From Epithemia pelagica (taxonomy: Eukaryota > Protista > Bacillariophyta), in the NCBI GenBank assembly GCA_946965045.2, contig OX337237.1, forward strand, positions 1,178,001 to 1,242,000: 64,000 nt of DNA, read 5' to 3'. The stretch's first letter is position 1; the number at the start of each line of letters is the position of its first letter. The position numbers were made by a program, and so were the translations under genes. The notes below the pieces were generated by a model, which was given only the letters and a program-made list of their open reading frames with translations, was not told the origin of the DNA and searched no databases. Shown here in pieces: positions 1 to 64,000 of this stretch.

Positions 1-1901
1 AAGGTGGCCGAGAGAGACAGAGCCGGGAGAGGAGCAATACCGCGTTGCTTCAACAAGAGCAAGAACTCTCGTTCCGATGGCAGCAAAAACAAGAGGGAAT
101 GTCCGGCTTTGCCGGCCCGTGCCACACGACCAGCTCGATGGACGTAGTCCGATAGTTCGGCCGGTGGGTCGTATTGAACGGTCCAATCACACTGTTCCAG
201 ATTCAATCCCCGAGCTGCGACATCGGTTGCCAACAAGATAGCAGCCTTATTATTGTTGGTGGTGGTGTTCTTGGATGCGGGTTTCGACACGTCTGGGGAA
301 TGGTATTTTGAGCGTGGATGGTCGGACGATTGTAGAAATTCGTGCAAGACTTGCTGCCGTTGTGCATGCGGTACACGACCATGCAGTTTGTAAATGGAAC
401 AGGCGGATCCAAAAATCCCCCGTTGCGAGTTGGTTTGGGTAGTTGTATTTGTCTTGTTCTTGTTTGTAGTTTTGTTGTTGTTGTTATTATTCGTGTTGTT
501 CTCATCGTCGTCATTCAGATTGGCGACAATACAGTCCATGTGTTGAAAGAGAGCATAATAAAAGTCGACACTGGCACACGTGTCCAAAAAGACCACGACA
601 CGATTTTGTTGTTGGACAACACGTTGGACCAACAAGGCAATGAGTGCCGACAAGCGCCATTTGGCACTCACCGTCATGTGCCATTGGGCCAATTGTCGCG
701 GCGTGGAATCCGCCAATTCGCCGGCTGGCAGGTCGTCGTCGACGTCCTGGTCCTTTTTGTCTGGAGCCGCACCATCATGTGCCGTATCCTCCCGTGCTTG
801 TTTGGAGAGGTTCGAGGAGGCCTCCTGTTTTGGTTGTTGTTGTTGTTGTTGTGGAATATCTGCAGCTGCAGTAGACAGTGTCGACAGGGCGTCCTTGTCG
901 TCGTCCTGTTTGGATCGGATCCAGATCCAGGAATCGGACGAGCTGTTTCCGAGCGCCAAGGTTTCGATGGCCAATTGTTGCACCGACGGAGTCACTGTGG
1001 CCGATACCAAGACCGATCTCCAGGGAATGCTTGTGGTGCGGGTGGATCCTCCTTGATTGGCGAGAATGCGTTGGACAATGTGTTGGACTTGTTCCCCCAA
1101 TCCCATATCCAACAATCGATCCGCTTCGTCCAAGACGAGCCATTCCAAATTGCTCTTTTTCATGTTCTTCTTGTTGGTGTGGTTGGTTTTGAGAGCCAGG
1201 AGCAAGGATTCGGTTTTGCACAAGTGATCCAACAATCGTCCTGGTGTCGCCACGACAATACCCAATCCCTTGCGCAATCGCATCTTTTCTGATTTACGGC
1301 TATTCATGTGGTTTTTATTCTTATTGTCGTGGTTGCCAGCACCACTGCCCAACAAACTTCCGGGAACAATCCAGTGAAAGGTTTGCGCGCAGACACGTTC
1401 GGCCAAGGCTACGGTTTGGGCGGCCAATTCTCGCGTGGGACACAAAATGATACATTTGGTACCCACTGCAGCTCGTGTGGGGGTTGGTGACCCGTCGTCC
1501 TTCGTGGTGGTGGTGGAAGTGGCCATGGCATGAAGAATGGGCAAGAGATAGGCCAAGGTTTTGCCCGATCCCGTTTCGGAATGAATCAAGAGATTCTTGG
1601 CGCGTGTCGTCGTCTGGTCGTTGGCCAAAAAGGCGGGAATGGCCCGTGCTTGAATGGAGGTGGGTTGGTTCAAGTGCAACGTGGTCTGAACCGCCTGGAC
1701 AATCCGGGGATGCAATGGCAAATCGGACCAGGAATGGGCCTGGGAAAACAAGTGGTGGGAATCCTTGGTACGACGAAACGAGGAGGACGACAATGATGAT
1801 GATCCATAGTGTCGATCCAACTCCAAGGGACGAGCATGAAATGCCAATTCCGCTTGGGTCCAGGATGGTTGCTTTGGTGGTGGTTGTTGGGAGGCCGTTG
1901 A

Positions 1902-1939
<38 letters not shown>

Positions 1940-2443
1940 GTTTGGTTTGGTGTTGGAATTCACAGGGTGGTTGTTATTATTTCGTGTTGGTCGATAGTCG
2001 TCGTCGTGGTTGGGAAAGGCTTCCTCCAAGGTTTTGGGGTGTGATCGAATCGGTCGTTGGTGGATTTCGTGTCGTGTGTTGTTGTTGTGGTTGTGGTTCG
2101 CCGTGGCCCTGGGATCGTTCTTGTCATTTTCGTCGTCTTCGTCTTGTTGTTGAGGAGTGGCCTTGTCGTCGTCGTTGTGGCTCTCATCCGACAGACGCTG
2201 TTGTGGTTGTTCTTGCTGTTGCTGTTGCGTTTCTCGTCGTTCCAATTCCAATGCACGACGACGTCTTCGACGATCATACTTGTTGAATGTCTTTTTCTTT
2301 GTCTTCTTGTTGTTGTTCTTTGTCGTCGTCGTTGTCGTCGTCGTCGTGTTGGATGGTGAGGAGGAGGAGGAGGGTTGTGCGACAATGTTCAAGACAAACG
2401 CATCGTCTTCCGCATCCATGGCGGCCTGTTGTTGTTGTGTCAT
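1..2443 (-). pseudogene. DBP7/DDX31-like DEAD-box helicase, copy 1 (frameshifted; 3' end runs off window start)
   Basis: Paralog of 18318-21590. The (GTT)n tract at 1901-1950 is 20 nt longer than in copy 2, shifting the frame (stop at 1670). The other indels I compared are multiples of 3. Could be a repeat sequencing error. Confidence 0.75.
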
Positions 2444-2817
2444 TCGTCGTCTTCTTCTTGTTGTTGTTGTTGTTGTTGTTGCCGTGACGGCTGGAGATGG
2501 GGACAGATCTGATCTGTAGCGGTGGTTGTTGCTGGACGTTTGGCACAACAAAAGAGGGAGACGAGATGAGAGAGTTGTGTGTGCAATGGAGAAAATGTGA
2601 CGAAAACCGAAAAAATGGTTGGAGAGAGACGCAAAACGATTTAAATTTAAATTTCGAAATTGGATGTAGAGGCGGTCTCTCCGGTGTCCGTAAGGTACGT
2701 TGGGGCAGTTGTCAACACAGGATGGAAATCTGGATTCCGGAATCCGGAAGCTGGGGGGGAATTTGTGTATTTCCTTGGGCCTTTTGTAAAATAGAGAGCA
2801 GACAAGTGTTATCAACC

Positions 2818-3731
2818 ATGGGCAATCAAACATCGACGCCTACTACTCCTGCAGAAAAGCACTACCCCAGAATGCCATCCGATATGAAAGCAAGGGAGAC
2901 TTTGTTCAAGCGATCCAGAGCACACAGACCGCCGAAACGATCTTGCTACAAACTGACCCAGAATCTCTCGAAGTAGCCAAACTGTGGACATATCTCGGCA
3001 AACTCTACATGCGCCAAGGTGACTTGGACCAAGCCGTGGTATACTATAAGCGATCCATGGCATTGCTGGAAGAACGGGATCCAGAATCTCCCCTCATGTC
3101 CACTACCTGGCAAAATATGGGTTGCATTTGTACAGAGCAGCATCAGAATGAAGAGGCGCTGGTTTGGTTGGAAAAGGCGCTGAAACTACAGCAAATGAAT
3201 GAACCCGACTCTCTGAATCTGGCCTATACTCACCACAATATTGCTACTGTTTTGGAACGGTACCCACAACGGCAGGAAGAAATGATCCATCACATACTAA
3301 AAGCCATTGAAATCAAACAAGCAAAGGCACCAGACTCGGAATCGCTCGCCACGAGCTATATCATATTTGGAACTTACTGCGAAGCTCACATGCATATCCG
3401 TATTGCTCGAGAAGCCAAGGACATTGCTGATTGTCTCATCCCGTCAAGTAAACCACTCTATGTTGACGTTTATCAATGCTTAGCCCTCGGATACCACAGA
3501 GAGGGCAACACACAAGATTTAGACAAGGCGATTCACTTTCTCAAGAAAGCACAGGCATTGGAACTTTCCATGTCACCCACATCGTTGAAGTGTGCTGAAA
3601 TTCACACAAACTTGGCCGTGATCCTGGAGGACGCCGGAAGACTGGAAGAAGCTCGCGAAGCACGTGCAACTGCTGTAAGCATACAACTGGAAAAGGCACC
3701 TTCTCTACTTGAAGTTGGCAACAAGAACTGA
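2818..3731 (+). CDS. TPR-repeat protein, copy 1 (probable N-myristoylated start MGNQTS; one-base frameshift near 2855)
   Basis: TPR-like repeats (AKLWTYLGKLYMRQGDLDQAVVYYKRS; AEIHTNLAVILEDAGRLEEA). TPR frame is open from 2790 with no ATG until 3009. ATG 2818 joins it if the A4 run at 2855-2858 were A5. Confidence 0.75.
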
Positions 3732-3834
3732 TTTCAGAGGCATGATTGACCAATTTGATCCACTGCTCTGGGCTTTTGTCATTGCGCTGTAGGTGATCAC
3801 CGTCGACGACGTCGTAATCGCCATTGTCATAATG

Positions 3835-6461
3835 TTAGAAAACAAAGCCAGCATCAACTAAGGACTGCTGATCGGCATCAATATCGTGTCGAATAGCCGT
3901 CATTAGCGATTCATGGATAAGTCCTTTCAATTCCTCCATTTTGCTACGCGTTGCGCTCCAACAACGAAGGGGCGGATCATCTGGATCTGAACTCGATGCC
4001 TTTTTTTTGGGTTCAAATGCGGTTTTCAGTTTTTCCAAGAAAGCAGACCGAATGCTATCCTGTTGTTTGTCATGGGTTGTCACAGTCGTCTTTTTATCAA
4101 TCTGAACGATTCCGATGTACTGCGGCAACGACTGCAAAGTATTGTCCCAATAGGTCTTATCATTTGACTGCATTTTCCCTTTGGGACCGTTCTGGGGGGA
4201 AGGAACAGAATTGGGGTCCGATTTGCTTGGTGTTTTTTTGCGCTTGTGCTCCCGCTTTAGCTCGTTTTCTACATTTGGGTAGGTAAGACGATTGAATTGC
4301 ATTGCCTGCAATTTTACAAATCCAAAGTAGGACAGAGATTCCTTTGGTTGCAGAAACCATAGCTGTGGTGTCGCACCATCGTCGACCCCCTTGCATGTTT
4401 TCACAAACTCAAGAATCATCCATTGCTTCACAGGGTGGTTTTTCTCAGCAACTGTCAGTTGAAGAGCCGCAATGGAAAACATTTCTCTCCTTTTGATCAT
4501 GATGATGGCGTCAATCGCAGCAAAAGTCTCACTTGTGGCTTTCGCAAACACAGTAAACTCTTCCGTACTATGTGCATCCAACTTGGCCTTTGCCTTTTCC
4601 GAGAAATCCTGCATTGTCGTAAACTCGATGACTTCAATTTTGGATGCCGATTCCTGAAGCAGCACTTGAACAGAGGGCTTCATGTGATCCACGGGAAGCT
4701 CTGAACCGACGATGGTTATGTGCGCTTGATCGTTCCGCATATTCCTTGTTAGCAGAGGCTCCCAAATCCAGCCACCAACGCTGCGTGCCTTCGGCTGTGC
4801 AAGCAGGTCTTCCATTAGCTTCTGAAGTTTATCATCCGAACGGGACTCCTCCTTTTCCAGCAGCGATCGCCCGATGTATGGCGAGGGGATCTGGAGCTTG
4901 AACTTATTTCGGAATTTGTCTGTAGGGATCATGTGTCCAACAAGGCCGGGATACAGTTTTTGCCCAACCACAGCGGAATTCCCCTCATTTGTTGGAGAAG
5001 AATCGTCCAAGACAGAAAGATGATTTACTAGCTTTTCCACTCCGTATATCGAAATAGCTCCATCCACCAGCTCCTGCGCCTTCTCTGGATTTTGAAGGCA
5101 AAGGCGTGGGACACCTCCCACATAATAGAATGCGTCTTCCGCTTCGGTAACTGCTTCAGGGCTCTTGTTGGCTGCCATTTCTATTACCTCACGCTTGCTT
5201 GCTGAATCAATGTAACAAAAATTACCTTTAGTATCACTCCAATTTTGCTGTTGCCGAAGCCTGCTCCATCGTTCTTTGTTCGCTGAGCTTACAATGAGAA
5301 GGAAGCCGGGGGGGAAACTTCGAACACCTCCTCGGCTGAGATCCACAATGTGAAGGGTCTTATATTTGCTTCTCGGTTGGCCAGCCGCAATTTTGTTGCC
5401 GCTCCACGTGTAATGGACTTCCCAACCAAAAAGCTTTGCCATGAATAAACCAATGATAGCACCAAGAATTGACTTGCCGGTTCCCTGGACTCCAGTTAGT
5501 ACCATTGTGCTCTTTTTCCGGTCATCGTCTTGCTTTGCATTTGCGTACTCTTGATGAGCTTTCTCAAAGAACGCAATCGTTGAGCAAAGAATGTAGGAAT
5601 AACAGTGACGCCAATAAACTGAGCGGATTTCATAGTCAAACCATTCCATGCGCTTCACTTGGATGAACCGCTTCTCATTGACTTTCAAAAGCGAAATATC
5701 TTGATCAAAGAATACCTGCATCGCATTGATATCGTTATCCACAGTAGTCCTCTCTGAGGAGGGGCGTCGCTAGCCGCAGAGGGTAGAATGAGGATGTTGT
5801 GTGACAAAAAACAACGAGACACAGAAAATCCATCTAGAACTACCAAAAGATACGCATACAAACTCACCTGCTGGATTTAATGAAAGGATGTGCAAGAGTA
5901 ATGAAAGATAAGGTCGGCAATCAAAGGGAAATTGATGGAAAAGACGGTTGGTTGTGACGCATGGAACAAATTATGAGTGAGTTTCAATGGCTTTTCAAAT
6001 TGGGAACAAAGAAAACAAAACATAGTTGTTGCTGTGGCATTGTAGCTGAATACCAGCCGGCCCAGATAATTGATGAAATAGGCAAAATGACAAGAATCGC
6101 AAAATCGAATACAGATACACAATCACAAATTCACACTCACTGCTGCCATTGCCGGACCCAGCGTGTACACATTCAGACTTACCTGTGGAGTATCACCGTC
6201 ACCGCGTTGCTGCGAGATTCCAAAATCGCGAAGAAGCTGCCCTCGTTCCGCTATTGAGAGCCTGTTGTATTCGGCCTTGGTAGTAATGTTGGATAACCAT
6301 AAACGAAATTCTGGCTGGGCGAGGCTCCAATAATCAGGCGCATGGCGTGCACCACCTCGTCCTTGCCCGCGACCCATCCCGCTCCTTCGCCCTCGCCCTC
6401 CTCCTTTTACTGGACTAGAATCTCTTCTGTCACCCTCCGCTTTGTCGTCTCTGTCTGCCAT
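3835..6461 (-). CDS. Crinkler/RHS-type P-loop NTPase + PD-(D/E)xK-like nuclease, copy 1; exons 6461-6183 (alternative donor 6140), 5870-5868, 5769-3835
   Basis: Walker A GVQGTGKS, GGVPR motif, GGWIWE, nuclease-like AIDA..LQLT..H. Phase-0 donors GTAAGT (6182) and GTGAGT (6140, 5867). Acceptor TAG before RRPSSERTTVDND. Confidence 0.8.
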
Positions 6462-7150
6462 GGCGCCACTTACAGAAAGTTGAGGTTGCCGTGTTGCGTT
6501 TTTTGGGTTTTGCGTTTTTCAAATTAGTACGTTACTGTCTACGGTAAAGTGGGACTCCTAAGCGGGGAGTTCGCAAAGGAGTGGGGTTGTGTCCGTGGCA
6601 GTGATGAACTGTGCCATTGGAGCCGGGGAGTAGATCGGAGTGACTGGTGCAAAACATGGTGTTTTGTCTTCGAGGTTGGACACGACGAAAGGGTGAGTCT
6701 TGTGTCTCGTGAATGCCGTGAGGTTGATCACGCGCGACCGAAAGCTCACCCCGGCTTCTTGGGGGTAGGATATAATATTATGTCCGAACCGAGGACGAGG
6801 ATACCATTTTGGGGGTTTACGGTTTACGAGTAACCTTAGAACAAACGAATCTTTTCCTTGATAAGTATCACAACGACAAAGATCGTGTCACTTGCGGCGT
6901 ACCAAGACCTCGGTAAACGTACCATACCCGCTTCTTGCCATTACAATAGCAGCATGTCAGAAGTCTCTAGTCCCGCTACCGTAGCGCCTGTGAAGCTCAA
7001 AGACAGCGACTGTGGATATTCGTTCGTCGAGTTTCCCGAGGATGTCATTTTCATGGAACGTGTGAGTTCCAACAGCTCGTTCCGACCCCATGTTGGCTTT
7101 GTTCCAGTACAGCGAGTCATCAATGGAACCGAAGAGACACATTTGTACGA
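6169..7150. other. 982-bp cassette unique to copy 1, replacing the 958-bp segment 25316-26273 of copy 2
   Basis: No similarity to copy 2 between the breakpoints. Homology resumes at AGTTGAAACG (7151/26274). Contains the alternative Crinkler header exon and its upstream region. Confidence 0.9.
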
Positions 7151-10100
7151 AGTTGAAACGACCACCATGCCAGGAACAAAACCGCCGCCAGGCGAGACCT
7201 CACCGAGGAACAACAGTCCAACCGACAACGCGGACAACAGCAACGAAACCGAGAACAACACTGCCAACCAAGACAACACCCAAGACGGCTGGGTCTTGCT
7301 CCGCCCGAAGACTCGTACAGCAAACCCATACGCTTTTTCCCTGACGAGAAACGAACCTGCTCCAGCCCACCTGGTCTATGCACCACGAATCCAAACAGGC
7401 TGAAGCCCGACGCCCACCAGTCACAGCGAACTCCCTCCATGACATTCTTCAAGCGGCCCTGAACCTTCACAAAAAAAGGCAAGGCGAACATCCCCTGGCA
7501 ATCGCCATTCACCATATTGTCTTTGTGGAGACGAAAAAACCAAAGAAGAAACAAGGCAACCACACGAGTATCTACCTCGTCAGCTTCAAACCGGCGCAAT
7601 CCAACGAGCAGTTCGATCTCGAACTTTTCTGGGAACAGGCTATCCGTTTCATTGTCCAAAAATGGCACCAGCACACCCTCAGTGACTTCCAAGAAGACGG
7701 TAACGGTAACGAAATCGTCCTCCGCCCCAATCAAGCGCTCAACCAGCTCAACAAGGCTACGGCAACAACACACACACGAGCAAGTCAACTCACCCTCTAC
7801 TTGCCGGCGTGCAATCACCCGAATGCAAAGGCTATGGGTATCGTGGGCGGAATCCCCGCCGTTGCCCAAACGCGGACAAATCAACCTCCAAGAAGCCTTC
7901 CACAAGCAGTTGCTCCCTTTTCTGGATGACACGCTTCTTCGCGACAGCTAGGAGTTCAAGAACCATGTGGGGTTCAGAGACGGTACATTCACCAGGAAGA
8001 TGGAAAGCGGCACCCCTGGAGTAGCACCAGTGATTCAAATTGCAACATCATCACCAACGGTCTTCCAAAAGATCCTTCATTCAGCAACACTGTTTGCCAC
8101 CGCCACACCTGATAGAGTCCAAGACTTCACTTGGTACGGGAGCAAGTTTCAGATCATGCCTTTCCCCCACAACGACGATGACGCCACAAGGACGCAAAAC
8201 CTAATCGATGTTCGTAACATCGACCAATATTTCCGCATGAAATGTGTGTTCATCCACATCCGGGCCGTCCACCTGCCACCGGAACTGGAACATTGGAACA
8301 AGCTATACGAGCTTCCAACCTTTGAAGGCATTTTTCCTACATTTGTAGGACACTACGCCGAGCCAGTGGGTTACGACCTCTACCTACAAAATGCACCAGA
8401 TACCTTCACTCTGGATGCCGAGAAACTCCGCCACTACCCGGGTTTCCCGATTGAACTCCTCCCACCACCGGTTGCCGCGGCACCACAACAACTACAGCCA
8501 CAACAAAATGGCAATGTCCCAGTCAGGCAACAAAACGTTAGAAGCCATGCACAACGTTTTCACCGCCTGGCCGAACGTATCACACGGCGTCATACGGCTC
8601 AAACAACAACAACCACGGACCAACCATCTCGGCCAACGCCCACAGCGGTCTCTCCAGAGCGAAGCCCACGGAAACGAGCGGCAGTGGAACAATCTCCCAC
8701 CCAACCGATGGAAACCGAAGTCCACTCCACGCCAACAAGCCCTACAGGCAACACAACGCCTTTGGGCAACCATTTTACAGCACTCCAACAGACCGAACAT
8801 CACGATTCCGATAGTTCGGCGACAATGGACGAAAAAGACTTCGAACAAACAACAAATACTCCGGCTGAGCTTGTTGCCCTGTTGCAACAATATCACATTA
8901 CAACGGCAACACACTCACAGAGTACCTACGAGGAAATGCTCACTTTGGCGACACACGTCTACAAACAAGACAGCGCTAAAACGGCAATGCTCTTGGAGCA
9001 TCTCCAGCCTATTCGGTCCTTTCGGGAAGAGGACAAACAAGATGCCTGGGACTACGCCACGGAACTTCTCAACAGTGTAATGGCAAGGACGGATCGCAAC
9101 TCACCCGACTCTAAGAGGCCCCCACAGCGGGGCCATGGCGCTTAGAAGTCCCATGAGTCATAGATCCTTCCCCCGCCACTGCCCCGTTCCGAATCGCCCG
9201 TGGACCCTAGCAACACCCCAACCCAACCACCCCCGACGACACCTATGTAACCACCTCAAAAACGACCATCCGAGTATCCCTACGAACGACTACTTAACCA
9301 CCGCCTTTTGCACACAAACAAACATCTACCCGTGCCGACAATGCAACACCCCAGACCGCATCTACCACGACAACGCCCACCTCAAAGCCCATACAAACGA
9401 CAAACATTCTCGGGAGAAAACAAATCTACAATTAGTAACGACAACACTATGTAATCTACCTTGTGAGTTTCACTCGGCCTGGTCCCATTCTCTAGAATCT
9501 CTATACAACTGGGACCCCACCCCACCACCGTTCAGGGCAACTATATGGCATGCCCTTTCCCCCCAAGCCAAAACAGAATACCACAACATTTTAGGCATGG
9601 TAACCACGTGGACGTGTTACAATTCTTTCTGAATCGTAGGGACATCAATGCTCGTTAGAGCAGACAATCAGGTAGTCACCAACCGATACAAACCTCTCCA
9701 CGGGTAAGAGAGGAAAGCAAGTCGTAGTCTATCAAAAGGATAGTCGGGACACAAAAGAGGATGTGATAAATGGTGATATTGTTAGATTGTGAGCTTTAGG
9801 ACTACGGTGTGTGTTTTGATGTGCAGGTCTGGCCAGGGTGCATGACTGATATATTCATGGCGCTGACAGGACTGGTCTGGTTGGAGTAGACATGGATATT
9901 GTGTATTGGAAGTATATGCACTTGTATATCATATACTAATGCCAACAGCTCTTGCTTTGTTGTGATATAGCTAGTTTTCTTGGCGCGTTGCCGTTTGCAT
10001 TCTTCAATTTGTGGGAATAGAGATATGGTCTCGCGTGATCGTGATTCGTGCTTCGGTTACTTAGGCCGTTGGGCTAAGTCGTGGAGGTGCGTACTCGGAT

Positions 10101-13100
10101 ATTGATTGCGCGCGCTTGAGAATATTGGGCGCGCACGTGTTGGGTCATAATTAATATCCGATCGGTCGCTCATAACACGTGCATTGCGAGCATGCCTTGG
10201 CCGAATTTAAAGGTTTGCGAGCATGCCGTCATTCTTTTCTCACTTTTACGAAAATGTCATCGGATGCCATAAAATACTAGCATCAGTCGATGAGTTGTAG
10301 ATTCCACCACCACCTAGTTGTTGGTGAGAATTCTGCCAGGACGATCAAAGCATCACAACCAATTACGGCCAAGCACCACAAAGACCAACAAACCAGCCCA
10401 CCCCTTAGAGACGCAACCCCGTTCTGGAAGCTTTTGTTAGTCCTGGAACCGCTGCTTTTAGCACCCTTTAACAACGAAGACTTTGATTCCCCACACAAAG
10501 CCTTACGGGCACGCATTGGCCAGTTCAAACAAGGCAGAATCCAGGAACTCCAACTCCAGACACAACCAACACCACGATCGACCCAGCAAAAACCATCCAA
10601 CGTGCGTCAAAAGCCGCAGAGTTAGATAACTTTTCGACGGCTTTCAAACGGTTAACCGAATCATTGCCACAAGCAAAACTTACGAAACCCACCATCAAAG
10701 CAATTAAAGCCAAATTGTTTTCACCACCGGTGCCATCGCCAACAATCAGTTTACGACGGTCCGCCCGAAACCAGGACACCCAAACAGACCCCCAACAAGT
10801 TCCCGTCCAAATCGGACCGAGCGACCTTGTCCAGACTCTTCACCGTCTCAAACGCGGTACGGCCGCCGGACCCTTTGCATCGTGCATTGATGCAATAGCA
10901 TCTTTTGGCCTCCACCATCGGACCAGCAACAACAAGTCAACAAGACCCCAAATCAAGAAATTATGCACCCTCATCAACCTCATACTGGCCGGGAAGATCC
11001 CTCCTGCAATCCAACCCCATATCTCTGCATGCTATTTCCTTGCTCTCCACAAGGATCCCCAGGACTCCTCCAATTTCTGCCCCATAGGCATTGGCACTGC
11101 CTTACGACGAGTGGCAGCATCGGCAGCTCTACATGCCACAGCACCCCAACTAACCTCTTACCTCCCAGTTCTCGGACAATTCGGCATTCAAACGCCTGGC
11201 GGCATAGACTTCGCTATACAAACGACAGTCTGCCAACTCCACAAATACGTGGAAACCAACGTCACTCCAACCCGGGCCTTGCTCCTGTTGGATATCACCA
11301 ACATCCAACAACATGTTCAATGCAACATCAAGAGCACACTGCCGAACCCTCCTCCAAGCCAACCCAGCCACCAACGCCTTGATCCCTCTCTTCGACATGT
11401 TGCACGGCCAGCCCGTGTCCCAATGGTACTATGACAAAACTCGTCATCCACAACACTTTGCCCAGCGGGAAGGCTTCCCACAAGGGTGCCCTTTGAGTCC
11501 ACTTTTTGCATGCATGGTTCTAGGGGACCTGGTTACCAAACTAAAGAACGAGCTGTTAGAACGGGCAAAAACAAGAATGGCAACAGGTATCACCGGCGAC
11601 GACAACAGAGGCCTCGAAGCCCACACCACGTCCATCATGGACTTTACCATGGTTCATCCGCCGGTTTCAAGAACTCGGCGGTCCCATGGGCATTCATCTC
11701 AGTTGCACCAAGACCAAGATACTGACATCCACCACCGGAGAATCACCCATAACGACCCTTGCACCACAAGCAGCGGCAGCACTCACAGAGGCTCTTGGTC
11801 TCTTGGCTCCCTCCAACCCCACTTCGGCCGAACTCACCGTGGGAACCAGATTTCTCGGATACCCGCTCGGACAGCCACAATTTGCCCAACAATTCATCAA
11901 GGACACGATTGCCGAGCTCAAAGCGAATACGGACGCAATATTGCAACTCCCCAACGTCCAAACGCAAGCCATCATGTACCGCCTCTCCATAGCGAATTCC
12001 ATCAACCACTTGTTGTGTTCGGACATCCTCACCTCTCCGTCGCCCGACTCTGACGACTCCTATTGGATCAGTGATACCACCAAGCAACTCGACAAACTCC
12101 ACAAATATTTCATCAAAAACCTTTTGCAGTCCACCAACGACATTCCCGACTATGCCCTCCACATAGCCACCATCCCAGACAGATTTGGGGGTCTTGGTAT
12201 TTCCAGTCCTCATACAACAGCCAAGGCAGCATTTGTTGGATCTACGGTTCGATCAATCCAACTCTGCAACGAACAACACGGCGTCATCCTCAACGACTAC
12301 CACAAACGAATCTTTCAAGACTGGGAAACCAGCCCCCTCCCATCGCTTCCAGCTTGCACCAATGCGATATAAATCTTGACAGCCCGCTCCGAGAAACCCC
12401 CCAATTGCAACGAACACTCACCGACCAAACATTACAGCGTCACGGCTTTGACCGGTTGATTGTTGCAACTCCAGACCACCTCAAGCCGAGTCTCCCCGCG
12501 GCATTAACGCCGTACATCAGCAAGGCCCTTCATCAACCCAGACGCTCTGCGCCCTTCCATGTCCCCGATGCCATTTACCGTACCACGGTTATGCGAAAAT
12601 TACGACTCCCCTTACTGGCCACAGCGGCACACCAAGTCTGCCTTTGCCAAAAAGACCACCCCCTAGACCCATACGGCGATCACTTTTTCTGTTGCTCCAA
12701 AAGTCCAAAGACGCATGCATCCAACACCGTAGGATGCGCTGTTTACTGTCCTGCAAGAAATGGCCCCCCATTGCAAACACGTGAGATCTCAGGATGATAT
12801 CCACATCGAGCCGCTCAATCTCTTACCGGCACACCCTTCCAACATACGGCCGGCCAATGTCGGCATCCAACTCAACCCGGCAGCCAACAAACACGGACTG
12901 AAATACATTGCAATCGATGTAACCATCCCTCCTCCACCTGTCCCACATCCAGCTTCCTCCACTGACCTGTCCGATCTTCAAAACTTGGCTGACTACGCCA
13001 GTAGGACACATCAGCTGGCTGCCCGTGGAAAGCTCATCAAGGACCCCATCGCAGCATCCCTCATGAACCAAGACAAGATGATCCTTGTACCCTCCACCGT

Positions 13101-13505
13101 CGATCACCTCGGTGGACTCGGATCCTTTGCCACCCAGTTGCTTTTTGGGAAACCCGCCTACCCCGGTCCCCATACACCGCCTCAATGGGACGACCACTTT
13201 TTCGGCATGTGTTCATCTCGCGCGTCACCCAAGCCAGAGGCATTTGAACTTTTCCAAGCCTTTCAACACTGTCCGACGAACTTGACGGCTGTCCCTTCTG
13301 ATTTCGAACCCTTGTCCTCCAAAACCTTAGACCCCCATTCCCAGCCCACGGCCTTTCTCCCCATTTCTACGTTCTCCAAAATTGCTCTCGGCCACGCCAT
13401 TCTCACTGCCCTGGCCACCCACATCCACCAACAACAGGCCCTCCATGATGCCCACTCGATGCAAAAACGACAACACCGATATCGATCTTCTTTATATGCA
13501 TCTTT
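7151..13505 (+). mobile_element. CRE-clade non-LTR retrotransposon, copy 1 (truncated at both ends, decayed, interrupted by solo LTR)
   Basis: Near-identical to 26274-31905. C2H2 fingers, RT motifs (GQFG..PGG, QGCPLSP, FLG, GGLG) and RLE zinc knuckle. Private ~29-nt net deletion at ~11640 removes part of the IMDD catalytic motif. Confidence 0.9.
9615..10338. mobile_element. Solo LTR (724 bp)
   Basis: Absent from copy 2. Begins TG(TTAC), ends (TGC)CA, flanked by a perfect 5-bp duplication GGACG (9610-9614 and 10339-10343). No coding capacity. Confidence 0.85.
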
Positions 13506-13998
13506 ATTTCGTGCCAGGCCAAAGTCGAGGCCAAGCCAACCACGATATTCGTCTGTCTGCCACACCAAACTTTGGCCCAGGCCACTGGCCTGGCAATAGT
13601 ATCACGTCATTATTTTCAGAATAATTACTTATTATTTCTCCCAGGCCAACGGTCTGACCCTCTTCCAATGCAGTCTGTCCTTACCACCAAAGACATAAGA
13701 TACATACGGCGATAGGTGCATGCATACTCTCAGTCGCCAAAGCATACCGTCCTCAATGGACGGCATTCCAGGCGTTCATCGCCCTGATACTACTGTACAA
13801 ATCCATTCGTAGATGCCTCGGGATGCAGCGTTTACCCATCTTCCACTCTTTTTTGTTGCATGGCATTGGCCATCATTGGCCATCCTATTTTATGTCCAAA
13901 TCATTAGGAACGATCATCATAGGCATCCACATCTTCTTTTACGCATAGGCTAAGATAGAAACAGTCTCAGAATTTCGTTAAAGAGGCAACTACAAAAC

Positions 13999-16900
13999 AT
14001 GTCCACCCCTCCTTCTCGTGCCCGTTCTTCTCGTCGTCGTCGTCCTCATCGTGAGGAGGAAGATGACTCCCTTGTCAGCAGTCCTGAGCGATCTCCCCAG
14101 CGTACTCCACGCAATGGATCTACAACAACGCCTACTCCTACATCGCCTGCTCCTACAACCCCTACGGCTAACGCTACAGCAACAGAGATGGAGGAGGAAT
14201 CTCCCATCGGTATGGACGACGAAGAGATGGAAACGATGATGGAATCATTGACAAAAACCGTAAGCGATTCTCTCAAAAACGAAAATACGAGAAAAGTGTA
14301 CGAATACAAAATCAAGGAGTATTTGAGTTTTTGCCGAATTCACCGTGCCTACCTGCCTGCTGGATCGCAGTTTCTCGTTGATGAACCCGGTACTTTCTAT
14401 TTTATTTTTTACAACGTGTTTCGCGAAAAAACAAAAGGAAAACGAAAAAAACCTGGAGATTTCGATTACGCAGACTTCAAGCATGTTATCAGAACATACA
14501 AGCCTATCATCAATCTTCTGAAACACTCTCCCGGTGCCAAAATCCCTCCAGGCAATCTTGATCCCACTAACCCCCTCTCCGAATCTACAATCAATACGTA
14601 CAGGAGTGCTCTCAAACACCAATTGGACACTCAGGGGTCGAAGAAAGACGGAGAACGAGTATGGAGCGATGTGGACTCTCCACGTGTCCGATCTCTGATA
14701 TATATAGCGAAGGTACGTTTAACCAGTGAATTGGTGACTGTCTGTTGACTGTTGACCCTGTCTGTGCATATCATCTCTCATAACTATTATTTCTACAGTC
14801 ACGGACTACCCGTGTTAAGAAACGTAACTACAAGGAGAAAGTGAATGAGACATCTCCCTTCGAGCATTTTGAAACGAGCATTTTGAAATGATTAACAAGA
14901 TCGAGTATATGTTTTGGTCTCGCGGCTGCAGGTATGACGGAAAGTCGAATACCAACAAGACTGTCTTTGCTTCTTTACGACACCGCTTTTCATTCTTGAT
15001 GAACTACGCCTCTATACTACGGAGCGAGAGTCTGCATCTAGCGGAATTGTCCGACCTAAGAGTTTTTGCGATTAACCGTCCTGGCGATATCGACAAGATG
15101 CCGATTGTACTCATGGAGTGCCAAACGGGAAAGACCATAAAAGCCGGTGCACCATCACAGTTTGCTCGTGCAACACGTCATCGAAACGTAATGGCCTGTC
15201 CCATTGGAGCAATGGCTATGTATTTGTTTTTTCGGTTCCATATGACCGAGGAATTCTCTGGAACATTCAACCAACCTGATTTACGGAACAACTCTTCTTG
15301 GTTTGACTTCAAGATTCTCACAAGTGCAGATGGTTCACCTACAGAATCAGTGAAGGTTTCGAATTTTCGTACAGAAATCGAGAATATCTTCAATCAACTC
15401 GGTATTGTGTCGGACTACACTACCCACTGGTGCAGGCACATTGCACCGACTCATTGCAAATTCAAAGAGATAAGCCCTGAGCTTATCAAACAGTTAGGTA
15501 AGTGTTCGCTGGTACTACTCTGCTCATATGACAGCCAAATGTATCTCACTGGTTTATATTTTTGTACACAGGTAACTGGGATAGAGATACCCAAGAGACA
15601 CGTTATTCATCTAAAATACCTATTGCTGCGATCCGTTGTATGGCTGGCTTCGAACAGTCTGATGGATACTGGCTACCCAGAGACAGACTGACCGTACCAC
15701 CTTCACTGTTACAAAAAATATGGCCCTGGCTGGAACAGAAGGAGGAATGGGTTTCATCAGACTTAACAGATGCCGAAATAGAGCAGAACACGAGTGCCAG
15801 GAAGAAACACCCTACCGCATATTGTTTCCTACATTTCCTCCGTTTTCTCCGTGATGTCCTTATACAAGATGTGGCTGCCATTATGTCGATTCTCGAACAC
15901 CCTGACCCTACCGACTCGCAAGAGTCAGAAATCCGTTTGACACACATTCTTTTTACTGATTTTCCCATATTCCAAGATCCTGAGTTTCTGGCCTATAAAG
16001 ACAAAATGCACAAGTTACTTTCAAAACATAACGAAACTTCCCAAGATCCCAAGATACGTGCTATTGACCAGTGTCTTCCCGGTGTGAATCAACGATTTGA
16101 ACATCTCAATGTGGAAACTGAAATTTTGAAGGAACACATGTACCAGATTTTCTTTGAAATCGACAATGTTAAGGAAAGTATGACGAAGAGTACAGAAGCT
16201 ATTATCAACCACTTGAAACAAATGGAAATTCGGATGAACATGGAAACTGATCGGAAAATCATGCGTTTCTCCGAGGCTATATCATCATCTTTCCAATCCC
16301 AGATCGGAACAACTGTCGAAGCCATATCCGAAGCGACACAACATGCAGCTCGAATCACCTTCTCCACGAATGAAAACGAAGGCAACGATGTCACAGATAC
16401 TGACCCCACCAATGAAATCTCTTCACCAGCCCGACAACCAGTGCCCCCTCCACCACCTTCACCACAAGATGCATTTGCAGCCGCCTTCCCACCACCTTCA
16501 CCACAAGATGCATTTGCAGCCGCCTTCCCATGTACTCTTCCGTCACCCAATACCGTACACCCTTCCCCCGAGTCGGACACTCCAACTAATGACCCCCCGA
16601 ATGTTTCTTCGAACAATCCCTCTCCGTCGGAAGACAATATCGAAAATTTCCTCGGTATGAAACTCCCGTGCACCCATGTTGCAAGACACCGACTAACGAT
16701 GAAGCGTTTGTACTTTGAGTTTTTTGGTCTTGGCGAACGACAGGATCAACCAGTAAAACTTGGATTCCATGGTCTTGACCTGAAATTCCAATTCCATTGG
16801 CGGAAACCATATCAACAAAGCGACAAGACATTGTACTCTCGTGTCCAGACTATCGTACGGGGCATAGCTACTCATCATGGCGTTGAGTTCGGTTCGTGGT

Positions 16901-17094
16901 CGGACGACATCGAGGCATTCTGTCTCAAATGGGATCCCTTTCTTCAACGCAAAGGGATAGCTGGCGTGTTCCGACAATTTCAGAAAGACGGAATCACCAC
17001 TAAACGTGGAAATCGATCGCCAAACACTCCACCACCATCCACACAAAACAACACTCCTACAATTCACCCGCGAGTAACTCCTGCCAGTACATAA
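13999..17094 (+). mobile_element. Crypton/Ndc10-type tyrosine recombinase gene with C-terminal GCR1_C-like domain; exons 13999-14712, 14799-15497, 15572-17094; frameshifted by a 14-bp duplication
   Basis: Catalytic set LRSE (R), GKT, RH..CP.GAMA.YLF.RF, THWCR (HxxR), GNW, RYS. GCR1_C-like MKRLYFEFFG..HWR..DKTLYSRVQTIV. Introns GTACGT..CAG (86 nt) and GTAAGT..CAG (74 nt). CGAGCATTTTGAAA x2 at 14861-14888. Confidence 0.85.
16450..16530 (+). repeat. In-frame 39-bp tandem duplication (PPPSPQDAFAAAF x2)
   Basis: Two exact units, 16450-16488 and 16489-16527. Confidence 0.95.
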
Positions 17095-17305
17095 TCTGAT
17101 ATAGTCTACAATAACATAGATTTCATTACCTCATAACATCAGCATAGAGTGGAGTTTAAGCAAACGTAGCTCCAAGCAGGTGGAGTACATGGTAGTGGGG
17201 TATGCCGTGTTTCCCACACAGCGGAGTAGTGCTCTCTGGCGTTACACGGCACCTTCCTTTCCCCTTAAGATCGTTGTCATAGTTTTTACAAAACTCATTT
17301 TGACA

Positions 17306-18040
17306 ATGAGCACTCACAATAACAATGGTCTTTACGACTCAATTCAAGACAATGAGCCTGTCCAAGGTGACCATGAAGGAACAGATCCTTCACAGGCTCG
17401 TTCCAATCATGGCAACCATCGTGGTAACCATGGTACAGCAATCAATGACCGCTTTGTCGTATCTCCTCCCGTGGACACGGAATCCGCGACCGCTCACTCT
17501 TCTGCACATCCTCTTAACGTGAGAGCTACGTTGTCCGCAACTGGTTGGATCCCCCCCCCCCCCCCCCCTCTCCCACGGCCGTCTGGCATTCAACAGTCGC
17601 TTTCTCGTACCTTTGTGTTTCGGAACTGCAGTCCGCCTGTCCGTGATGCGATGCAGGTCATCACCGCGCTTCTCACAGAAATCGAAGGCTTTGACCCTGC
17701 TGTCGCTGCTTCACTCCGTCACGAGAACGGTACAGAATTCTCTGACCGCACGAGACATGGTGGAACACACGGTATTCCTGATGGAAAGTATCTGATTTGT
17801 CTAGATTTGTACCAAACAGCTGTTCCTGGTTACATCGGACGAGATGATTGGGAGGCAATCCAAGTAGTGAAGACTTCAATTATTTACAAAGACAACCACC
17901 CCATCGCCAAATTAGTGACATCTGCCCCCAAGGTGTACCTGTTCAATAAGAGGGATGAGTCGTGGACACTGGTGCATCATATGCCCATCCACCACTCATC
18001 GGACGAAGAACGATTCTCTGTGGAATCCGGTAGATTGTAG
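17306..18040 (+). CDS. Hypothetical protein downstream of the tyrosine recombinase (possible element accessory ORF)
   Basis: Open frame 17180-18040, ATG at 17306 (also 17189). C18 tract at 17551-17568 encodes poly-Pro. No family recognised. Confidence 0.5.
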   Translation: MSTHNNNGLYDSIQDNEPVQGDHEGTDPSQARSNHGNHRGNHGTAINDRFVVSPPVDTESATAHSSAHPLNVRATLSATGWIPPPPPPLPRPSGIQQSLSRTFVFRNCSPPVRDAMQVITALLTEIEGFDPAVAASLRHENGTEFSDRTRHGGTHGIPDGKYLICLDLYQTAVPGYIGRDDWEAIQVVKTSIIYKDNHPIAKLVTSAPKVYLFNKRDESWTLVHHMPIHHSSDEERFSVESGRL

Positions 18041-18317
18041 TGTCGTGAACTATTTCAACAAAACTCGATTCACCACAACAATCTACTGACGCAGAACCCA
18101 ACTCCAAGTCCTTGGAAATCATTGAAACCAAGATAACAGCATTGGGAGTGTCATGTTGTCCGCACAACCTTTTTTCGAAACAAACCAAAGCCGTGGCACA
18201 TCAATTCAAATGACTGATTGGTTTGGCAAGGTGTGGTTTGTCTGGCTACAATTGTTTTCGGGGGTCCAGAACAAACAGCACTACCGAACGTCAACCATTT
18301 CGCAACGTTTGGAGTGT

Positions 18318-19950
18318 TCAAAACGCATCCATTCCATGCAACTTGTTGGCATTTTCCATCATGATGGAACGAGCATTCTTTTTCAGTGATTCACCCATAA
18401 GTGTGTCGGCCTGTGACCTTTTGTTGTTGTTGTTGCGCTTGTGCTTCTTCGTTTTTGCCATTGTGGACGGTTCGTCACCACCAACCTCTGAGTTGGTCCA
18501 TTCAAATGCCAAGGCCGCATTGCGCTTTGTCGTCTCGACGGTGGGAGTAGTGTTGGGTGTGCTCTTGTTGCTGTTGTTGTTGTTTTTCTTGTTGGTTCGG
18601 TTCGCTGTCGACGAAAACGATGCTCCCATATGCTTGGGTGTTTCTCGAAGCGCAAAGGATCGTGCCACATGTCCCAAATGCAAGGCTTTGGCCGCAAACA
18701 CATGTTTGACACATTTTTCGCGTGTCGGGTAGGCTCGAATATGGGACAAAAAGGCAGTTCGGGCCAGTTCCAACAAGTACAAATCCGATCCTTGTTGTTG
18801 TTGTTGTTGTTGTTGTTGTTTTCCCTGTTGCTGTTTCTTGGAAGATTGTTTCTTCTTGAATGTCGTGTCGGTGGATGTGGGATTGCGACTACTGGTCGAT
18901 TCCACCACCTCGTTGGTACTTCTCGCAGGGTCGATCAATGTCAGGACACATTCTTCCAGACGATGTTGAAGTTCAATGGAAAAGGCTTCGCCCAAACGCC
19001 GTTGGCTTGTGTTGTTGTTGTTGTGGTTGTTCGTTTTGGAGTGGTCGGGGAGACTGGTAGTACCCCCACCCGTTCGTTGTACCCCCGCTTGTGTCAGGGT
19101 AGGACAACTTTTGGTGGCCGCCGCCATCAAGGTGGCCGAGAGAGACAGAGCCGGGAGAGGAGCAATACCGCGTTGCTTCAACAAGAGCAAGTACTCTCGT
19201 TCCGATGGCAACAAAAACAAGAGGGAATGTCCGGCTTTGCCGGCCCGTGCCACACGACCAGCTCGATGGACGTAGTCCGATAGTTCGGCCGGTGGGTCGT
19301 ATTGCACGGTCCAATCACACTGTTCCAGATTCAATCCCCGAGCTGCTACATCGGTTGCCAACAAAATAGCAGCCTTATTATTGTTGGTGGTGGTGTTCTT
19401 GGATGCGGGTTCCGACACGTCTGGGGAATGGTGTTTTGAGCGTGGAGTGTCGGACGATTGAAGAAATTCGTGCAAGACTTGCTGCCGTTGTGCATGCGGT
19501 ACACGACCATGCAGTTTGTAAATGGAACAGGCGGATCCAAAAATCCCCCGTTGCGAGTTGGTTTGGTTAGTTGTATTGGGCTTGTTCTTGTTTGTAGTTT
19601 TGTTGTTATTATTAATCTTGTTCTCGTTGTCGTCGTCATTCAGATTGTCGACAATACAGTCCATGTGTTGAAAGAGAGCATAATAAAAGTCGACACTGGC
19701 ACACGTGTCCAAAAAGACCACGACACGATTTTGTTGTTGGACGACACGTTGGACCAACACGGCAATGAGTGCCGACAAGCGCCATTTGGCACTCACCGTC
19801 ATGTGCCATTGGGCCAATTGTCGCGGCGTGGAATCCGCCAATTCGCCGGCTGGCAGGTCATCGTCGTCGTCCTGGTCCTTTTTGTCGGGAGCAGCACCAT
19901 TGTGTGCCGTATCCTCCAGTGCTTGTTTGGAGAGGTTCGAGGAGGCCTCA

Positions 19951-20004
<54 letters not shown>

Positions 20005-21590
20005 GGAATGTCTGCAGCGGCAGTGGATTGTGAACAAGACAGTGTCGACAGGGCATCCTTAGTGTCGTCCTGTTTGGATCGGATCCAGATCCAGGAATCG
20101 GACGAGCTGTTTCCGAGCGCCAAGGTTTCGGTGGCCAATTGTTGCACCGACGGAGTCACTGTGGCCGATACCAAGACCGATCTCCAGGGAATGCTTGTGG
20201 TGCGGGTGGATCCTCCTTGATTGGCGAGAATGCGTTGGACAATGTGTTGGACTTGTTCCCCCAATCCCATATCCAACAATCGATCCGCTTCGTCCAAGAC
20301 GAGCCATTCCAAATTGCTCTTTTTCATGTTCTTGTTGTTGGTGTGGTTGGTTTTGAGAGCCAGGAGCAAGGATTCGGTTTTGCACAAGTGATCCAACAAT
20401 CGTCCCGGTGTCGCCACGACAATGCCCAATCCCTTGCGCAATCGCATCTTTTCCGATTTGCGGCTATTCATGTTGTTCTTCTTATTGTTGTTGTGGTTGT
20501 GGTTGCCAGCACCACTGCCCAACAAACTTCCGGGAACAATCCAATGAAAGGTTTGCGCGCAGACACGTTCGGCCAAGGCTACGGTTTGGGCGGCCAATTC
20601 TCGCGTGGGACACAAAATGAGACATTTGGTACCCACTGCAGCTCGTGTGGGTGGTGGTGACCCGTCGTCCTTCGTGGTGGTGGTGGAAGTGACCATGGCA
20701 TGAAGAATGGGCAAGAGATAGGCCAAGGTTTTGCCCGATCCCGTTTCGGAATGAATCAAGAGATTTTTGGGGGGGCGTGTCGTCTGGTCGTTGGCCAAAA
20801 AGGCGGGAATGGCCCGTGCTTGAATGGAGGTGGGTTGGTTCAAGTGCAACGTGGTTTGAACCGCCTGGACAATCCGGGGATGCAATGGCAAATCGGACCA
20901 GGAATGGGCCTGGGAAAACAAGTGGTGGGAATCCTTGGTACGACGAAACGAGGAGGACAATGATGATGATGATCCATAGTGTCGATCCAACTCCAAGGGA
21001 CGAGCATGAAATGCCATTTCCGCTTGGGTCCAGGATGGTTGCTTTGGTGGTGGTTGTTGGGAGGCCGTTGATGTTGTTGTTGTTGTTGTTGTTGGTTTGG
21101 TGTTGGAATTCACAGGGTGGTTGTTATTATTTCGTGTGGGTCGATAGTCGTCGTCGTGGTTGGGAAAGGCTTCCTCCAAGGTTTCGGGGTGTGATCGAAT
21201 CGGTCGTTGGTGGATTTCGTGTCGTGTGCTGTTGTGGTTGTGGTTCGCCGTGGCCCTGGGATCGTTCTTGTCATTTTCGTCGTCTTCGTCTTGTTGTTGA
21301 GGAGTGGCCTTGTCGTCGTCGTTGTGGCTCTCATCCGACAGACGCTGTTGTGGTTGTTCTTGCTGTTGCTGTTGCGTTTCTCGTCGTTCCAATTCCAATG
21401 CACGACGACGTCTTCGACGATCATACTTGTTGAATGTCTTTTTCTTTGTCTTCTTGTTGTTGTTCTTTGTCGTCGTCGTTGTCGTCGTCGTCGTGTTGGA
21501 TGGTGAGGAGGAGGAGGAGGGTTGTGCGACAATGTTCAAGACAAACGCATCGTCTTCCGCATCCATGGCGGCCTGTTGTTGTTGTGTCAT
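18318..21590 (-). CDS. DBP7: DBP7/DDX31-like DEAD-box RNA helicase, copy 2 (intact)
   Basis: SETGSGKTLAY, PTRELA, WIVPG..RKSEKMRLRKG..ATPGRLLDHL, DEADRLLDMG, SAT, HRAGRVAR, and C-terminal HLGHVARSFAL. Likely start 21590 or 21566 (MDAEDDAFVLN). Confidence 0.92.
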
Positions 21591-24500
21591 TCGTCGTCTT
21601 CTTCTTGTTGTTGTTGTTGTTGTTGTTGCCGTGACGGCTGGAGATGGGGACAGATCTGATCTGTAGCGGTGGTTGTTGCTGGACGTTTGGCACAACAAAA
21701 GAGGGAGACGAGATGAGAGAGTTGTGTGTGCAATGGAGAAAATGTGACGAAAACCGAAAAAATGGTTGGAGAGAGACGCAAAACGATTTAAATTTAAATT
21801 TCGAAATTGGATGTAGAGGCGGTCTCTCCGGTGTCCGTAAGGTACGTTGGGGCAGTTGTCAACACAGGATGGAAATCTGGATTCCGGAATCCGGAAGCTG
21901 GGGGGGAATTTGTGTATTTCCTTGGGCCTTTTGTAAAATAGAGAGCAGACAAGTGTTATCAACCATGGGCAATCAAACATCGACGCCTACTACTCCTGCA
22001 GAAAAGCACTACCCCAGAATGCCATCCGATATGAAAGCAAGGGAGACTTTGTTCAAGCGATCAAGAGCACACAGACCGCCGAAACGATCTTGCTACAAAC
22101 TGACCCAGAATCTCTCGAAGTAGCCAAACTGTGGACATATCTCGGCAAACTCTACATGCGCCAAGGTGACTTGGACCAAGCCGTGGTATACTATAAGCGA
22201 TCCATGGCATTGCTGGAAGAACGGGATCCAGAATCTCCCCTCATGTCCACTACCTGGCAAAATATGGGTTGCATTTGTACAGAGCAGCATCAGAATGAAG
22301 AGGCGCTGGTTTGGTTGGAAAAGGCGCTGAAACTACAGCAAATGAATGAACCCGACTCTCTGAATCTGGCCTATACTCACCACAATATTGCTACTGTTTT
22401 GGAACGGTACCCACAACGGCAGGAAGAAATGATCCATCACATACTAAAAGCCATTGAAATCAAACAAGCAAAGGCACCAGACTCGGAATCGCTCGCCACG
22501 AGCTATATCATATTTGGAACTTACTGCGAAGCTCACATGCATATCCGTATTGCTCGAGAAGCCTAGGACATTGCTGATTGTCTCATCCCGTCAAGTAAAC
22601 CACTCTATGTTGACGTTTATCAATGCTTAGCCCTCGGATACCACAGAGAGGGCAACACACAAGATTTAGACAAGGCGATTCACTTTCTCAAGAAAGCACA
22701 GGCATTGGAACTTTCCATGTCACCCACATCGTTGAAGTGTGCTGAAATCCACACAAACTTGGCCGTGATCCTGGAGGACGCCGGAAGACTGGAAGAAGCT
22801 CGCGAAGCACGTGCAACTGCTGTAAGCATACAACTGGAAAAGGCACCTTCTCTACTTGAAGTTGGCAACAAGAACTGATTTCAGAGGCATGATTGACCAA
22901 TTTGATCCACTGCTCTGGGCTTTTGTCATTGCGCTGTAGGTGATCACCGTCGACGACGTCGTAATCGCCATTGTCATAATGTTAGAAAACAAAGCCAGCA
23001 TCAACTAAGGACTGCTGATCGGCATCAATATCGTGTCGAATAGCCGTCATTAGCGATTCATGGATAAGTCCTTTCAATTCCTCCATTTTGCTACGCGTTG
23101 CGCTCCAACAACGAAGGGGCGGATCATCTGGATCTGAACTCGATGCCTTTTTTTTGGGTTCAAATGCGGTTTTCAGTTTTTCCAAGAAAGCAGACCGAAT
23201 GCTATCCTGTTGTTTGTCATGGGTTGTCACAGTCGTCTTTTTATCAATCTGAACGATTCCGATGTACTGCGGCAACGACTGCAAAGTATTGTCCCAATAG
23301 GTCTTATCACTTGACTGCATTTTCCCTTTGGGACCGTTCTGGGGGGAAGGAACAGAATTGGGGTCCGATTTGCTTGGTGTTTTTTTGCGCTTGTGCTCCC
23401 GCTTTAGCTCGTTTTCTACATTTGGGTAGGTAAGACGATTGAATTGCATTGCCTGCAATTTTACAAATCCAAAGTAGGACAGAGATTCCTTTGGTTGCAG
23501 AAACCATAGCTGTGGTGTCGCACCATCGTCGACCGCCTTGCATGTTTTCACAAACTCAAGAATCATCCATTGCTTCACAGGGTGGTTTTTCTCAGCAACT
23601 GTCAGTTGAAGAGCCGCAATGGAAAACATTTCTCTCCTTTTGATCATGATGATGGCGTTAATCGCAGCAAAAGTCTCACTTGTGGCTTTCGCAAACACAG
23701 TAAACTCTTCCGTACTATGTGCATCCAACTTGGCCTTTGCCTTTTCCGAGAAATCCTGCATTGTCGTAAACTCGATGACTTCAATTTTGGATGCCGATTC
23801 CTGAAGCAGCACTTGAACAGAGGGCTTCATGTGATCCACGGGAAGCTCTGAACCGACGATGGTTATGTGCGCTTGATCGTTCCGCATATTCCTTGTTAGC
23901 AGAGGCTCCCAAATCCAGCCACCAACGCTGCGTGCCTTCGGCTGTGCAAGCAGGTCTTCCATTAGCTTCTGAAGTTTATCATCCGAACGGGACTCCTCCT
24001 TTTCCAGCAGCGATCGCCCGATGTATGGCGAGGGGATCTGGAGCTTGAACTTATTTCGGAATTTGTCTGTAGGGATCATGTGTCCAACAAGGCCGGGATA
24101 CAGTTTTTGCCCAACCACAGCGGAATTCCCCTCATTTGTTGGAGAAGAATCGTCCAAGACAGAAAGATGATTTACTAGCTTTTCCACTCCGTATATCGAA
24201 ATAGCTCCATCCACCAGCTCCTGCGCCTTCTCTGGATTTTGAAGGCAAAGGCGTGGGACACCTCCCACATAATAGAATGCGTCTTCCGCTTCGGTAACTG
24301 CTTCAGGGCTCTTGTTGGCTGCCATTTCTATTACCTCACGCTTGCTTGCTGAATCAATGTAACAAAAATTACCTTTAGTATCACTCCAATTTTGCTGTTG
24401 CCGAAGCCTGCTCCATCGTTCTTTGTTCGCTGAGCTTACAATGAGAAGGAAGCCGGGGGGGAAACTTCGAACACCTCCTCGGCTGAGATCCACAATGTGA

Positions 24501-25315
24501 AGGGTCTTATATTTGCTTCTCGGTTGGCCAGCCGCAATTTTGTTGCCGCTCCACGTGTAATGGACTTCCCAACCAAAAAGCTTTGCCATGAATAAACCAA
24601 TGATAGCACCAAGAATTGACTTGCCGGTTCCCTGGACTCCAGTTAGTACCATTGTGCTCTTTTTCCGGTCATCGTCTTGCTTTGCATTTGCGTACTCTTG
24701 ATGAGCTTTCTCAAAGAACGCAATCGTTGAGCAAAGAATGTAGGAATAACAGTGACGCCAATAAACTGAGCGGATTTCATAGTCAAACCATTCCATGCGC
24801 TTCACTTGGATGAACCGCTTCTCATTGACTTTCAAAAGCGAAATATCTTGATCAAAGAATACCTGCATCGCATTGATATCGTTATCCACAGTAGTCCTCT
24901 CTGAGGAGGGGCGTCGCTAGCCGCAGAGGGTAGAATGAGGATGTTGTGTGACAAAAAACAACGAGACACAGAAAATCCATCTAGAACTACCAAAAGATAC
25001 GCATACAAACTCACCTGCTGGATTTAATGAAAGGATGTGCAAGAGTAATGAAAGATAAGGTCGGCAATCAAAGGGAAATTGATGGAAAAGACGGTTGGTT
25101 GTGACGCATGGAACAAATTATGAGTGAGTTTCAATGGCTTTTCAAATTGGGAACAAAGAAAACAAAACATAGTTGTTGCTGTGGCATTGTAGCTGAATAC
25201 CAGCCGGCCCAGATAATTGATGAAATAGGCAAAATGACAAGAATCGCAAAATCGAATACAGATACACAATCACAAATTCACACTCACTGCTGCCATTGCC
25301 GGACCCAGCGTGTAC
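19129..25315. repeat. Segmental duplication arm A2, paralog of 1-6168
   Basis: Direct alignment with window start. Confidence 0.97.
21965..22878 (+). pseudogene. TPR-repeat protein, copy 2 (premature TAG at 22564-22566 plus the shared A4 frameshift)
   Basis: AAG in copy 1 (3417-3419) is TAG here; otherwise nearly identical. Confidence 0.85.
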
Positions 25316-25470
25316 GTGCGGCCAGGGACGAGGGATCCAAAGTCAACTATTCCTGTGCCTTCGCTATCTCGTAGGAACTTTACGCCCTCAACTTTTAAAT
25401 AGTCCCTATATCCCTGCTGACTGGAGACGCTCAACTTCTCGCCATTGACAACAATTTGTATGGGCATCAT
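22982..25470 (-). CDS. Crinkler/RHS-type NTPase + nuclease, copy 2; exons 25470-25288, 25017-25015, 24916-22982
   Basis: Same body as copy 1, with AINA instead of AIDA (23659). 61-codon header exon MMPIQ..RTYTLGPAMAA ends at a GTGAGT donor. All junctions are phase 0. Confidence 0.8.
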
Positions 25471-25556
25471 GGTTTGTGGTGCTTAAATTGCTTTTACTGA
25501 AAAGCTCATCGCTTTATCATGGGCACTTTTTGGTGCGGGCACGGAAATTGGGACTC

Positions 25557-28500
25557 TCCCCGACTTTAGTGGGGGGATAAGGCAGGGGAGGGGGAAAGGA
25601 AGGGGAAAGGAAAGGGGAGGGAAATATCACAAATCACAACAGGGCAACGACAACGACGATAACGACGATAACGGCAATAACTTTCCCAACGGACACACCT
25701 ACTGCCTCTACAATCCCCTCCCTGCCCAAACCAACCATGGTCCCCCGTCCCCCCGGCGACGCGCTTCCGGGCAGCACCGCCGTGGCAGAAAGTCCGCAAG
25801 AAATCTGCCACGACTGACTCGCAGTGCTACGCGTCTAGCCGCATCCTTTCCGGTTTGACCGCCGAGCGACCCAACTTTCCGCCAATCCCCCAAACCCAAA
25901 CTGCAACCACAATGACCATCCTTCCTTTACAACGAAAAAAATCCAACGGAAAAGGTCTCATTGCAAAAAAAGCAGCCGTACCAGCGACCATGGCGTCGCG
26001 ATCTCTCATCAACGTACCCGGACAACCGATGTCAAACCCAACGAACCACCCATACTGCCCCCAGACAGAACAACAACCACTGGTGTCAGAAGCTTTGCAA
26101 GACAGCCATGACACCAACATAGGACCTACAGCCAAACCTACTACGGCCACGACGTCAACGACACAGCGCTATCACGAACGAGAAACCGTAACCACACCGG
26201 CCGCCAGGAGAGCGCATAAAACAGAAAGCGAACAAACAATCACTTCCCTTTCACCAAAATAACCCAGTCCATCAGTTGAAACGACCACCATGCCAGGAAC
26301 AAAACCGCCGCCAGGCGAGACCTCACCGAGGAACGACAGTCCAACCGACAACGCGGACAACAGCAACGAAACCGAGAACAACACTGCCAACCAAGACAAC
26401 ACCCAAGACGGCTGGGTCTTGCTCCGCCCGAAGACTCGTACAGCAAATCCATACGCTTTTTCCCCGACGAGAAACAAACCTGCTCCAGCCCACCTGGTCT
26501 ATGCCAACGCCTATATGCACCACGAATCCAAACAGGCTGAAGCCCGACGCCCACCAGTCACAGCGAACTCCCTCCATGACATTCTTCAAGCGGCCCTGAA
26601 CCTTCACAAACAAAGGCAAGGCAAACATCCCCTGGCAATCGCCATTCACCATATTGTCTTTGTGGAGACGAAAAAACCAAAGAAGAAACAAGGCAACCAC
26701 ACGAGTATCTACCTCGTCAGCTTCAAACCGGCGCAATCCAACGAGCAGTTCGATCTCGAACTTTTCTGGGAACAGGCTATCCGTTTCATTGTCCAAAAGT
26801 GGCACCAGCACACCCTCAGTGACTTCCAAGAAGACGGTAACGGTGACGAAATCGTCCTCCGCCCCAATCAAGTGCTCAACCAGCTCAACAAGGCTACGGC
26901 AACAACACACACGCGAGCAAGTCAACTCACCCTCTACTTGCCGGCGTGCAATCACCCGAATGCAAAGGCTATGGGTTTCGTGGGCGGAATCCCCGCCGTT
27001 GCCCAAACGCGGACAAATCAACCTCCAAGAAGCACGCTTTGCGACAGCTACGAGTTCAAGAACCATGTGGGGTTCAGAGACGGTACATTCACCGGGAAGA
27101 TGGAAAACGGCACCCCTGGAGTAGCACCAGTGATTCAAATTGCAACATCATCACCAACGGTCTTCCAAAAGATCCTTCATTCAGCAACACTGTTTGCCAC
27201 CGCCACACCTGATCGAGTCCAAGACTTCACTTGGTACGGGAGCGAGTTTCAGATCATGCCTTTCCCCCACAACGACGATGACGCCACAAGGACGCAAAAC
27301 CTAATCGATGTTCGTAACATCGACCAATATTTCTGCATGAAATGTGTGTTCATCCACATCCGGGCCGTCCACCCGCCACCGGAACTGGAACATTGGAACA
27401 AGCTATACGAGCTTCCAACCTTTGAAGGCATTTTTCCTACATTTGTAGGACACTACGCCGAGCCAGTGGGTTACGACCTCTACCTACAAAATGCACCAGA
27501 TACCTTCACTCTGGATGCCGAGAAACTCCGCCACTACCCGGGTTTCCCGATTGAACTCCTCCCACCACCTGTTGCCGCGGCACCACAACAACTACAGCCA
27601 CAACAAAATGGCAATGTCCCCGTCAGGCAACAAAACGTTAGAAGCCATGCACAACGTTTTCACCGCCTGGCCGAACGTATCACACGGCGCCATACGGCTC
27701 AAACAACAACAGCCACGGACCAACCATCTCGGCCAACGCCCACAGCGGTCTCTCCAGAGCAAAGCCCACGGAAACGAGCGGCAGTGGAACAATCTCCCAC
27801 CCAACCGATGGAAACCGAAGTCCACTCCACGCCAACAAGCCCTACAGGCAACACAACGCCTTCGGGCAACCGTTTTACAGCACTCCAACAGACCGAACAT
27901 CACGATTCCGATAGTTCGGCGACGATGGACGAAAAAGACTTTGAACAAACAACAAATACTCCGGCTGAGCTCGTTGCCCTGTTGCAACAATATCACATTA
28001 CAACGGCAACACACTCACAGAGTACCTACGAGGAAATGCTCACTTTGGCGACACACGTCTACAAACAAGACAGCGCTAAAACGGCAACGCTCTTGGAGCA
28101 TCTCCAGCCTATTCGGTCCTTTCGGGAAGAGGACAAACAAGATGCCTGGGACTACGCCACAGAACTTCTCAACAGTGTAATGGCAAGGACGGATCGCAAC
28201 TCACCCGACTCTAAGAGGCCCCCACAGCGGGGCCATGGCGCTTAGAAGTCCCATGAGTCATAGATCCTTCCCCCGCCACTGCCCCGTTCCGAATTGCCCG
28301 TGGACCCTAGCAACACCCCAACCCAACCACCCCCGACGACACCTATGTAACCACCTCAAAAACGACCATCCGAGTATCCCTACGAACGACTACTTAACCA
28401 CCGCCTTTTGCACACAAACAAACATCTACCCGTGCCGACAATGCAACACCCCAGATCGCATCTACCACGACAACGCCCACCTCAAAGCCCATACAAACGA

Positions 28501-31500
28501 CAAACATTCTCGGGAGAAAACAAATCTACAATTAGTAACGACAACACTATGTAATCTACCTTGTGAGTTTCACTCGGCCTGGTCCCATTCTCTAGAATTT
28601 CTATACAACTGGGACCCCACCCCACCACCGTTCAGGGCAACTATATGGCATGCCCTTTCCCCCCAAGCCAAAACAGAATACCACAACATTTTAGGTAGGG
28701 TAACCACGTGGACGATCGAAGCATCACAACCAATTACGGCCAAGCACCACAAAGACCAACAAACCAGCCCACCCCTTAGAGACGCAACCCCGTTCTGGAA
28801 GCTTTTGTTAATCCTGGAACCGCTGCTTTTAGCACCCTTTAACAACGAAGACTTTGATTCCCCACACAAAGCCTTACGGGCACGCATTGGCCAGTTCAAA
28901 CTAGGCAGAATCCAGGAACTCCAACTCCAGACACAACCAACACCACGATCGACCCAGCAAAAACCATCCAACATGCGTCAAAAGCCGCAGAGTTAGATAA
29001 CTTTTCGACGGCTTTCAAACGGTTAACCGAATCATTGCCACAAGCAAAACTTACAAAACCCACCATCAAAGCAATTAAAGCCAAATTGTTTTCACCACCG
29101 GTGCCATCGCCAACAACCAGTTTACGACGGTCCGCCCGAAACCAGGACACCCAAACAGACCCCCAACAAGTTCCCGTCCAAATCGGACCGAGCGACCTTG
29201 TCCAGACTCTTCACCGTCTCAAACGCGGTACGGCCGCCGGACCCTTTGCATCGTGCATTGATGCAATAGCATCTTTTGGCCTCCACCATCGGACCAGCAA
29301 CAACAAGTCAACAAGACCCCAAATCAAGAAATTATGCACCCTCATCAACCTCATACTGGCCGGGAAGATCCCTCCTGCAATCCAACCCCATATCTCTGCA
29401 TGCTATTTCCTTGCTCTCCACAAGGATCCCCAGGACTCCTCCAAACTCTGCCCCATAGGCATTGACACTGCCTTACGACGAGTGGCAGCATCGGCAGCTC
29501 TACATGCCACAGCACCCCAACTAACCTCTTACCTCCCAGTTCTCGGACAATTCGGCATTCAAACGCCTGGCGGCATAGACTTCGCTATACAAACGACAGT
29601 CTGCCAACTCCACAAATACGTGGAAACCAACGTCACTCCAACCCGGGCCTTGCTCCTGTTGGATATCACCAACATCCAACAACATGTTCAATGCAACATC
29701 AAGAGCACACTGCCGAACACTCCTCCAAGCCAACCCAGCCACCAACGCCTTGATCCCTCTCTTCGACATGTTGCACGGCCAGCCCGTGTCCCAATGGTAC
29801 TATGACAAAACTCGTCATCCACAACACTTTGCCCAGCGGGAAGGCTTCCCACAAGGGTGCCCTTTGAGTCCACTTTTTGCATGCATGGTTCTAGGGGACC
29901 TGGTTACCAAACTAAAGAACGAGCTGTTAGAACGGGCAAAAACAAGAATGGCAACAGGTATCACCGGCGACGACAACAGAGGCCTCGAAGCCCACACCAC
30001 GTCCATCATGGACGACACATCAATATGTCTTGCTCATATTGACTTACCATGGTTCATCTGCCGGTTTCAAGAACTCGGCGGTCCCATGGGCATTCATCTC
30101 AGTTGCACCAAGACCAAGATACTGACATCCACCACCGGAGAATCACCCATAACGACCCTTGCACCACAAGCAGCGGCAGCACTCACAGAGGCTCTTGGTC
30201 TCTTGGCTCCCTCCAACCCCACTTCGGCCGAACTCACCGTGGGAACCAGATTTCTCGGATACCCGCTCGGACAGCCACAATTTGCCCAACAATTCATCAA
30301 GGACACGATTGCCGAGCTCAAAGCGAATACGGACGCGATATTGCAACTCCCCAACGTCCAAACGCAAGCCATCATGTACCGCCTCTCCATAGCGAATTCC
30401 ATCAACCACTTGTTGTGTTCGGACATCCTCACCTCTCCGTCGCCCGACTCTGACGACTCCTATTGGATCAGTGATACCACCAAGCAACTCGACAAACTCC
30501 ACAAATATTTCATCAAAAAGCTTTTGCAGTCCACCAACGACATTCCCGACTATGCCCTCCACATAGCCACCATCCCAGACAGATTTGGGGGTCTTGGTAT
30601 TTCCAGTCCTCATACAACAGCCAAGGCAGCATTTGTTGGATCTACGGTTCGATCAATCCAACTCTGCAATGAACAACACGGCGTCATCCTCAACAACTAC
30701 CACAAACGAATCTTTCAAGACTGGGAAACCAGCCCCCTCCCATCGCTTCCAGCTTGCACCAATGCGATATAAATCTTGACAGCCCACTCCGAGAAACCCC
30801 CCAATTGCAACGAACACTCACCGACCAAACATTACAGCGTCACGGCTTTGACCGGTTGATTGTTGCAACTCCAGACCACCTCAAGCCGAGTCTCCCCGCG
30901 GCATTAACGCCGTACATCAGCAAGGCCCTTCATCAACCCAGACGCTCTGCGCCCTTCCATGTCCCCGATGCCATTTACCGTACCACGGTTATGCGAAAAT
31001 TACGACTCCCCTTACTGGCCACAGCGGCACACCAAGTCTACCTTTGCCAAAAAGACCACCCCCTAGACCCATACGGCGATCACTTTTTCTGTTGCTCCAA
31101 AAGTCCAAAGACGCATGCATCCAACACCGTAGGATGCGCTGTTTACTGTCCTGCAAGAAATGGCCCCCCATTGCAAACACGTGAGATCTCAGGATGATAT
31201 CCACATCGAGCTGCTCAATCTCTTACCGGCACACCCTTCCAACATACGGCCGGCCAATGTCGGCATCCAACTCAACCCGGCAGCCAACAAACACGGACTG
31301 AAATACATCGCAATTGATGTAACCATCCCTCCTCCACCTGTCCCACATCCAGCTTCCTCCACTGACCTGTCCGATCTTCAAAACTTGGCTGACTACGCCA
31401 GTAGGACACATCGGCTGGCTGCCCGTGGAAAGCTCATCAAGGACCCCATCGCAGCATCCCTCATGAACCAAGACAAGATGATCCTCGTACCCTTCACTGT

Positions 31501-32030
31501 CGATCACCTTGGTGGACTCGGATCCTTTGCCACCCAGTTGCTTTTCGGAAAACCCGCCTACCCCGGTCCCCATACACCGCCTCAATGGGACGACCACTTT
31601 TTCGGCATGTGTTCATCTCGCGCGTCACCCAAGCCAGAGGCATTTGAACTTTTCCAAGCCTTTCAACACTGTCCGACGAACTTGACGGCTGTCCCTTCTG
31701 ATTTCGAACCCTTGTCCTCCAAAACCTTAGACCCCCATCCCCAGCCCACGGCCTTTCTCCCCATTTCTACGTTCTCCAAAATTGCTCTCGGCCACGCCAT
31801 TCTCACTGCCCTGGCCACCCACATCCACCAACAACAGGCCCTCCATGATGCCCACTCGATGCAAAAACGACAACACCGATATCGATCTTCTTTATATGCA
31901 TCTTTTCTTCCCCCCAAACCCTCCTACGTCCCCCCACCATATACTCCCTATTGGTTGTGTGACTCAACTCCTTTGCCACACCCCCCGTGCGTCACTCCTT
32001 AACACGCACGGTAGTCTAGATTAACATTAC
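25557..32030 (+). mobile_element. CRE-clade (RLE-type) non-LTR retrotransposon, copy 2: ORF1 ~25912-28245 and fragmented ORF2 28235-32002 (ends approximate)
   Basis: ORF2: two C2H2 fingers, RT (LCPIGI, GQFGIQTPGGID, QGCPLSP, IMDD, FLGYPLG, GGLG), then CxC..DPYGDH..C..H knuckle, RPAN and IAIDVT of the RLE. Four frameshifts. Confidence 0.9.
25571..25621 (+). other. Purine tract with six G-runs (potential G-quadruplex) at the 5' end of the retroelement
   Basis: G6, G4, G5, G4, G4, G3 runs separated by 1-8 nt loops. Confidence 0.5.
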
Positions 32031-32086
32031 TCTACATTACACAATTTCTCCAAACTTTTTTCCATATCCCACAATCCCATCCGACC

Positions 32087-34195
32087 ATGACAAAGCTCGA
32101 CACGAACGATAACGACGCTGATACAAATACCATGCCATCATCCACCACTTCCTCCCACAAAAATGAGGAGGCAGAAGAATCCAATGTCTTGAACGAGTGG
32201 CGCCAAAAGCGAGCTCGAAGAAAGCAATTGCAACAAGAACAACAACAAGAGGCATCCAACCTTTTGAATTTGGACCCTCCAGACATGGACGACGACAACG
32301 ACGAACAAGAAATGACAACCGCCAAGCGACGTCGGATCGAACGCGAAGAATTGATGCAATCCCGATTGCCAAAGATGGGCTCCAACACAAACAAGAAGAA
32401 ACACCAAGAAGCACCGGTGGACCACACCGACACAGGTAACCTGACAACGAATGAAACACCAACGACAATCGAAAACGACCGGACAAAGGACAGTCTGAAT
32501 GATTCGAAAATTCCTCAAGAATCTGTAGAAAACGGCGCATCGGCCGAGGCACTCATGGAACAAGCCCAAGCCTTGTTGGAACAACAACAGGCACAAGAGT
32601 TGACGGCGGAGGAACGAGAGGAACGTCAACGACAGCACGAGGAGGCCTTGCTGTTAAAGCAGGCGCAAGCACAATTAACCAAAAAGGCCCTGCAAAGTGC
32701 TCACGATGTGGCACAGGGTGTGGTCTATACCAAACCCATGCCCAGTTTGTGGAAGGTACCCCGTTCCATTTTGGAAAGGACCACACCGGACGATTGGCAA
32801 AAATGGCGACAAGACTTTGCCATTAACGCCGAAGGCAAGGATATTCCACCTCCCCTTTCACGCTTTGTCGATATGAAATTGCCGCCACCCTTGCTGCGCA
32901 AGTTACAGGAAAAGAATATACAACGACCGACTCCCATTCAAATGCAAGGCATTCCAGCCGCCTTGGCCGGACGTGATTTGGTCGGAATTGCCTTTACCGG
33001 AAGTGGCAAAACCTTGGCCTTTTGTATACCTACAGTCATGGTGGCACTTGAGCAAGAACTGCTCTTGCCTCTCTTGCCGGGAGAGGGACCCTTGTGTGTA
33101 CTCATGGCACCCTCCCGCGAATTGGCTCGCCAGACCTTTGACATTTTGACCGAGTATTTGCAAGCCGTCTCGGAAACACCGGAATATCCCACACTCAATT
33201 CGCTCTTGTTGATTGGAGGCGAGGCCATGGGGGCGCAAATTCGTGCCCTCCAGGAAACGCCCATTCATTGCGTCGTGGCCACGGCTGGTCGCTTGCGTAT
33301 GTTGTTGAAAGAACAACGCATGACATTAGACCATACACGATTGGTCTGTCTCGATGAAGCCGATCGATTGTTGGATTTGGGATTTGATGAAGATGTAGGA
33401 GATATTTTTAATTACTTCACCCGACAAAAGCAATCTCTCTTGTTCAGTGCCACCTTTCCGCAAAAGTTTCAAGAATTTTGTCGACAAACCTTGGTCCAAC
33501 CCATTGTCATCAATGTCGGTCGGGCTGGAGCAGCCAATCTCGATGTCATTCAAGAAGTGGAATATGTCAAACAAGAATCCAAATTGGTCTATCTGCTGAG
33601 TGCCTTGCAAAAGACGGCCCCTCCCGTGTGTATCTTTTCCCAGCGACAACGCGACGTGGACGACATTCATGAGTACCTCTTGCTCAAGGGCGTCCAAGCA
33701 GTCAGTATTCATGGCAGTAAGGATCAACAAGAACGAAATGCCGCCATTCAATTGTTTAAAAGTGGTCAAAAAGACGTCTTGATTGCCACCGATGTCGCGG
33801 CCAAGGGATTGGATTTCCCCAATATTCAACACGTGATCAATTTTGATATGCCGACCGAAATTGAAAATTACGTCCATCGCATTGGTCGGACCGGTCGTTG
33901 TGGCAAGACGGGTGTCGCTACGACCTTTATCAACAAGTCAAGTGATGAAATGACGCTCTTGGATTTGCGAGGCTTGTTGCAAGAAGCTCGACAACGAATT
34001 CCACCCGTTTTGGAACTCTTGCAAGATCCACGGCCATCGGCGCGCACCAATGGTGCTGCGGGGACAACGGGAGGATGCTCCTTTTGTGGGGGACTGGGTC
34101 ATTCTATTGTTGATTGTCCCAAAATTGAAAAGGATGCCAAACGAATTCAACGTGGAAATTACGATGGTCTACAAATGGGAGGAGGAGATTGGTAA
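32087..34195 (+). CDS. DDX41: DEAD-box RNA helicase DDX41/Abstrakt
   Basis: PTPIQMQG, GIAFTGSGKT, DEADRLLDLGF, SAT, LDVIQEVEYVKQE, HRIGRTGRCGKTG, and C-terminal CCHC knuckle CSFCGGLGHSIVDCPK. Confidence 0.95.
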   Translation: MTKLDTNDNDADTNTMPSSTTSSHKNEEAEESNVLNEWRQKRARRKQLQQEQQQEASNLLNLDPPDMDDDNDEQEMTTAKRRRIEREELMQSRLPKMGSNTNKKKHQEAPVDHTDTGNLTTNETPTTIENDRTKDSLNDSKIPQESVENGASAEALMEQAQALLEQQQAQELTAEEREERQRQHEEALLLKQAQAQLTKKALQSAHDVAQGVVYTKPMPSLWKVPRSILERTTPDDWQKWRQDFAINAEGKDIPPPLSRFVDMKLPPPLLRKLQEKNIQRPTPIQMQGIPAALAGRDLVGIAFTGSGKTLAFCIPTVMVALEQELLLPLLPGEGPLCVLMAPSRELARQTFDILTEYLQAVSETPEYPTLNSLLLIGGEAMGAQIRALQETPIHCVVATAGRLRMLLKEQRMTLDHTRLVCLDEADRLLDLGFDEDVGDIFNYFTRQKQSLLFSATFPQKFQEFCRQTLVQPIVINVGRAGAANLDVIQEVEYVKQESKLVYLLSALQKTAPPVCIFSQRQRDVDDIHEYLLLKGVQAVSIHGSKDQQERNAAIQLFKSGQKDVLIATDVAAKGLDFPNIQHVINFDMPTEIENYVHRIGRTGRCGKTGVATTFINKSSDEMTLLDLRGLLQEARQRIPPVLELLQDPRPSARTNGAAGTTGGCSFCGGLGHSIVDCPKIEKDAKRIQRGNYDGLQMGGGDW

Positions 34196-34836
34196 ATAAA
34201 AATGAAAAGATTGCACGCAAGAAGCATGAAAAGGTTGTTGAAGACGGTCTATCATGGAGTGACTCATTCACCGTGGTGGACGTTGGCTATGGTATTCAAA
34301 AGATTCAGACCAGCTTTGTAATTATTGGTGGAACGGACGCAAAAGACCGCTCGTATACAGTGGTGGAAAAGGTAATGGAACCACATCGCGAGGTACGATC
34401 AGCCGAAATGACGTCTCTAGAAGTGCAAAAGTGTGGAGGCCATCATGAGGACTCTCGCGTTGTGCTGCACGAGAAGGAAGAGGGACAGAACTTATCATGG
34501 GCAGAAAAAATGATGTGTTCCGAGAAAGAGAAGAACAAAGACCGTTTCGCTGGAATGGAATCTAACCAACGATTCCTGGTCGCTATTGAGGTCAAACCGT
34601 CGGATGTGGAACAGGATTTGATAGCACTGTGGAAGAAGATAACCCGGACAGTAACAAAAGACGGTTTGAAGTGGAGTGAATCCTGCACATTGGCCAATGT
34701 TGGGTTCGGTATTGAAAAGATTCAGACCACATTTATCATGCGAGATACAATCAGCCCGGACAGTGTCATTGACATCATATTGGACATGCAAGACGAGGTC
34801 CAATCTGCTGAAATGACTTCCATCAAAGGTCTCTAG
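34189..34836 (+). CDS. EF1B guanine-nucleotide-exchange domain protein (1.5 domains; first domain N-truncated, first in-frame ATG 34375)
   Basis: IEVKP..DL..LWKKI..DGLKWSESC.L..VGFGIEKIQ..EVQSAE motif. A second, partial copy precedes it and abuts the DDX41 stop. Confidence 0.7.
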   Translation: MVNKNEKIARKKHEKVVEDGLSWSDSFTVVDVGYGIQKIQTSFVIIGGTDAKDRSYTVVEKVMEPHREVRSAEMTSLEVQKCGGHHEDSRVVLHEKEEGQNLSWAEKMMCSEKEKNKDRFAGMESNQRFLVAIEVKPSDVEQDLIALWKKITRTVTKDGLKWSESCTLANVGFGIEKIQTTFIMRDTISPDSVIDIILDMQDEVQSAEMTSIKGL

Positions 34837-35431
34837 TAGTAGAGCAAAATGGCTTTTCTGGACACGTTTTTCCTTCTGTTCTGTAGGTCGGAAGGCCGGT
34901 GCCCACATGGAGAAGTTTTCCTCCCTGGAAGACCTGTGTCCGGCTGTTGTAAATGGTTGATATTGTGCTCCTCACGGACCAGACCACCACGCAGGAGATA
35001 ACATCCATGGATGTTGGGTGGTGAAATAGGAGTATAGCAAGTTGTGCGACCAAAAAATGAGAAATGAGAACAGTTCACTTCCGAATTGGATAATTTGCGA
35101 ACCTATCAGGAGAAACAACAGATTGGATGGGTGACTGCTGTAACTTGGTCGCACTCTTGTTGTTGATGCCGCAGCTAGGCCCTCCTGACTTTTTGTGGGA
35201 TGAAACAGACAATTGGTGCTTCGCATATGTTTGGCACCGACAGCCCCTTTCTTCGATTGTGGTTGTTGACATGCTTTGGTTGGCTGGTTGTCAAGAAAGC
35301 GAACACGACCTTCGCTTGGAACCGACAAAGAATATAGTATCGTCGATCTTGGTCCATAATATTATCAACAAACGGACGAGAACAAAAACCCGAATCAGAG
35401 AGTGTGAATCAACAGCAACAAAGAAACGACC

Positions 35432-36152
35432 ATGGATCCCATTGAAGTATTGAAAGATCGAATGGCCGAGCCATTGGCGGAAACAGAGAGAAGAGAGGAA
35501 ACTGTCGTATCCATTGAGATCAAGCCATGGAAGGTGACGCAAGATTTGCGGAAATTGTGGAAAAAGATTACCAACACGGTCGTCGAGGATGGTTTAACAT
35601 GGAGTGATTCCTGTACCTTGATGGACGTGGCGTACAGCATTCAAAAGCTCCAAACCACCTTTGTGTTGGTGGGAGGTGAAGCAACTCACAAGGATCGTGC
35701 CGACACGGTTGTGGACGAGATTTTGACGAAACTCAAGCATGATGTTCAGTCGGCCGAAGTTACGTCCCTCCATGTGTTTGGTGAGGACAAGCAAGTCGAA
35801 CCCGCCAAGGAATCGTGGGCAGAAACAATGGCTCGCTCCAAGGAAACAGACAAGAAGTTAACACAGGTAACCATTGACGTGAATCCCTGGACGGTGGACC
35901 AAGATTTGTGCAAATTGTGGAAACGCATTACACAAATGGTCGTCGAGGACGGTCTTACGTGGAGCGATTCCTGCACGTTGGAAGATGTAGCCTATAGCAT
36001 TCAAAAGCTGCAGACGACCTTTGTTCTAGACGGTGGAGATGACTGGAGATGACGACAACCACAAAGACCGTGCCGAAGCGGTCGTGGACAGGATTTTGGA
36101 ATTCAAACGGGAGGTCCAGTCGGCGGAGATTGTTTCACTGAAAGCAGTTTAG
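35432..36152 (+). pseudogene. Tandem EF1B-GNE two-domain gene, frameshifted by a 10-bp duplication
   Basis: Two domains (IEIKPW..DGLTWSDSC..VAYSIQKLQ). TGGAGATGAC x2 at 36034-36053; removing one unit restores ..NHKDRAEAVVDRILEFKREVQSAEIVSLKAV* ending at 36152. Confidence 0.8.
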
Positions 36153-36806
36153 ATTCGGAACACATGGGTCATTAATAGTAGTTGACGGAGCAATTAACAA
36201 GCTAGCTATACGTGTTCTCCTTTACCTCAATAGAACGCCATCATGTAGATGATACACAGACGATGTCGTTCATGAGCAAAAAGGGCTATCTTTAGGTTGG
36301 AGAATCTGTAGCTACGAGGGTGGCTGAAATGGTTGTTCTCCATTCTCTTTGCTCGCACTCCTACCTAGTAGAGCATCGTTCGTTGATGCTCACAAGGACT
36401 CATCGATGTCTTTCTTCTTGGAGTATACGCCCAAGAGGTAATATGAATAATAATGGGAATGAGAAAACGACCAGACAAGGTAAAGGTAGATTTACTGAGC
36501 TGAGATGAGTACTCCCTTTTCATTCACGAATTGATAAGGCGTACTATCATCCAGTAGCTGCGCGGTGATTGCCCCGCGACTAAAAAATGAGATCGCGGAT
36601 CGTTCAAGCCTATTATCTACCATTACCAAGCCTACAAGCACGAACAAGACCGCAGCAACTTCCGGTAATGGACTCAAAATGTGGGTAGTCTTTCTACTAC
36701 TCAGAGTATCGTCACGATATAACTTCTTCATTATCATACAGAAGTACCTCTGATACGACCATACTACATTCAGATTCTTTAGATATGAGGTAAACATACT
36801 GAGTCA

Positions 36807-37131
36807 CGGATGTCGGAGGATTGGGATGATGTCGGAGGTCGGAGGATGTCGGATGATGTCGGAGGATGTCGGAGGATGTCGGATGTTTTTATCGCCAAAA
36901 GAATCTTTGCTCTCCAGCAGTTGGAATTCTTCAAGAGAAATCACATGGTCACAAGTCAACGATGGACAGTAGGCCCATCTACTGATGGAGCACCGCTGGA
37001 TTTTGAAACAAACCATGTTTCCGCGCGAGCCCGAAACGACATCAAACAACATCAAACGACATCAAACGACATCAAACGACATCAAACGACATACCTTTCG
37101 ACATCAAACGACATACCTTTCGACATTCCCG
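36807..37131. repeat. Foldback-like element: two convergent 10-mer arrays with a GATGTCG/CGACATC core
   Basis: GGATGTCGGA-type units at 36807-36885 and AAACGACATC-type units at 37034-37126, separated by ~150 bp. Confidence 0.8.
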
Positions 37132-37153
37132 CTTGTTCCATACTAGTGAATGG

Positions 37154-38321
37154 GAACCCTCCGACTAGGTGTCCGCTTCTTAGCCCCCCAGCCGCTCTCC
37201 GCGACCAACCATTTTAATTTTGGTTTTTTTGCGTTTTTGAAGAAAATTTCGGGTCAAAATGAAAATGATCACGCCGGCCTTCTAGATCACCGTTTTGAAA
37301 TTTTGTGAGCAGGCGTGCGCACTTTGACCGTTGGTCTTCCCCATTCTTGATTGTCGTCCCAACTTGCGACCCACATTATTTTCACTACGCACCTTTTGAC
37401 ATGGATAATGGACATGCACCATCACAATGCATTCTCCATCATCTGCACACCATGGACATTTGACATATAGACCATAGATAGTGTTTTGCTCTACCCCATC
37501 CTTTCTTTGTTTTTTCTAGGAGAAGTGTGGTTGTTTCTAGTGTTTGTGTCCGTTTAAAAGTGGACCCTCCTCCACAACACCGTGCCGTTGCCGTAGGCTT
37601 GTCTCTTTGCAACCACATACAGTCCTATTTTAGAATACGTCTCTTTCTAGTTGCCTTATGGAGCATATAGAGTGTAGAGTCCCCTGCACTGCTGGGAAAG
37701 ACAAGTCATGCTCATGGCAACAAAAAAAGAACAACAGGAGCAGGTCGACATCACAATCCACTAAAGACCCAAACTGAGCGACAGCAGAGGAAAAATGGAT
37801 GGCTTCCTCCACTTATCCTACCTACTCCTAATTGAGGTCTACAGCTCTATTTTGTCCTATAAGAATCCTACAAATGATGCCAGCAGCCCCACATGGCATC
37901 GACCAAAATGGATGTTACATGGCACAAACAAATGACACACTATGGCAACTGGCAACGTAGTGAGAGCCTACAACTAAACATTGTCCATTCCAATGCAAGT
38001 ATTAGCCATTCCAGAACTTACCATGATGGATGTGCAGTGACAAAGATGAGATGAGATGGCCAGGGACGAAGCATGCCGTTTTTGGTGTTGGTTTGGTCAT
38101 TGCCTCGACTTGTTGCCTGCATCGATTTTGTGACCCGTGAACTCACTGAGAACACTATTTTGAGTCTTGTTGAGCAGAACGCCTGCCATCTTCCAACTGT
38201 CACATCACGCCAGCCTTTCCACCGATGAATGTGAAATTTCCATTCATTTTTTTGTCTGTGAGATTGGGTTTGTCTTGCCCGAACAGACGAGCTTAGAAGC
38301 GGACATCTAGTCGGAGGGTTC
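37154..38321. mobile_element. Non-autonomous TIR element A (1168 bp)
   Basis: 31-bp TIRs GAACCCTCCGACTAGG.., 29/31 match (37154-37184 and 38291-38321). Flanks AATGG/TATGG may be a degenerate 5-bp TSD. Confidence 0.75.
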
Positions 38322-38335
38322 TATGGAATCATAAT

Positions 38336-39652
38336 CCCTCGGTATCAGTGTCCACTGCTTAGCTGTTTTTTGTCTGTGCCACCTTCACAGGTTCCCAATT
38401 GGACACAGACAGCATTTTTCGTTTTTCGTCGGTCTGTCTAGCCATTAAAATTCCTCAGGGTTGAAGCAAGGCCAGCGTGCAAGTGACAGTTGACGGTTGG
38501 TGGTTGTCCTCGCCGGGTCACCACGATTCAAATTTGGGCATCCATCATCATCTCGACACCTGTCACAAAAACCCAAAACCGAGCCAAATGCTTGACCATG
38601 ACGTGGGTGAGTACTTATCTTGTTGTCTCTTTTCCCTTTTTCTCACGCATTAATGCTGCAGCTGTCTTTCCTATTGTTCTTGCATGATCCTTTACTTTTG
38701 TCTCATTTTGTACGAGTAGATGACAAGCCGCCAGATGTCGACTGGAATATCTTTTCCTTGCCGTAATTGTTTGTTGTTTGATTGTTTTTTGGCTACTGTC
38801 ATATGCTCTATAGGATAGATTATTCTCTCTCGTCTCTCATCATAGCGTCATTCTCAATCATTTCTCAACGATGTTGTTTTTGCATCAAATAGATGGGAAG
38901 CCATCTTGCCACACCCTACTGACCAATTATCATAATATCCTACCTAGGTAGTCGACACAGAGTGCTCAAAGTGAGCGGTACAAGCTTGTGAGAGCTGTTC
39001 TGTTGTGTTTTCATAGCGAAACTGAGGGTCATCGTCGTGCTCACAACAAAGAACAAAGCTGCAACGAATTCACAAGGCTCAAAAGTCTCATGGATGACAA
39101 GCACTGGCGTTCTACTACTAGTAAATAAACAAAAGAATGTCTAGAGTATAGAGTTTTTTTAATGCAATCAACGTTATGGCGCTCAGCAAAAACCAGTCAT
39201 TTCTGTTCGACAAGAATGAACAATGAGAGTAATGAGCTGCCCAGTGACTAAACAGATGAGTAGCGTCTCCCACGAGCAGAGCAAACAAAAGTGGCAATTG
39301 GTAGTGAGCATGAGTGATGTCATTGACAACATGGCAATTGGCAATGGATCAAGCTCACCTGGAAAGCCAGTAACATTCGTAAGCAGTAAGTACGATGTGC
39401 TTTGGCAAAAGAAAAGAGAATTGTGAGCTTGCCCCGAGTTATGCAACAACCAACCGTCATCCACGCAGGGGACGCTTGCTGGGCTTGCGTCCGTTTCAAA
39501 CGTCGAAAAGTTCAGCTGGGCATGCGTGCCAATTTGCAATTTGATAGTTTCTATTTGCATCAAAAGCGAAAAATGCTGTCTGTGTCCACCTGGGAACCTG
39601 TGAAGGTGGCACAGACAAAAAACAGCTAAGCAGTGGACACTGATACCGAGGG
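38336..39652. mobile_element. Non-autonomous TIR element B (1317 bp)
   Basis: TIRs begin CCCTCGGTATCAGTG; 62 bp perfect, 88/91 overall (38336-38426 and 39562-39652). No clean TSD (AAT/TAT). No transposase ORF. Confidence 0.88.
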
Positions 39653-39756
39653 TATCGATCCTAGTTTTTGGTTTCGTCCGTTGGGTATTGGTACAGAATA
39701 TGCGACTCACGTGTATTTACCGGAAGTTGCAGAATATACGTCGTTCGCGACACTTC

Positions 39757-39780
39757 TTCTTCTTCTTCTTCTTCTTCTTC
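39757..39780. repeat. (CTT)n microsatellite
   Basis: Direct reading. Confidence 0.9.
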
Positions 39781-40140
39781 TGGTCGATCCAGACCAGCGT
39801 GTCATTGTTTGTGGTGCCCGAGTTGCGGTGGAATACGAAGAGACTGGAGTGAATCGTCGGTCCTTTGGTTGAACGTGAATGGTTCGCATAGGTTCTTGGC
39901 ACATTCCCCTATTCTATTGTTGGGCTTATAGAACCGCAAGATCGATCGTGAGCGTGTGGTTGCCGACTCAAAACCGAATTGCCGCACAAGAAGTGACCTG
40001 GTGAACAGGACCAGTATTTTTTCACCAGTGGATTGGATTCACCGTTGCCACAAACACACCCCAACGACGACCACAACGGGTTTGGCACAAGAAGGCTAGC
40101 CCCTAATCAATCACATTACAACAAAGCAATCCTTCCATAG

Positions 40141-41328
40141 GTGGAGGACGACGACAAGCCAGAAACCACAGAAACGCCCACCATGGTTCATGTGGGAGTC
40201 TCTCGATGGCGTGAAGAATGGATCATCCGTCAGAGTCGCAACAATACTAACAAGACCAACCAGCGTGTGGCAGGTGTGTGGGATCCTCGCCTCGTCCGAG
40301 AAACGATTTATTTGCGCGATGGTCGTCGATTGACGTATTTTCTCGATGGACCTCCAGACCAAGATCGGCACGAATTGCCGCATATTTTTGTCTTTCATGC
40401 CATGTTTTTGAGTGGCAATGTCTTTTTATTGCCGGAACCACCCACCGACTACGTATTGGTTTGTGTGAATCGACCGGGGTACTTTGGATCCGATGCTCCA
40501 CCGCAACCAAAACCACATCAACAAGGAAATCGTCGTCGATCCAATTGCCTTCGTCGATGGTTTGGTCGACAAGCCAGTTCATTTGGCAAGGATCATGATG
40601 AAACAAGTTTGGAAGAGGAGGAGGGGGACCGGAACCCGGACAGCACGGCTGCTGCTGCTTCGTCGTCCCCGTATGCCTATCAAGATTTTGCCAAGGACAT
40701 GGAAGAATTGGCCAATCATTTGCGAGTTGCTCAATTTGCAGTGGCGGGTCATTCCAGTGGAGGACCTTGTGCCTTGGCCTGTGCCTCGCATTTGACGAGT
40801 CGACGTGTGACGGCCGTGGGCCTGTTATCGAGCGATCCCGAATATGCGCATCCTTCGGCACCCAACAAACGGTGGATCAATGCGATTGGTGTTGGAACAC
40901 TCTTGCCCTTTTTGCTTGATTATTGTTTGTGTTGTTTGCCCTTGGCTCGCAATGCCAGTGCCGGCTTGCGCAACGATTATCGATTGGAAACCTCCTTGTA
41001 TTGCTTTGACACGGAACGCATTCCCCAACCCGTCACCATTTACGTGGGAGAAGACGATGCTGTCTTGCCGCCCGATATCTCTCGCCACATGCACGAACGG
41101 TTGACCCATTCTACACTGCACATTGTTCCCAAAGTGGGACACTTGTCCTTGTTGGGACGACAAGATGTGTTGAATGACTTTTATGAAACCATCTTGTCGT
41201 CCACTTCAGCGACTGTCCAGGACAAGCAAGATGAGGAAGAAGAGGGTCCTGTGGAACTTGCAGTGGTATCCCAACAGCAACAAGTAGAAGAAGATGGCAT
41301 TACCGCCACGGATCATTCTTTGGTCTAA
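40141..41328 (+). CDS. Alpha/beta-fold hydrolase
   Basis: LRDGRRLTY, VNRPGYFGSD, nucleophile elbow GHSSGG, GEDDAVLP, VGHLSLL. First ATG is 40183. TTCCATAG before 40141 may be an acceptor for an upstream exon. Confidence 0.9.
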   Translation: MEDDDKPETTETPTMVHVGVSRWREEWIIRQSRNNTNKTNQRVAGVWDPRLVRETIYLRDGRRLTYFLDGPPDQDRHELPHIFVFHAMFLSGNVFLLPEPPTDYVLVCVNRPGYFGSDAPPQPKPHQQGNRRRSNCLRRWFGRQASSFGKDHDETSLEEEEGDRNPDSTAAAASSSPYAYQDFAKDMEELANHLRVAQFAVAGHSSGGPCALACASHLTSRRVTAVGLLSSDPEYAHPSAPNKRWINAIGVGTLLPFLLDYCLCCLPLARNASAGLRNDYRLETSLYCFDTERIPQPVTIYVGEDDAVLPPDISRHMHERLTHSTLHIVPKVGHLSLLGRQDVLNDFYETILSSTSATVQDKQDEEEEGPVELAVVSQQQQVEEDGITATDHSLV

Positions 41329-42035
41329 TGCATGTTTGGCCGACGACAACGACGACGACGACAACATTATGACGGAAGAGAAGGACAATCCACAGAGGAA
41401 CAGGCGCAACCACAAACAAGAAGAAAACCAGAACAAAACAAACAAAACACCCGTCTTGGATTCAGGAAGGAAATTGCCACATCGAACCCCCAACCAAACA
41501 ATGCGCAGGCAAACGTCGAACCTCTCTGGACCAAGGCATAAAAAGAGCAACCGAACCACACACACACAAGAGAGAAGAAAACAAACTGAATGGAACACAA
41601 AACACGACGGGTCAATCACAAACGACGAGAGCCGTGGATGGAAGGAATTCGATGCAGGAGAAAAATCGCACAGTCCAACCTCTCCGACATCGAAAAGAAG
41701 AAGAGGAACCGAGACAGCAACATAAAAAGAGAGTTGCACAAGATGGGATCCTCATTCACAACACGGAACAAGAAGCTTGAACGAAGGATTGGATGAACGT
41801 GAAACGATTCCACATCTCTCTTGGAATGCACCGAAGGAAACCAACCATACAAACTACTAGCAATAGTAGCTAAATCTTCGTACTCAATTCAATCGATTCT
41901 AGTCGCAATGGTAGTACTATACACTTTTGTTGTGCTGTTGTATCTTCTTTTCTATCCAGGTGTTTTGCTTCGTGATTGAAGGTTCCATCTAATTCCCAAA
42001 CTCGGCGGCAAGGACTCCTTCCGTGTCTGTAATGC

Positions 42036-42508
42036 TCGGAAGAGTTGTTGTACGGCCATACCAATACAGAAGATTGTTATTTTCTGGCGTTTCGATTGCG
42101 CTCGCCATCATCCCAGCCGGAATGAGAAGCAACTGTGTTTCCTTGGGTGGTCTTGTTTGTACTACACACACATATGACTAATACGCTCTCTTGTGTGTCT
42201 TTAGAATTTGGTCGACCAAGTCCATGGAACCACAGGAATCGCACCGGAATGGTACGTCCATATCATTCGTTATTCTTGACAGAGCACCAATCGTCCAACC
42301 TCACCACCGTTGTTCCATGTTTTGCGGTTTCTCCGTTCCTGCACACTTAGGAAAATTGTGGTTTCCGAAAGTCCCATTGGCTACCATGCTGCTACTACCA
42401 ATGATTCTAATTCGGAAGAGTTGTTGTACGGCCATACCAATACAGAAGATTGTTATTTTTTGGCGTTTCGATTGCGCTCGCCATCATCCCAGCCGGAATG
42501 AGAAGCAA
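42036..42508. repeat. 97-bp direct repeat pair (42036-42132 and 42412-42508)
   Basis: One substitution; flanks unrelated. Confidence 0.92.
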
Positions 42509-43119
42509 TGCCAGAGATACATCGGGCAGCAGCAGTGTGATACTGCCTTATATCTATTGCATTCCACAACATTCATTGAGTAGGTAGTAGGTAATAATCA
42601 AAAGACCTTGTTAATAATCTGAAACATGAAACTCCTTCTATTGATATAGTTTGGAGAGAATGGCAACCTTTCATTCCCTCTCGTCGGACGCCACAAAAGA
42701 TCTTTCTGTGAGTGGCAGACTTTATCTTTGTGGGAAGCTCCCCCTGCGCGCAAGGCGCTCTTTTCCCGCAAAAGCACTCGTGATCCCGCAAGACCAGATG
42801 GTGCCACGTGGAGAGAGTACACGGCACACGCGATGATTGGCCGCATCATTCTCACATCAATGAAGGAACAGATCATCCAGCGATACACTTTTTAGGGATA
42901 TGTATCGTCCAACGTTGTTGTGTGTCATGACGAAGAAGTGGATGCTTTCCCTGTAAATTTGAAAGGTGCAATCGAGCCGAGAGAGGTCTTTTACTGGTTG
43001 TTTTTCTTGGAGGAACGAAAACACGAAAGCAGTTTCCACGACAAGCCACAGTTGTTGCTCTCGAGTTGCACAACACCAAAAAACGACGACGAATTCCAAA
43101 CAACAACAACACTCACAGA

Positions 43120-46100
43120 ATGAAGTGGTGGGGAGCCGTCCTGGGCCTTTGGTGGTCGTTGTGCGTGTCGGGGACGTGGGCCAGCCACACTCATCATGAT
43201 GGTGGTCCTCCTCCTTCGTTGGCACAACCCGTGACAAGCAGGTTGCGTGGTGGTGGTGGTCGACCCTTGTCCAATACAAAGAAAAAGGGTCCTCCCACCC
43301 GCATCGCTGGATACCGTGGAACGCAACAGGATTGGGTCCTGGACCAGTATTATTATGACCAAGAGTCCTTGTTGCTGCGAGAACCACCACGAGACTCGAC
43401 CACGAATGTCACCACCACAACGACAACGACAAGTCTGCCAGCCCCTTGGACGCTAGGGTATTCCTGGAATGTCAGCAAGGAGAGTCTGCAATGGAGGGTG
43501 TGTCACAACCACCCAAATAACGACCCATCCACAACCACAGCGAATACTAGTACTCCTACAACGAATACGACCGCACTGGTCTTGGCGTGGAATTCACAGG
43601 GACAGCCACTATTGCAACCCGTCACCGAACCAGTACAGCATTCTCTCCTTGGTCTCCCCATTTATGGCTTGTTTGGTGTCTATTCCGTCCCCTCGGGGCA
43701 CGTTTGGGTTTGGATTGCGGGGGCTGAAGCCGTTTATTCGGCACCGAGTCCACATCACGACCATAACCAAAACAATGGCAATAGTGATGCTCTCGATTCC
43801 TGGTGGACCATTGCCAAGGTGACGCGATTGCAATTGGTCCATGTTCCCTTCTCTTCCTCCACGACTACTCCACCATCGTCCCAAGAAGCACGACAGGTGC
43901 GCTTGTTGCGACAAGCCTTGCAAGATCATGACTGGTATTATTGTCCGCGTCCTCGTCGTCGTTCTTCGTCGTCGTCCACCGACCAACCCCCAATGGTCAT
44001 TCCCGACATGACACGGTCCTTACAAGACAATATAGCCCAACGTTCCAACCAACAACCACAACCAACCATTGGAGAGGACAAGAATGACAATGACGATGAG
44101 TCCTTGCTTTCCGCCTTGTCCTTTCCCGACGAGCGCTTTTTTTGGAATCAAGCCGTCTTGGAACCCGTCTGGCAGGCCTCCTTGTCGTCGTCTGGGTCGC
44201 ACAGCAGGGACTGGATACGATCCGTCTTGGTTCCCGTCACATCGGCCTTTGTGGGTATTTCGACGTCACACGATGACACTGACAATAACAACGACAACAC
44301 CAATACTGCTTCCTTGTCCTATCATCAACTCGTCGTGTCCCGTCGTTCCAAATGGCGGGCCGGAACGCGCTTTACCAAACGAGGGGCCAATGGCTTGGGC
44401 CAGGTGGCCAATTATGCCGAAACGGAACAAGTCGTCCTGGTACCAACAAGTACCAGCAAAATGGTGTGGTGTGCCAGTCATTTGCAGGTACGGGGCAGTA
44501 TTCCCTTGCATTGGAGTAGTCCGTCCGATATCAAAACCTATCGCCCCAAGGTCCGGATTGGGACCAATCCCCTGGCGCAAGCACGGGCCCTCCGACACCA
44601 TTTGCTTGATTTGGTACAACGACATGTCGTTGTCGTACCATCCGTGCGTCCTCGTCCCACCACCACTACGACAAGGAGTCCCAGCCTGGTCTTGCTCAAT
44701 TTGGTCGATCAAAAACACGATCAAGGACGACTCGGACGGACCATGGATGCGGTTCTGCAGGCCGTTTTGAATGTCTATGAAACAAACCTACCATCCATCT
44801 CCAACAACAACAACAACAATAATACCATGACCACACCGGACGAGTGGACAACCAGAATGGGGGAAACGAAGAATGACAGCACTCTCGAGGCGTCCCTCGT
44901 GAACCAGAACGACCACAATATTGAAAAGGACCACAACGACCCGTTTCTCTTGTTGCAGCAATTGAATTCCCAAACGATTCATCACGAATGGTTTGATTTT
45001 CATGCCAAGGTCAAGGGTGGCAAATGGGATGTTGGTCTCGAGTCCTTGTGGCAAACCATGAAACCCATGGTACAAGACCATTCCTACTTTTGTGCCTCCT
45101 TGGACATGAACAACAACAATGACGAACAGGAGTGGCACGTGTACGATTGGCAAACGGGGATTGTGCGAACCAATTGTATGGATTGTTTGGATCGGACCAA
45201 TGTCGTGCAAGGACTCTTTGCCAAACATGTCTTGGAGGAACAATTGGACCGAGTGGCGACCCAGTTTGGACCCAACGACTCGCCGTTGTGGACGGACGCG
45301 TCTCAAGTCGCCCATCGACTCTTGTGGGCCGACAATGCCGATGCCATGTCCCGGTTGTATGCCGGCACACCGGCTCTCAAGGGCGATTATACCCGGACCG
45401 GACAACGTACCAAAAAGGGTGCCTTGGACGATGGCGTCAATTCCGTCCAACGATATTATCTCAACAACTTTATGGATGCGGATCGACAAGAAGGCATTGA
45501 CTTGCTCTTGGGTGATGTCAAACGGCCCTTTGGAGACACGGATGACGACGACGACGACATGGTGGACATGGAGCAGGACGACACCGACACTGGCACTCCC
45601 CTGGATTTTGTCCGAAGTCTCTTGACCGGAGCCTCGCCCTTTTCAGCCGCCCCATCGCCGTCTGTTTATGGTAATCATGGATCAGAAGTGAACCATCCGG
45701 GATTGAGCAGTAGCAGCAAGTTTTTATCCACCAATGGGGGTGCCCTGGCCTCCACAACCCATTCAAGTACAACGGCGACATTGCTACAATTACCATGGCT
45801 TCCCGGAGATTTGAGAGGACAAGTGCAAAATCTCGTGACACAGCATGCCTCGACACGAACGGAACAAGATTCCTTGCGGGCCATGGACCATCGTGCGGCC
45901 CGTGACCAACCTTGGTGGGTGGTGACCGAGGATGAAACGGACGAAGAAGAAGAACCACAGAAAACGACACTTGAACCTAATAGCGCCGAGACAACACAAG
46001 GCATGGATTCCTCCTTTTCCATGAGTCACAATCATCCTCATTTGTTGGGCGCGGTTTTGGCCGTGACATTTTTGTGGGATAGTTCCAAGGGTCCCTACCT

Positions 46101-46149
46101 ATTGGCGGCCCTCGTCATGGGAATCTCGGGTTGGGCCTTGTTCGAATAG
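43120..46149 (+). CDS. SAC1-family phosphoinositide phosphatase
   Basis: DERFFWN, SRRSKWRAGTRFTKRG, VANYAETEQ, VRGSIPLHW, WFDFH, catalytic RTNCMDCLDRTNVVQ, LWADNADAMSRLYAGT. C-terminal hydrophobic segments. Confidence 0.93.
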   Translation: MKWWGAVLGLWWSLCVSGTWASHTHHDGGPPPSLAQPVTSRLRGGGGRPLSNTKKKGPPTRIAGYRGTQQDWVLDQYYYDQESLLLREPPRDSTTNVTTTTTTTSLPAPWTLGYSWNVSKESLQWRVCHNHPNNDPSTTTANTSTPTTNTTALVLAWNSQGQPLLQPVTEPVQHSLLGLPIYGLFGVYSVPSGHVWVWIAGAEAVYSAPSPHHDHNQNNGNSDALDSWWTIAKVTRLQLVHVPFSSSTTTPPSSQEARQVRLLRQALQDHDWYYCPRPRRRSSSSSTDQPPMVIPDMTRSLQDNIAQRSNQQPQPTIGEDKNDNDDESLLSALSFPDERFFWNQAVLEPVWQASLSSSGSHSRDWIRSVLVPVTSAFVGISTSHDDTDNNNDNTNTASLSYHQLVVSRRSKWRAGTRFTKRGANGLGQVANYAETEQVVLVPTSTSKMVWCASHLQVRGSIPLHWSSPSDIKTYRPKVRIGTNPLAQARALRHHLLDLVQRHVVVVPSVRPRPTTTTTRSPSLVLLNLVDQKHDQGRLGRTMDAVLQAVLNVYETNLPSISNNNNNNNTMTTPDEWTTRMGETKNDSTLEASLVNQNDHNIEKDHNDPFLLLQQLNSQTIHHEWFDFHAKVKGGKWDVGLESLWQTMKPMVQDHSYFCASLDMNNNNDEQEWHVYDWQTGIVRTNCMDCLDRTNVVQGLFAKHVLEEQLDRVATQFGPNDSPLWTDASQVAHRLLWADNADAMSRLYAGTPALKGDYTRTGQRTKKGALDDGVNSVQRYYLNNFMDADRQEGIDLLLGDVKRPFGDTDDDDDDMVDMEQDDTDTGTPLDFVRSLLTGASPFSAAPSPSVYGNHGSEVNHPGLSSSSKFLSTNGGALASTTHSSTTATLLQLPWLPGDLRGQVQNLVTQHASTRTEQDSLRAMDHRAARDQPWWVVTEDETDEEEEPQKTTLEPNSAETTQGMDSSFSMSHNHPHLLGAVLAVTFLWDSSKGPYLLAALVMGISGWALFE

Positions 46150-46858
46150 AAACAACGCACACGGACCAACGATTTGAGTGGACGCCATTCGTTTGATACC
46201 CTCTGTTGTATCCTTGAAAGCCCACCTACCAATTGGAATCCACATTGTCATGGTGTGGAAGGCAAACTTGTGTGTGCTCCGTCTTGAGGGAAGACAAGAC
46301 CTGTAGGAGGGTCTGACAACTGAGCTAAGTTCTTCCTGATATTGATCAGGCATACATATACTATTAAAATATAGAGGTACATGCACTCCCGTAGTAGTGC
46401 ACACTACTCCTATTTAAATTCTACTCCTTCTATGTAAGAAGAAAGAATACATGTCCCTCTGTTTCATGGTCAATAGCCACTACTCGTACCCAATTCTCGC
46501 GTCACACAATCACGCTCGACCAGAAGGTCGCTCTACTTGTACCATTGCTTATACAATGCGTATGCATGAACCACCCTCGTCTTTGGAAACAGAATGGGGA
46601 ACGGAACTGAAGTGACCGCACCGAGCTAATATGAAAATGCTATTACCCCGTATAGCAAGCCAATAGAAATGTGAGACGAACAAGTTAGTCTGATATACAA
46701 AAGTCCGTAGATCACCGGCTGGCCGCAAGTACCTGGGTATAGCTCGCTTGTTTCCAAGGCAAACACTGAAGATGCTCGTTAACCGTCGCGTCTCGTTGCG
46801 GTTCCATCGATGGTCCATCATGTTCTCGGTTTGTGGTGGCGGGGACTGGTGATGGTCA

Positions 46859-49800
46859 TCACCGTCTCCTCGTTCCTTCCATTGTTGGTTCTTGATGCCG
46901 CCGCAAAAAGTCTTGAACGGCGCCATGAAGTGCATCTCGTTGAGGATCAAAGGGTTGTTGCTCCTTTTTCATTTCCTCCAACACGTACTGAATCCATTGC
47001 ACTTTGACCGATGGGTCGTATGCGTGGGAATTGTGAACAATGCAATGCAATACATGATTAAAGGTACAGATATTGGGCACCAACACCCTGTGATGAGGAG
47101 GTGGGGGGACACGGAATTCTTCGTCGTCTTGTGGCAAGGGCCTCTTGTCGTTGGATGGATCCGGCGGCACAGTATGGGATGGTCGTGGCTCTTGTCGCAT
47201 GCGGTACCACAAGTTCCATACATGATCCATGGCATTGGCAGTAGTTTGAGGGGAATATGCCCAACATTCCAAAACAATATTGTAGGAAACCACATTGGGA
47301 CACACGGATGGCAAGGCTCCCAATTGATTCAACCAGTCTTCGGCCTGTTGGGCCGCCGATCGAGACGGTTCGGACGACAATGACGCAGGGGCCGCATTCG
47401 TTGGATGTTCCAAGGATGGATTTCTTCCTCCCAAATCGGCCCAAACGGAATGAAGACAGGTCTTGAGACAAAAATTCAAGAGGGAATCATTGGGTTCCAA
47501 TTCGGTATCTCCCTTTTGTTGACTGGCCGTCAAGACTTGGTTCAAGAGTTCTTGTACCAGTGCCAGATTGGCAGTGCGTCCTACGGCACAAATCGTACGA
47601 GTATACAAATGCAACTTGGTGGGACCGTCTCCTGGATACGGTCCCAAACGGTCCGTGCCGTCATTTGTCGTTATCGTCATGGCTTGTTGCAAGGCTGTCA
47701 CGGCTTGATTTGCCGCATGGGTATTCCAATCTTCGGACATGGATTGGATCATGGAGACAGGGTCTCGAATGGTCCGTTGACTGCGTTCCCATACATTGAT
47801 TCGTGCCATGTACGAAAACCGGTTGGGTTGAAATAAGCATTGTCGGGCCGCAGTACGTGTGTCATTGTTGTTGTTGTCGTCGTCGTTCACAGTGTTGGAA
47901 GTTGGATTCTGCAACGGCCACATGTCCACGTGCTGTGGCAACCTTTCTTGGTATGGTGGTGGTTCTTCTTCTTGTGGTTGTGCTTGTGCGTCGGTCGTCG
48001 TTGTTGCCGCAATGGGACGGAAATGTTGCGGCGCCGTGGTAAATTCGTGCCAGAGCAATTCCAATTCTCGGGCAGCCACGGGCTGAGAAAAGGATTCGAC
48101 CATGGCGGCTCGGGCCCAGGCATTGAGAATGACATTGTAATGGTGCATGGTCGGAAGAATCGTATCGTCGTCGTCGTCCAGTGTCATCATGTGACGCAAG
48201 GTATCGGTCGCCTTTTGTGGTTGATTGGCCTTGGACCAGGCATCCATGACAATCCCAAAGACGTGAGGACTTGGACGCAAATCCGTTTGGTCGGTATGGA
48301 TATTGTTGTTGTTGTTGTTTATGTTGTTGGTGGTAGGGGTCGTTTCGGCAGTTTGTTTTTGTTGTTGATACAATTCCAAAAGCAAATGCAAGAGTTGTTC
48401 GCACACTTGTGCCGCAGCTTGATGGGGATCTTCTTCTGCTTCTTCTCCCGGAAGATGATGATGTTTTGTTGGAGACGGTCCGTGTGGTGATTGTGGTGGT
48501 TTTCGGGGACCCGCCCGCACCAATGGTTGTTTGGACAGGGCCGTCATGAGAGTCCCAAACGAGGTCACGTCGGGATGACAGTGTGGATTCCGACCAGACT
48601 TGTAATCATCAATCATGGTTTCAAACAAGGCTTGGACTTGATCCACCCGTCGTTTGTCGTGTCGCGCATGGGCATGCATGAGTTGATTGAACAACCGGGG
48701 TGTCAAGGAAAAGGGCACGACCGGTACACGACGAGACGACGAAGAAGCAGAAGAAGAGGATGTGGTTGGTGAGTGCTCCTGCGTTTGTTGTGCCGCCGTT
48801 GCCGCGGCGACTCGAGACCGCAAGTCATTGAGCACGTCATGCGCCCGATTCCAATACCCGGCACGGGTCAAACGAGTCAAAATCATGGAAACAGCCTGTT
48901 CCGTGGGTGCCAATCGGGCGGGTTGTCCCAATTGCTGATAGAGGGGCAACCAGATTGTTTGCAACAAGGCTTGCATTTGCAAGGGAGGTTGCTGCGCCGA
49001 ATGGGGAGAAGAAGAGGGTGTCTGGGACCACGCCTCCAAGAGTTGCATCAAGAGGTTGGCCGTGGGAGGGACGGACAAATTGCCGTGTCGAAATAAGCGA
49101 ACATAGTGATGCAAATAGGCGTGGGCATAGTGTGGTTTTCCAAAGTGACTGGCGTGTTCCATCAACATGGTCAAGATGCGATATTCGGGCGTCCATGGAA
49201 TGGCTTGATGATGCGGATCCAAGGCCTGCATGACATTGGTATGCAACAAGGACCATTGTTCCTCATCCAAGGGTCGAAAGAGGCCAGTTGTTGTTGTTGT
49301 TGTTGGTGGTGGTGGTGTGGTAGTAGCTGCTGGACGGTCCGGATCATCCGTCGTCGTGTGTGGCGACGACACGAACAACAAGTTTTGAAAAAAGGCGTGC
49401 ACGGCTTTGCATCGTGTCACATCTGTATCGGTGGCGGCAATCATGTGACAGGCGGCCATCCATCGTTCTCGACTCCACGCGGCGTCGTCCGACGACGAGG
49501 ATAAATGAGCAAAATCCATGGCCGACCATATATGGGGTCGCATCGTTCGCCAAAAGACTTTGGGGCTCGCGTGTTGACTGTGACGACGCTTGTCGTTGTC
49601 GTCCTTCGTCTTGGTCGTTTTCGTCTGGTCACTTGTGTTGGTCTTGGGATTCCGAGTGTTGTGGGACCTGTCATGATTGTCGACTGGATTCCATGATTGG
49701 TTTTCTTGTTGCGGATTCGGTTCGACCAAAAGGGAGGAAGAGGAGGAGGCATGCACATCGGTGGATGCCGCTCGATGAAACGTCTTGTTATTGTGGTTGT

Positions 49801-50011
49801 TGCTTCTTGGTACTCGTACAACAGGGTAGGAATGGATGGACGACGACGACGACCACCTGGACAACAACAAACAGACATGTCGTTGTTGTTGTTGTCTTGG
49901 TGGGCTTTGAATCCAACAAGGCACCGAAAACGAAGAATTGGTCACACTACATCGACGAGTCCATGGTGGTGGTGGTCTGCTTCGAATCCCACCACGACCA
50001 TGAAACCACAT
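46859..50011 (-). CDS. Pentatricopeptide-repeat (PPR) protein, probably organellar
   Basis: Repeats PRLFNQLMHAHAR, PDVTSFGTLMTALSK, PTMHHYNVILNAWAR, PNVVSYNIVLECWAY. Arg/Ser-rich N-terminus. Confidence 0.88.
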   Translation of the reverse strand: MWFHGRGGIRSRPPPPWTRRCSVTNSSFSVPCWIQSPPRQQQQRHVCLLLSRWSSSSSIHSYPVVRVPRSNNHNNKTFHRAASTDVHASSSSSLLVEPNPQQENQSWNPVDNHDRSHNTRNPKTNTSDQTKTTKTKDDNDKRRHSQHASPKVFWRTMRPHIWSAMDFAHLSSSSDDAAWSRERWMAACHMIAATDTDVTRCKAVHAFFQNLLFVSSPHTTTDDPDRPAATTTPPPPTTTTTTGLFRPLDEEQWSLLHTNVMQALDPHHQAIPWTPEYRILTMLMEHASHFGKPHYAHAYLHHYVRLFRHGNLSVPPTANLLMQLLEAWSQTPSSSPHSAQQPPLQMQALLQTIWLPLYQQLGQPARLAPTEQAVSMILTRLTRAGYWNRAHDVLNDLRSRVAAATAAQQTQEHSPTTSSSSASSSSRRVPVVPFSLTPRLFNQLMHAHARHDKRRVDQVQALFETMIDDYKSGRNPHCHPDVTSFGTLMTALSKQPLVRAGPRKPPQSPHGPSPTKHHHLPGEEAEEDPHQAAAQVCEQLLHLLLELYQQQKQTAETTPTTNNINNNNNNIHTDQTDLRPSPHVFGIVMDAWSKANQPQKATDTLRHMMTLDDDDDTILPTMHHYNVILNAWARAAMVESFSQPVAARELELLWHEFTTAPQHFRPIAATTTTDAQAQPQEEEPPPYQERLPQHVDMWPLQNPTSNTVNDDDNNNNDTRTAARQCLFQPNRFSYMARINVWERSQRTIRDPVSMIQSMSEDWNTHAANQAVTALQQAMTITTNDGTDRLGPYPGDGPTKLHLYTRTICAVGRTANLALVQELLNQVLTASQQKGDTELEPNDSLLNFCLKTCLHSVWADLGGRNPSLEHPTNAAPASLSSEPSRSAAQQAEDWLNQLGALPSVCPNVVSYNIVLECWAYSPQTTANAMDHVWNLWYRMRQEPRPSHTVPPDPSNDKRPLPQDDEEFRVPPPPHHRVLVPNICTFNHVLHCIVHNSHAYDPSVKVQWIQYVLEEMKKEQQPFDPQRDALHGAVQDFLRRHQEPTMEGTRRR

Positions 50012-50629
50012 GATGATGATGATGCTCTGCTCTTCTCGTTCTTTCTAAAAGTATTAGTAGCGATGTGGTGAAGAGGGAACCAAACCAAGAAACCGCAGGA
50101 ACGATCCAAAACTCGAATCCATCCGAAAGGAAGCACCACGTCCACTGGAACTTTTTGGAACGGACATGTACCAAACTATCGTTCGATCGTTCGTCCGTTA
50201 ACGTTTCGTTTGTTGGTTGCCTTCTACCGATTGGATCTTTGTCTTTTGTGGTTCTCCTCTCATCAATATCCAGGATCCATTCTCTCGAATGTCGTGATTG
50301 ATTTCCTTCTCTTCTTGGCGTCAACTCTATCAACGACATGTACCAAGAGAGAATGGGATCTTTGTTTGGTCTGCACGACGTCCGTAACCCATCGAACCGC
50401 CAGTCCGTTCATGGACCGGCGTTTGATCGGTGTCGCGCGCCGAGCCCCACTTTATGTTTCGCGGCGCACCTCGACACAACTTGACGTCGGTATCTTTTGT
50501 GGGTGTGTGTGGTTCGCATCGCATCGAGCGGTTGCTGGGGACTCTGGAACGTCGTCTGGAGATCCAACCATTCTATTAGTGTTAGTACTGCACCATTTTC
50601 CTTGAAAACGAGCGAATGACAAATAAATC

Positions 50630-52135
50630 ATGAGACAACAATTCATGTCGATCAACGCGGGGGGTCGTCGACCTTGCGGAAGCATTAGGACAAGATTCGA
50701 CCCAACGACAACGAGGTCCCATCCTGTATCCGGAATTGTCTTGGTGGTGTTCTTGTTGCTGGTGTCGAACGTGTCCTCTCTGAACCAACCACCACCACTG
50801 TCGCCGTTCCCACCAACAACACCACAACCTTCCAAATCACCAAAAAGTCAATGCCCCCACATCAATGCTCCAGAGGATCCTAGTAGTAGTACTACCACTA
50901 CACGTCGGACATGGATGCGGCAATCGCTCGTGTGGGGACTGTTCACCACCACCACTACACTAGCCACCAAAGCCACTTCCGCGACAGCCGCCGCAGCAAC
51001 ACCACCAGATTCATCATTCTTGTCGTTGGACGAATTGGCCCGGCAATTGACGCACGATTTGACCGTGGGTGCGACCAACCAGGGATCGTACTTGTTGACG
51101 GGGGATTTGAATCCAGCCTTGTTTCAAGACGACTGTCAATTTATCGATCCCACGACCCGTGTCACGAGTGTCCAACGCTATCAACAAGCGGTCCGGCACT
51201 TGTTTGACGCCAAACGATCGACGGTGGAAGTGTTGACACCCCTCGTCGTCGACCCGGATTCCCACACCATTTCCACCACGTTCCGGTCTCGAGGAGTTTT
51301 GCAATTGCCGTGGAATCCCTATATCACGGCGTACGAATCCACCTTGGTCTATCGTGTTTCCGAAACGACGGGATTGATTGAGGAACAGCGACAAACCTGG
51401 ACCAAATCCGTGGTCCAAGCCGTGCGGGAAACGGTGACACCCACCCTGTATACACCTCCTCCCAAATCCTCCGCACCCCCACCCACGAACGAACCCGCCA
51501 TGGTCACACGCTTGTTTGACTTGTGCAATGGTCGACGTCCCACGGAATACAGTGCGCAAGAACGCACGGAAATTACCATGCTTCTCAATGCCCTGGAACA
51601 GGACGACCAAGCATCACCCAAAGTCGATTGGGATCCCTCCTTGACGCAAGGATCCTGGCAACTCGTCTTTTTGGAACCGGGTCCCAACGGCGGTGGCGTC
51701 GATCGACGGGTCCCCCTCTTTCCCGAATTGGGTTGGAATGATCAATATCAAATTTTTGGCGTGGACGAGACCGTCTACACCACCTTGCCGAATCCCGCAC
51801 CAAATCGCCTGGTCAATATTGGACAAGTGTGGGGACCCAACTTGTACGTTCGTGTCTTGGGAACCTTTGCCGAGGTGGATCCCACGGCCACGGCCAGTCC
51901 CAAACGATTGCAAGCCGATATCACGTCGGGACAAGTGTGTTGGCAACAACCAGCCGCACAATCACGACGACAATCTTCCACTCCTCTGGTGGTGCGTTCG
52001 GAATCGTGTCTGGACTTGCCCATTCAAGGGATGGGCTTGTTTGATTCCTTGTATTTGGGACCTCGCTTGCGGACGTTGCGAAATATCAATGGTACCGGGG
52101 CACGGGGCATTCAAATTCGCATGACGCAATCCTGA
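50630..52135 (+). CDS. DUF2358/SnoaL-like + fibrillin-like two-domain protein with signal peptide and twin-Arg motif
   Basis: Hydrophobic IVLVVFLLLVSNVSS, then TTRRTWMRQSLVWG..ATAAAA. YLLTGDL..LFQDDCQFIDPT..GVLQLPW domain. Second domain LLNALE..GSWQLVF..FDSLYLGPRLR. Confidence 0.7.
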   Translation: MRQQFMSINAGGRRPCGSIRTRFDPTTTRSHPVSGIVLVVFLLLVSNVSSLNQPPPLSPFPPTTPQPSKSPKSQCPHINAPEDPSSSTTTTRRTWMRQSLVWGLFTTTTTLATKATSATAAAATPPDSSFLSLDELARQLTHDLTVGATNQGSYLLTGDLNPALFQDDCQFIDPTTRVTSVQRYQQAVRHLFDAKRSTVEVLTPLVVDPDSHTISTTFRSRGVLQLPWNPYITAYESTLVYRVSETTGLIEEQRQTWTKSVVQAVRETVTPTLYTPPPKSSAPPPTNEPAMVTRLFDLCNGRRPTEYSAQERTEITMLLNALEQDDQASPKVDWDPSLTQGSWQLVFLEPGPNGGGVDRRVPLFPELGWNDQYQIFGVDETVYTTLPNPAPNRLVNIGQVWGPNLYVRVLGTFAEVDPTATASPKRLQADITSGQVCWQQPAAQSRRQSSTPLVVRSESCLDLPIQGMGLFDSLYLGPRLRTLRNINGTGARGIQIRMTQS

Positions 52136-53012
52136 TAACAACAACAACAACGGCGGTGGTGACGACAGCGACGACAAGAGCAACCACCAGCGACAATCAC
52201 AAGGAATCCATTTTAGTGTCATTTGATATACAAAACATCCATTCCCTAAATCAAGAATCACAACCCCGTTCCATCGGATGGACGGTGCAACTTGTTGTGT
52301 GTATGTCCTACTACATAGAATATATGCTTGTTTTACAAACATTCTACTTGTGACAGATCCATCCACTCCATCCTATTATACCAAGCCAACAAAGCAGTGT
52401 GAGTGAGTGAGTTCCATTCTTTGGGACATTCCTTCTCCTGCTTCTTATTTGGCATGGAGCATCTCATCGCAGACACGATCGGAGAGTATCGCATCGCAGA
52501 CATGGACACACAAATCTCCTGATCTGCAACCCTTCGAATGACAACAAGGTTTGTGCCGTCAAAATAGTGTGTCTATTCAAAACATTTAAGGAAGGTACCA
52601 CATTGTCATTTGAATGATCTTTCGTGATCACACCTGTGCACGTGTGTCTTGTCTGCCAAATGGTATTGGACAGCTTGCCACCTAGCCCAGTATTTCTTCG
52701 ATCGAACCATATCCGGCACCAACACTTTGGGTGTCCTGGACGACTCAGTGTGATGGAGCCACTTGTTCTCAAACTCTGCAACAAATCAAACTACCTTGTG
52801 CGTGTTCCTTCACAATGTCGTTGTCCACAATAGTCGAGCTGGACAAAATCTTGTACCGTACATTACTCAAATGACCGTACGTTTCGCGTTCTGTCTCATT
52901 CCCAAAAGCACCACGGTCCAACCACAATCCTGGCGAATCCAACGAGACACGCAGAATGCTTCCTGTGTGTCAGTGTCACGGTGGAATATTCTATCCACTT
53001 CCTGGTAGTCTC

Positions 53013-53519
53013 TTAGGATTCACTCTTGTCCTGGCTATTCAAGGCCAACCCTCCACCACCAATCTTTTGGTGATAGACAGTTGCCGCAATTTCAACCTTG
53101 GCAATGTGTCGACCGGGCAGCATGGCTTGTTGCAATCGACGAATGACAGTCTTGGTGGTGGTATTGCTGCTCGTACTATCGTTGGTATAATCAGACGACG
53201 AAATGGACCGTCGTTCGACGCAATCGGCCAAAATAATATTCTTCCTGAAATAAATAAAATTCATGTCAGAGAGACATGATGAGAAGATCATCCCTTGCAT
53301 CCCGGATCATCTCCAACCCGCAATGGATTGTCAGGACGACGACGACCAAAACGACGCAACGTACATTCGATCAATGCAGACAAATCGACCCGTGGCCGTT
53401 CGTCCATCGGACATGGTACAGTGAATGCGACAGCCGAGCAATTGGAAGACGACTTCCTTATTGTGCTTGGCCTCCGATTCAGACGATGGAGTGGTCGTTC
53501 CTGTTGGCGTAGCAGTCAT
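53013..53519 (-). CDS. NAA38: LSM-domain protein, NAA38/MAK31-like (NatC auxiliary subunit); exons 53519-53365 and 53244-53013
   Basis: Spliced product LLGCRIHCTMSDGRTATGRFVCIDRMKNIILADC..AMLPGRHIAKVEI. 120-nt GTACGT..CAG intron. Confidence 0.8.
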
Positions 53520-54059
53520 TGTGCAACGACACCGGATTCGTCAAGAAACACAGAGGGGGTATCACGAACTCGATTCTCGAACGGCAGCAACACAACGGCG
53601 GCAACATAAAGGAAAACGTCGCGGTGAGTTGACTGACAGGAATATTGTCCGTAAAGGTTAAGAACTGTTTCGTCAGTAAAAAGACCTACATACAGTCTGG
53701 GGATTTTGGCGATCGCATCGACATGCAGTCGCGCTATCCATGGTACTGATTTCGGTATAGTAGTAGCTAGAAATTTCCCGATGCCTCTAAGTATCCGAAT
53801 CGCGCGAGCCGCGGTCGCAGGTGGTGCGGACACACAAGTTGATGTTTTGATGGTTCTCTGATCTGTGGATGACGATGGTCTGTGAGACGATTTGATAGAG
53901 AGCAGACACTTTTCCTTCTGCAAGTTCTTGTGTTGGTTTGCTGATGTGATATGTTGGTGTTTTCCGGTAACGAGTTTACATGTAAATCACTACGAAGAAG
54001 AAGAAGAAGATCATATCCTCCACAAGACGCAGCAGCAGCGGTGCAGGAGGCTGGTCCGA

Positions 54060-55868
54060 ATGGATCCTTTCTTGTTGTTGTTTGACACTGAACCCACTGA
54101 CATGCCGCAGAAATCCGACAACATGCAGCAACAACAACAAGGTCGTTGCAACAAGAACAAGCCTCGTCACTTTTCCATTGTGGATGATCCAGAGTTTTGG
54201 GAAGTGTGGTTCGTTACGGCTCTGGAAAGTCTCGACAGTTGTCCACCTCCGCCCCTGACAGAACACGACGACGAGAAAACAGAGCCCTACGACTTGCAGC
54301 ACACTGCAGAATGGTGGGCCGACCGTTTTGATAATGGGAACGGGAACGATCCTTCACGTATGATATCCCAGCATCCGTGGAGTACACGACAGAGACTGTC
54401 ACTGAAACCACACTTGCAGCAGCAACAGCAGCAGCAGCAGCATCCACAACAAGCACAAGGACCATCACCCGATGAGCTTGGTTGGAAGCATCACAACAAC
54501 CGGACCTTGGAGGATCGCGAGCATGGGAATTCTCGACCACCCCGAGCATTTGCCCTCTGGAACAAGAATCAAACCAAGGATTCCTTTCGCGGGGATAAGG
54601 ACACTGCACAACAAACGCCAATTCGAAATCAAGCCGCTTCGCGTCCCCATCGTCGATACCCTCCAGTGTTTGCCAACCTACTGTTACCCTACAATGCGTC
54701 ACCCCCATTGACAACAAACACAACCAATACCTCGGAAACGGGGATGAAAGAAACACTATCCGTCAGCACAACCAATACCACGGAAACGGGGATGAAAGAG
54801 ACTCGATCCGTCACAGCCCCTCTCGACCTTCGGTTGTCTCCACCACAAGAAATGTGCCCCCTTCTCGGCGACGAGACTCTTCCACAACCCCCACTCGTGT
54901 TTCTTGGAAACTTGCGAGTCTTGTCCATGATGGTCTACCCCCTCTTGCTTCTCGTCGTCTTGTTTTTCTGTGACTTGATTCGCACGCGCAATCGCATTCG
55001 GTCCCTCGAACAACGGATGCATCGAGACATGGAACGACACGAAACCGTCTGGAAGCAGCAACAACAACAACAACAACAACCGCCCGCCGTGGATCCCCAA
55101 CTCCAAGAGCAACATCAAGAGCAACTGGAATCCCTGCAGAAGCAAGTGGGGCGTCTGGAACAACAGGTGACTCACAATATCATGTTTGTCCTTCGAATCG
55201 TGTGTCCCGACGTGGTCGAATGGCCGGCTCAGGAATTGCAATCGGAATGGGAACCCTTTGTGTGTGGTCCACCACCATCATCATCACAAGGCAACAGCCA
55301 CAGTCACACAACAAAGACGGACGAAACTACCGTGACGGTGCAAGTGCATTTCTTACTCGTCAACTTGTTGAATCGCTGGATTCGACAACGGGTCTTGATC
55401 CCCACCCAACGACGCAAGGCTGTCTATATGGTGGTCGGATCGGGTACCACGGCCGTCGAGCTCTTGCTGACGCACCGCGAGACGGTCACCCAGGTGGTGC
55501 ACCAATTGCACGAGGTGGGAATTGGTCCCAAACTCGGCCTGGTCTATGCCTATCCGATTGACAATGATTTGGTAGGCATGCCTCCGGAACCAATACCAGA
55601 AAAAGCCGAGGGACCCGAAAACGAAGAGGGACTTCTCCTCGAAGAAACCATGACGACATCCTCGTCGTCTTCGGACGAAGACAAGAAACAACCTGCAATC
55701 GTACCACCATCCCTGCTGATTCCGGCCCAACCCAGTGCCCTACCGGGGCAACCAGCGAGTGCCCCCTCCTCAGCGGTCTTTGTCACGGAGCTCCCGCGAC
55801 ACACCGAAATGAGTGTCATGGACGGAGAGTATGTCCGCATCTCCAGCAGCGTGCTTTCCATGTCATGA
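54060..55868 (+). CDS. Hypothetical membrane-anchored coiled-coil protein with possible degenerate Smr-like domain
   Basis: Long ORF. TM segment VYPLLLLVVLFF, Q-rich coiled coil, VQVHFL..YMVVGSG..GLVYAY. Internal 48-bp repeat at 54719-54813. Confidence 0.6.
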   Translation: MDPFLLLFDTEPTDMPQKSDNMQQQQQGRCNKNKPRHFSIVDDPEFWEVWFVTALESLDSCPPPPLTEHDDEKTEPYDLQHTAEWWADRFDNGNGNDPSRMISQHPWSTRQRLSLKPHLQQQQQQQQHPQQAQGPSPDELGWKHHNNRTLEDREHGNSRPPRAFALWNKNQTKDSFRGDKDTAQQTPIRNQAASRPHRRYPPVFANLLLPYNASPPLTTNTTNTSETGMKETLSVSTTNTTETGMKETRSVTAPLDLRLSPPQEMCPLLGDETLPQPPLVFLGNLRVLSMMVYPLLLLVVLFFCDLIRTRNRIRSLEQRMHRDMERHETVWKQQQQQQQQPPAVDPQLQEQHQEQLESLQKQVGRLEQQVTHNIMFVLRIVCPDVVEWPAQELQSEWEPFVCGPPPSSSQGNSHSHTTKTDETTVTVQVHFLLVNLLNRWIRQRVLIPTQRRKAVYMVVGSGTTAVELLLTHRETVTQVVHQLHEVGIGPKLGLVYAYPIDNDLVGMPPEPIPEKAEGPENEEGLLLEETMTTSSSSSDEDKKQPAIVPPSLLIPAQPSALPGQPASAPSSAVFVTELPRHTEMSVMDGEYVRISSSVLSMS

Positions 55869-56261
55869 CGACTTCACTTGGGACATGCCGTAACAGCTGC
55901 AACAACGACAACAACATGACACAGTCTAGTCTCACGACAACTGGATCATGTCCATTCTGGATGGAATGCTGGACTCAACAAGTTCAAAGAGTATTCCCAA
56001 ACTCCCAGACGGTCAATCCTTTTTCGGGTCACCAGTTTTTGCTACAAAATTATGCGACAAAAAGGATTGCAACTCTCCTCACAAAAGCGGAGGACTACGC
56101 GAAAGCCGCCAGGTTTCGATCCCCAGGCACTCGGACAAGCAAGACACACAACAGCCGTTTCGAACCGAGCCTGTTTTTACAATAGCTAGTTGTATCATTA
56201 GTTTGTTTAATTTGTTTTCGTTTTTTCCCAATTATATACACTGTACCTGCTATAAACAGTT

Positions 56262-57092
56262 TCATAATCGACTCTGTTCGCCCACATCGGGCTGGGCCGT
56301 CTTGGTGTCGGTCGTTTGTTTGGGGGGAGGTGTCTTGTTGTTGTTGTTGTTGTTGTTTTGGGATTGATCTCGGAGTGCCTTGGCGCGTTGATAGGCCGGA
56401 CGACCATGACACCGATCGAGGTACGCCACGACATGAGTGGGATAGGTTTCGTGCCACCCATACACCTTGGCCCAATCCAAACAATGAACGTACAAAATGT
56501 CAGCTGCCGTAAACTGGTTGCCCAGGAGAAACCCTCCTTCGTCTGACGACTCGTCCTGATTTGTGGTGGTCGTCATGGCTTGTTTCAGCTGGTTGGACAG
56601 AACTTGATTCATTTGTTCAAAATGATTCCGACACGGCTGTTCCATTTCGGGGACATGGCCAAAATACCGGCCCAGGGCTGTATGTTTCCGATACACCCAA
56701 AGGGCTTGGGCATCCAATTCGGACATGAGAAACAAAATGGTTTGATCGTACAAGGCTCGTTCCTTGGTTCCCGCTGTAGGTACCAATGTACCACTGGAAT
56801 ACTTGTCTCCCAAATAATTGTTAATCGCCATGGATTCCGCCAGTATAAAGGGTGGGTCGTCGTCGTTGTTGCTGTCCTTGTCATCTGCCTTGAGTTGGTC
56901 CAAGGAAGGAGCACTGGTTTCAATCAGCACTGGTACTTTACCAGCAGGATTGTACTTTTTGACACCTCGCGTTTGCGGCAGAGTGGAATGAAGTTCGTAC
57001 GGTACACCCAATTCTTCCATCATCCAAATGCATCGAAAGGCCCGTGACCATGCTGGACCCACGAGATGGTAATGCTCGGTGGGTGACAACAT
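56262..57092 (-). CDS. Glutathione S-transferase
   Basis: SRAFRCIWMMEELGVPYE, NPAGKVPVL, LAESMAINNYL, FLLGNQFTAADI. Confidence 0.93.
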   Translation of the reverse strand: MLSPTEHYHLVGPAWSRAFRCIWMMEELGVPYELHSTLPQTRGVKKYNPAGKVPVLIETSAPSLDQLKADDKDSNNDDDPPFILAESMAINNYLGDKYSSGTLVPTAGTKERALYDQTILFLMSELDAQALWVYRKHTALGRYFGHVPEMEQPCRNHFEQMNQVLSNQLKQAMTTTTNQDESSDEGGFLLGNQFTAADILYVHCLDWAKVYGWHETYPTHVVAYLDRCHGRPAYQRAKALRDQSQNNNNNNNKTPPPKQTTDTKTAQPDVGEQSRL

Positions 57093-57274
57093 TTTTTTAT
57101 GGTCTTGTGCCTGGGTTTCGGATTGCTGTCGACGAGGAATGGTGCAGGGCTATCCAAGACAGTCGTCTCTATCTTATGGTAGAATGACAGCACACTCGGA
57201 CTCGGTGGGCACCAAGAGGATGGATCTGTTCCATAATGTTCCAGCCGACCAAAGAGTGGTGAGGTTCGGTCTTA

Positions 57275-57463
57275 TGGGAGCGTGATATTTTCTCATATCA
57301 TAATTTTTGCGCGCGTGTCCTGACATGGCAGCGTGACAAGATGATAAGGATGAATATCATGCGCAAATTTTTTACGCATGATATTCATCCTTATCATCCT
57401 ATCACGCTGGAGAATGTCTTTCAGCGCGCAAAAATTATGATATGAGAAAATATCACGCTCCCA
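57275..57463. mobile_element. 189-bp hairpin MITE
   Basis: Perfect 40-bp TIRs (57275-57314 and 57424-57463), inner perfect 24-bp inverted repeat (57340-57363 and 57375-57398), TA on both sides. Confidence 0.9.
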
Positions 57464-57465
57464 TA

Positions 57466-57951
57466 CCGTAAATGTTGGGTCTATTGCACCATTGCTTTAT
57501 TGCACCAAACGTATGATTTAACTGCTAAAGGAGCCTGTCTGCCAGAAATTCGCCCGCCCTTCCCTCCAACAGAGCCCCACTTGCTCTAAGAGGTATATAA
57601 AGAAGAAATCATAGTTGTAGTGGAGAGCGTGGGGGGAGAGACCATGCCAAAAAATCCTTATCTTTCACGAACTGACTGCATACATTTCGACCTTATATAA
57701 CATTAGAAGGGTAGGTCCGATCTTAATGAAACGCAGTGATTCGGAAAGCGCGTGACGAGCTCTTTAAAATGATGGTCTCACCATCGGTCAATTCAATAGT
57801 GTTCTTGAGTTACTCTTTCAAGCAATTTCTGGAATTATTCTATTATAGATTCAAAAAATTAACCACCAATCCGTTGAGGCCTACTACTTGGGCCTATAGT
57901 AAAAAGCATCCGGTCAATCAACGGATGGTGCAATAGACCCAACATTTACGG
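57466..57951. mobile_element. 486-bp Tc1/mariner-superfamily (pogo/Tc2-like) MITE
   Basis: Perfect 27-bp TIRs CCGTAAATGTTGGGTCTATTGCACCAT; TA flanks at 57464-57465 and 57952-57953. Confidence 0.9.
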
Positions 57952-58012
57952 TAAGACCGAACCTGAGAAATGATGGTTGCAATTGCAATATCTGCAATGC
58001 GTGTCGACCGTC

Positions 58013-58707
58013 ACCCCCTAGCGGGGGTGGCTAAGAGGGTTTAATTTCGTGTAGCCATCGGCAGGCATATCTCATTTTCACAACCACGATAACAACACGA
58101 CAATCAAACTTTGTTGTTGCTGGTGACCTCCTATGATCACCCCATCATGATCCGACCATCGTGTGATTCATATTAGTACCATGGTAGTGCATTGTGAGCG
58201 GCACAGTGCATGAGGGTCACTCTAGGCAAGGATGAAAATAGTGGCCCAGCTTTATGGCACGACACGAGACCATGATGGCCCCCAAAACCCATGGGAATAG
58301 AGGTCCTGCTGTCGATACACTCCGTTACTACTGTTATGTATATTTAGTACCATTAGGTGTCGAAACAATGAATGAAAAGAGCCATGCATCCCTCTGAGAT
58401 GCTTCGTTCGAAATGGTGAGGCGTTGCTTCCGTATGACCGTGCCACGAGGCATGGTGCCTGTGAACCAGCTCCACAATAGACTCAACCTTCATATTTTGG
58501 CCATGCAGATGTATCCTACGCTATTGGTTAGAGGCCTATGACTCGCCCGACAGGTACCAAGTGGTGCAACACCGAGGTCCGTGTTGTTATCGCGATGGAT
58601 GGAATGAGATATGCCTGTCGACTACCTAGAAACAGGTTATTTTTCTACCAGAGAGATGGGGGTGTTTCAACGAAATTACAACCTCAAAAACACCCCCGCT
58701 AGGGGGT
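58013..58707. mobile_element. Degenerate ~700-bp element with long interrupted inverted arms
   Basis: Matching inverted blocks: 17/17 (58013-58029 vs 58691-58707), TAATTTCGT, 18/19 (58058-58076 vs 58603-58621), 13/13 (58087-58099 vs 58580-58592). Confidence 0.7.
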
Positions 58708-58984
58708 CGGGCGTCATCATCGCGGAGACACACCCCAGCGTCATCATCTCCATTCACGGATTCGCAGGACCGGGTTACCTCCCAGAGCGGACGGACTAGC
58801 CATGGCGGTAGCCATAGAGGGAAGTACTCCTACAAGGTCCCTTGTTACAAAACTTGTCTTTATTCATGGCGCTTACCGAGTAAACGATGCACATGACTGC
58901 TACTGATGTAGGAGTAATCACCAACCAACCGGTTGTCACCAAGCATTGCGGTAATCATCGCAGCAAGCCTTCCGTTGAAGCTTA

Positions 58985-59053
58985 ACATCGGTAAACGGGC
59001 AAATCTCGCTTCAAGACACTGACTTTGCGTTCTGTTGGAATCCCCAACCAATT
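58985..59053 (-). pseudogene. 69-bp duplicated fragment of the TrmB 3' end
   Basis: 64/69 identical to 60579-60647 (NWLGIPTERKVSVLKRDLPVYRC). Confidence 0.85.
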
Positions 59054-59151
59054 TGTCCTTCTGGAAATGAACTCCAGCAAAAATAGTTCTTCACGACAAT
59101 GGAACGAGATCAAGGGAAGGATCAAGAAGGATACTGTCCCACGTCTCGTGG

Positions 59152-60333
59152 TTATTTGTCCCTCGCAAAAGAGCCCTGTACGACGGAATATTTCCATGCC
59201 TGATAAAACTCACGACCGGTATTGGGGTCCACCACAATATCCTTGTCCCGACCGGTCGTTTTCAAAATGTGTCGCCTCCGATACCGTAAAAACAAGCGTT
59301 CCCATCCCTTGGCAAAATCAGCCTTGACAAAGGCATCGCTCTGGATATAGTCGCGCATGGCTTCCAACAATTGTCGCTTGGACATTCTGTAAATGGCAGA
59401 CATGTCTAATTCTAGAACGGGCAAGTTCTCAAACTGTTTGTGGGTCCCACCCGGTCGAGCAGGCACAATGGGAATGATACCCAAGATTAACCATTCGTAG
59501 GTTCGATAGCAATCCCATCCCGCACCCTTGGGACTTATTCCAAACAAATACTGGGATCCGGCTCGATAAATTTCCACATTAGACATTTGGCTGGAAGTAC
59601 ACGAAATAGAATCACGTCTTGGGTTGGCTGTGACAATGTCACACAAAAAATCCCAAAGCGGTCCTCGCCACAATTTGGCGTATTCATGAACGCCAAATTT
59701 GACAAAGAGAGTATCGTAAAATGCATTGTCAATGGCCGTCGAAGTGGCATTGGGATCATCCAACACCTTCCAAACACTTGCGTTGGTCCATCGTTCCATT
59801 TGGACCCCGGAAAAGGGATTGGCGTAGTTCCTCAATTCCAAGTATCGATTAAAGAGTCGACTTTGTTCAAACCACTTGGCGAGTCCCAATGGAAAACTCT
59901 CGAATTTGCTCACGGCAAGGTCGTAGTGTTCATTCTTGGGGATATTGGTCAGCAATGGTGATTGTCCATACCATTTGAGCAATTTCTGTTCCGTCCCCAA
60001 TCGTTCGCCAAAGCTGAATGGCGAATCCGCATCGGATTCATTCGTAATAATCACAAAGGGGACAGTGATGTTGGGTAACAGTTGAGTAAAAAATTCCTCG
60101 AGTAAATTGCCATGATTATCAATTTGAAAAATAGTACCCGGTTGCAAGCAGGGAAATACCAAAGTGTCAAGACCCAGCTGTTGTTTGCCCTCTGTGGAAA
60201 AGAAACGAAGTCCATCGCGATTGTGATATTTTTCCAAACACAAATCGGCAATATCCAAACTATCGACAGTATTATCATCATTTGCATCGGGGATGGGCAA
60301 GTCCAAACACGGAAGGTTATCGTCTACTGTCAT
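59152..60333 (-). CDS. Exostosin/GT47-like glycosyltransferase (N-terminus unresolved)
   Basis: PFVIITNESDADSP, WYGQ, FPLGL, SPKGAGWDCYRTYEWLILGIIPIV motif. No clear membrane anchor in frame. Confidence 0.65.
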   Translation of the reverse strand: MTVDDNLPCLDLPIPDANDDNTVDSLDIADLCLEKYHNRDGLRFFSTEGKQQLGLDTLVFPCLQPGTIFQIDNHGNLLEEFFTQLLPNITVPFVIITNESDADSPFSFGERLGTEQKLLKWYGQSPLLTNIPKNEHYDLAVSKFESFPLGLAKWFEQSRLFNRYLELRNYANPFSGVQMERWTNASVWKVLDDPNATSTAIDNAFYDTLFVKFGVHEYAKLWRGPLWDFLCDIVTANPRRDSISCTSSQMSNVEIYRAGSQYLFGISPKGAGWDCYRTYEWLILGIIPIVPARPGGTHKQFENLPVLELDMSAIYRMSKRQLLEAMRDYIQSDAFVKADFAKGWERLFLRYRRRHILKTTGRDKDIVVDPNTGREFYQAWKYSVVQGSFARDK

Positions 60334-60524
60334 TTTCACTTCCAAATCTATCCAAGGTATGTATGACTCTCCTTACATCTTTCTGCATGATATTTTGCTT
60401 TTGGACCTTTGCATACATTCCTAGACCGAGAGCATAGCCAACATTGCAGCGACTGTCTCTTGACGATGGACATTCTACATGCAAGTACAAGCAGGAGGAG
60501 CAACGGGGTATCGTCAGGACTGGT

Positions 60525-61838
60525 TCATTCGATTTTGCTGTACGAATCGGGATGAATCGCACTGGTCCGGTAAAACAGACATCGGTAGACAGGCAAATCT
60601 CGCTTCAAGACGCTGACTTCGCGTTCTGTTGGAATCCTCAACCAATTGACGGACAAATACTCGGTCGGTGGTGCCGAATCGACAAAGTAGGTACTGGCAT
60701 TGCCAAACACCTGTCGCATCGACTCCAAGACAACCAACACATCGGATTGGAGAAAGACAACTCCTGTTTCGGGTGGCATGTACCGTGCCAACGTGTCCAC
60801 CAAGGCGTCTGTGACGACCCGTCGTTTGGCATGCTGTGTCTTGAAATGAGGGTCCGGAAATTGAATTGTGACGCGTTCCAGCAGTAGCCGATCTTGCAAC
60901 GGTTGAGTATCTGCTGCGCCATTGACAACTATGTCGTCCGCGTTGTTGCTGGTGGTGGTGCTTGTTGTGAAGGATGCTTCGTGATACAATCGCAACAAGC
61001 GATCGAGATCGACATTGGCATTGCATCCCAAAAATTCGACAACACCCGTCAAGTTGTGTACCCCTACACGATCCTTGGCAAGCTGAGCAACAGGTGGTCG
61101 AACTTCCAATCCCAAATAATTGTAGGGAAAGTCGTCCGTAGTGGACGATAGTTGTGACTGAGAGGAATGTGTCTCGTCAATGTGCGCTTCCGAACGACCA
61201 CCCTCGTGTGCTGCCAAGTCGAGCAAAAATCCTCCCTTTCCACAACCAATATCCAAATGAAGAGGTTTGCTCCCAGAGCAATCTTTAAAGACGTTTCGGG
61301 GCCATTGGTCCGACGATAAGAGAGTAGGGACTTGATACTTTCGTGCCAATGGATTCACGTGTTGTCGAAAACGAAGGTTGTTATTGCGTTTTTTCACCCT
61401 CAAGGTTTCCTTGACACTGGAGGAGTTCCACGTACACTCAGGCATCATTGTCGAAGATGGCATGGAGTGATTCTCATGAGCATCATCATTATTTTCCTTC
61501 TGTCCTTTGTCATCGGCAACATTGTTGGCGTCTAGGAGAACATTTTGTTCTGATGGATTGTCATTCAACGTACTGAAGCATGCGGAAGATGGCCGACTTT
61601 GAAAAACTCCTGAAGATCGAGACGGGGTGTTGACGGGTCTCGTACTTTGGTATTCGCTGGTCCTCGAATAATGGAACGCGTTGGAGAGTGCCGTGGGTGG
61701 ATATCCTCGGCGTCGATTCGCCAATGCGGAGAAGCTTGATCTAAACATCGGTTTCATCAATTGGAAAGTACTTGATGAAGTTAGAACCATTGTAAGCAAG
61801 AGTATAAGCATCATGGTGAAGCGTAGATATACCGACAT
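60525..61838 (-). CDS. trmB: tRNA (guanine-N7)-methyltransferase, organellar TrmB-type
   Basis: RFRQHVNPL, LDIGCGKGGF, GLEVR, FPDPHFK..HAKRRVV, FLQSDV, PTERE. Signal peptide followed by SST-F and a Ser/Arg-rich transit region. Confidence 0.92.
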   Translation of the reverse strand: MSVYLRFTMMLILLLTMVLTSSSTFQLMKPMFRSSFSALANRRRGYPPTALSNAFHYSRTSEYQSTRPVNTPSRSSGVFQSRPSSACFSTLNDNPSEQNVLLDANNVADDKGQKENNDDAHENHSMPSSTMMPECTWNSSSVKETLRVKKRNNNLRFRQHVNPLARKYQVPTLLSSDQWPRNVFKDCSGSKPLHLDIGCGKGGFLLDLAAHEGGRSEAHIDETHSSQSQLSSTTDDFPYNYLGLEVRPPVAQLAKDRVGVHNLTGVVEFLGCNANVDLDRLLRLYHEASFTTSTTTSNNADDIVVNGAADTQPLQDRLLLERVTIQFPDPHFKTQHAKRRVVTDALVDTLARYMPPETGVVFLQSDVLVVLESMRQVFGNASTYFVDSAPPTEYLSVNWLRIPTEREVSVLKRDLPVYRCLFYRTSAIHPDSYSKIE

Positions 61839-63131
61839 GGGATCTTTGTGAGAATTTGGATGGTAGAGATTGCACCGGGCGCGGGACGCTGGAGTGTGTA
61901 CAATTCATTGGCTCGCTCCATAGCTAGGAGTAGCAGGACGAATATGGACGCCTCCAGCTAGATCATGATGGATACTCCTACTTCTACTTTTAGGAGTTGA
62001 TCGTTTTGTCAACGCAATAGCACCTTCGTTTGATGAGCCTCGACTTTGGAGACCGTTCAAGTGCAAACTGGGGCTCAAGAGAGAACGGTCGAAGTTGAAA
62101 TTGTCAAAATCGAGGCAACGCAGCTCGGTCAAACACCCTTCATGCCACAAGTGAGAAGCCAACGAGGCATTGGAACCCGGCAGAACAAGAAAGGCGAATG
62201 ACTATCATGAAGTAAGTCTATTGATCTGATCATGGAAACGTCGCAAAGATAGCGAGAGAGTCCGGAAAGTCGAAAAAAGAAAAACTAGCGCTAGCAGAAA
62301 CTCTCTAGAGGGTGGGTCGGAAGATCCATGTGTATTCATGGACTATGGACACCCTTCCATTTGCGTCGATTATCATGCCCGTCGAGTCAACCCATAACCG
62401 ATAGACATCATCTATCATCTATCATCTCTCTGTTGTGTTGTCGTCGTCGATAGACATTCCCGGATCCCGGAATGACGCGCTCAAGGCCCAATGTTAAATC
62501 TTGTGATGACCCGGATGGATTGCTCCCCACGCGCTTTCCTCTCCTTCAACCTGGCAATTTGAGAAAATTCGAGAGACGTTATTTTGATGAACATGAGTAC
62601 CGCATAAGAATACTCTATACGTTTTATGTACTATGTGAGCGACTCATCACTCATCACATCTGCGTAAGACACGTGCTGGCACGCCCGACACCCCACGACC
62701 GCTCTCCATCCATGAATGTCAAAGATACCTTTGACTCACAATTCGCGATCTTTCCATCACTCTCGCTTCAACACTCTCCCCGCGCAGTGGTCCATTTTCT
62801 CGCAACAATCAAACATCCATTACACACCAAGAAAAGAAGTCAAGAATACTAACTAACTTCTGATTCGAAAACGAATTCGGGGAGCTGGAAACAAGACTGT
62901 TGGCGCTTGGTGTCACCTTTCTCACTGACTTGACCGAAGCATCGCTCTTTGTTGGGTTTTCCCGTGATTGGAGTCCTTCGTACATATCTGGTTTGTACTT
63001 GGGGCGTGAGGGTTTTTCTCATGATTCAAAGCAGCCGGACCAACACGGTCACTTCGTCTCCGTTTGCGGTAGTTGTGGAACCAGCAGCAGCACTGCGTGG
63101 TCCTTGCAACAACGATAGCGGTGGTGGTCAT

Positions 63132-63822
63132 ATGGAAAAGTATCGGCTGGTGCAGGAGCACAAAGCGGAAGAGTCTGAGGATTTCCTGGGCACTCAGACC
63201 AGTGGCAACCTTCCGGAAGTGCGAATCACACAAAAAGGGAAACCGAGGAATTACATTTCCTATGCCATGAACCTGTTTGTACGTCCAAGTTGATGTTGAA
63301 GTGTCCTTTGCTTTGCGATTTTCTCAAAAGGAATTCATTTGTTTCCTTCCTTTCATATTTTCTGTTTTGGTGTCTCTTGGTGTTGCGCATGGTCTTCAGG
63401 AGTCTGGACAGGTCACGATTGTTCTCAAGGCCATGGGGCGTGCCATCAACAAGGCAGTTACAATTGCAGAAATATTAAAGCGGAAGATGCCTCTGCATCA
63501 ATGGAATAATGTTTCGTCTGTGGAGATGATCGATGTCTATGAACCAGTGGAAGAAGGATTGGATGTGGTAACATCACGGAGATATGTCTCTTGTATGCAG
63601 ATCACACTGTCTCTCACATTAGCCGAGTCCAATTCCACGCTTCATCCCGGGTACCAGGCTCCTCTTGTGGAGGAGGAAATGCATCAACAACAACAACAAC
63701 ATCATCACCACTCCGGTCCAGCGGTGGCTGCCCCCGTCTCATCCCAACATCCGCCTCATCCCCATGGGGGTGGTGGCGGTGGAGGTCCCCTGGGTGCTGG
63801 ATTCATGATTGCATCGCCCTGA
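63132..63822 (+). CDS. Alba/Rpp25-family nucleic-acid-binding protein; exons 63132-63278 and 63400-63822
   Basis: EVRITQKGKPRNYISYAMNLF|ESGQVTIVLKAMGRAINKAVTIAEILKR. Phase-0 GTACGT..CAG intron. Confidence 0.9.
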
Positions 63823-64000
63823 ACCAACCAACCAACCTCTCTCACATGAAAATCACTTGAACAAATCGCTCCGTTTCTCTCTTTCATAAAAACACCCACC
63901 CACTCTTGGCATTTTGCGAAAGTCGCGTAGTTTTCTTCTCATCAACGATTGGTGGCATTGACACGAACTTTTGCGCCATCTGCTGCTGCTGTATACATGG

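Follow-up and report, generated by a model that had tools for sequence, protein, structure and literature searches.

A readable header swap of the Crinkler/RHS modular kind, as read from the genome sequence of a diatom

In the diatom Epithemia pelagica, one copy of a duplicated gene of predicted Crinkler/RHS type has had its promoter and first exon (the header) replaced by DNA copied from another chromosome, with the body of the gene left nearly identical to that of the other copy. The modular kind of swap is known; what is new here is that a recent and readable case of it is seen in a diatom, with the exchange recent enough that donor, recipient, both junctions and the remnant of the old header can be read. 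To the overall reading, namely that ectopic DNA was captured, that a working in-frame chimera was formed and that headers are swapped family-wide at a conserved intron, we assign a probability of about 0.7. The features lie in the window, i.e. the whole analysed stretch of 64,000 nucleotides, and are collected in Table 1. The host had been supposed to be an alga, and the genome, which encodes 11 or more full-length silicon transporters, is indeed that of a diatom.

Table 1. Positions in the window of the features of the two gene copies and of the exchanged segments.
Feature	Position	Strand	Basis or remark
TPR-repeat ORF, convergent with body, inside the near-identical tract	2943..3731	+	Pfam TPR_12, E 6.6e-23
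Copy 1 body exon, 644 codons + stop	3835..5769	-	ORF; AF2 model; structural matches; invariant columns
Copy 1 intron, 371 nt	5770..6140	-	GTGAGT donor 6140-6135; phase-0 acceptor AG 5771-5770
Surviving header-2 exon tail, last 9 codons YTLGPAMAA	6141..6168	-	identical to copy 2 25288-25315
First 14 nt of incoming header's intron, from GTAAGT; second phase-0 donor	6169..6182	-	C18 L022 alignment
Header 1 exon, 93 codons, RG-rich stretch then helical motif	6183..6461	-	98.6% identical to C18
Header 1 5' UTR with proximal promoter, C18-derived	6462..6519	-	C18 match
Dispersed repeat, 142-146 bp	6520..6661		gap in C18 donor alignment
Intergenic divergent promoter region, C18-derived	6662..6857		98.1% identical to L022
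Neighbouring-ORF fragment, first 98 codons, cut at right junction	6858..7151	+	C18 alignment; 1-nt microhomology
Copy 2 body exon	22982..24916	-	paralog comparison; N420, S536
Copy 2 intron, identical to copy 1 intron	24917..25287	-
Header 2 exon, 61 codons, small ubiquitin-like (beta-grasp) domain	25288..25470	-	AF2 model; PDB matches; paralogs
Ancestral segment lost from copy 1	25316..26273		958 bp: 52 header codons + promoter

The gene lies in a ~14-kb duplicon, the two copies of which (1-13505, copy 1, and 19129-31905, copy 2) match each other in self-BLAST apart from one non-homologous block, 6169-7150 (982 bp) versus 25316-26273 (958 bp). This sole block spans the promoter and the first exon, in line with the preliminary description, which had the first exons unrelated and promoter and header exon exchanged on a near-identical body. 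Of the 1938 nt of the body exons, 3 differ between the copies, each with a change of amino acid, which agrees with the three residues reported earlier. It is noted that the swap cannot be dated from this identity, as had been attempted, because the identity is confined to a 4.2-kb tract (TPR ORF, body and intron) with 0.19% divergence, about 10 times below that of the remaining duplicon (1.1-3.5%), and is attributed to gene conversion, which we infer to hold the tract near-identical up to the heterology where it ends.

The segment now present in copy 1 traces to contig C18, locus L022, where ~834 bp match at 98.3%; it differs there by 14 substitutions, a 6-bp indel and a 142-146-bp insertion (1.7% difference). 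The insertion is a dispersed repeat with ~40 genomic copies at 75-99% identity, and sits ~58 bp upstream of the start codon of header 1. On the left, the match to C18 ends 14 nt inside the incoming header's intron, counted from GTAAGT, exactly where the breakpoint had been placed, and is followed by a 2-nt GT microhomology (6167-6168) within the header-2 tail, with 1 nt shared at the right junction. The junctions are thus illegitimate, with 1-2 nt in common, which does not fit the cassette-like exchange proposed before. The patch is 1.7% off its donor and gained the repeat afterwards. A retro-copy origin of the patch was ruled out by the promoter, the intron sequence and the antisense ORF fragment that it contains. 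The right junction was also considered as the end of a multi-copy transposon, which was rejected, 26100-27300 being found only in the two C10 copies and one weak match. Note also that C18 is itself a recent chimera, with a body sharing 99.6% identity with a C11 copy, and need not be the first home of header 1.

The direction of the exchange follows from the remnant: copy 1 is taken as the recipient because nine old-header codons survive there, and header 2 is evidently the ancestral header of this locus. The opposite order, with header 1 ancestral here and header 2 gained by copy 2, could draw on the relative P0004, where a header-1-like module sits on this body elsewhere, and on the 958-bp segment of copy 2 being single-copy in the genome save one 62-bp match, so that no donor of header 2 can be named. 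However, the nine codons kept by copy 1 belong to the conserved part of the header-2 domain, the ORF truncated in the patch is complete only at C18, where it runs on to 212 codons, and the C18 homology of the patch stops exactly at both duplicon boundaries, which makes this order very improbable. Even more improbable is that the assembler fused reads from C18 with reads from C10, an error which the duplicated and repeat-rich nature of the region would favour, but which is at odds with a patch shorter than 1 kb having duplicon sequence on both sides, with the differences from C18 listed above, and with an assembly of 23 contigs.

The header lengths of the preliminary description stand, with header 1 running for 93 codons from ATG 6461 to the GTAAGT donor (6182-6177) and header 2 for 61 codons from ATG 25470 to the GTGAGT donor after 25288. 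The open frame of header 1 extends to 107 codons, reaching the old GTGAGT donor (6140), and the two donors retained in copy 1 are both phase 0, again as described. By contrast, the acceptor earlier put at 5870 falls on the second base of a body-frame codon, with an in-frame TAG at 5772-5770 intervening, and would have to be used through a micro-exon of 3 nt (CAG), behind which a second GTGAGT stands at 5867 (the internal agCAGGTGAGT lies at 5872-5862). The AG at 5771-5770 is the in-frame phase-0 acceptor, and therefore the body exon starts at 5769; in-frame acceptors are present for both bodies inspected, those of C10 and C18. With splicing as predicted, the copy 1 product is in frame through either donor. 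In the protein database, a search for a spliced transcript or header-body protein of this species returned only a header-less 628-aa call.

Searches and models were made exon by exon. As modelled with AF2 (pLDDT 90.4, with a beta-beta-alpha-beta...beta order of elements), header 2 is a small ubiquitin-like fold. Nearly all of the best 50 PDB matches listed for it belong to ubiquitin-like or related beta-grasp domains, including ubiquitin, SUMO, NEDD8, ISG15 and doublecortin, at TM 0.66-0.69 and a best E-value of only 0.026. It has 14 paralogous exons in the genome, and header-2-like modules are present on relatives of the body in other organisms. The effector retargeting put forward earlier is not supported: no sign of secretion was seen, and many relatives of the body carry no header at all. 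Header 1 is found attached to other bodies, at C18, C17 and C7 (three copies), as the preliminary description had anticipated, and its motif matches the N-termini of the body relatives P0004 and P0006 from other organisms. Across its four contexts nearly all differences are non-synonymous; selection on it is not significant, since only ~10 events are available. For its long form (156 aa, from C17), no usable Atlas feature match was obtained.

For the body, the AF2 model (pLDDT 82) has Foldseek matches to RuvB, NLRP3, ClpA and CED-4, and the top VIA-align match is TnsC (Z 8.4, residues 26-293), tied with other AAA+/STAND proteins. The N-terminal part, the Walker A motif of which is nearly invariant across the family, thus models as an AAA+/STAND-like P-loop NTPase. 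The body as a whole shares its shape with Crinkler-N-containing and RHS clusters (TM 0.55-0.64, residues 10-560), so that the earlier assignment to the Crinkler/RHS type is upheld by structure. In the feature search, residues 340-500 reach 0.95 with RHSP-bearing clusters as well as with one oomycete cluster, and the invariant D420 stands at the start of a strand; this points indirectly to the C-terminal domain as a candidate REase-like domain and predicted nuclease. Whole-body structure and sequence-profile searches of the PDB gave no REase match, the whole-model searches being NTPase-dominated and the sequence-profile search giving nothing significant. Pfam gave no match, Crinkler (PF20147) and RHSP (PF07999) included, on the body, both headers and 20 relatives; the header of the C1 paralog reached E 0.075 against the curated PF20147/PF07999 models, short of the cut-off.

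Whether copy 1 works as a gene is where the main reading has its only substantial competitor. The DNA event could be real and copy 1 a dying duplicate, the patch being filler from break repair whose frame was kept by chance, with no expression or function. An in-frame junction is expected by accident with a one-in-three chance, the junctions are illegitimate, a repeat sits in the new promoter and a solo LTR in copy 1, and the helicase and right-arm ORFs of copy 1 are broken, with both intact in copy 2. However, copy 1 keeps D420 and N536, both invariant in the family, together with an unbroken TPR ORF, whereas copy 2 is altered at all three, with N at 420 (codon with 23659), S at 536 (codon with 23310) and an in-frame TAG at 22564-22566 in the TPR ORF. 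Moreover, the ORF of header 1 is unbroken, C7 and C17 also took up header 1 in frame, and header-1-like N-termini are native to this body type in other organisms. We therefore consider the dying duplicate a real but clearly less probable alternative to the working chimera.

The exchange is also placed within a wider pattern. A conserved ~85-nt intron 5' end (about 6056-6140 in copy 1) is common to at least 26 loci, with a ~30-nt core that is nearly invariant; among paralogs it is 81-92% identical, compared with 69-81% for the header exons; in ~20 loci the header exon closes at the conserved donor, each time in phase 0. At least 5 header types and at least 7 body types occur in mixed combinations, and six body pairs at 98-99.8% identity differ in their headers, the breakpoints lying between -28 and +143 nt of the 5' splice site. 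Phase-0 module ends and mixed modules, with splicing as predicted, are what exon shuffling through same-phase introns is expected to give, and the conserved intron appears to be the usual joint for header/body recombination. The junction described here does not itself use that joint, since it lies 28 nt inside the exon with microhomology only. The intron element had no Rfam match as a known RNA, and its candidacy as a structured RNA was rejected (RNAalifold -1.5 kcal/mol; single-sequence z-score 0.3). It is a more speculative and rather doubtful proposal that the element is a dedicated joint, whether as a hotspot of breaks or recombination or as a signal bound by protein, serving high-rate cassette reassortment of an intracellular NTPase-nuclease/kinase repertoire, i.e. 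a eukaryotic combinatorial defence or conflict system in which the copy with the new header is catalytically intact and the one with the old header is being disabled.

The course of events can be put together from the above. The gene consists of a first exon for a ubiquitin-like header, then a phase-0 intron, then an exon for the NTPase and C-terminal-domain body, and belongs to a ~14-kb segmental duplication. Copy 1 lost 958 bp, comprising its promoter and all but nine of the 61 header codons, to ~834 bp copied from a C18-like locus, which brought in the cut-off neighbouring ORF, a divergent promoter, the full header-1 first exon and 14 nt of its intron. The replacement would probably have occurred by end-joining or template-switch repair capturing ectopic DNA, not by homologous exchange. 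Afterwards a short dispersed repeat landed in the new promoter, and gene conversion would have kept the tract from TPR ORF through body to intron near-identical. The header may set the localisation or partner choice of an intracellular NTPase-regulated, predicted nuclease used in conflict or defence.

Classical exon shuffling moves domain-sized exons between symmetrical phase-0 introns. The diatom case, too, has exons flanked by introns of one phase, with breakpoints within the intron or next to it; it differs in being recent (bodies 98-99.8% identical) and within one family, in having an intron 5' segment better conserved than the exons, and in that the C10 event is an illegitimate join inside the exon. 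In the tip replacement of bacterial Rhs and polymorphic toxins and in the domain reshuffling of fungal NLRs, the toxin or sensor end is swapped. These too are conflict-type proteins with one end swapped on a constant core, and the NTPase of the diatom body is STAND/AAA+-like; in the diatom, however, it is the N-terminal header that is swapped and no immunity gene is evident.

Closer relatives are the CR (Crinkler-RHS-type) proteins defined by Zhang et al. 2016, which, according to the review PMC5289972, join an N-terminal ubiquitin-like or helical header to an enzymatic C-terminus and are recorded in free-living eukaryotes. The present proteins share this architecture and the body shape of Crinkler and RHS clusters, and predicted bodies of both the NTPase+REase and the REase+kinase kind are present in the diatom genome; unlike the CR proteins, the diatom gene has no Pfam Crinkler or RHSP match and no sign of secretion, its header is a much shorter beta-grasp domain, and header and body are separate exons with a conserved phase-0 intron between. 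In the CRN effectors of Phytophthora, recombination takes place at the HVLVVVP motif (PMC5289972), so that there, as here, modular termini reassort at a fixed joint and one C-terminus has several N-termini. In the oomycetes, however, the joint is a motif within the coding sequence of an effector that pathogens secrete, whereas the proposed joint in the photosynthetic diatom is the intron 5' end, and LxLFLAK and HVLVVVP are absent from both diatom header translations. According to the abstract of PMC12957317, the gene AACRNL, which undergoes amplification in free-living eukaryotes (teleosts), is likewise Crinkler-like outside pathogens, associated with transposons and gaining in copy number, but it has an ADP-ribosyltransferase body and a degenerate header, and header exchange does not figure in that abstract.

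Finally, we note what the finding would mean. The idea of header exchange in Crinkler/RHS proteins has so far been inferred from old, diverged families of pathogens, and the exchange is now seen in a free-living diatom. It comes with a testable mechanism of construction, namely separate exons, a shared phase-0 intron with a conserved 5' end and breakpoints clustered at the splice site. The two copies may thus serve as a natural system for probing header function, and the case bears on the creation of new genes in diatom genomes.

Comparing the window with itself (G000:C10:1178001-1242000, from an assembly of 60.5 Mb in 23 contigs, where at least 11 full-length silicon-transporter genes mark the organism as a diatom; PF03842, E about 1e-226) gives the layout of the duplicon that carries the two copies of the Crinkler-type gene. 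The region 19129-31905 repeats positions 1-13505, the repeat reaches another 1.1 kb leftward, and a spacer of 4.5 kb separates the copies. The sole non-homologous block is 6169-7150 in copy 1 (982 bp, the patch) against 25316-26273 in copy 2 (958 bp), in agreement with the replacement of 958 bp by 982 bp claimed in the preliminary description. A further 724 bp, at 9615-10338, are found in copy 1 alone. A solo LTR occupies these positions, with an insertion-site overlap of 5 nt, and this LTR has at least 40 genomic copies, often paired about 5.4 kb apart.

Coordinates of the gene parts, of the compared stretches and of the occurrences of header 1 (window positions unless prefixed by a contig of the same genome; REase, restriction endonuclease)
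Feature	Position	Strand	Description
Body frame, copy 1, 644 codons	3835-5769	minus	open frame
Body frame, copy 2, 644 codons	22982-24916	minus	open frame
Header 1 exon, copy 1, 93 codons	ATG 6461	minus	ends at GTAAGT (6182)
Header 2 exon, copy 2, 61 codons	ATG 25470	minus	ends at GTGAGT donor
Copy 1 vs copy 2	1-2000		about 3.5% divergence
Copy 1 vs copy 2	2001-6168 vs 21148-25315 (4.2 kb)		0.19%, 8 differences in 4168 nt
Copy 1 vs copy 2	7151-13505		about 1.1% divergence
Patch block	6169-6519		C18:1192884-1193236, 5 mismatches in 351
Patch block	6662-7150		adjoining C18 sequence, 9 mismatches in 483 plus a 6-bp indel
Header 1 at C18			on kinase-like body
Header 1 at C17			first 84 codons fused in frame to another header type, ahead of REase-kinase body
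Header 1 at C7, tandem array L023/L031	C7:3176000-3195999		3428-bp units; in-frame insertion in NTPase gene

Copy 2 has an intact SPB4-like DEAD-box helicase (18318-21980, 1220 codons), which in copy 1 (1-2833) is broken, and another DEAD-box helicase lies at 32087-34195. In the spacer (13506-18029), ORF 13999-14748 resembles the N-terminal part of a tyrosine recombinase of the Crypton type. In the duplicon's right arm (26290-32002) are a reverse-transcriptase-like element in degenerate form (RVT_1, E 4.6e-5, short of the cut-off) and a long ORF of 651 codons that is intact in copy 2 only and whose 5' part is not multi-copy.

By a whole-genome search followed by alignment to C18, the patch is found to differ from C18 by 1.7%. 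Between its two aligned blocks is a dispersed repeat (6520-6661; 142-146 bp, about 40 genomic copies at 75-99% identity), missing at C18 and sitting 58 bp ahead of the ATG of header 1, with one end constant, the other variable and no terminal inverted repeats seen. At C18 (locus L022) header 1 serves as first exon in a different gene, where the GTAAGT begins an intron of 111 nt whose acceptor is in phase 0 and which leads to an ORF of 567 codons; the C-terminus of this ORF is kinase-like (Pfam APH, Pkinase and Kdo, the last above its cut-off). On the opposite flank lies a divergent 212-codon ORF, just the first 98 codons of which are in the window (6858-7151). The C18 homology ends at the duplicon boundaries, where 2 nt (GT) overlap at the left junction and 1 nt at the right one, and the last 9 header-2 codons (YTLGPAMAA), a conserved stretch of the header-2 domain, are still in copy 1. 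The claimed header exchange is thus confirmed by comparison, with C18 as the donor. Since the header-2 tail is kept, the C18 ORF is truncated and the C18 homology ends at the duplicon boundaries, these facts fix copy 1 as the recipient: it carried header 2 before ectopic C18-type DNA overwrote that segment. Junction overlaps this short suggest that the joining occurred by end-joining or template-switch repair rather than by homologous exchange.

The preliminary description also took the swap to be recent, judging by the near-identical bodies, a conclusion that the body identity does not support. The intron shows 0 differences between the copies. Because selection cannot clear differences in introns and intergenic DNA, the stretch 2001-6168 is read as gene conversion, and the near-identical tract, comprising the TPR ORF, the body and the intron, is probably the product of a conversion that halted at the heterologous patch. 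With the tract read in this way and the patch 1.7% off C18, the body identity is uninformative on the age of the swap. The left junction itself may have been shaped by the conversion event.

The bodies had been said to differ at three residues, and three differences are counted, all non-synonymous. With the ancestral state judged against the paralogs on C3, C1 and C7, copy 1 is derived at body position 461, while copy 2 is derived at 420 (D to N, window 23659) and 536 (N to S, window 23310), two columns invariant across 21 sequences. The invariant columns, 35 of 644, hold both copy 2 changes, for which the chance is about 0.003 in a post hoc test. The TPR ORF of copy 2 has an in-frame TAG at 22564-22566. 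Copy 1 is consensus at D420, N536 and the TPR TAG site; the altered copy 2 is the one with the original header.

For the gene model, header and body exons were analysed singly. The body frame in each copy begins directly past a TAG usable as a phase-0 acceptor, and the header 1 frame runs 14 codons past the GTAAGT to the old GTGAGT donor. Copy 1 has, as claimed, two predicted in-frame donors, GTAAGT (6182) at 93 codons and GTGAGT (6140) at 107 codons. The acceptor placed before at 5870 is not in the body frame and precedes the in-frame TAG 5772-5770; it is usable solely via a 3-nt CAG micro-exon and then a second GTGAGT at 5867. In the simple in-frame splice model, the acceptor would be the AG at 5771-5770. 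It is noted that an acceptor-like AG, CAG and then a second family-like GTGAGT donor stand inside the intron at 5862-5872; like copy 1's tandem donors, they may have been left behind by an earlier junction. Nearly all relatives share Met 17 of the body exon (5719-5721), which stands just ahead of a conserved FF motif, and many begin at the equivalent Met, so that header-less isoforms from an internal start are possible.

The body and the two headers gave no Pfam matches, and none of the 21 body relatives found by word search is annotated. In an AlphaFold model of the body built from the alignment of relatives (pLDDT 82), residues ~10-310 resemble AAA+/STAND NTPases (RuvB, NLRP3, CED-4 and TnsC, the last with a Z of 8.4, level with other proteins). 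In the ESM Atlas, residues 10-560 are matched by shape to a cluster from chytrids that takes its name from the Crinkler N-terminal domain (TM 0.57/0.64), to one from basidiomycetes labelled "Crinkler family" and to RHS proteins of trypanosomes (PF07999; TM 0.55), and residues 340-500 match, at a feature score of 0.95, an oomycete cluster of 1726 members and RHSP-bearing clusters. Based on these structural, shape and feature matches, the modelled body is of the Crinkler/RHS type. Of the Crinkler-type nuclease body proposed before, the type is therefore retained by shape; for the C-terminal domain, a REase fold is putative and carried over from the Crinkler/RHS match.

Folded together with nine paralogous exons (pLDDT 90.4), header 2 shows the topology of a beta-grasp domain; among the top 50 PDB matches listed, nearly every one is a ubiquitin-like or related beta-grasp domain, with E-values (best 0.026) that are weak, as expected at 61 residues. 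Header 1 is an RG-rich part followed by a helical motif, consistent with the earlier view that the headers are unrelated. In body relatives of other organisms, P0004 (pairwise E 2e-5) and P0006 (7e-4), the helical motif aligns at the very N-terminus, and P0006 has a header-2-like segment behind it (E 1e-4). Going by these N-termini, the two headers, though mutually unrelated, are each among the N-terminal modules that the body family naturally uses.

The genome search for header 1 on other bodies finds it at C18, C17 and C7, which with copy 1 makes four contexts at 93-99% identity. The C7 insertion consists of header 1 together with its 5' UTR, 16 nt from its intron and an intron fragment of 81 nt, giving an NTPase ORF of 957 codons vs 859 in the first unit, which is without it; the longer N-terminal region of this gene appears to resemble a Crinkler Ubl header in sequence. 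Header-2-like exons occur at 14 loci. A scrambled third body copy, 99% identical and with a 64-bp deletion, is seen on C3 (L025/L030, C3:4033000-4051999), together with a header-2-like exon (47% amino acid identity), 84 codons of REase-kinase body, a C10-type intron and, exactly at the acceptor, an insertion of 1673 bp whose ORF is weakly trypsin-like. Older body paralogs, L026 (C1:1063820-1065700, 70% amino acid identity) and L027 (C7:2488699-2490615, 50%), have different N-terminal regions within the same ORF, without an intron, and one in-frame TAA each.

The first ~85 nt of the intron (window 6056-6140, 25203-25287) are 81-92% identical among paralogs, with a nearly invariant core of ~30 nt, vs 69-81% DNA identity for the header exons ahead of them; the intron element is the better conserved in 15/15 pairs compared. 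It is carried by at least 26 loci genome-wide and has neither an Rfam match nor a conserved RNA fold. A survey of 20 loci, many of them in arrays on C11, C3 and C6, shows headers of at least five types combined variously with bodies of at least seven. Different headers sit on the two members of six body pairs that are 98.0-99.8% identical over 1.7-3.8 kb, the C18 donor gene being a member of one pair; relative to the 5' splice site, their homology starts at -28, -6, -4, +18, +64/+143 and +73/+87 nt, where BLAST may shift some starts toward the conserved intron start. The modular header/body reading is thus borne out at the DNA level and family-wide, and effector retargeting, as proposed before, is a putative function of it.

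Header/body modularity of Crinkler-RHS-type (CR) proteins and their occurrence in free-living eukaryotes were already known (PMC5289972). Relative to the known CR proteins, the new elements in the diatom are the packaging into exons and intron, the conserved joint at the intron and the recent swaps with readable junctions.
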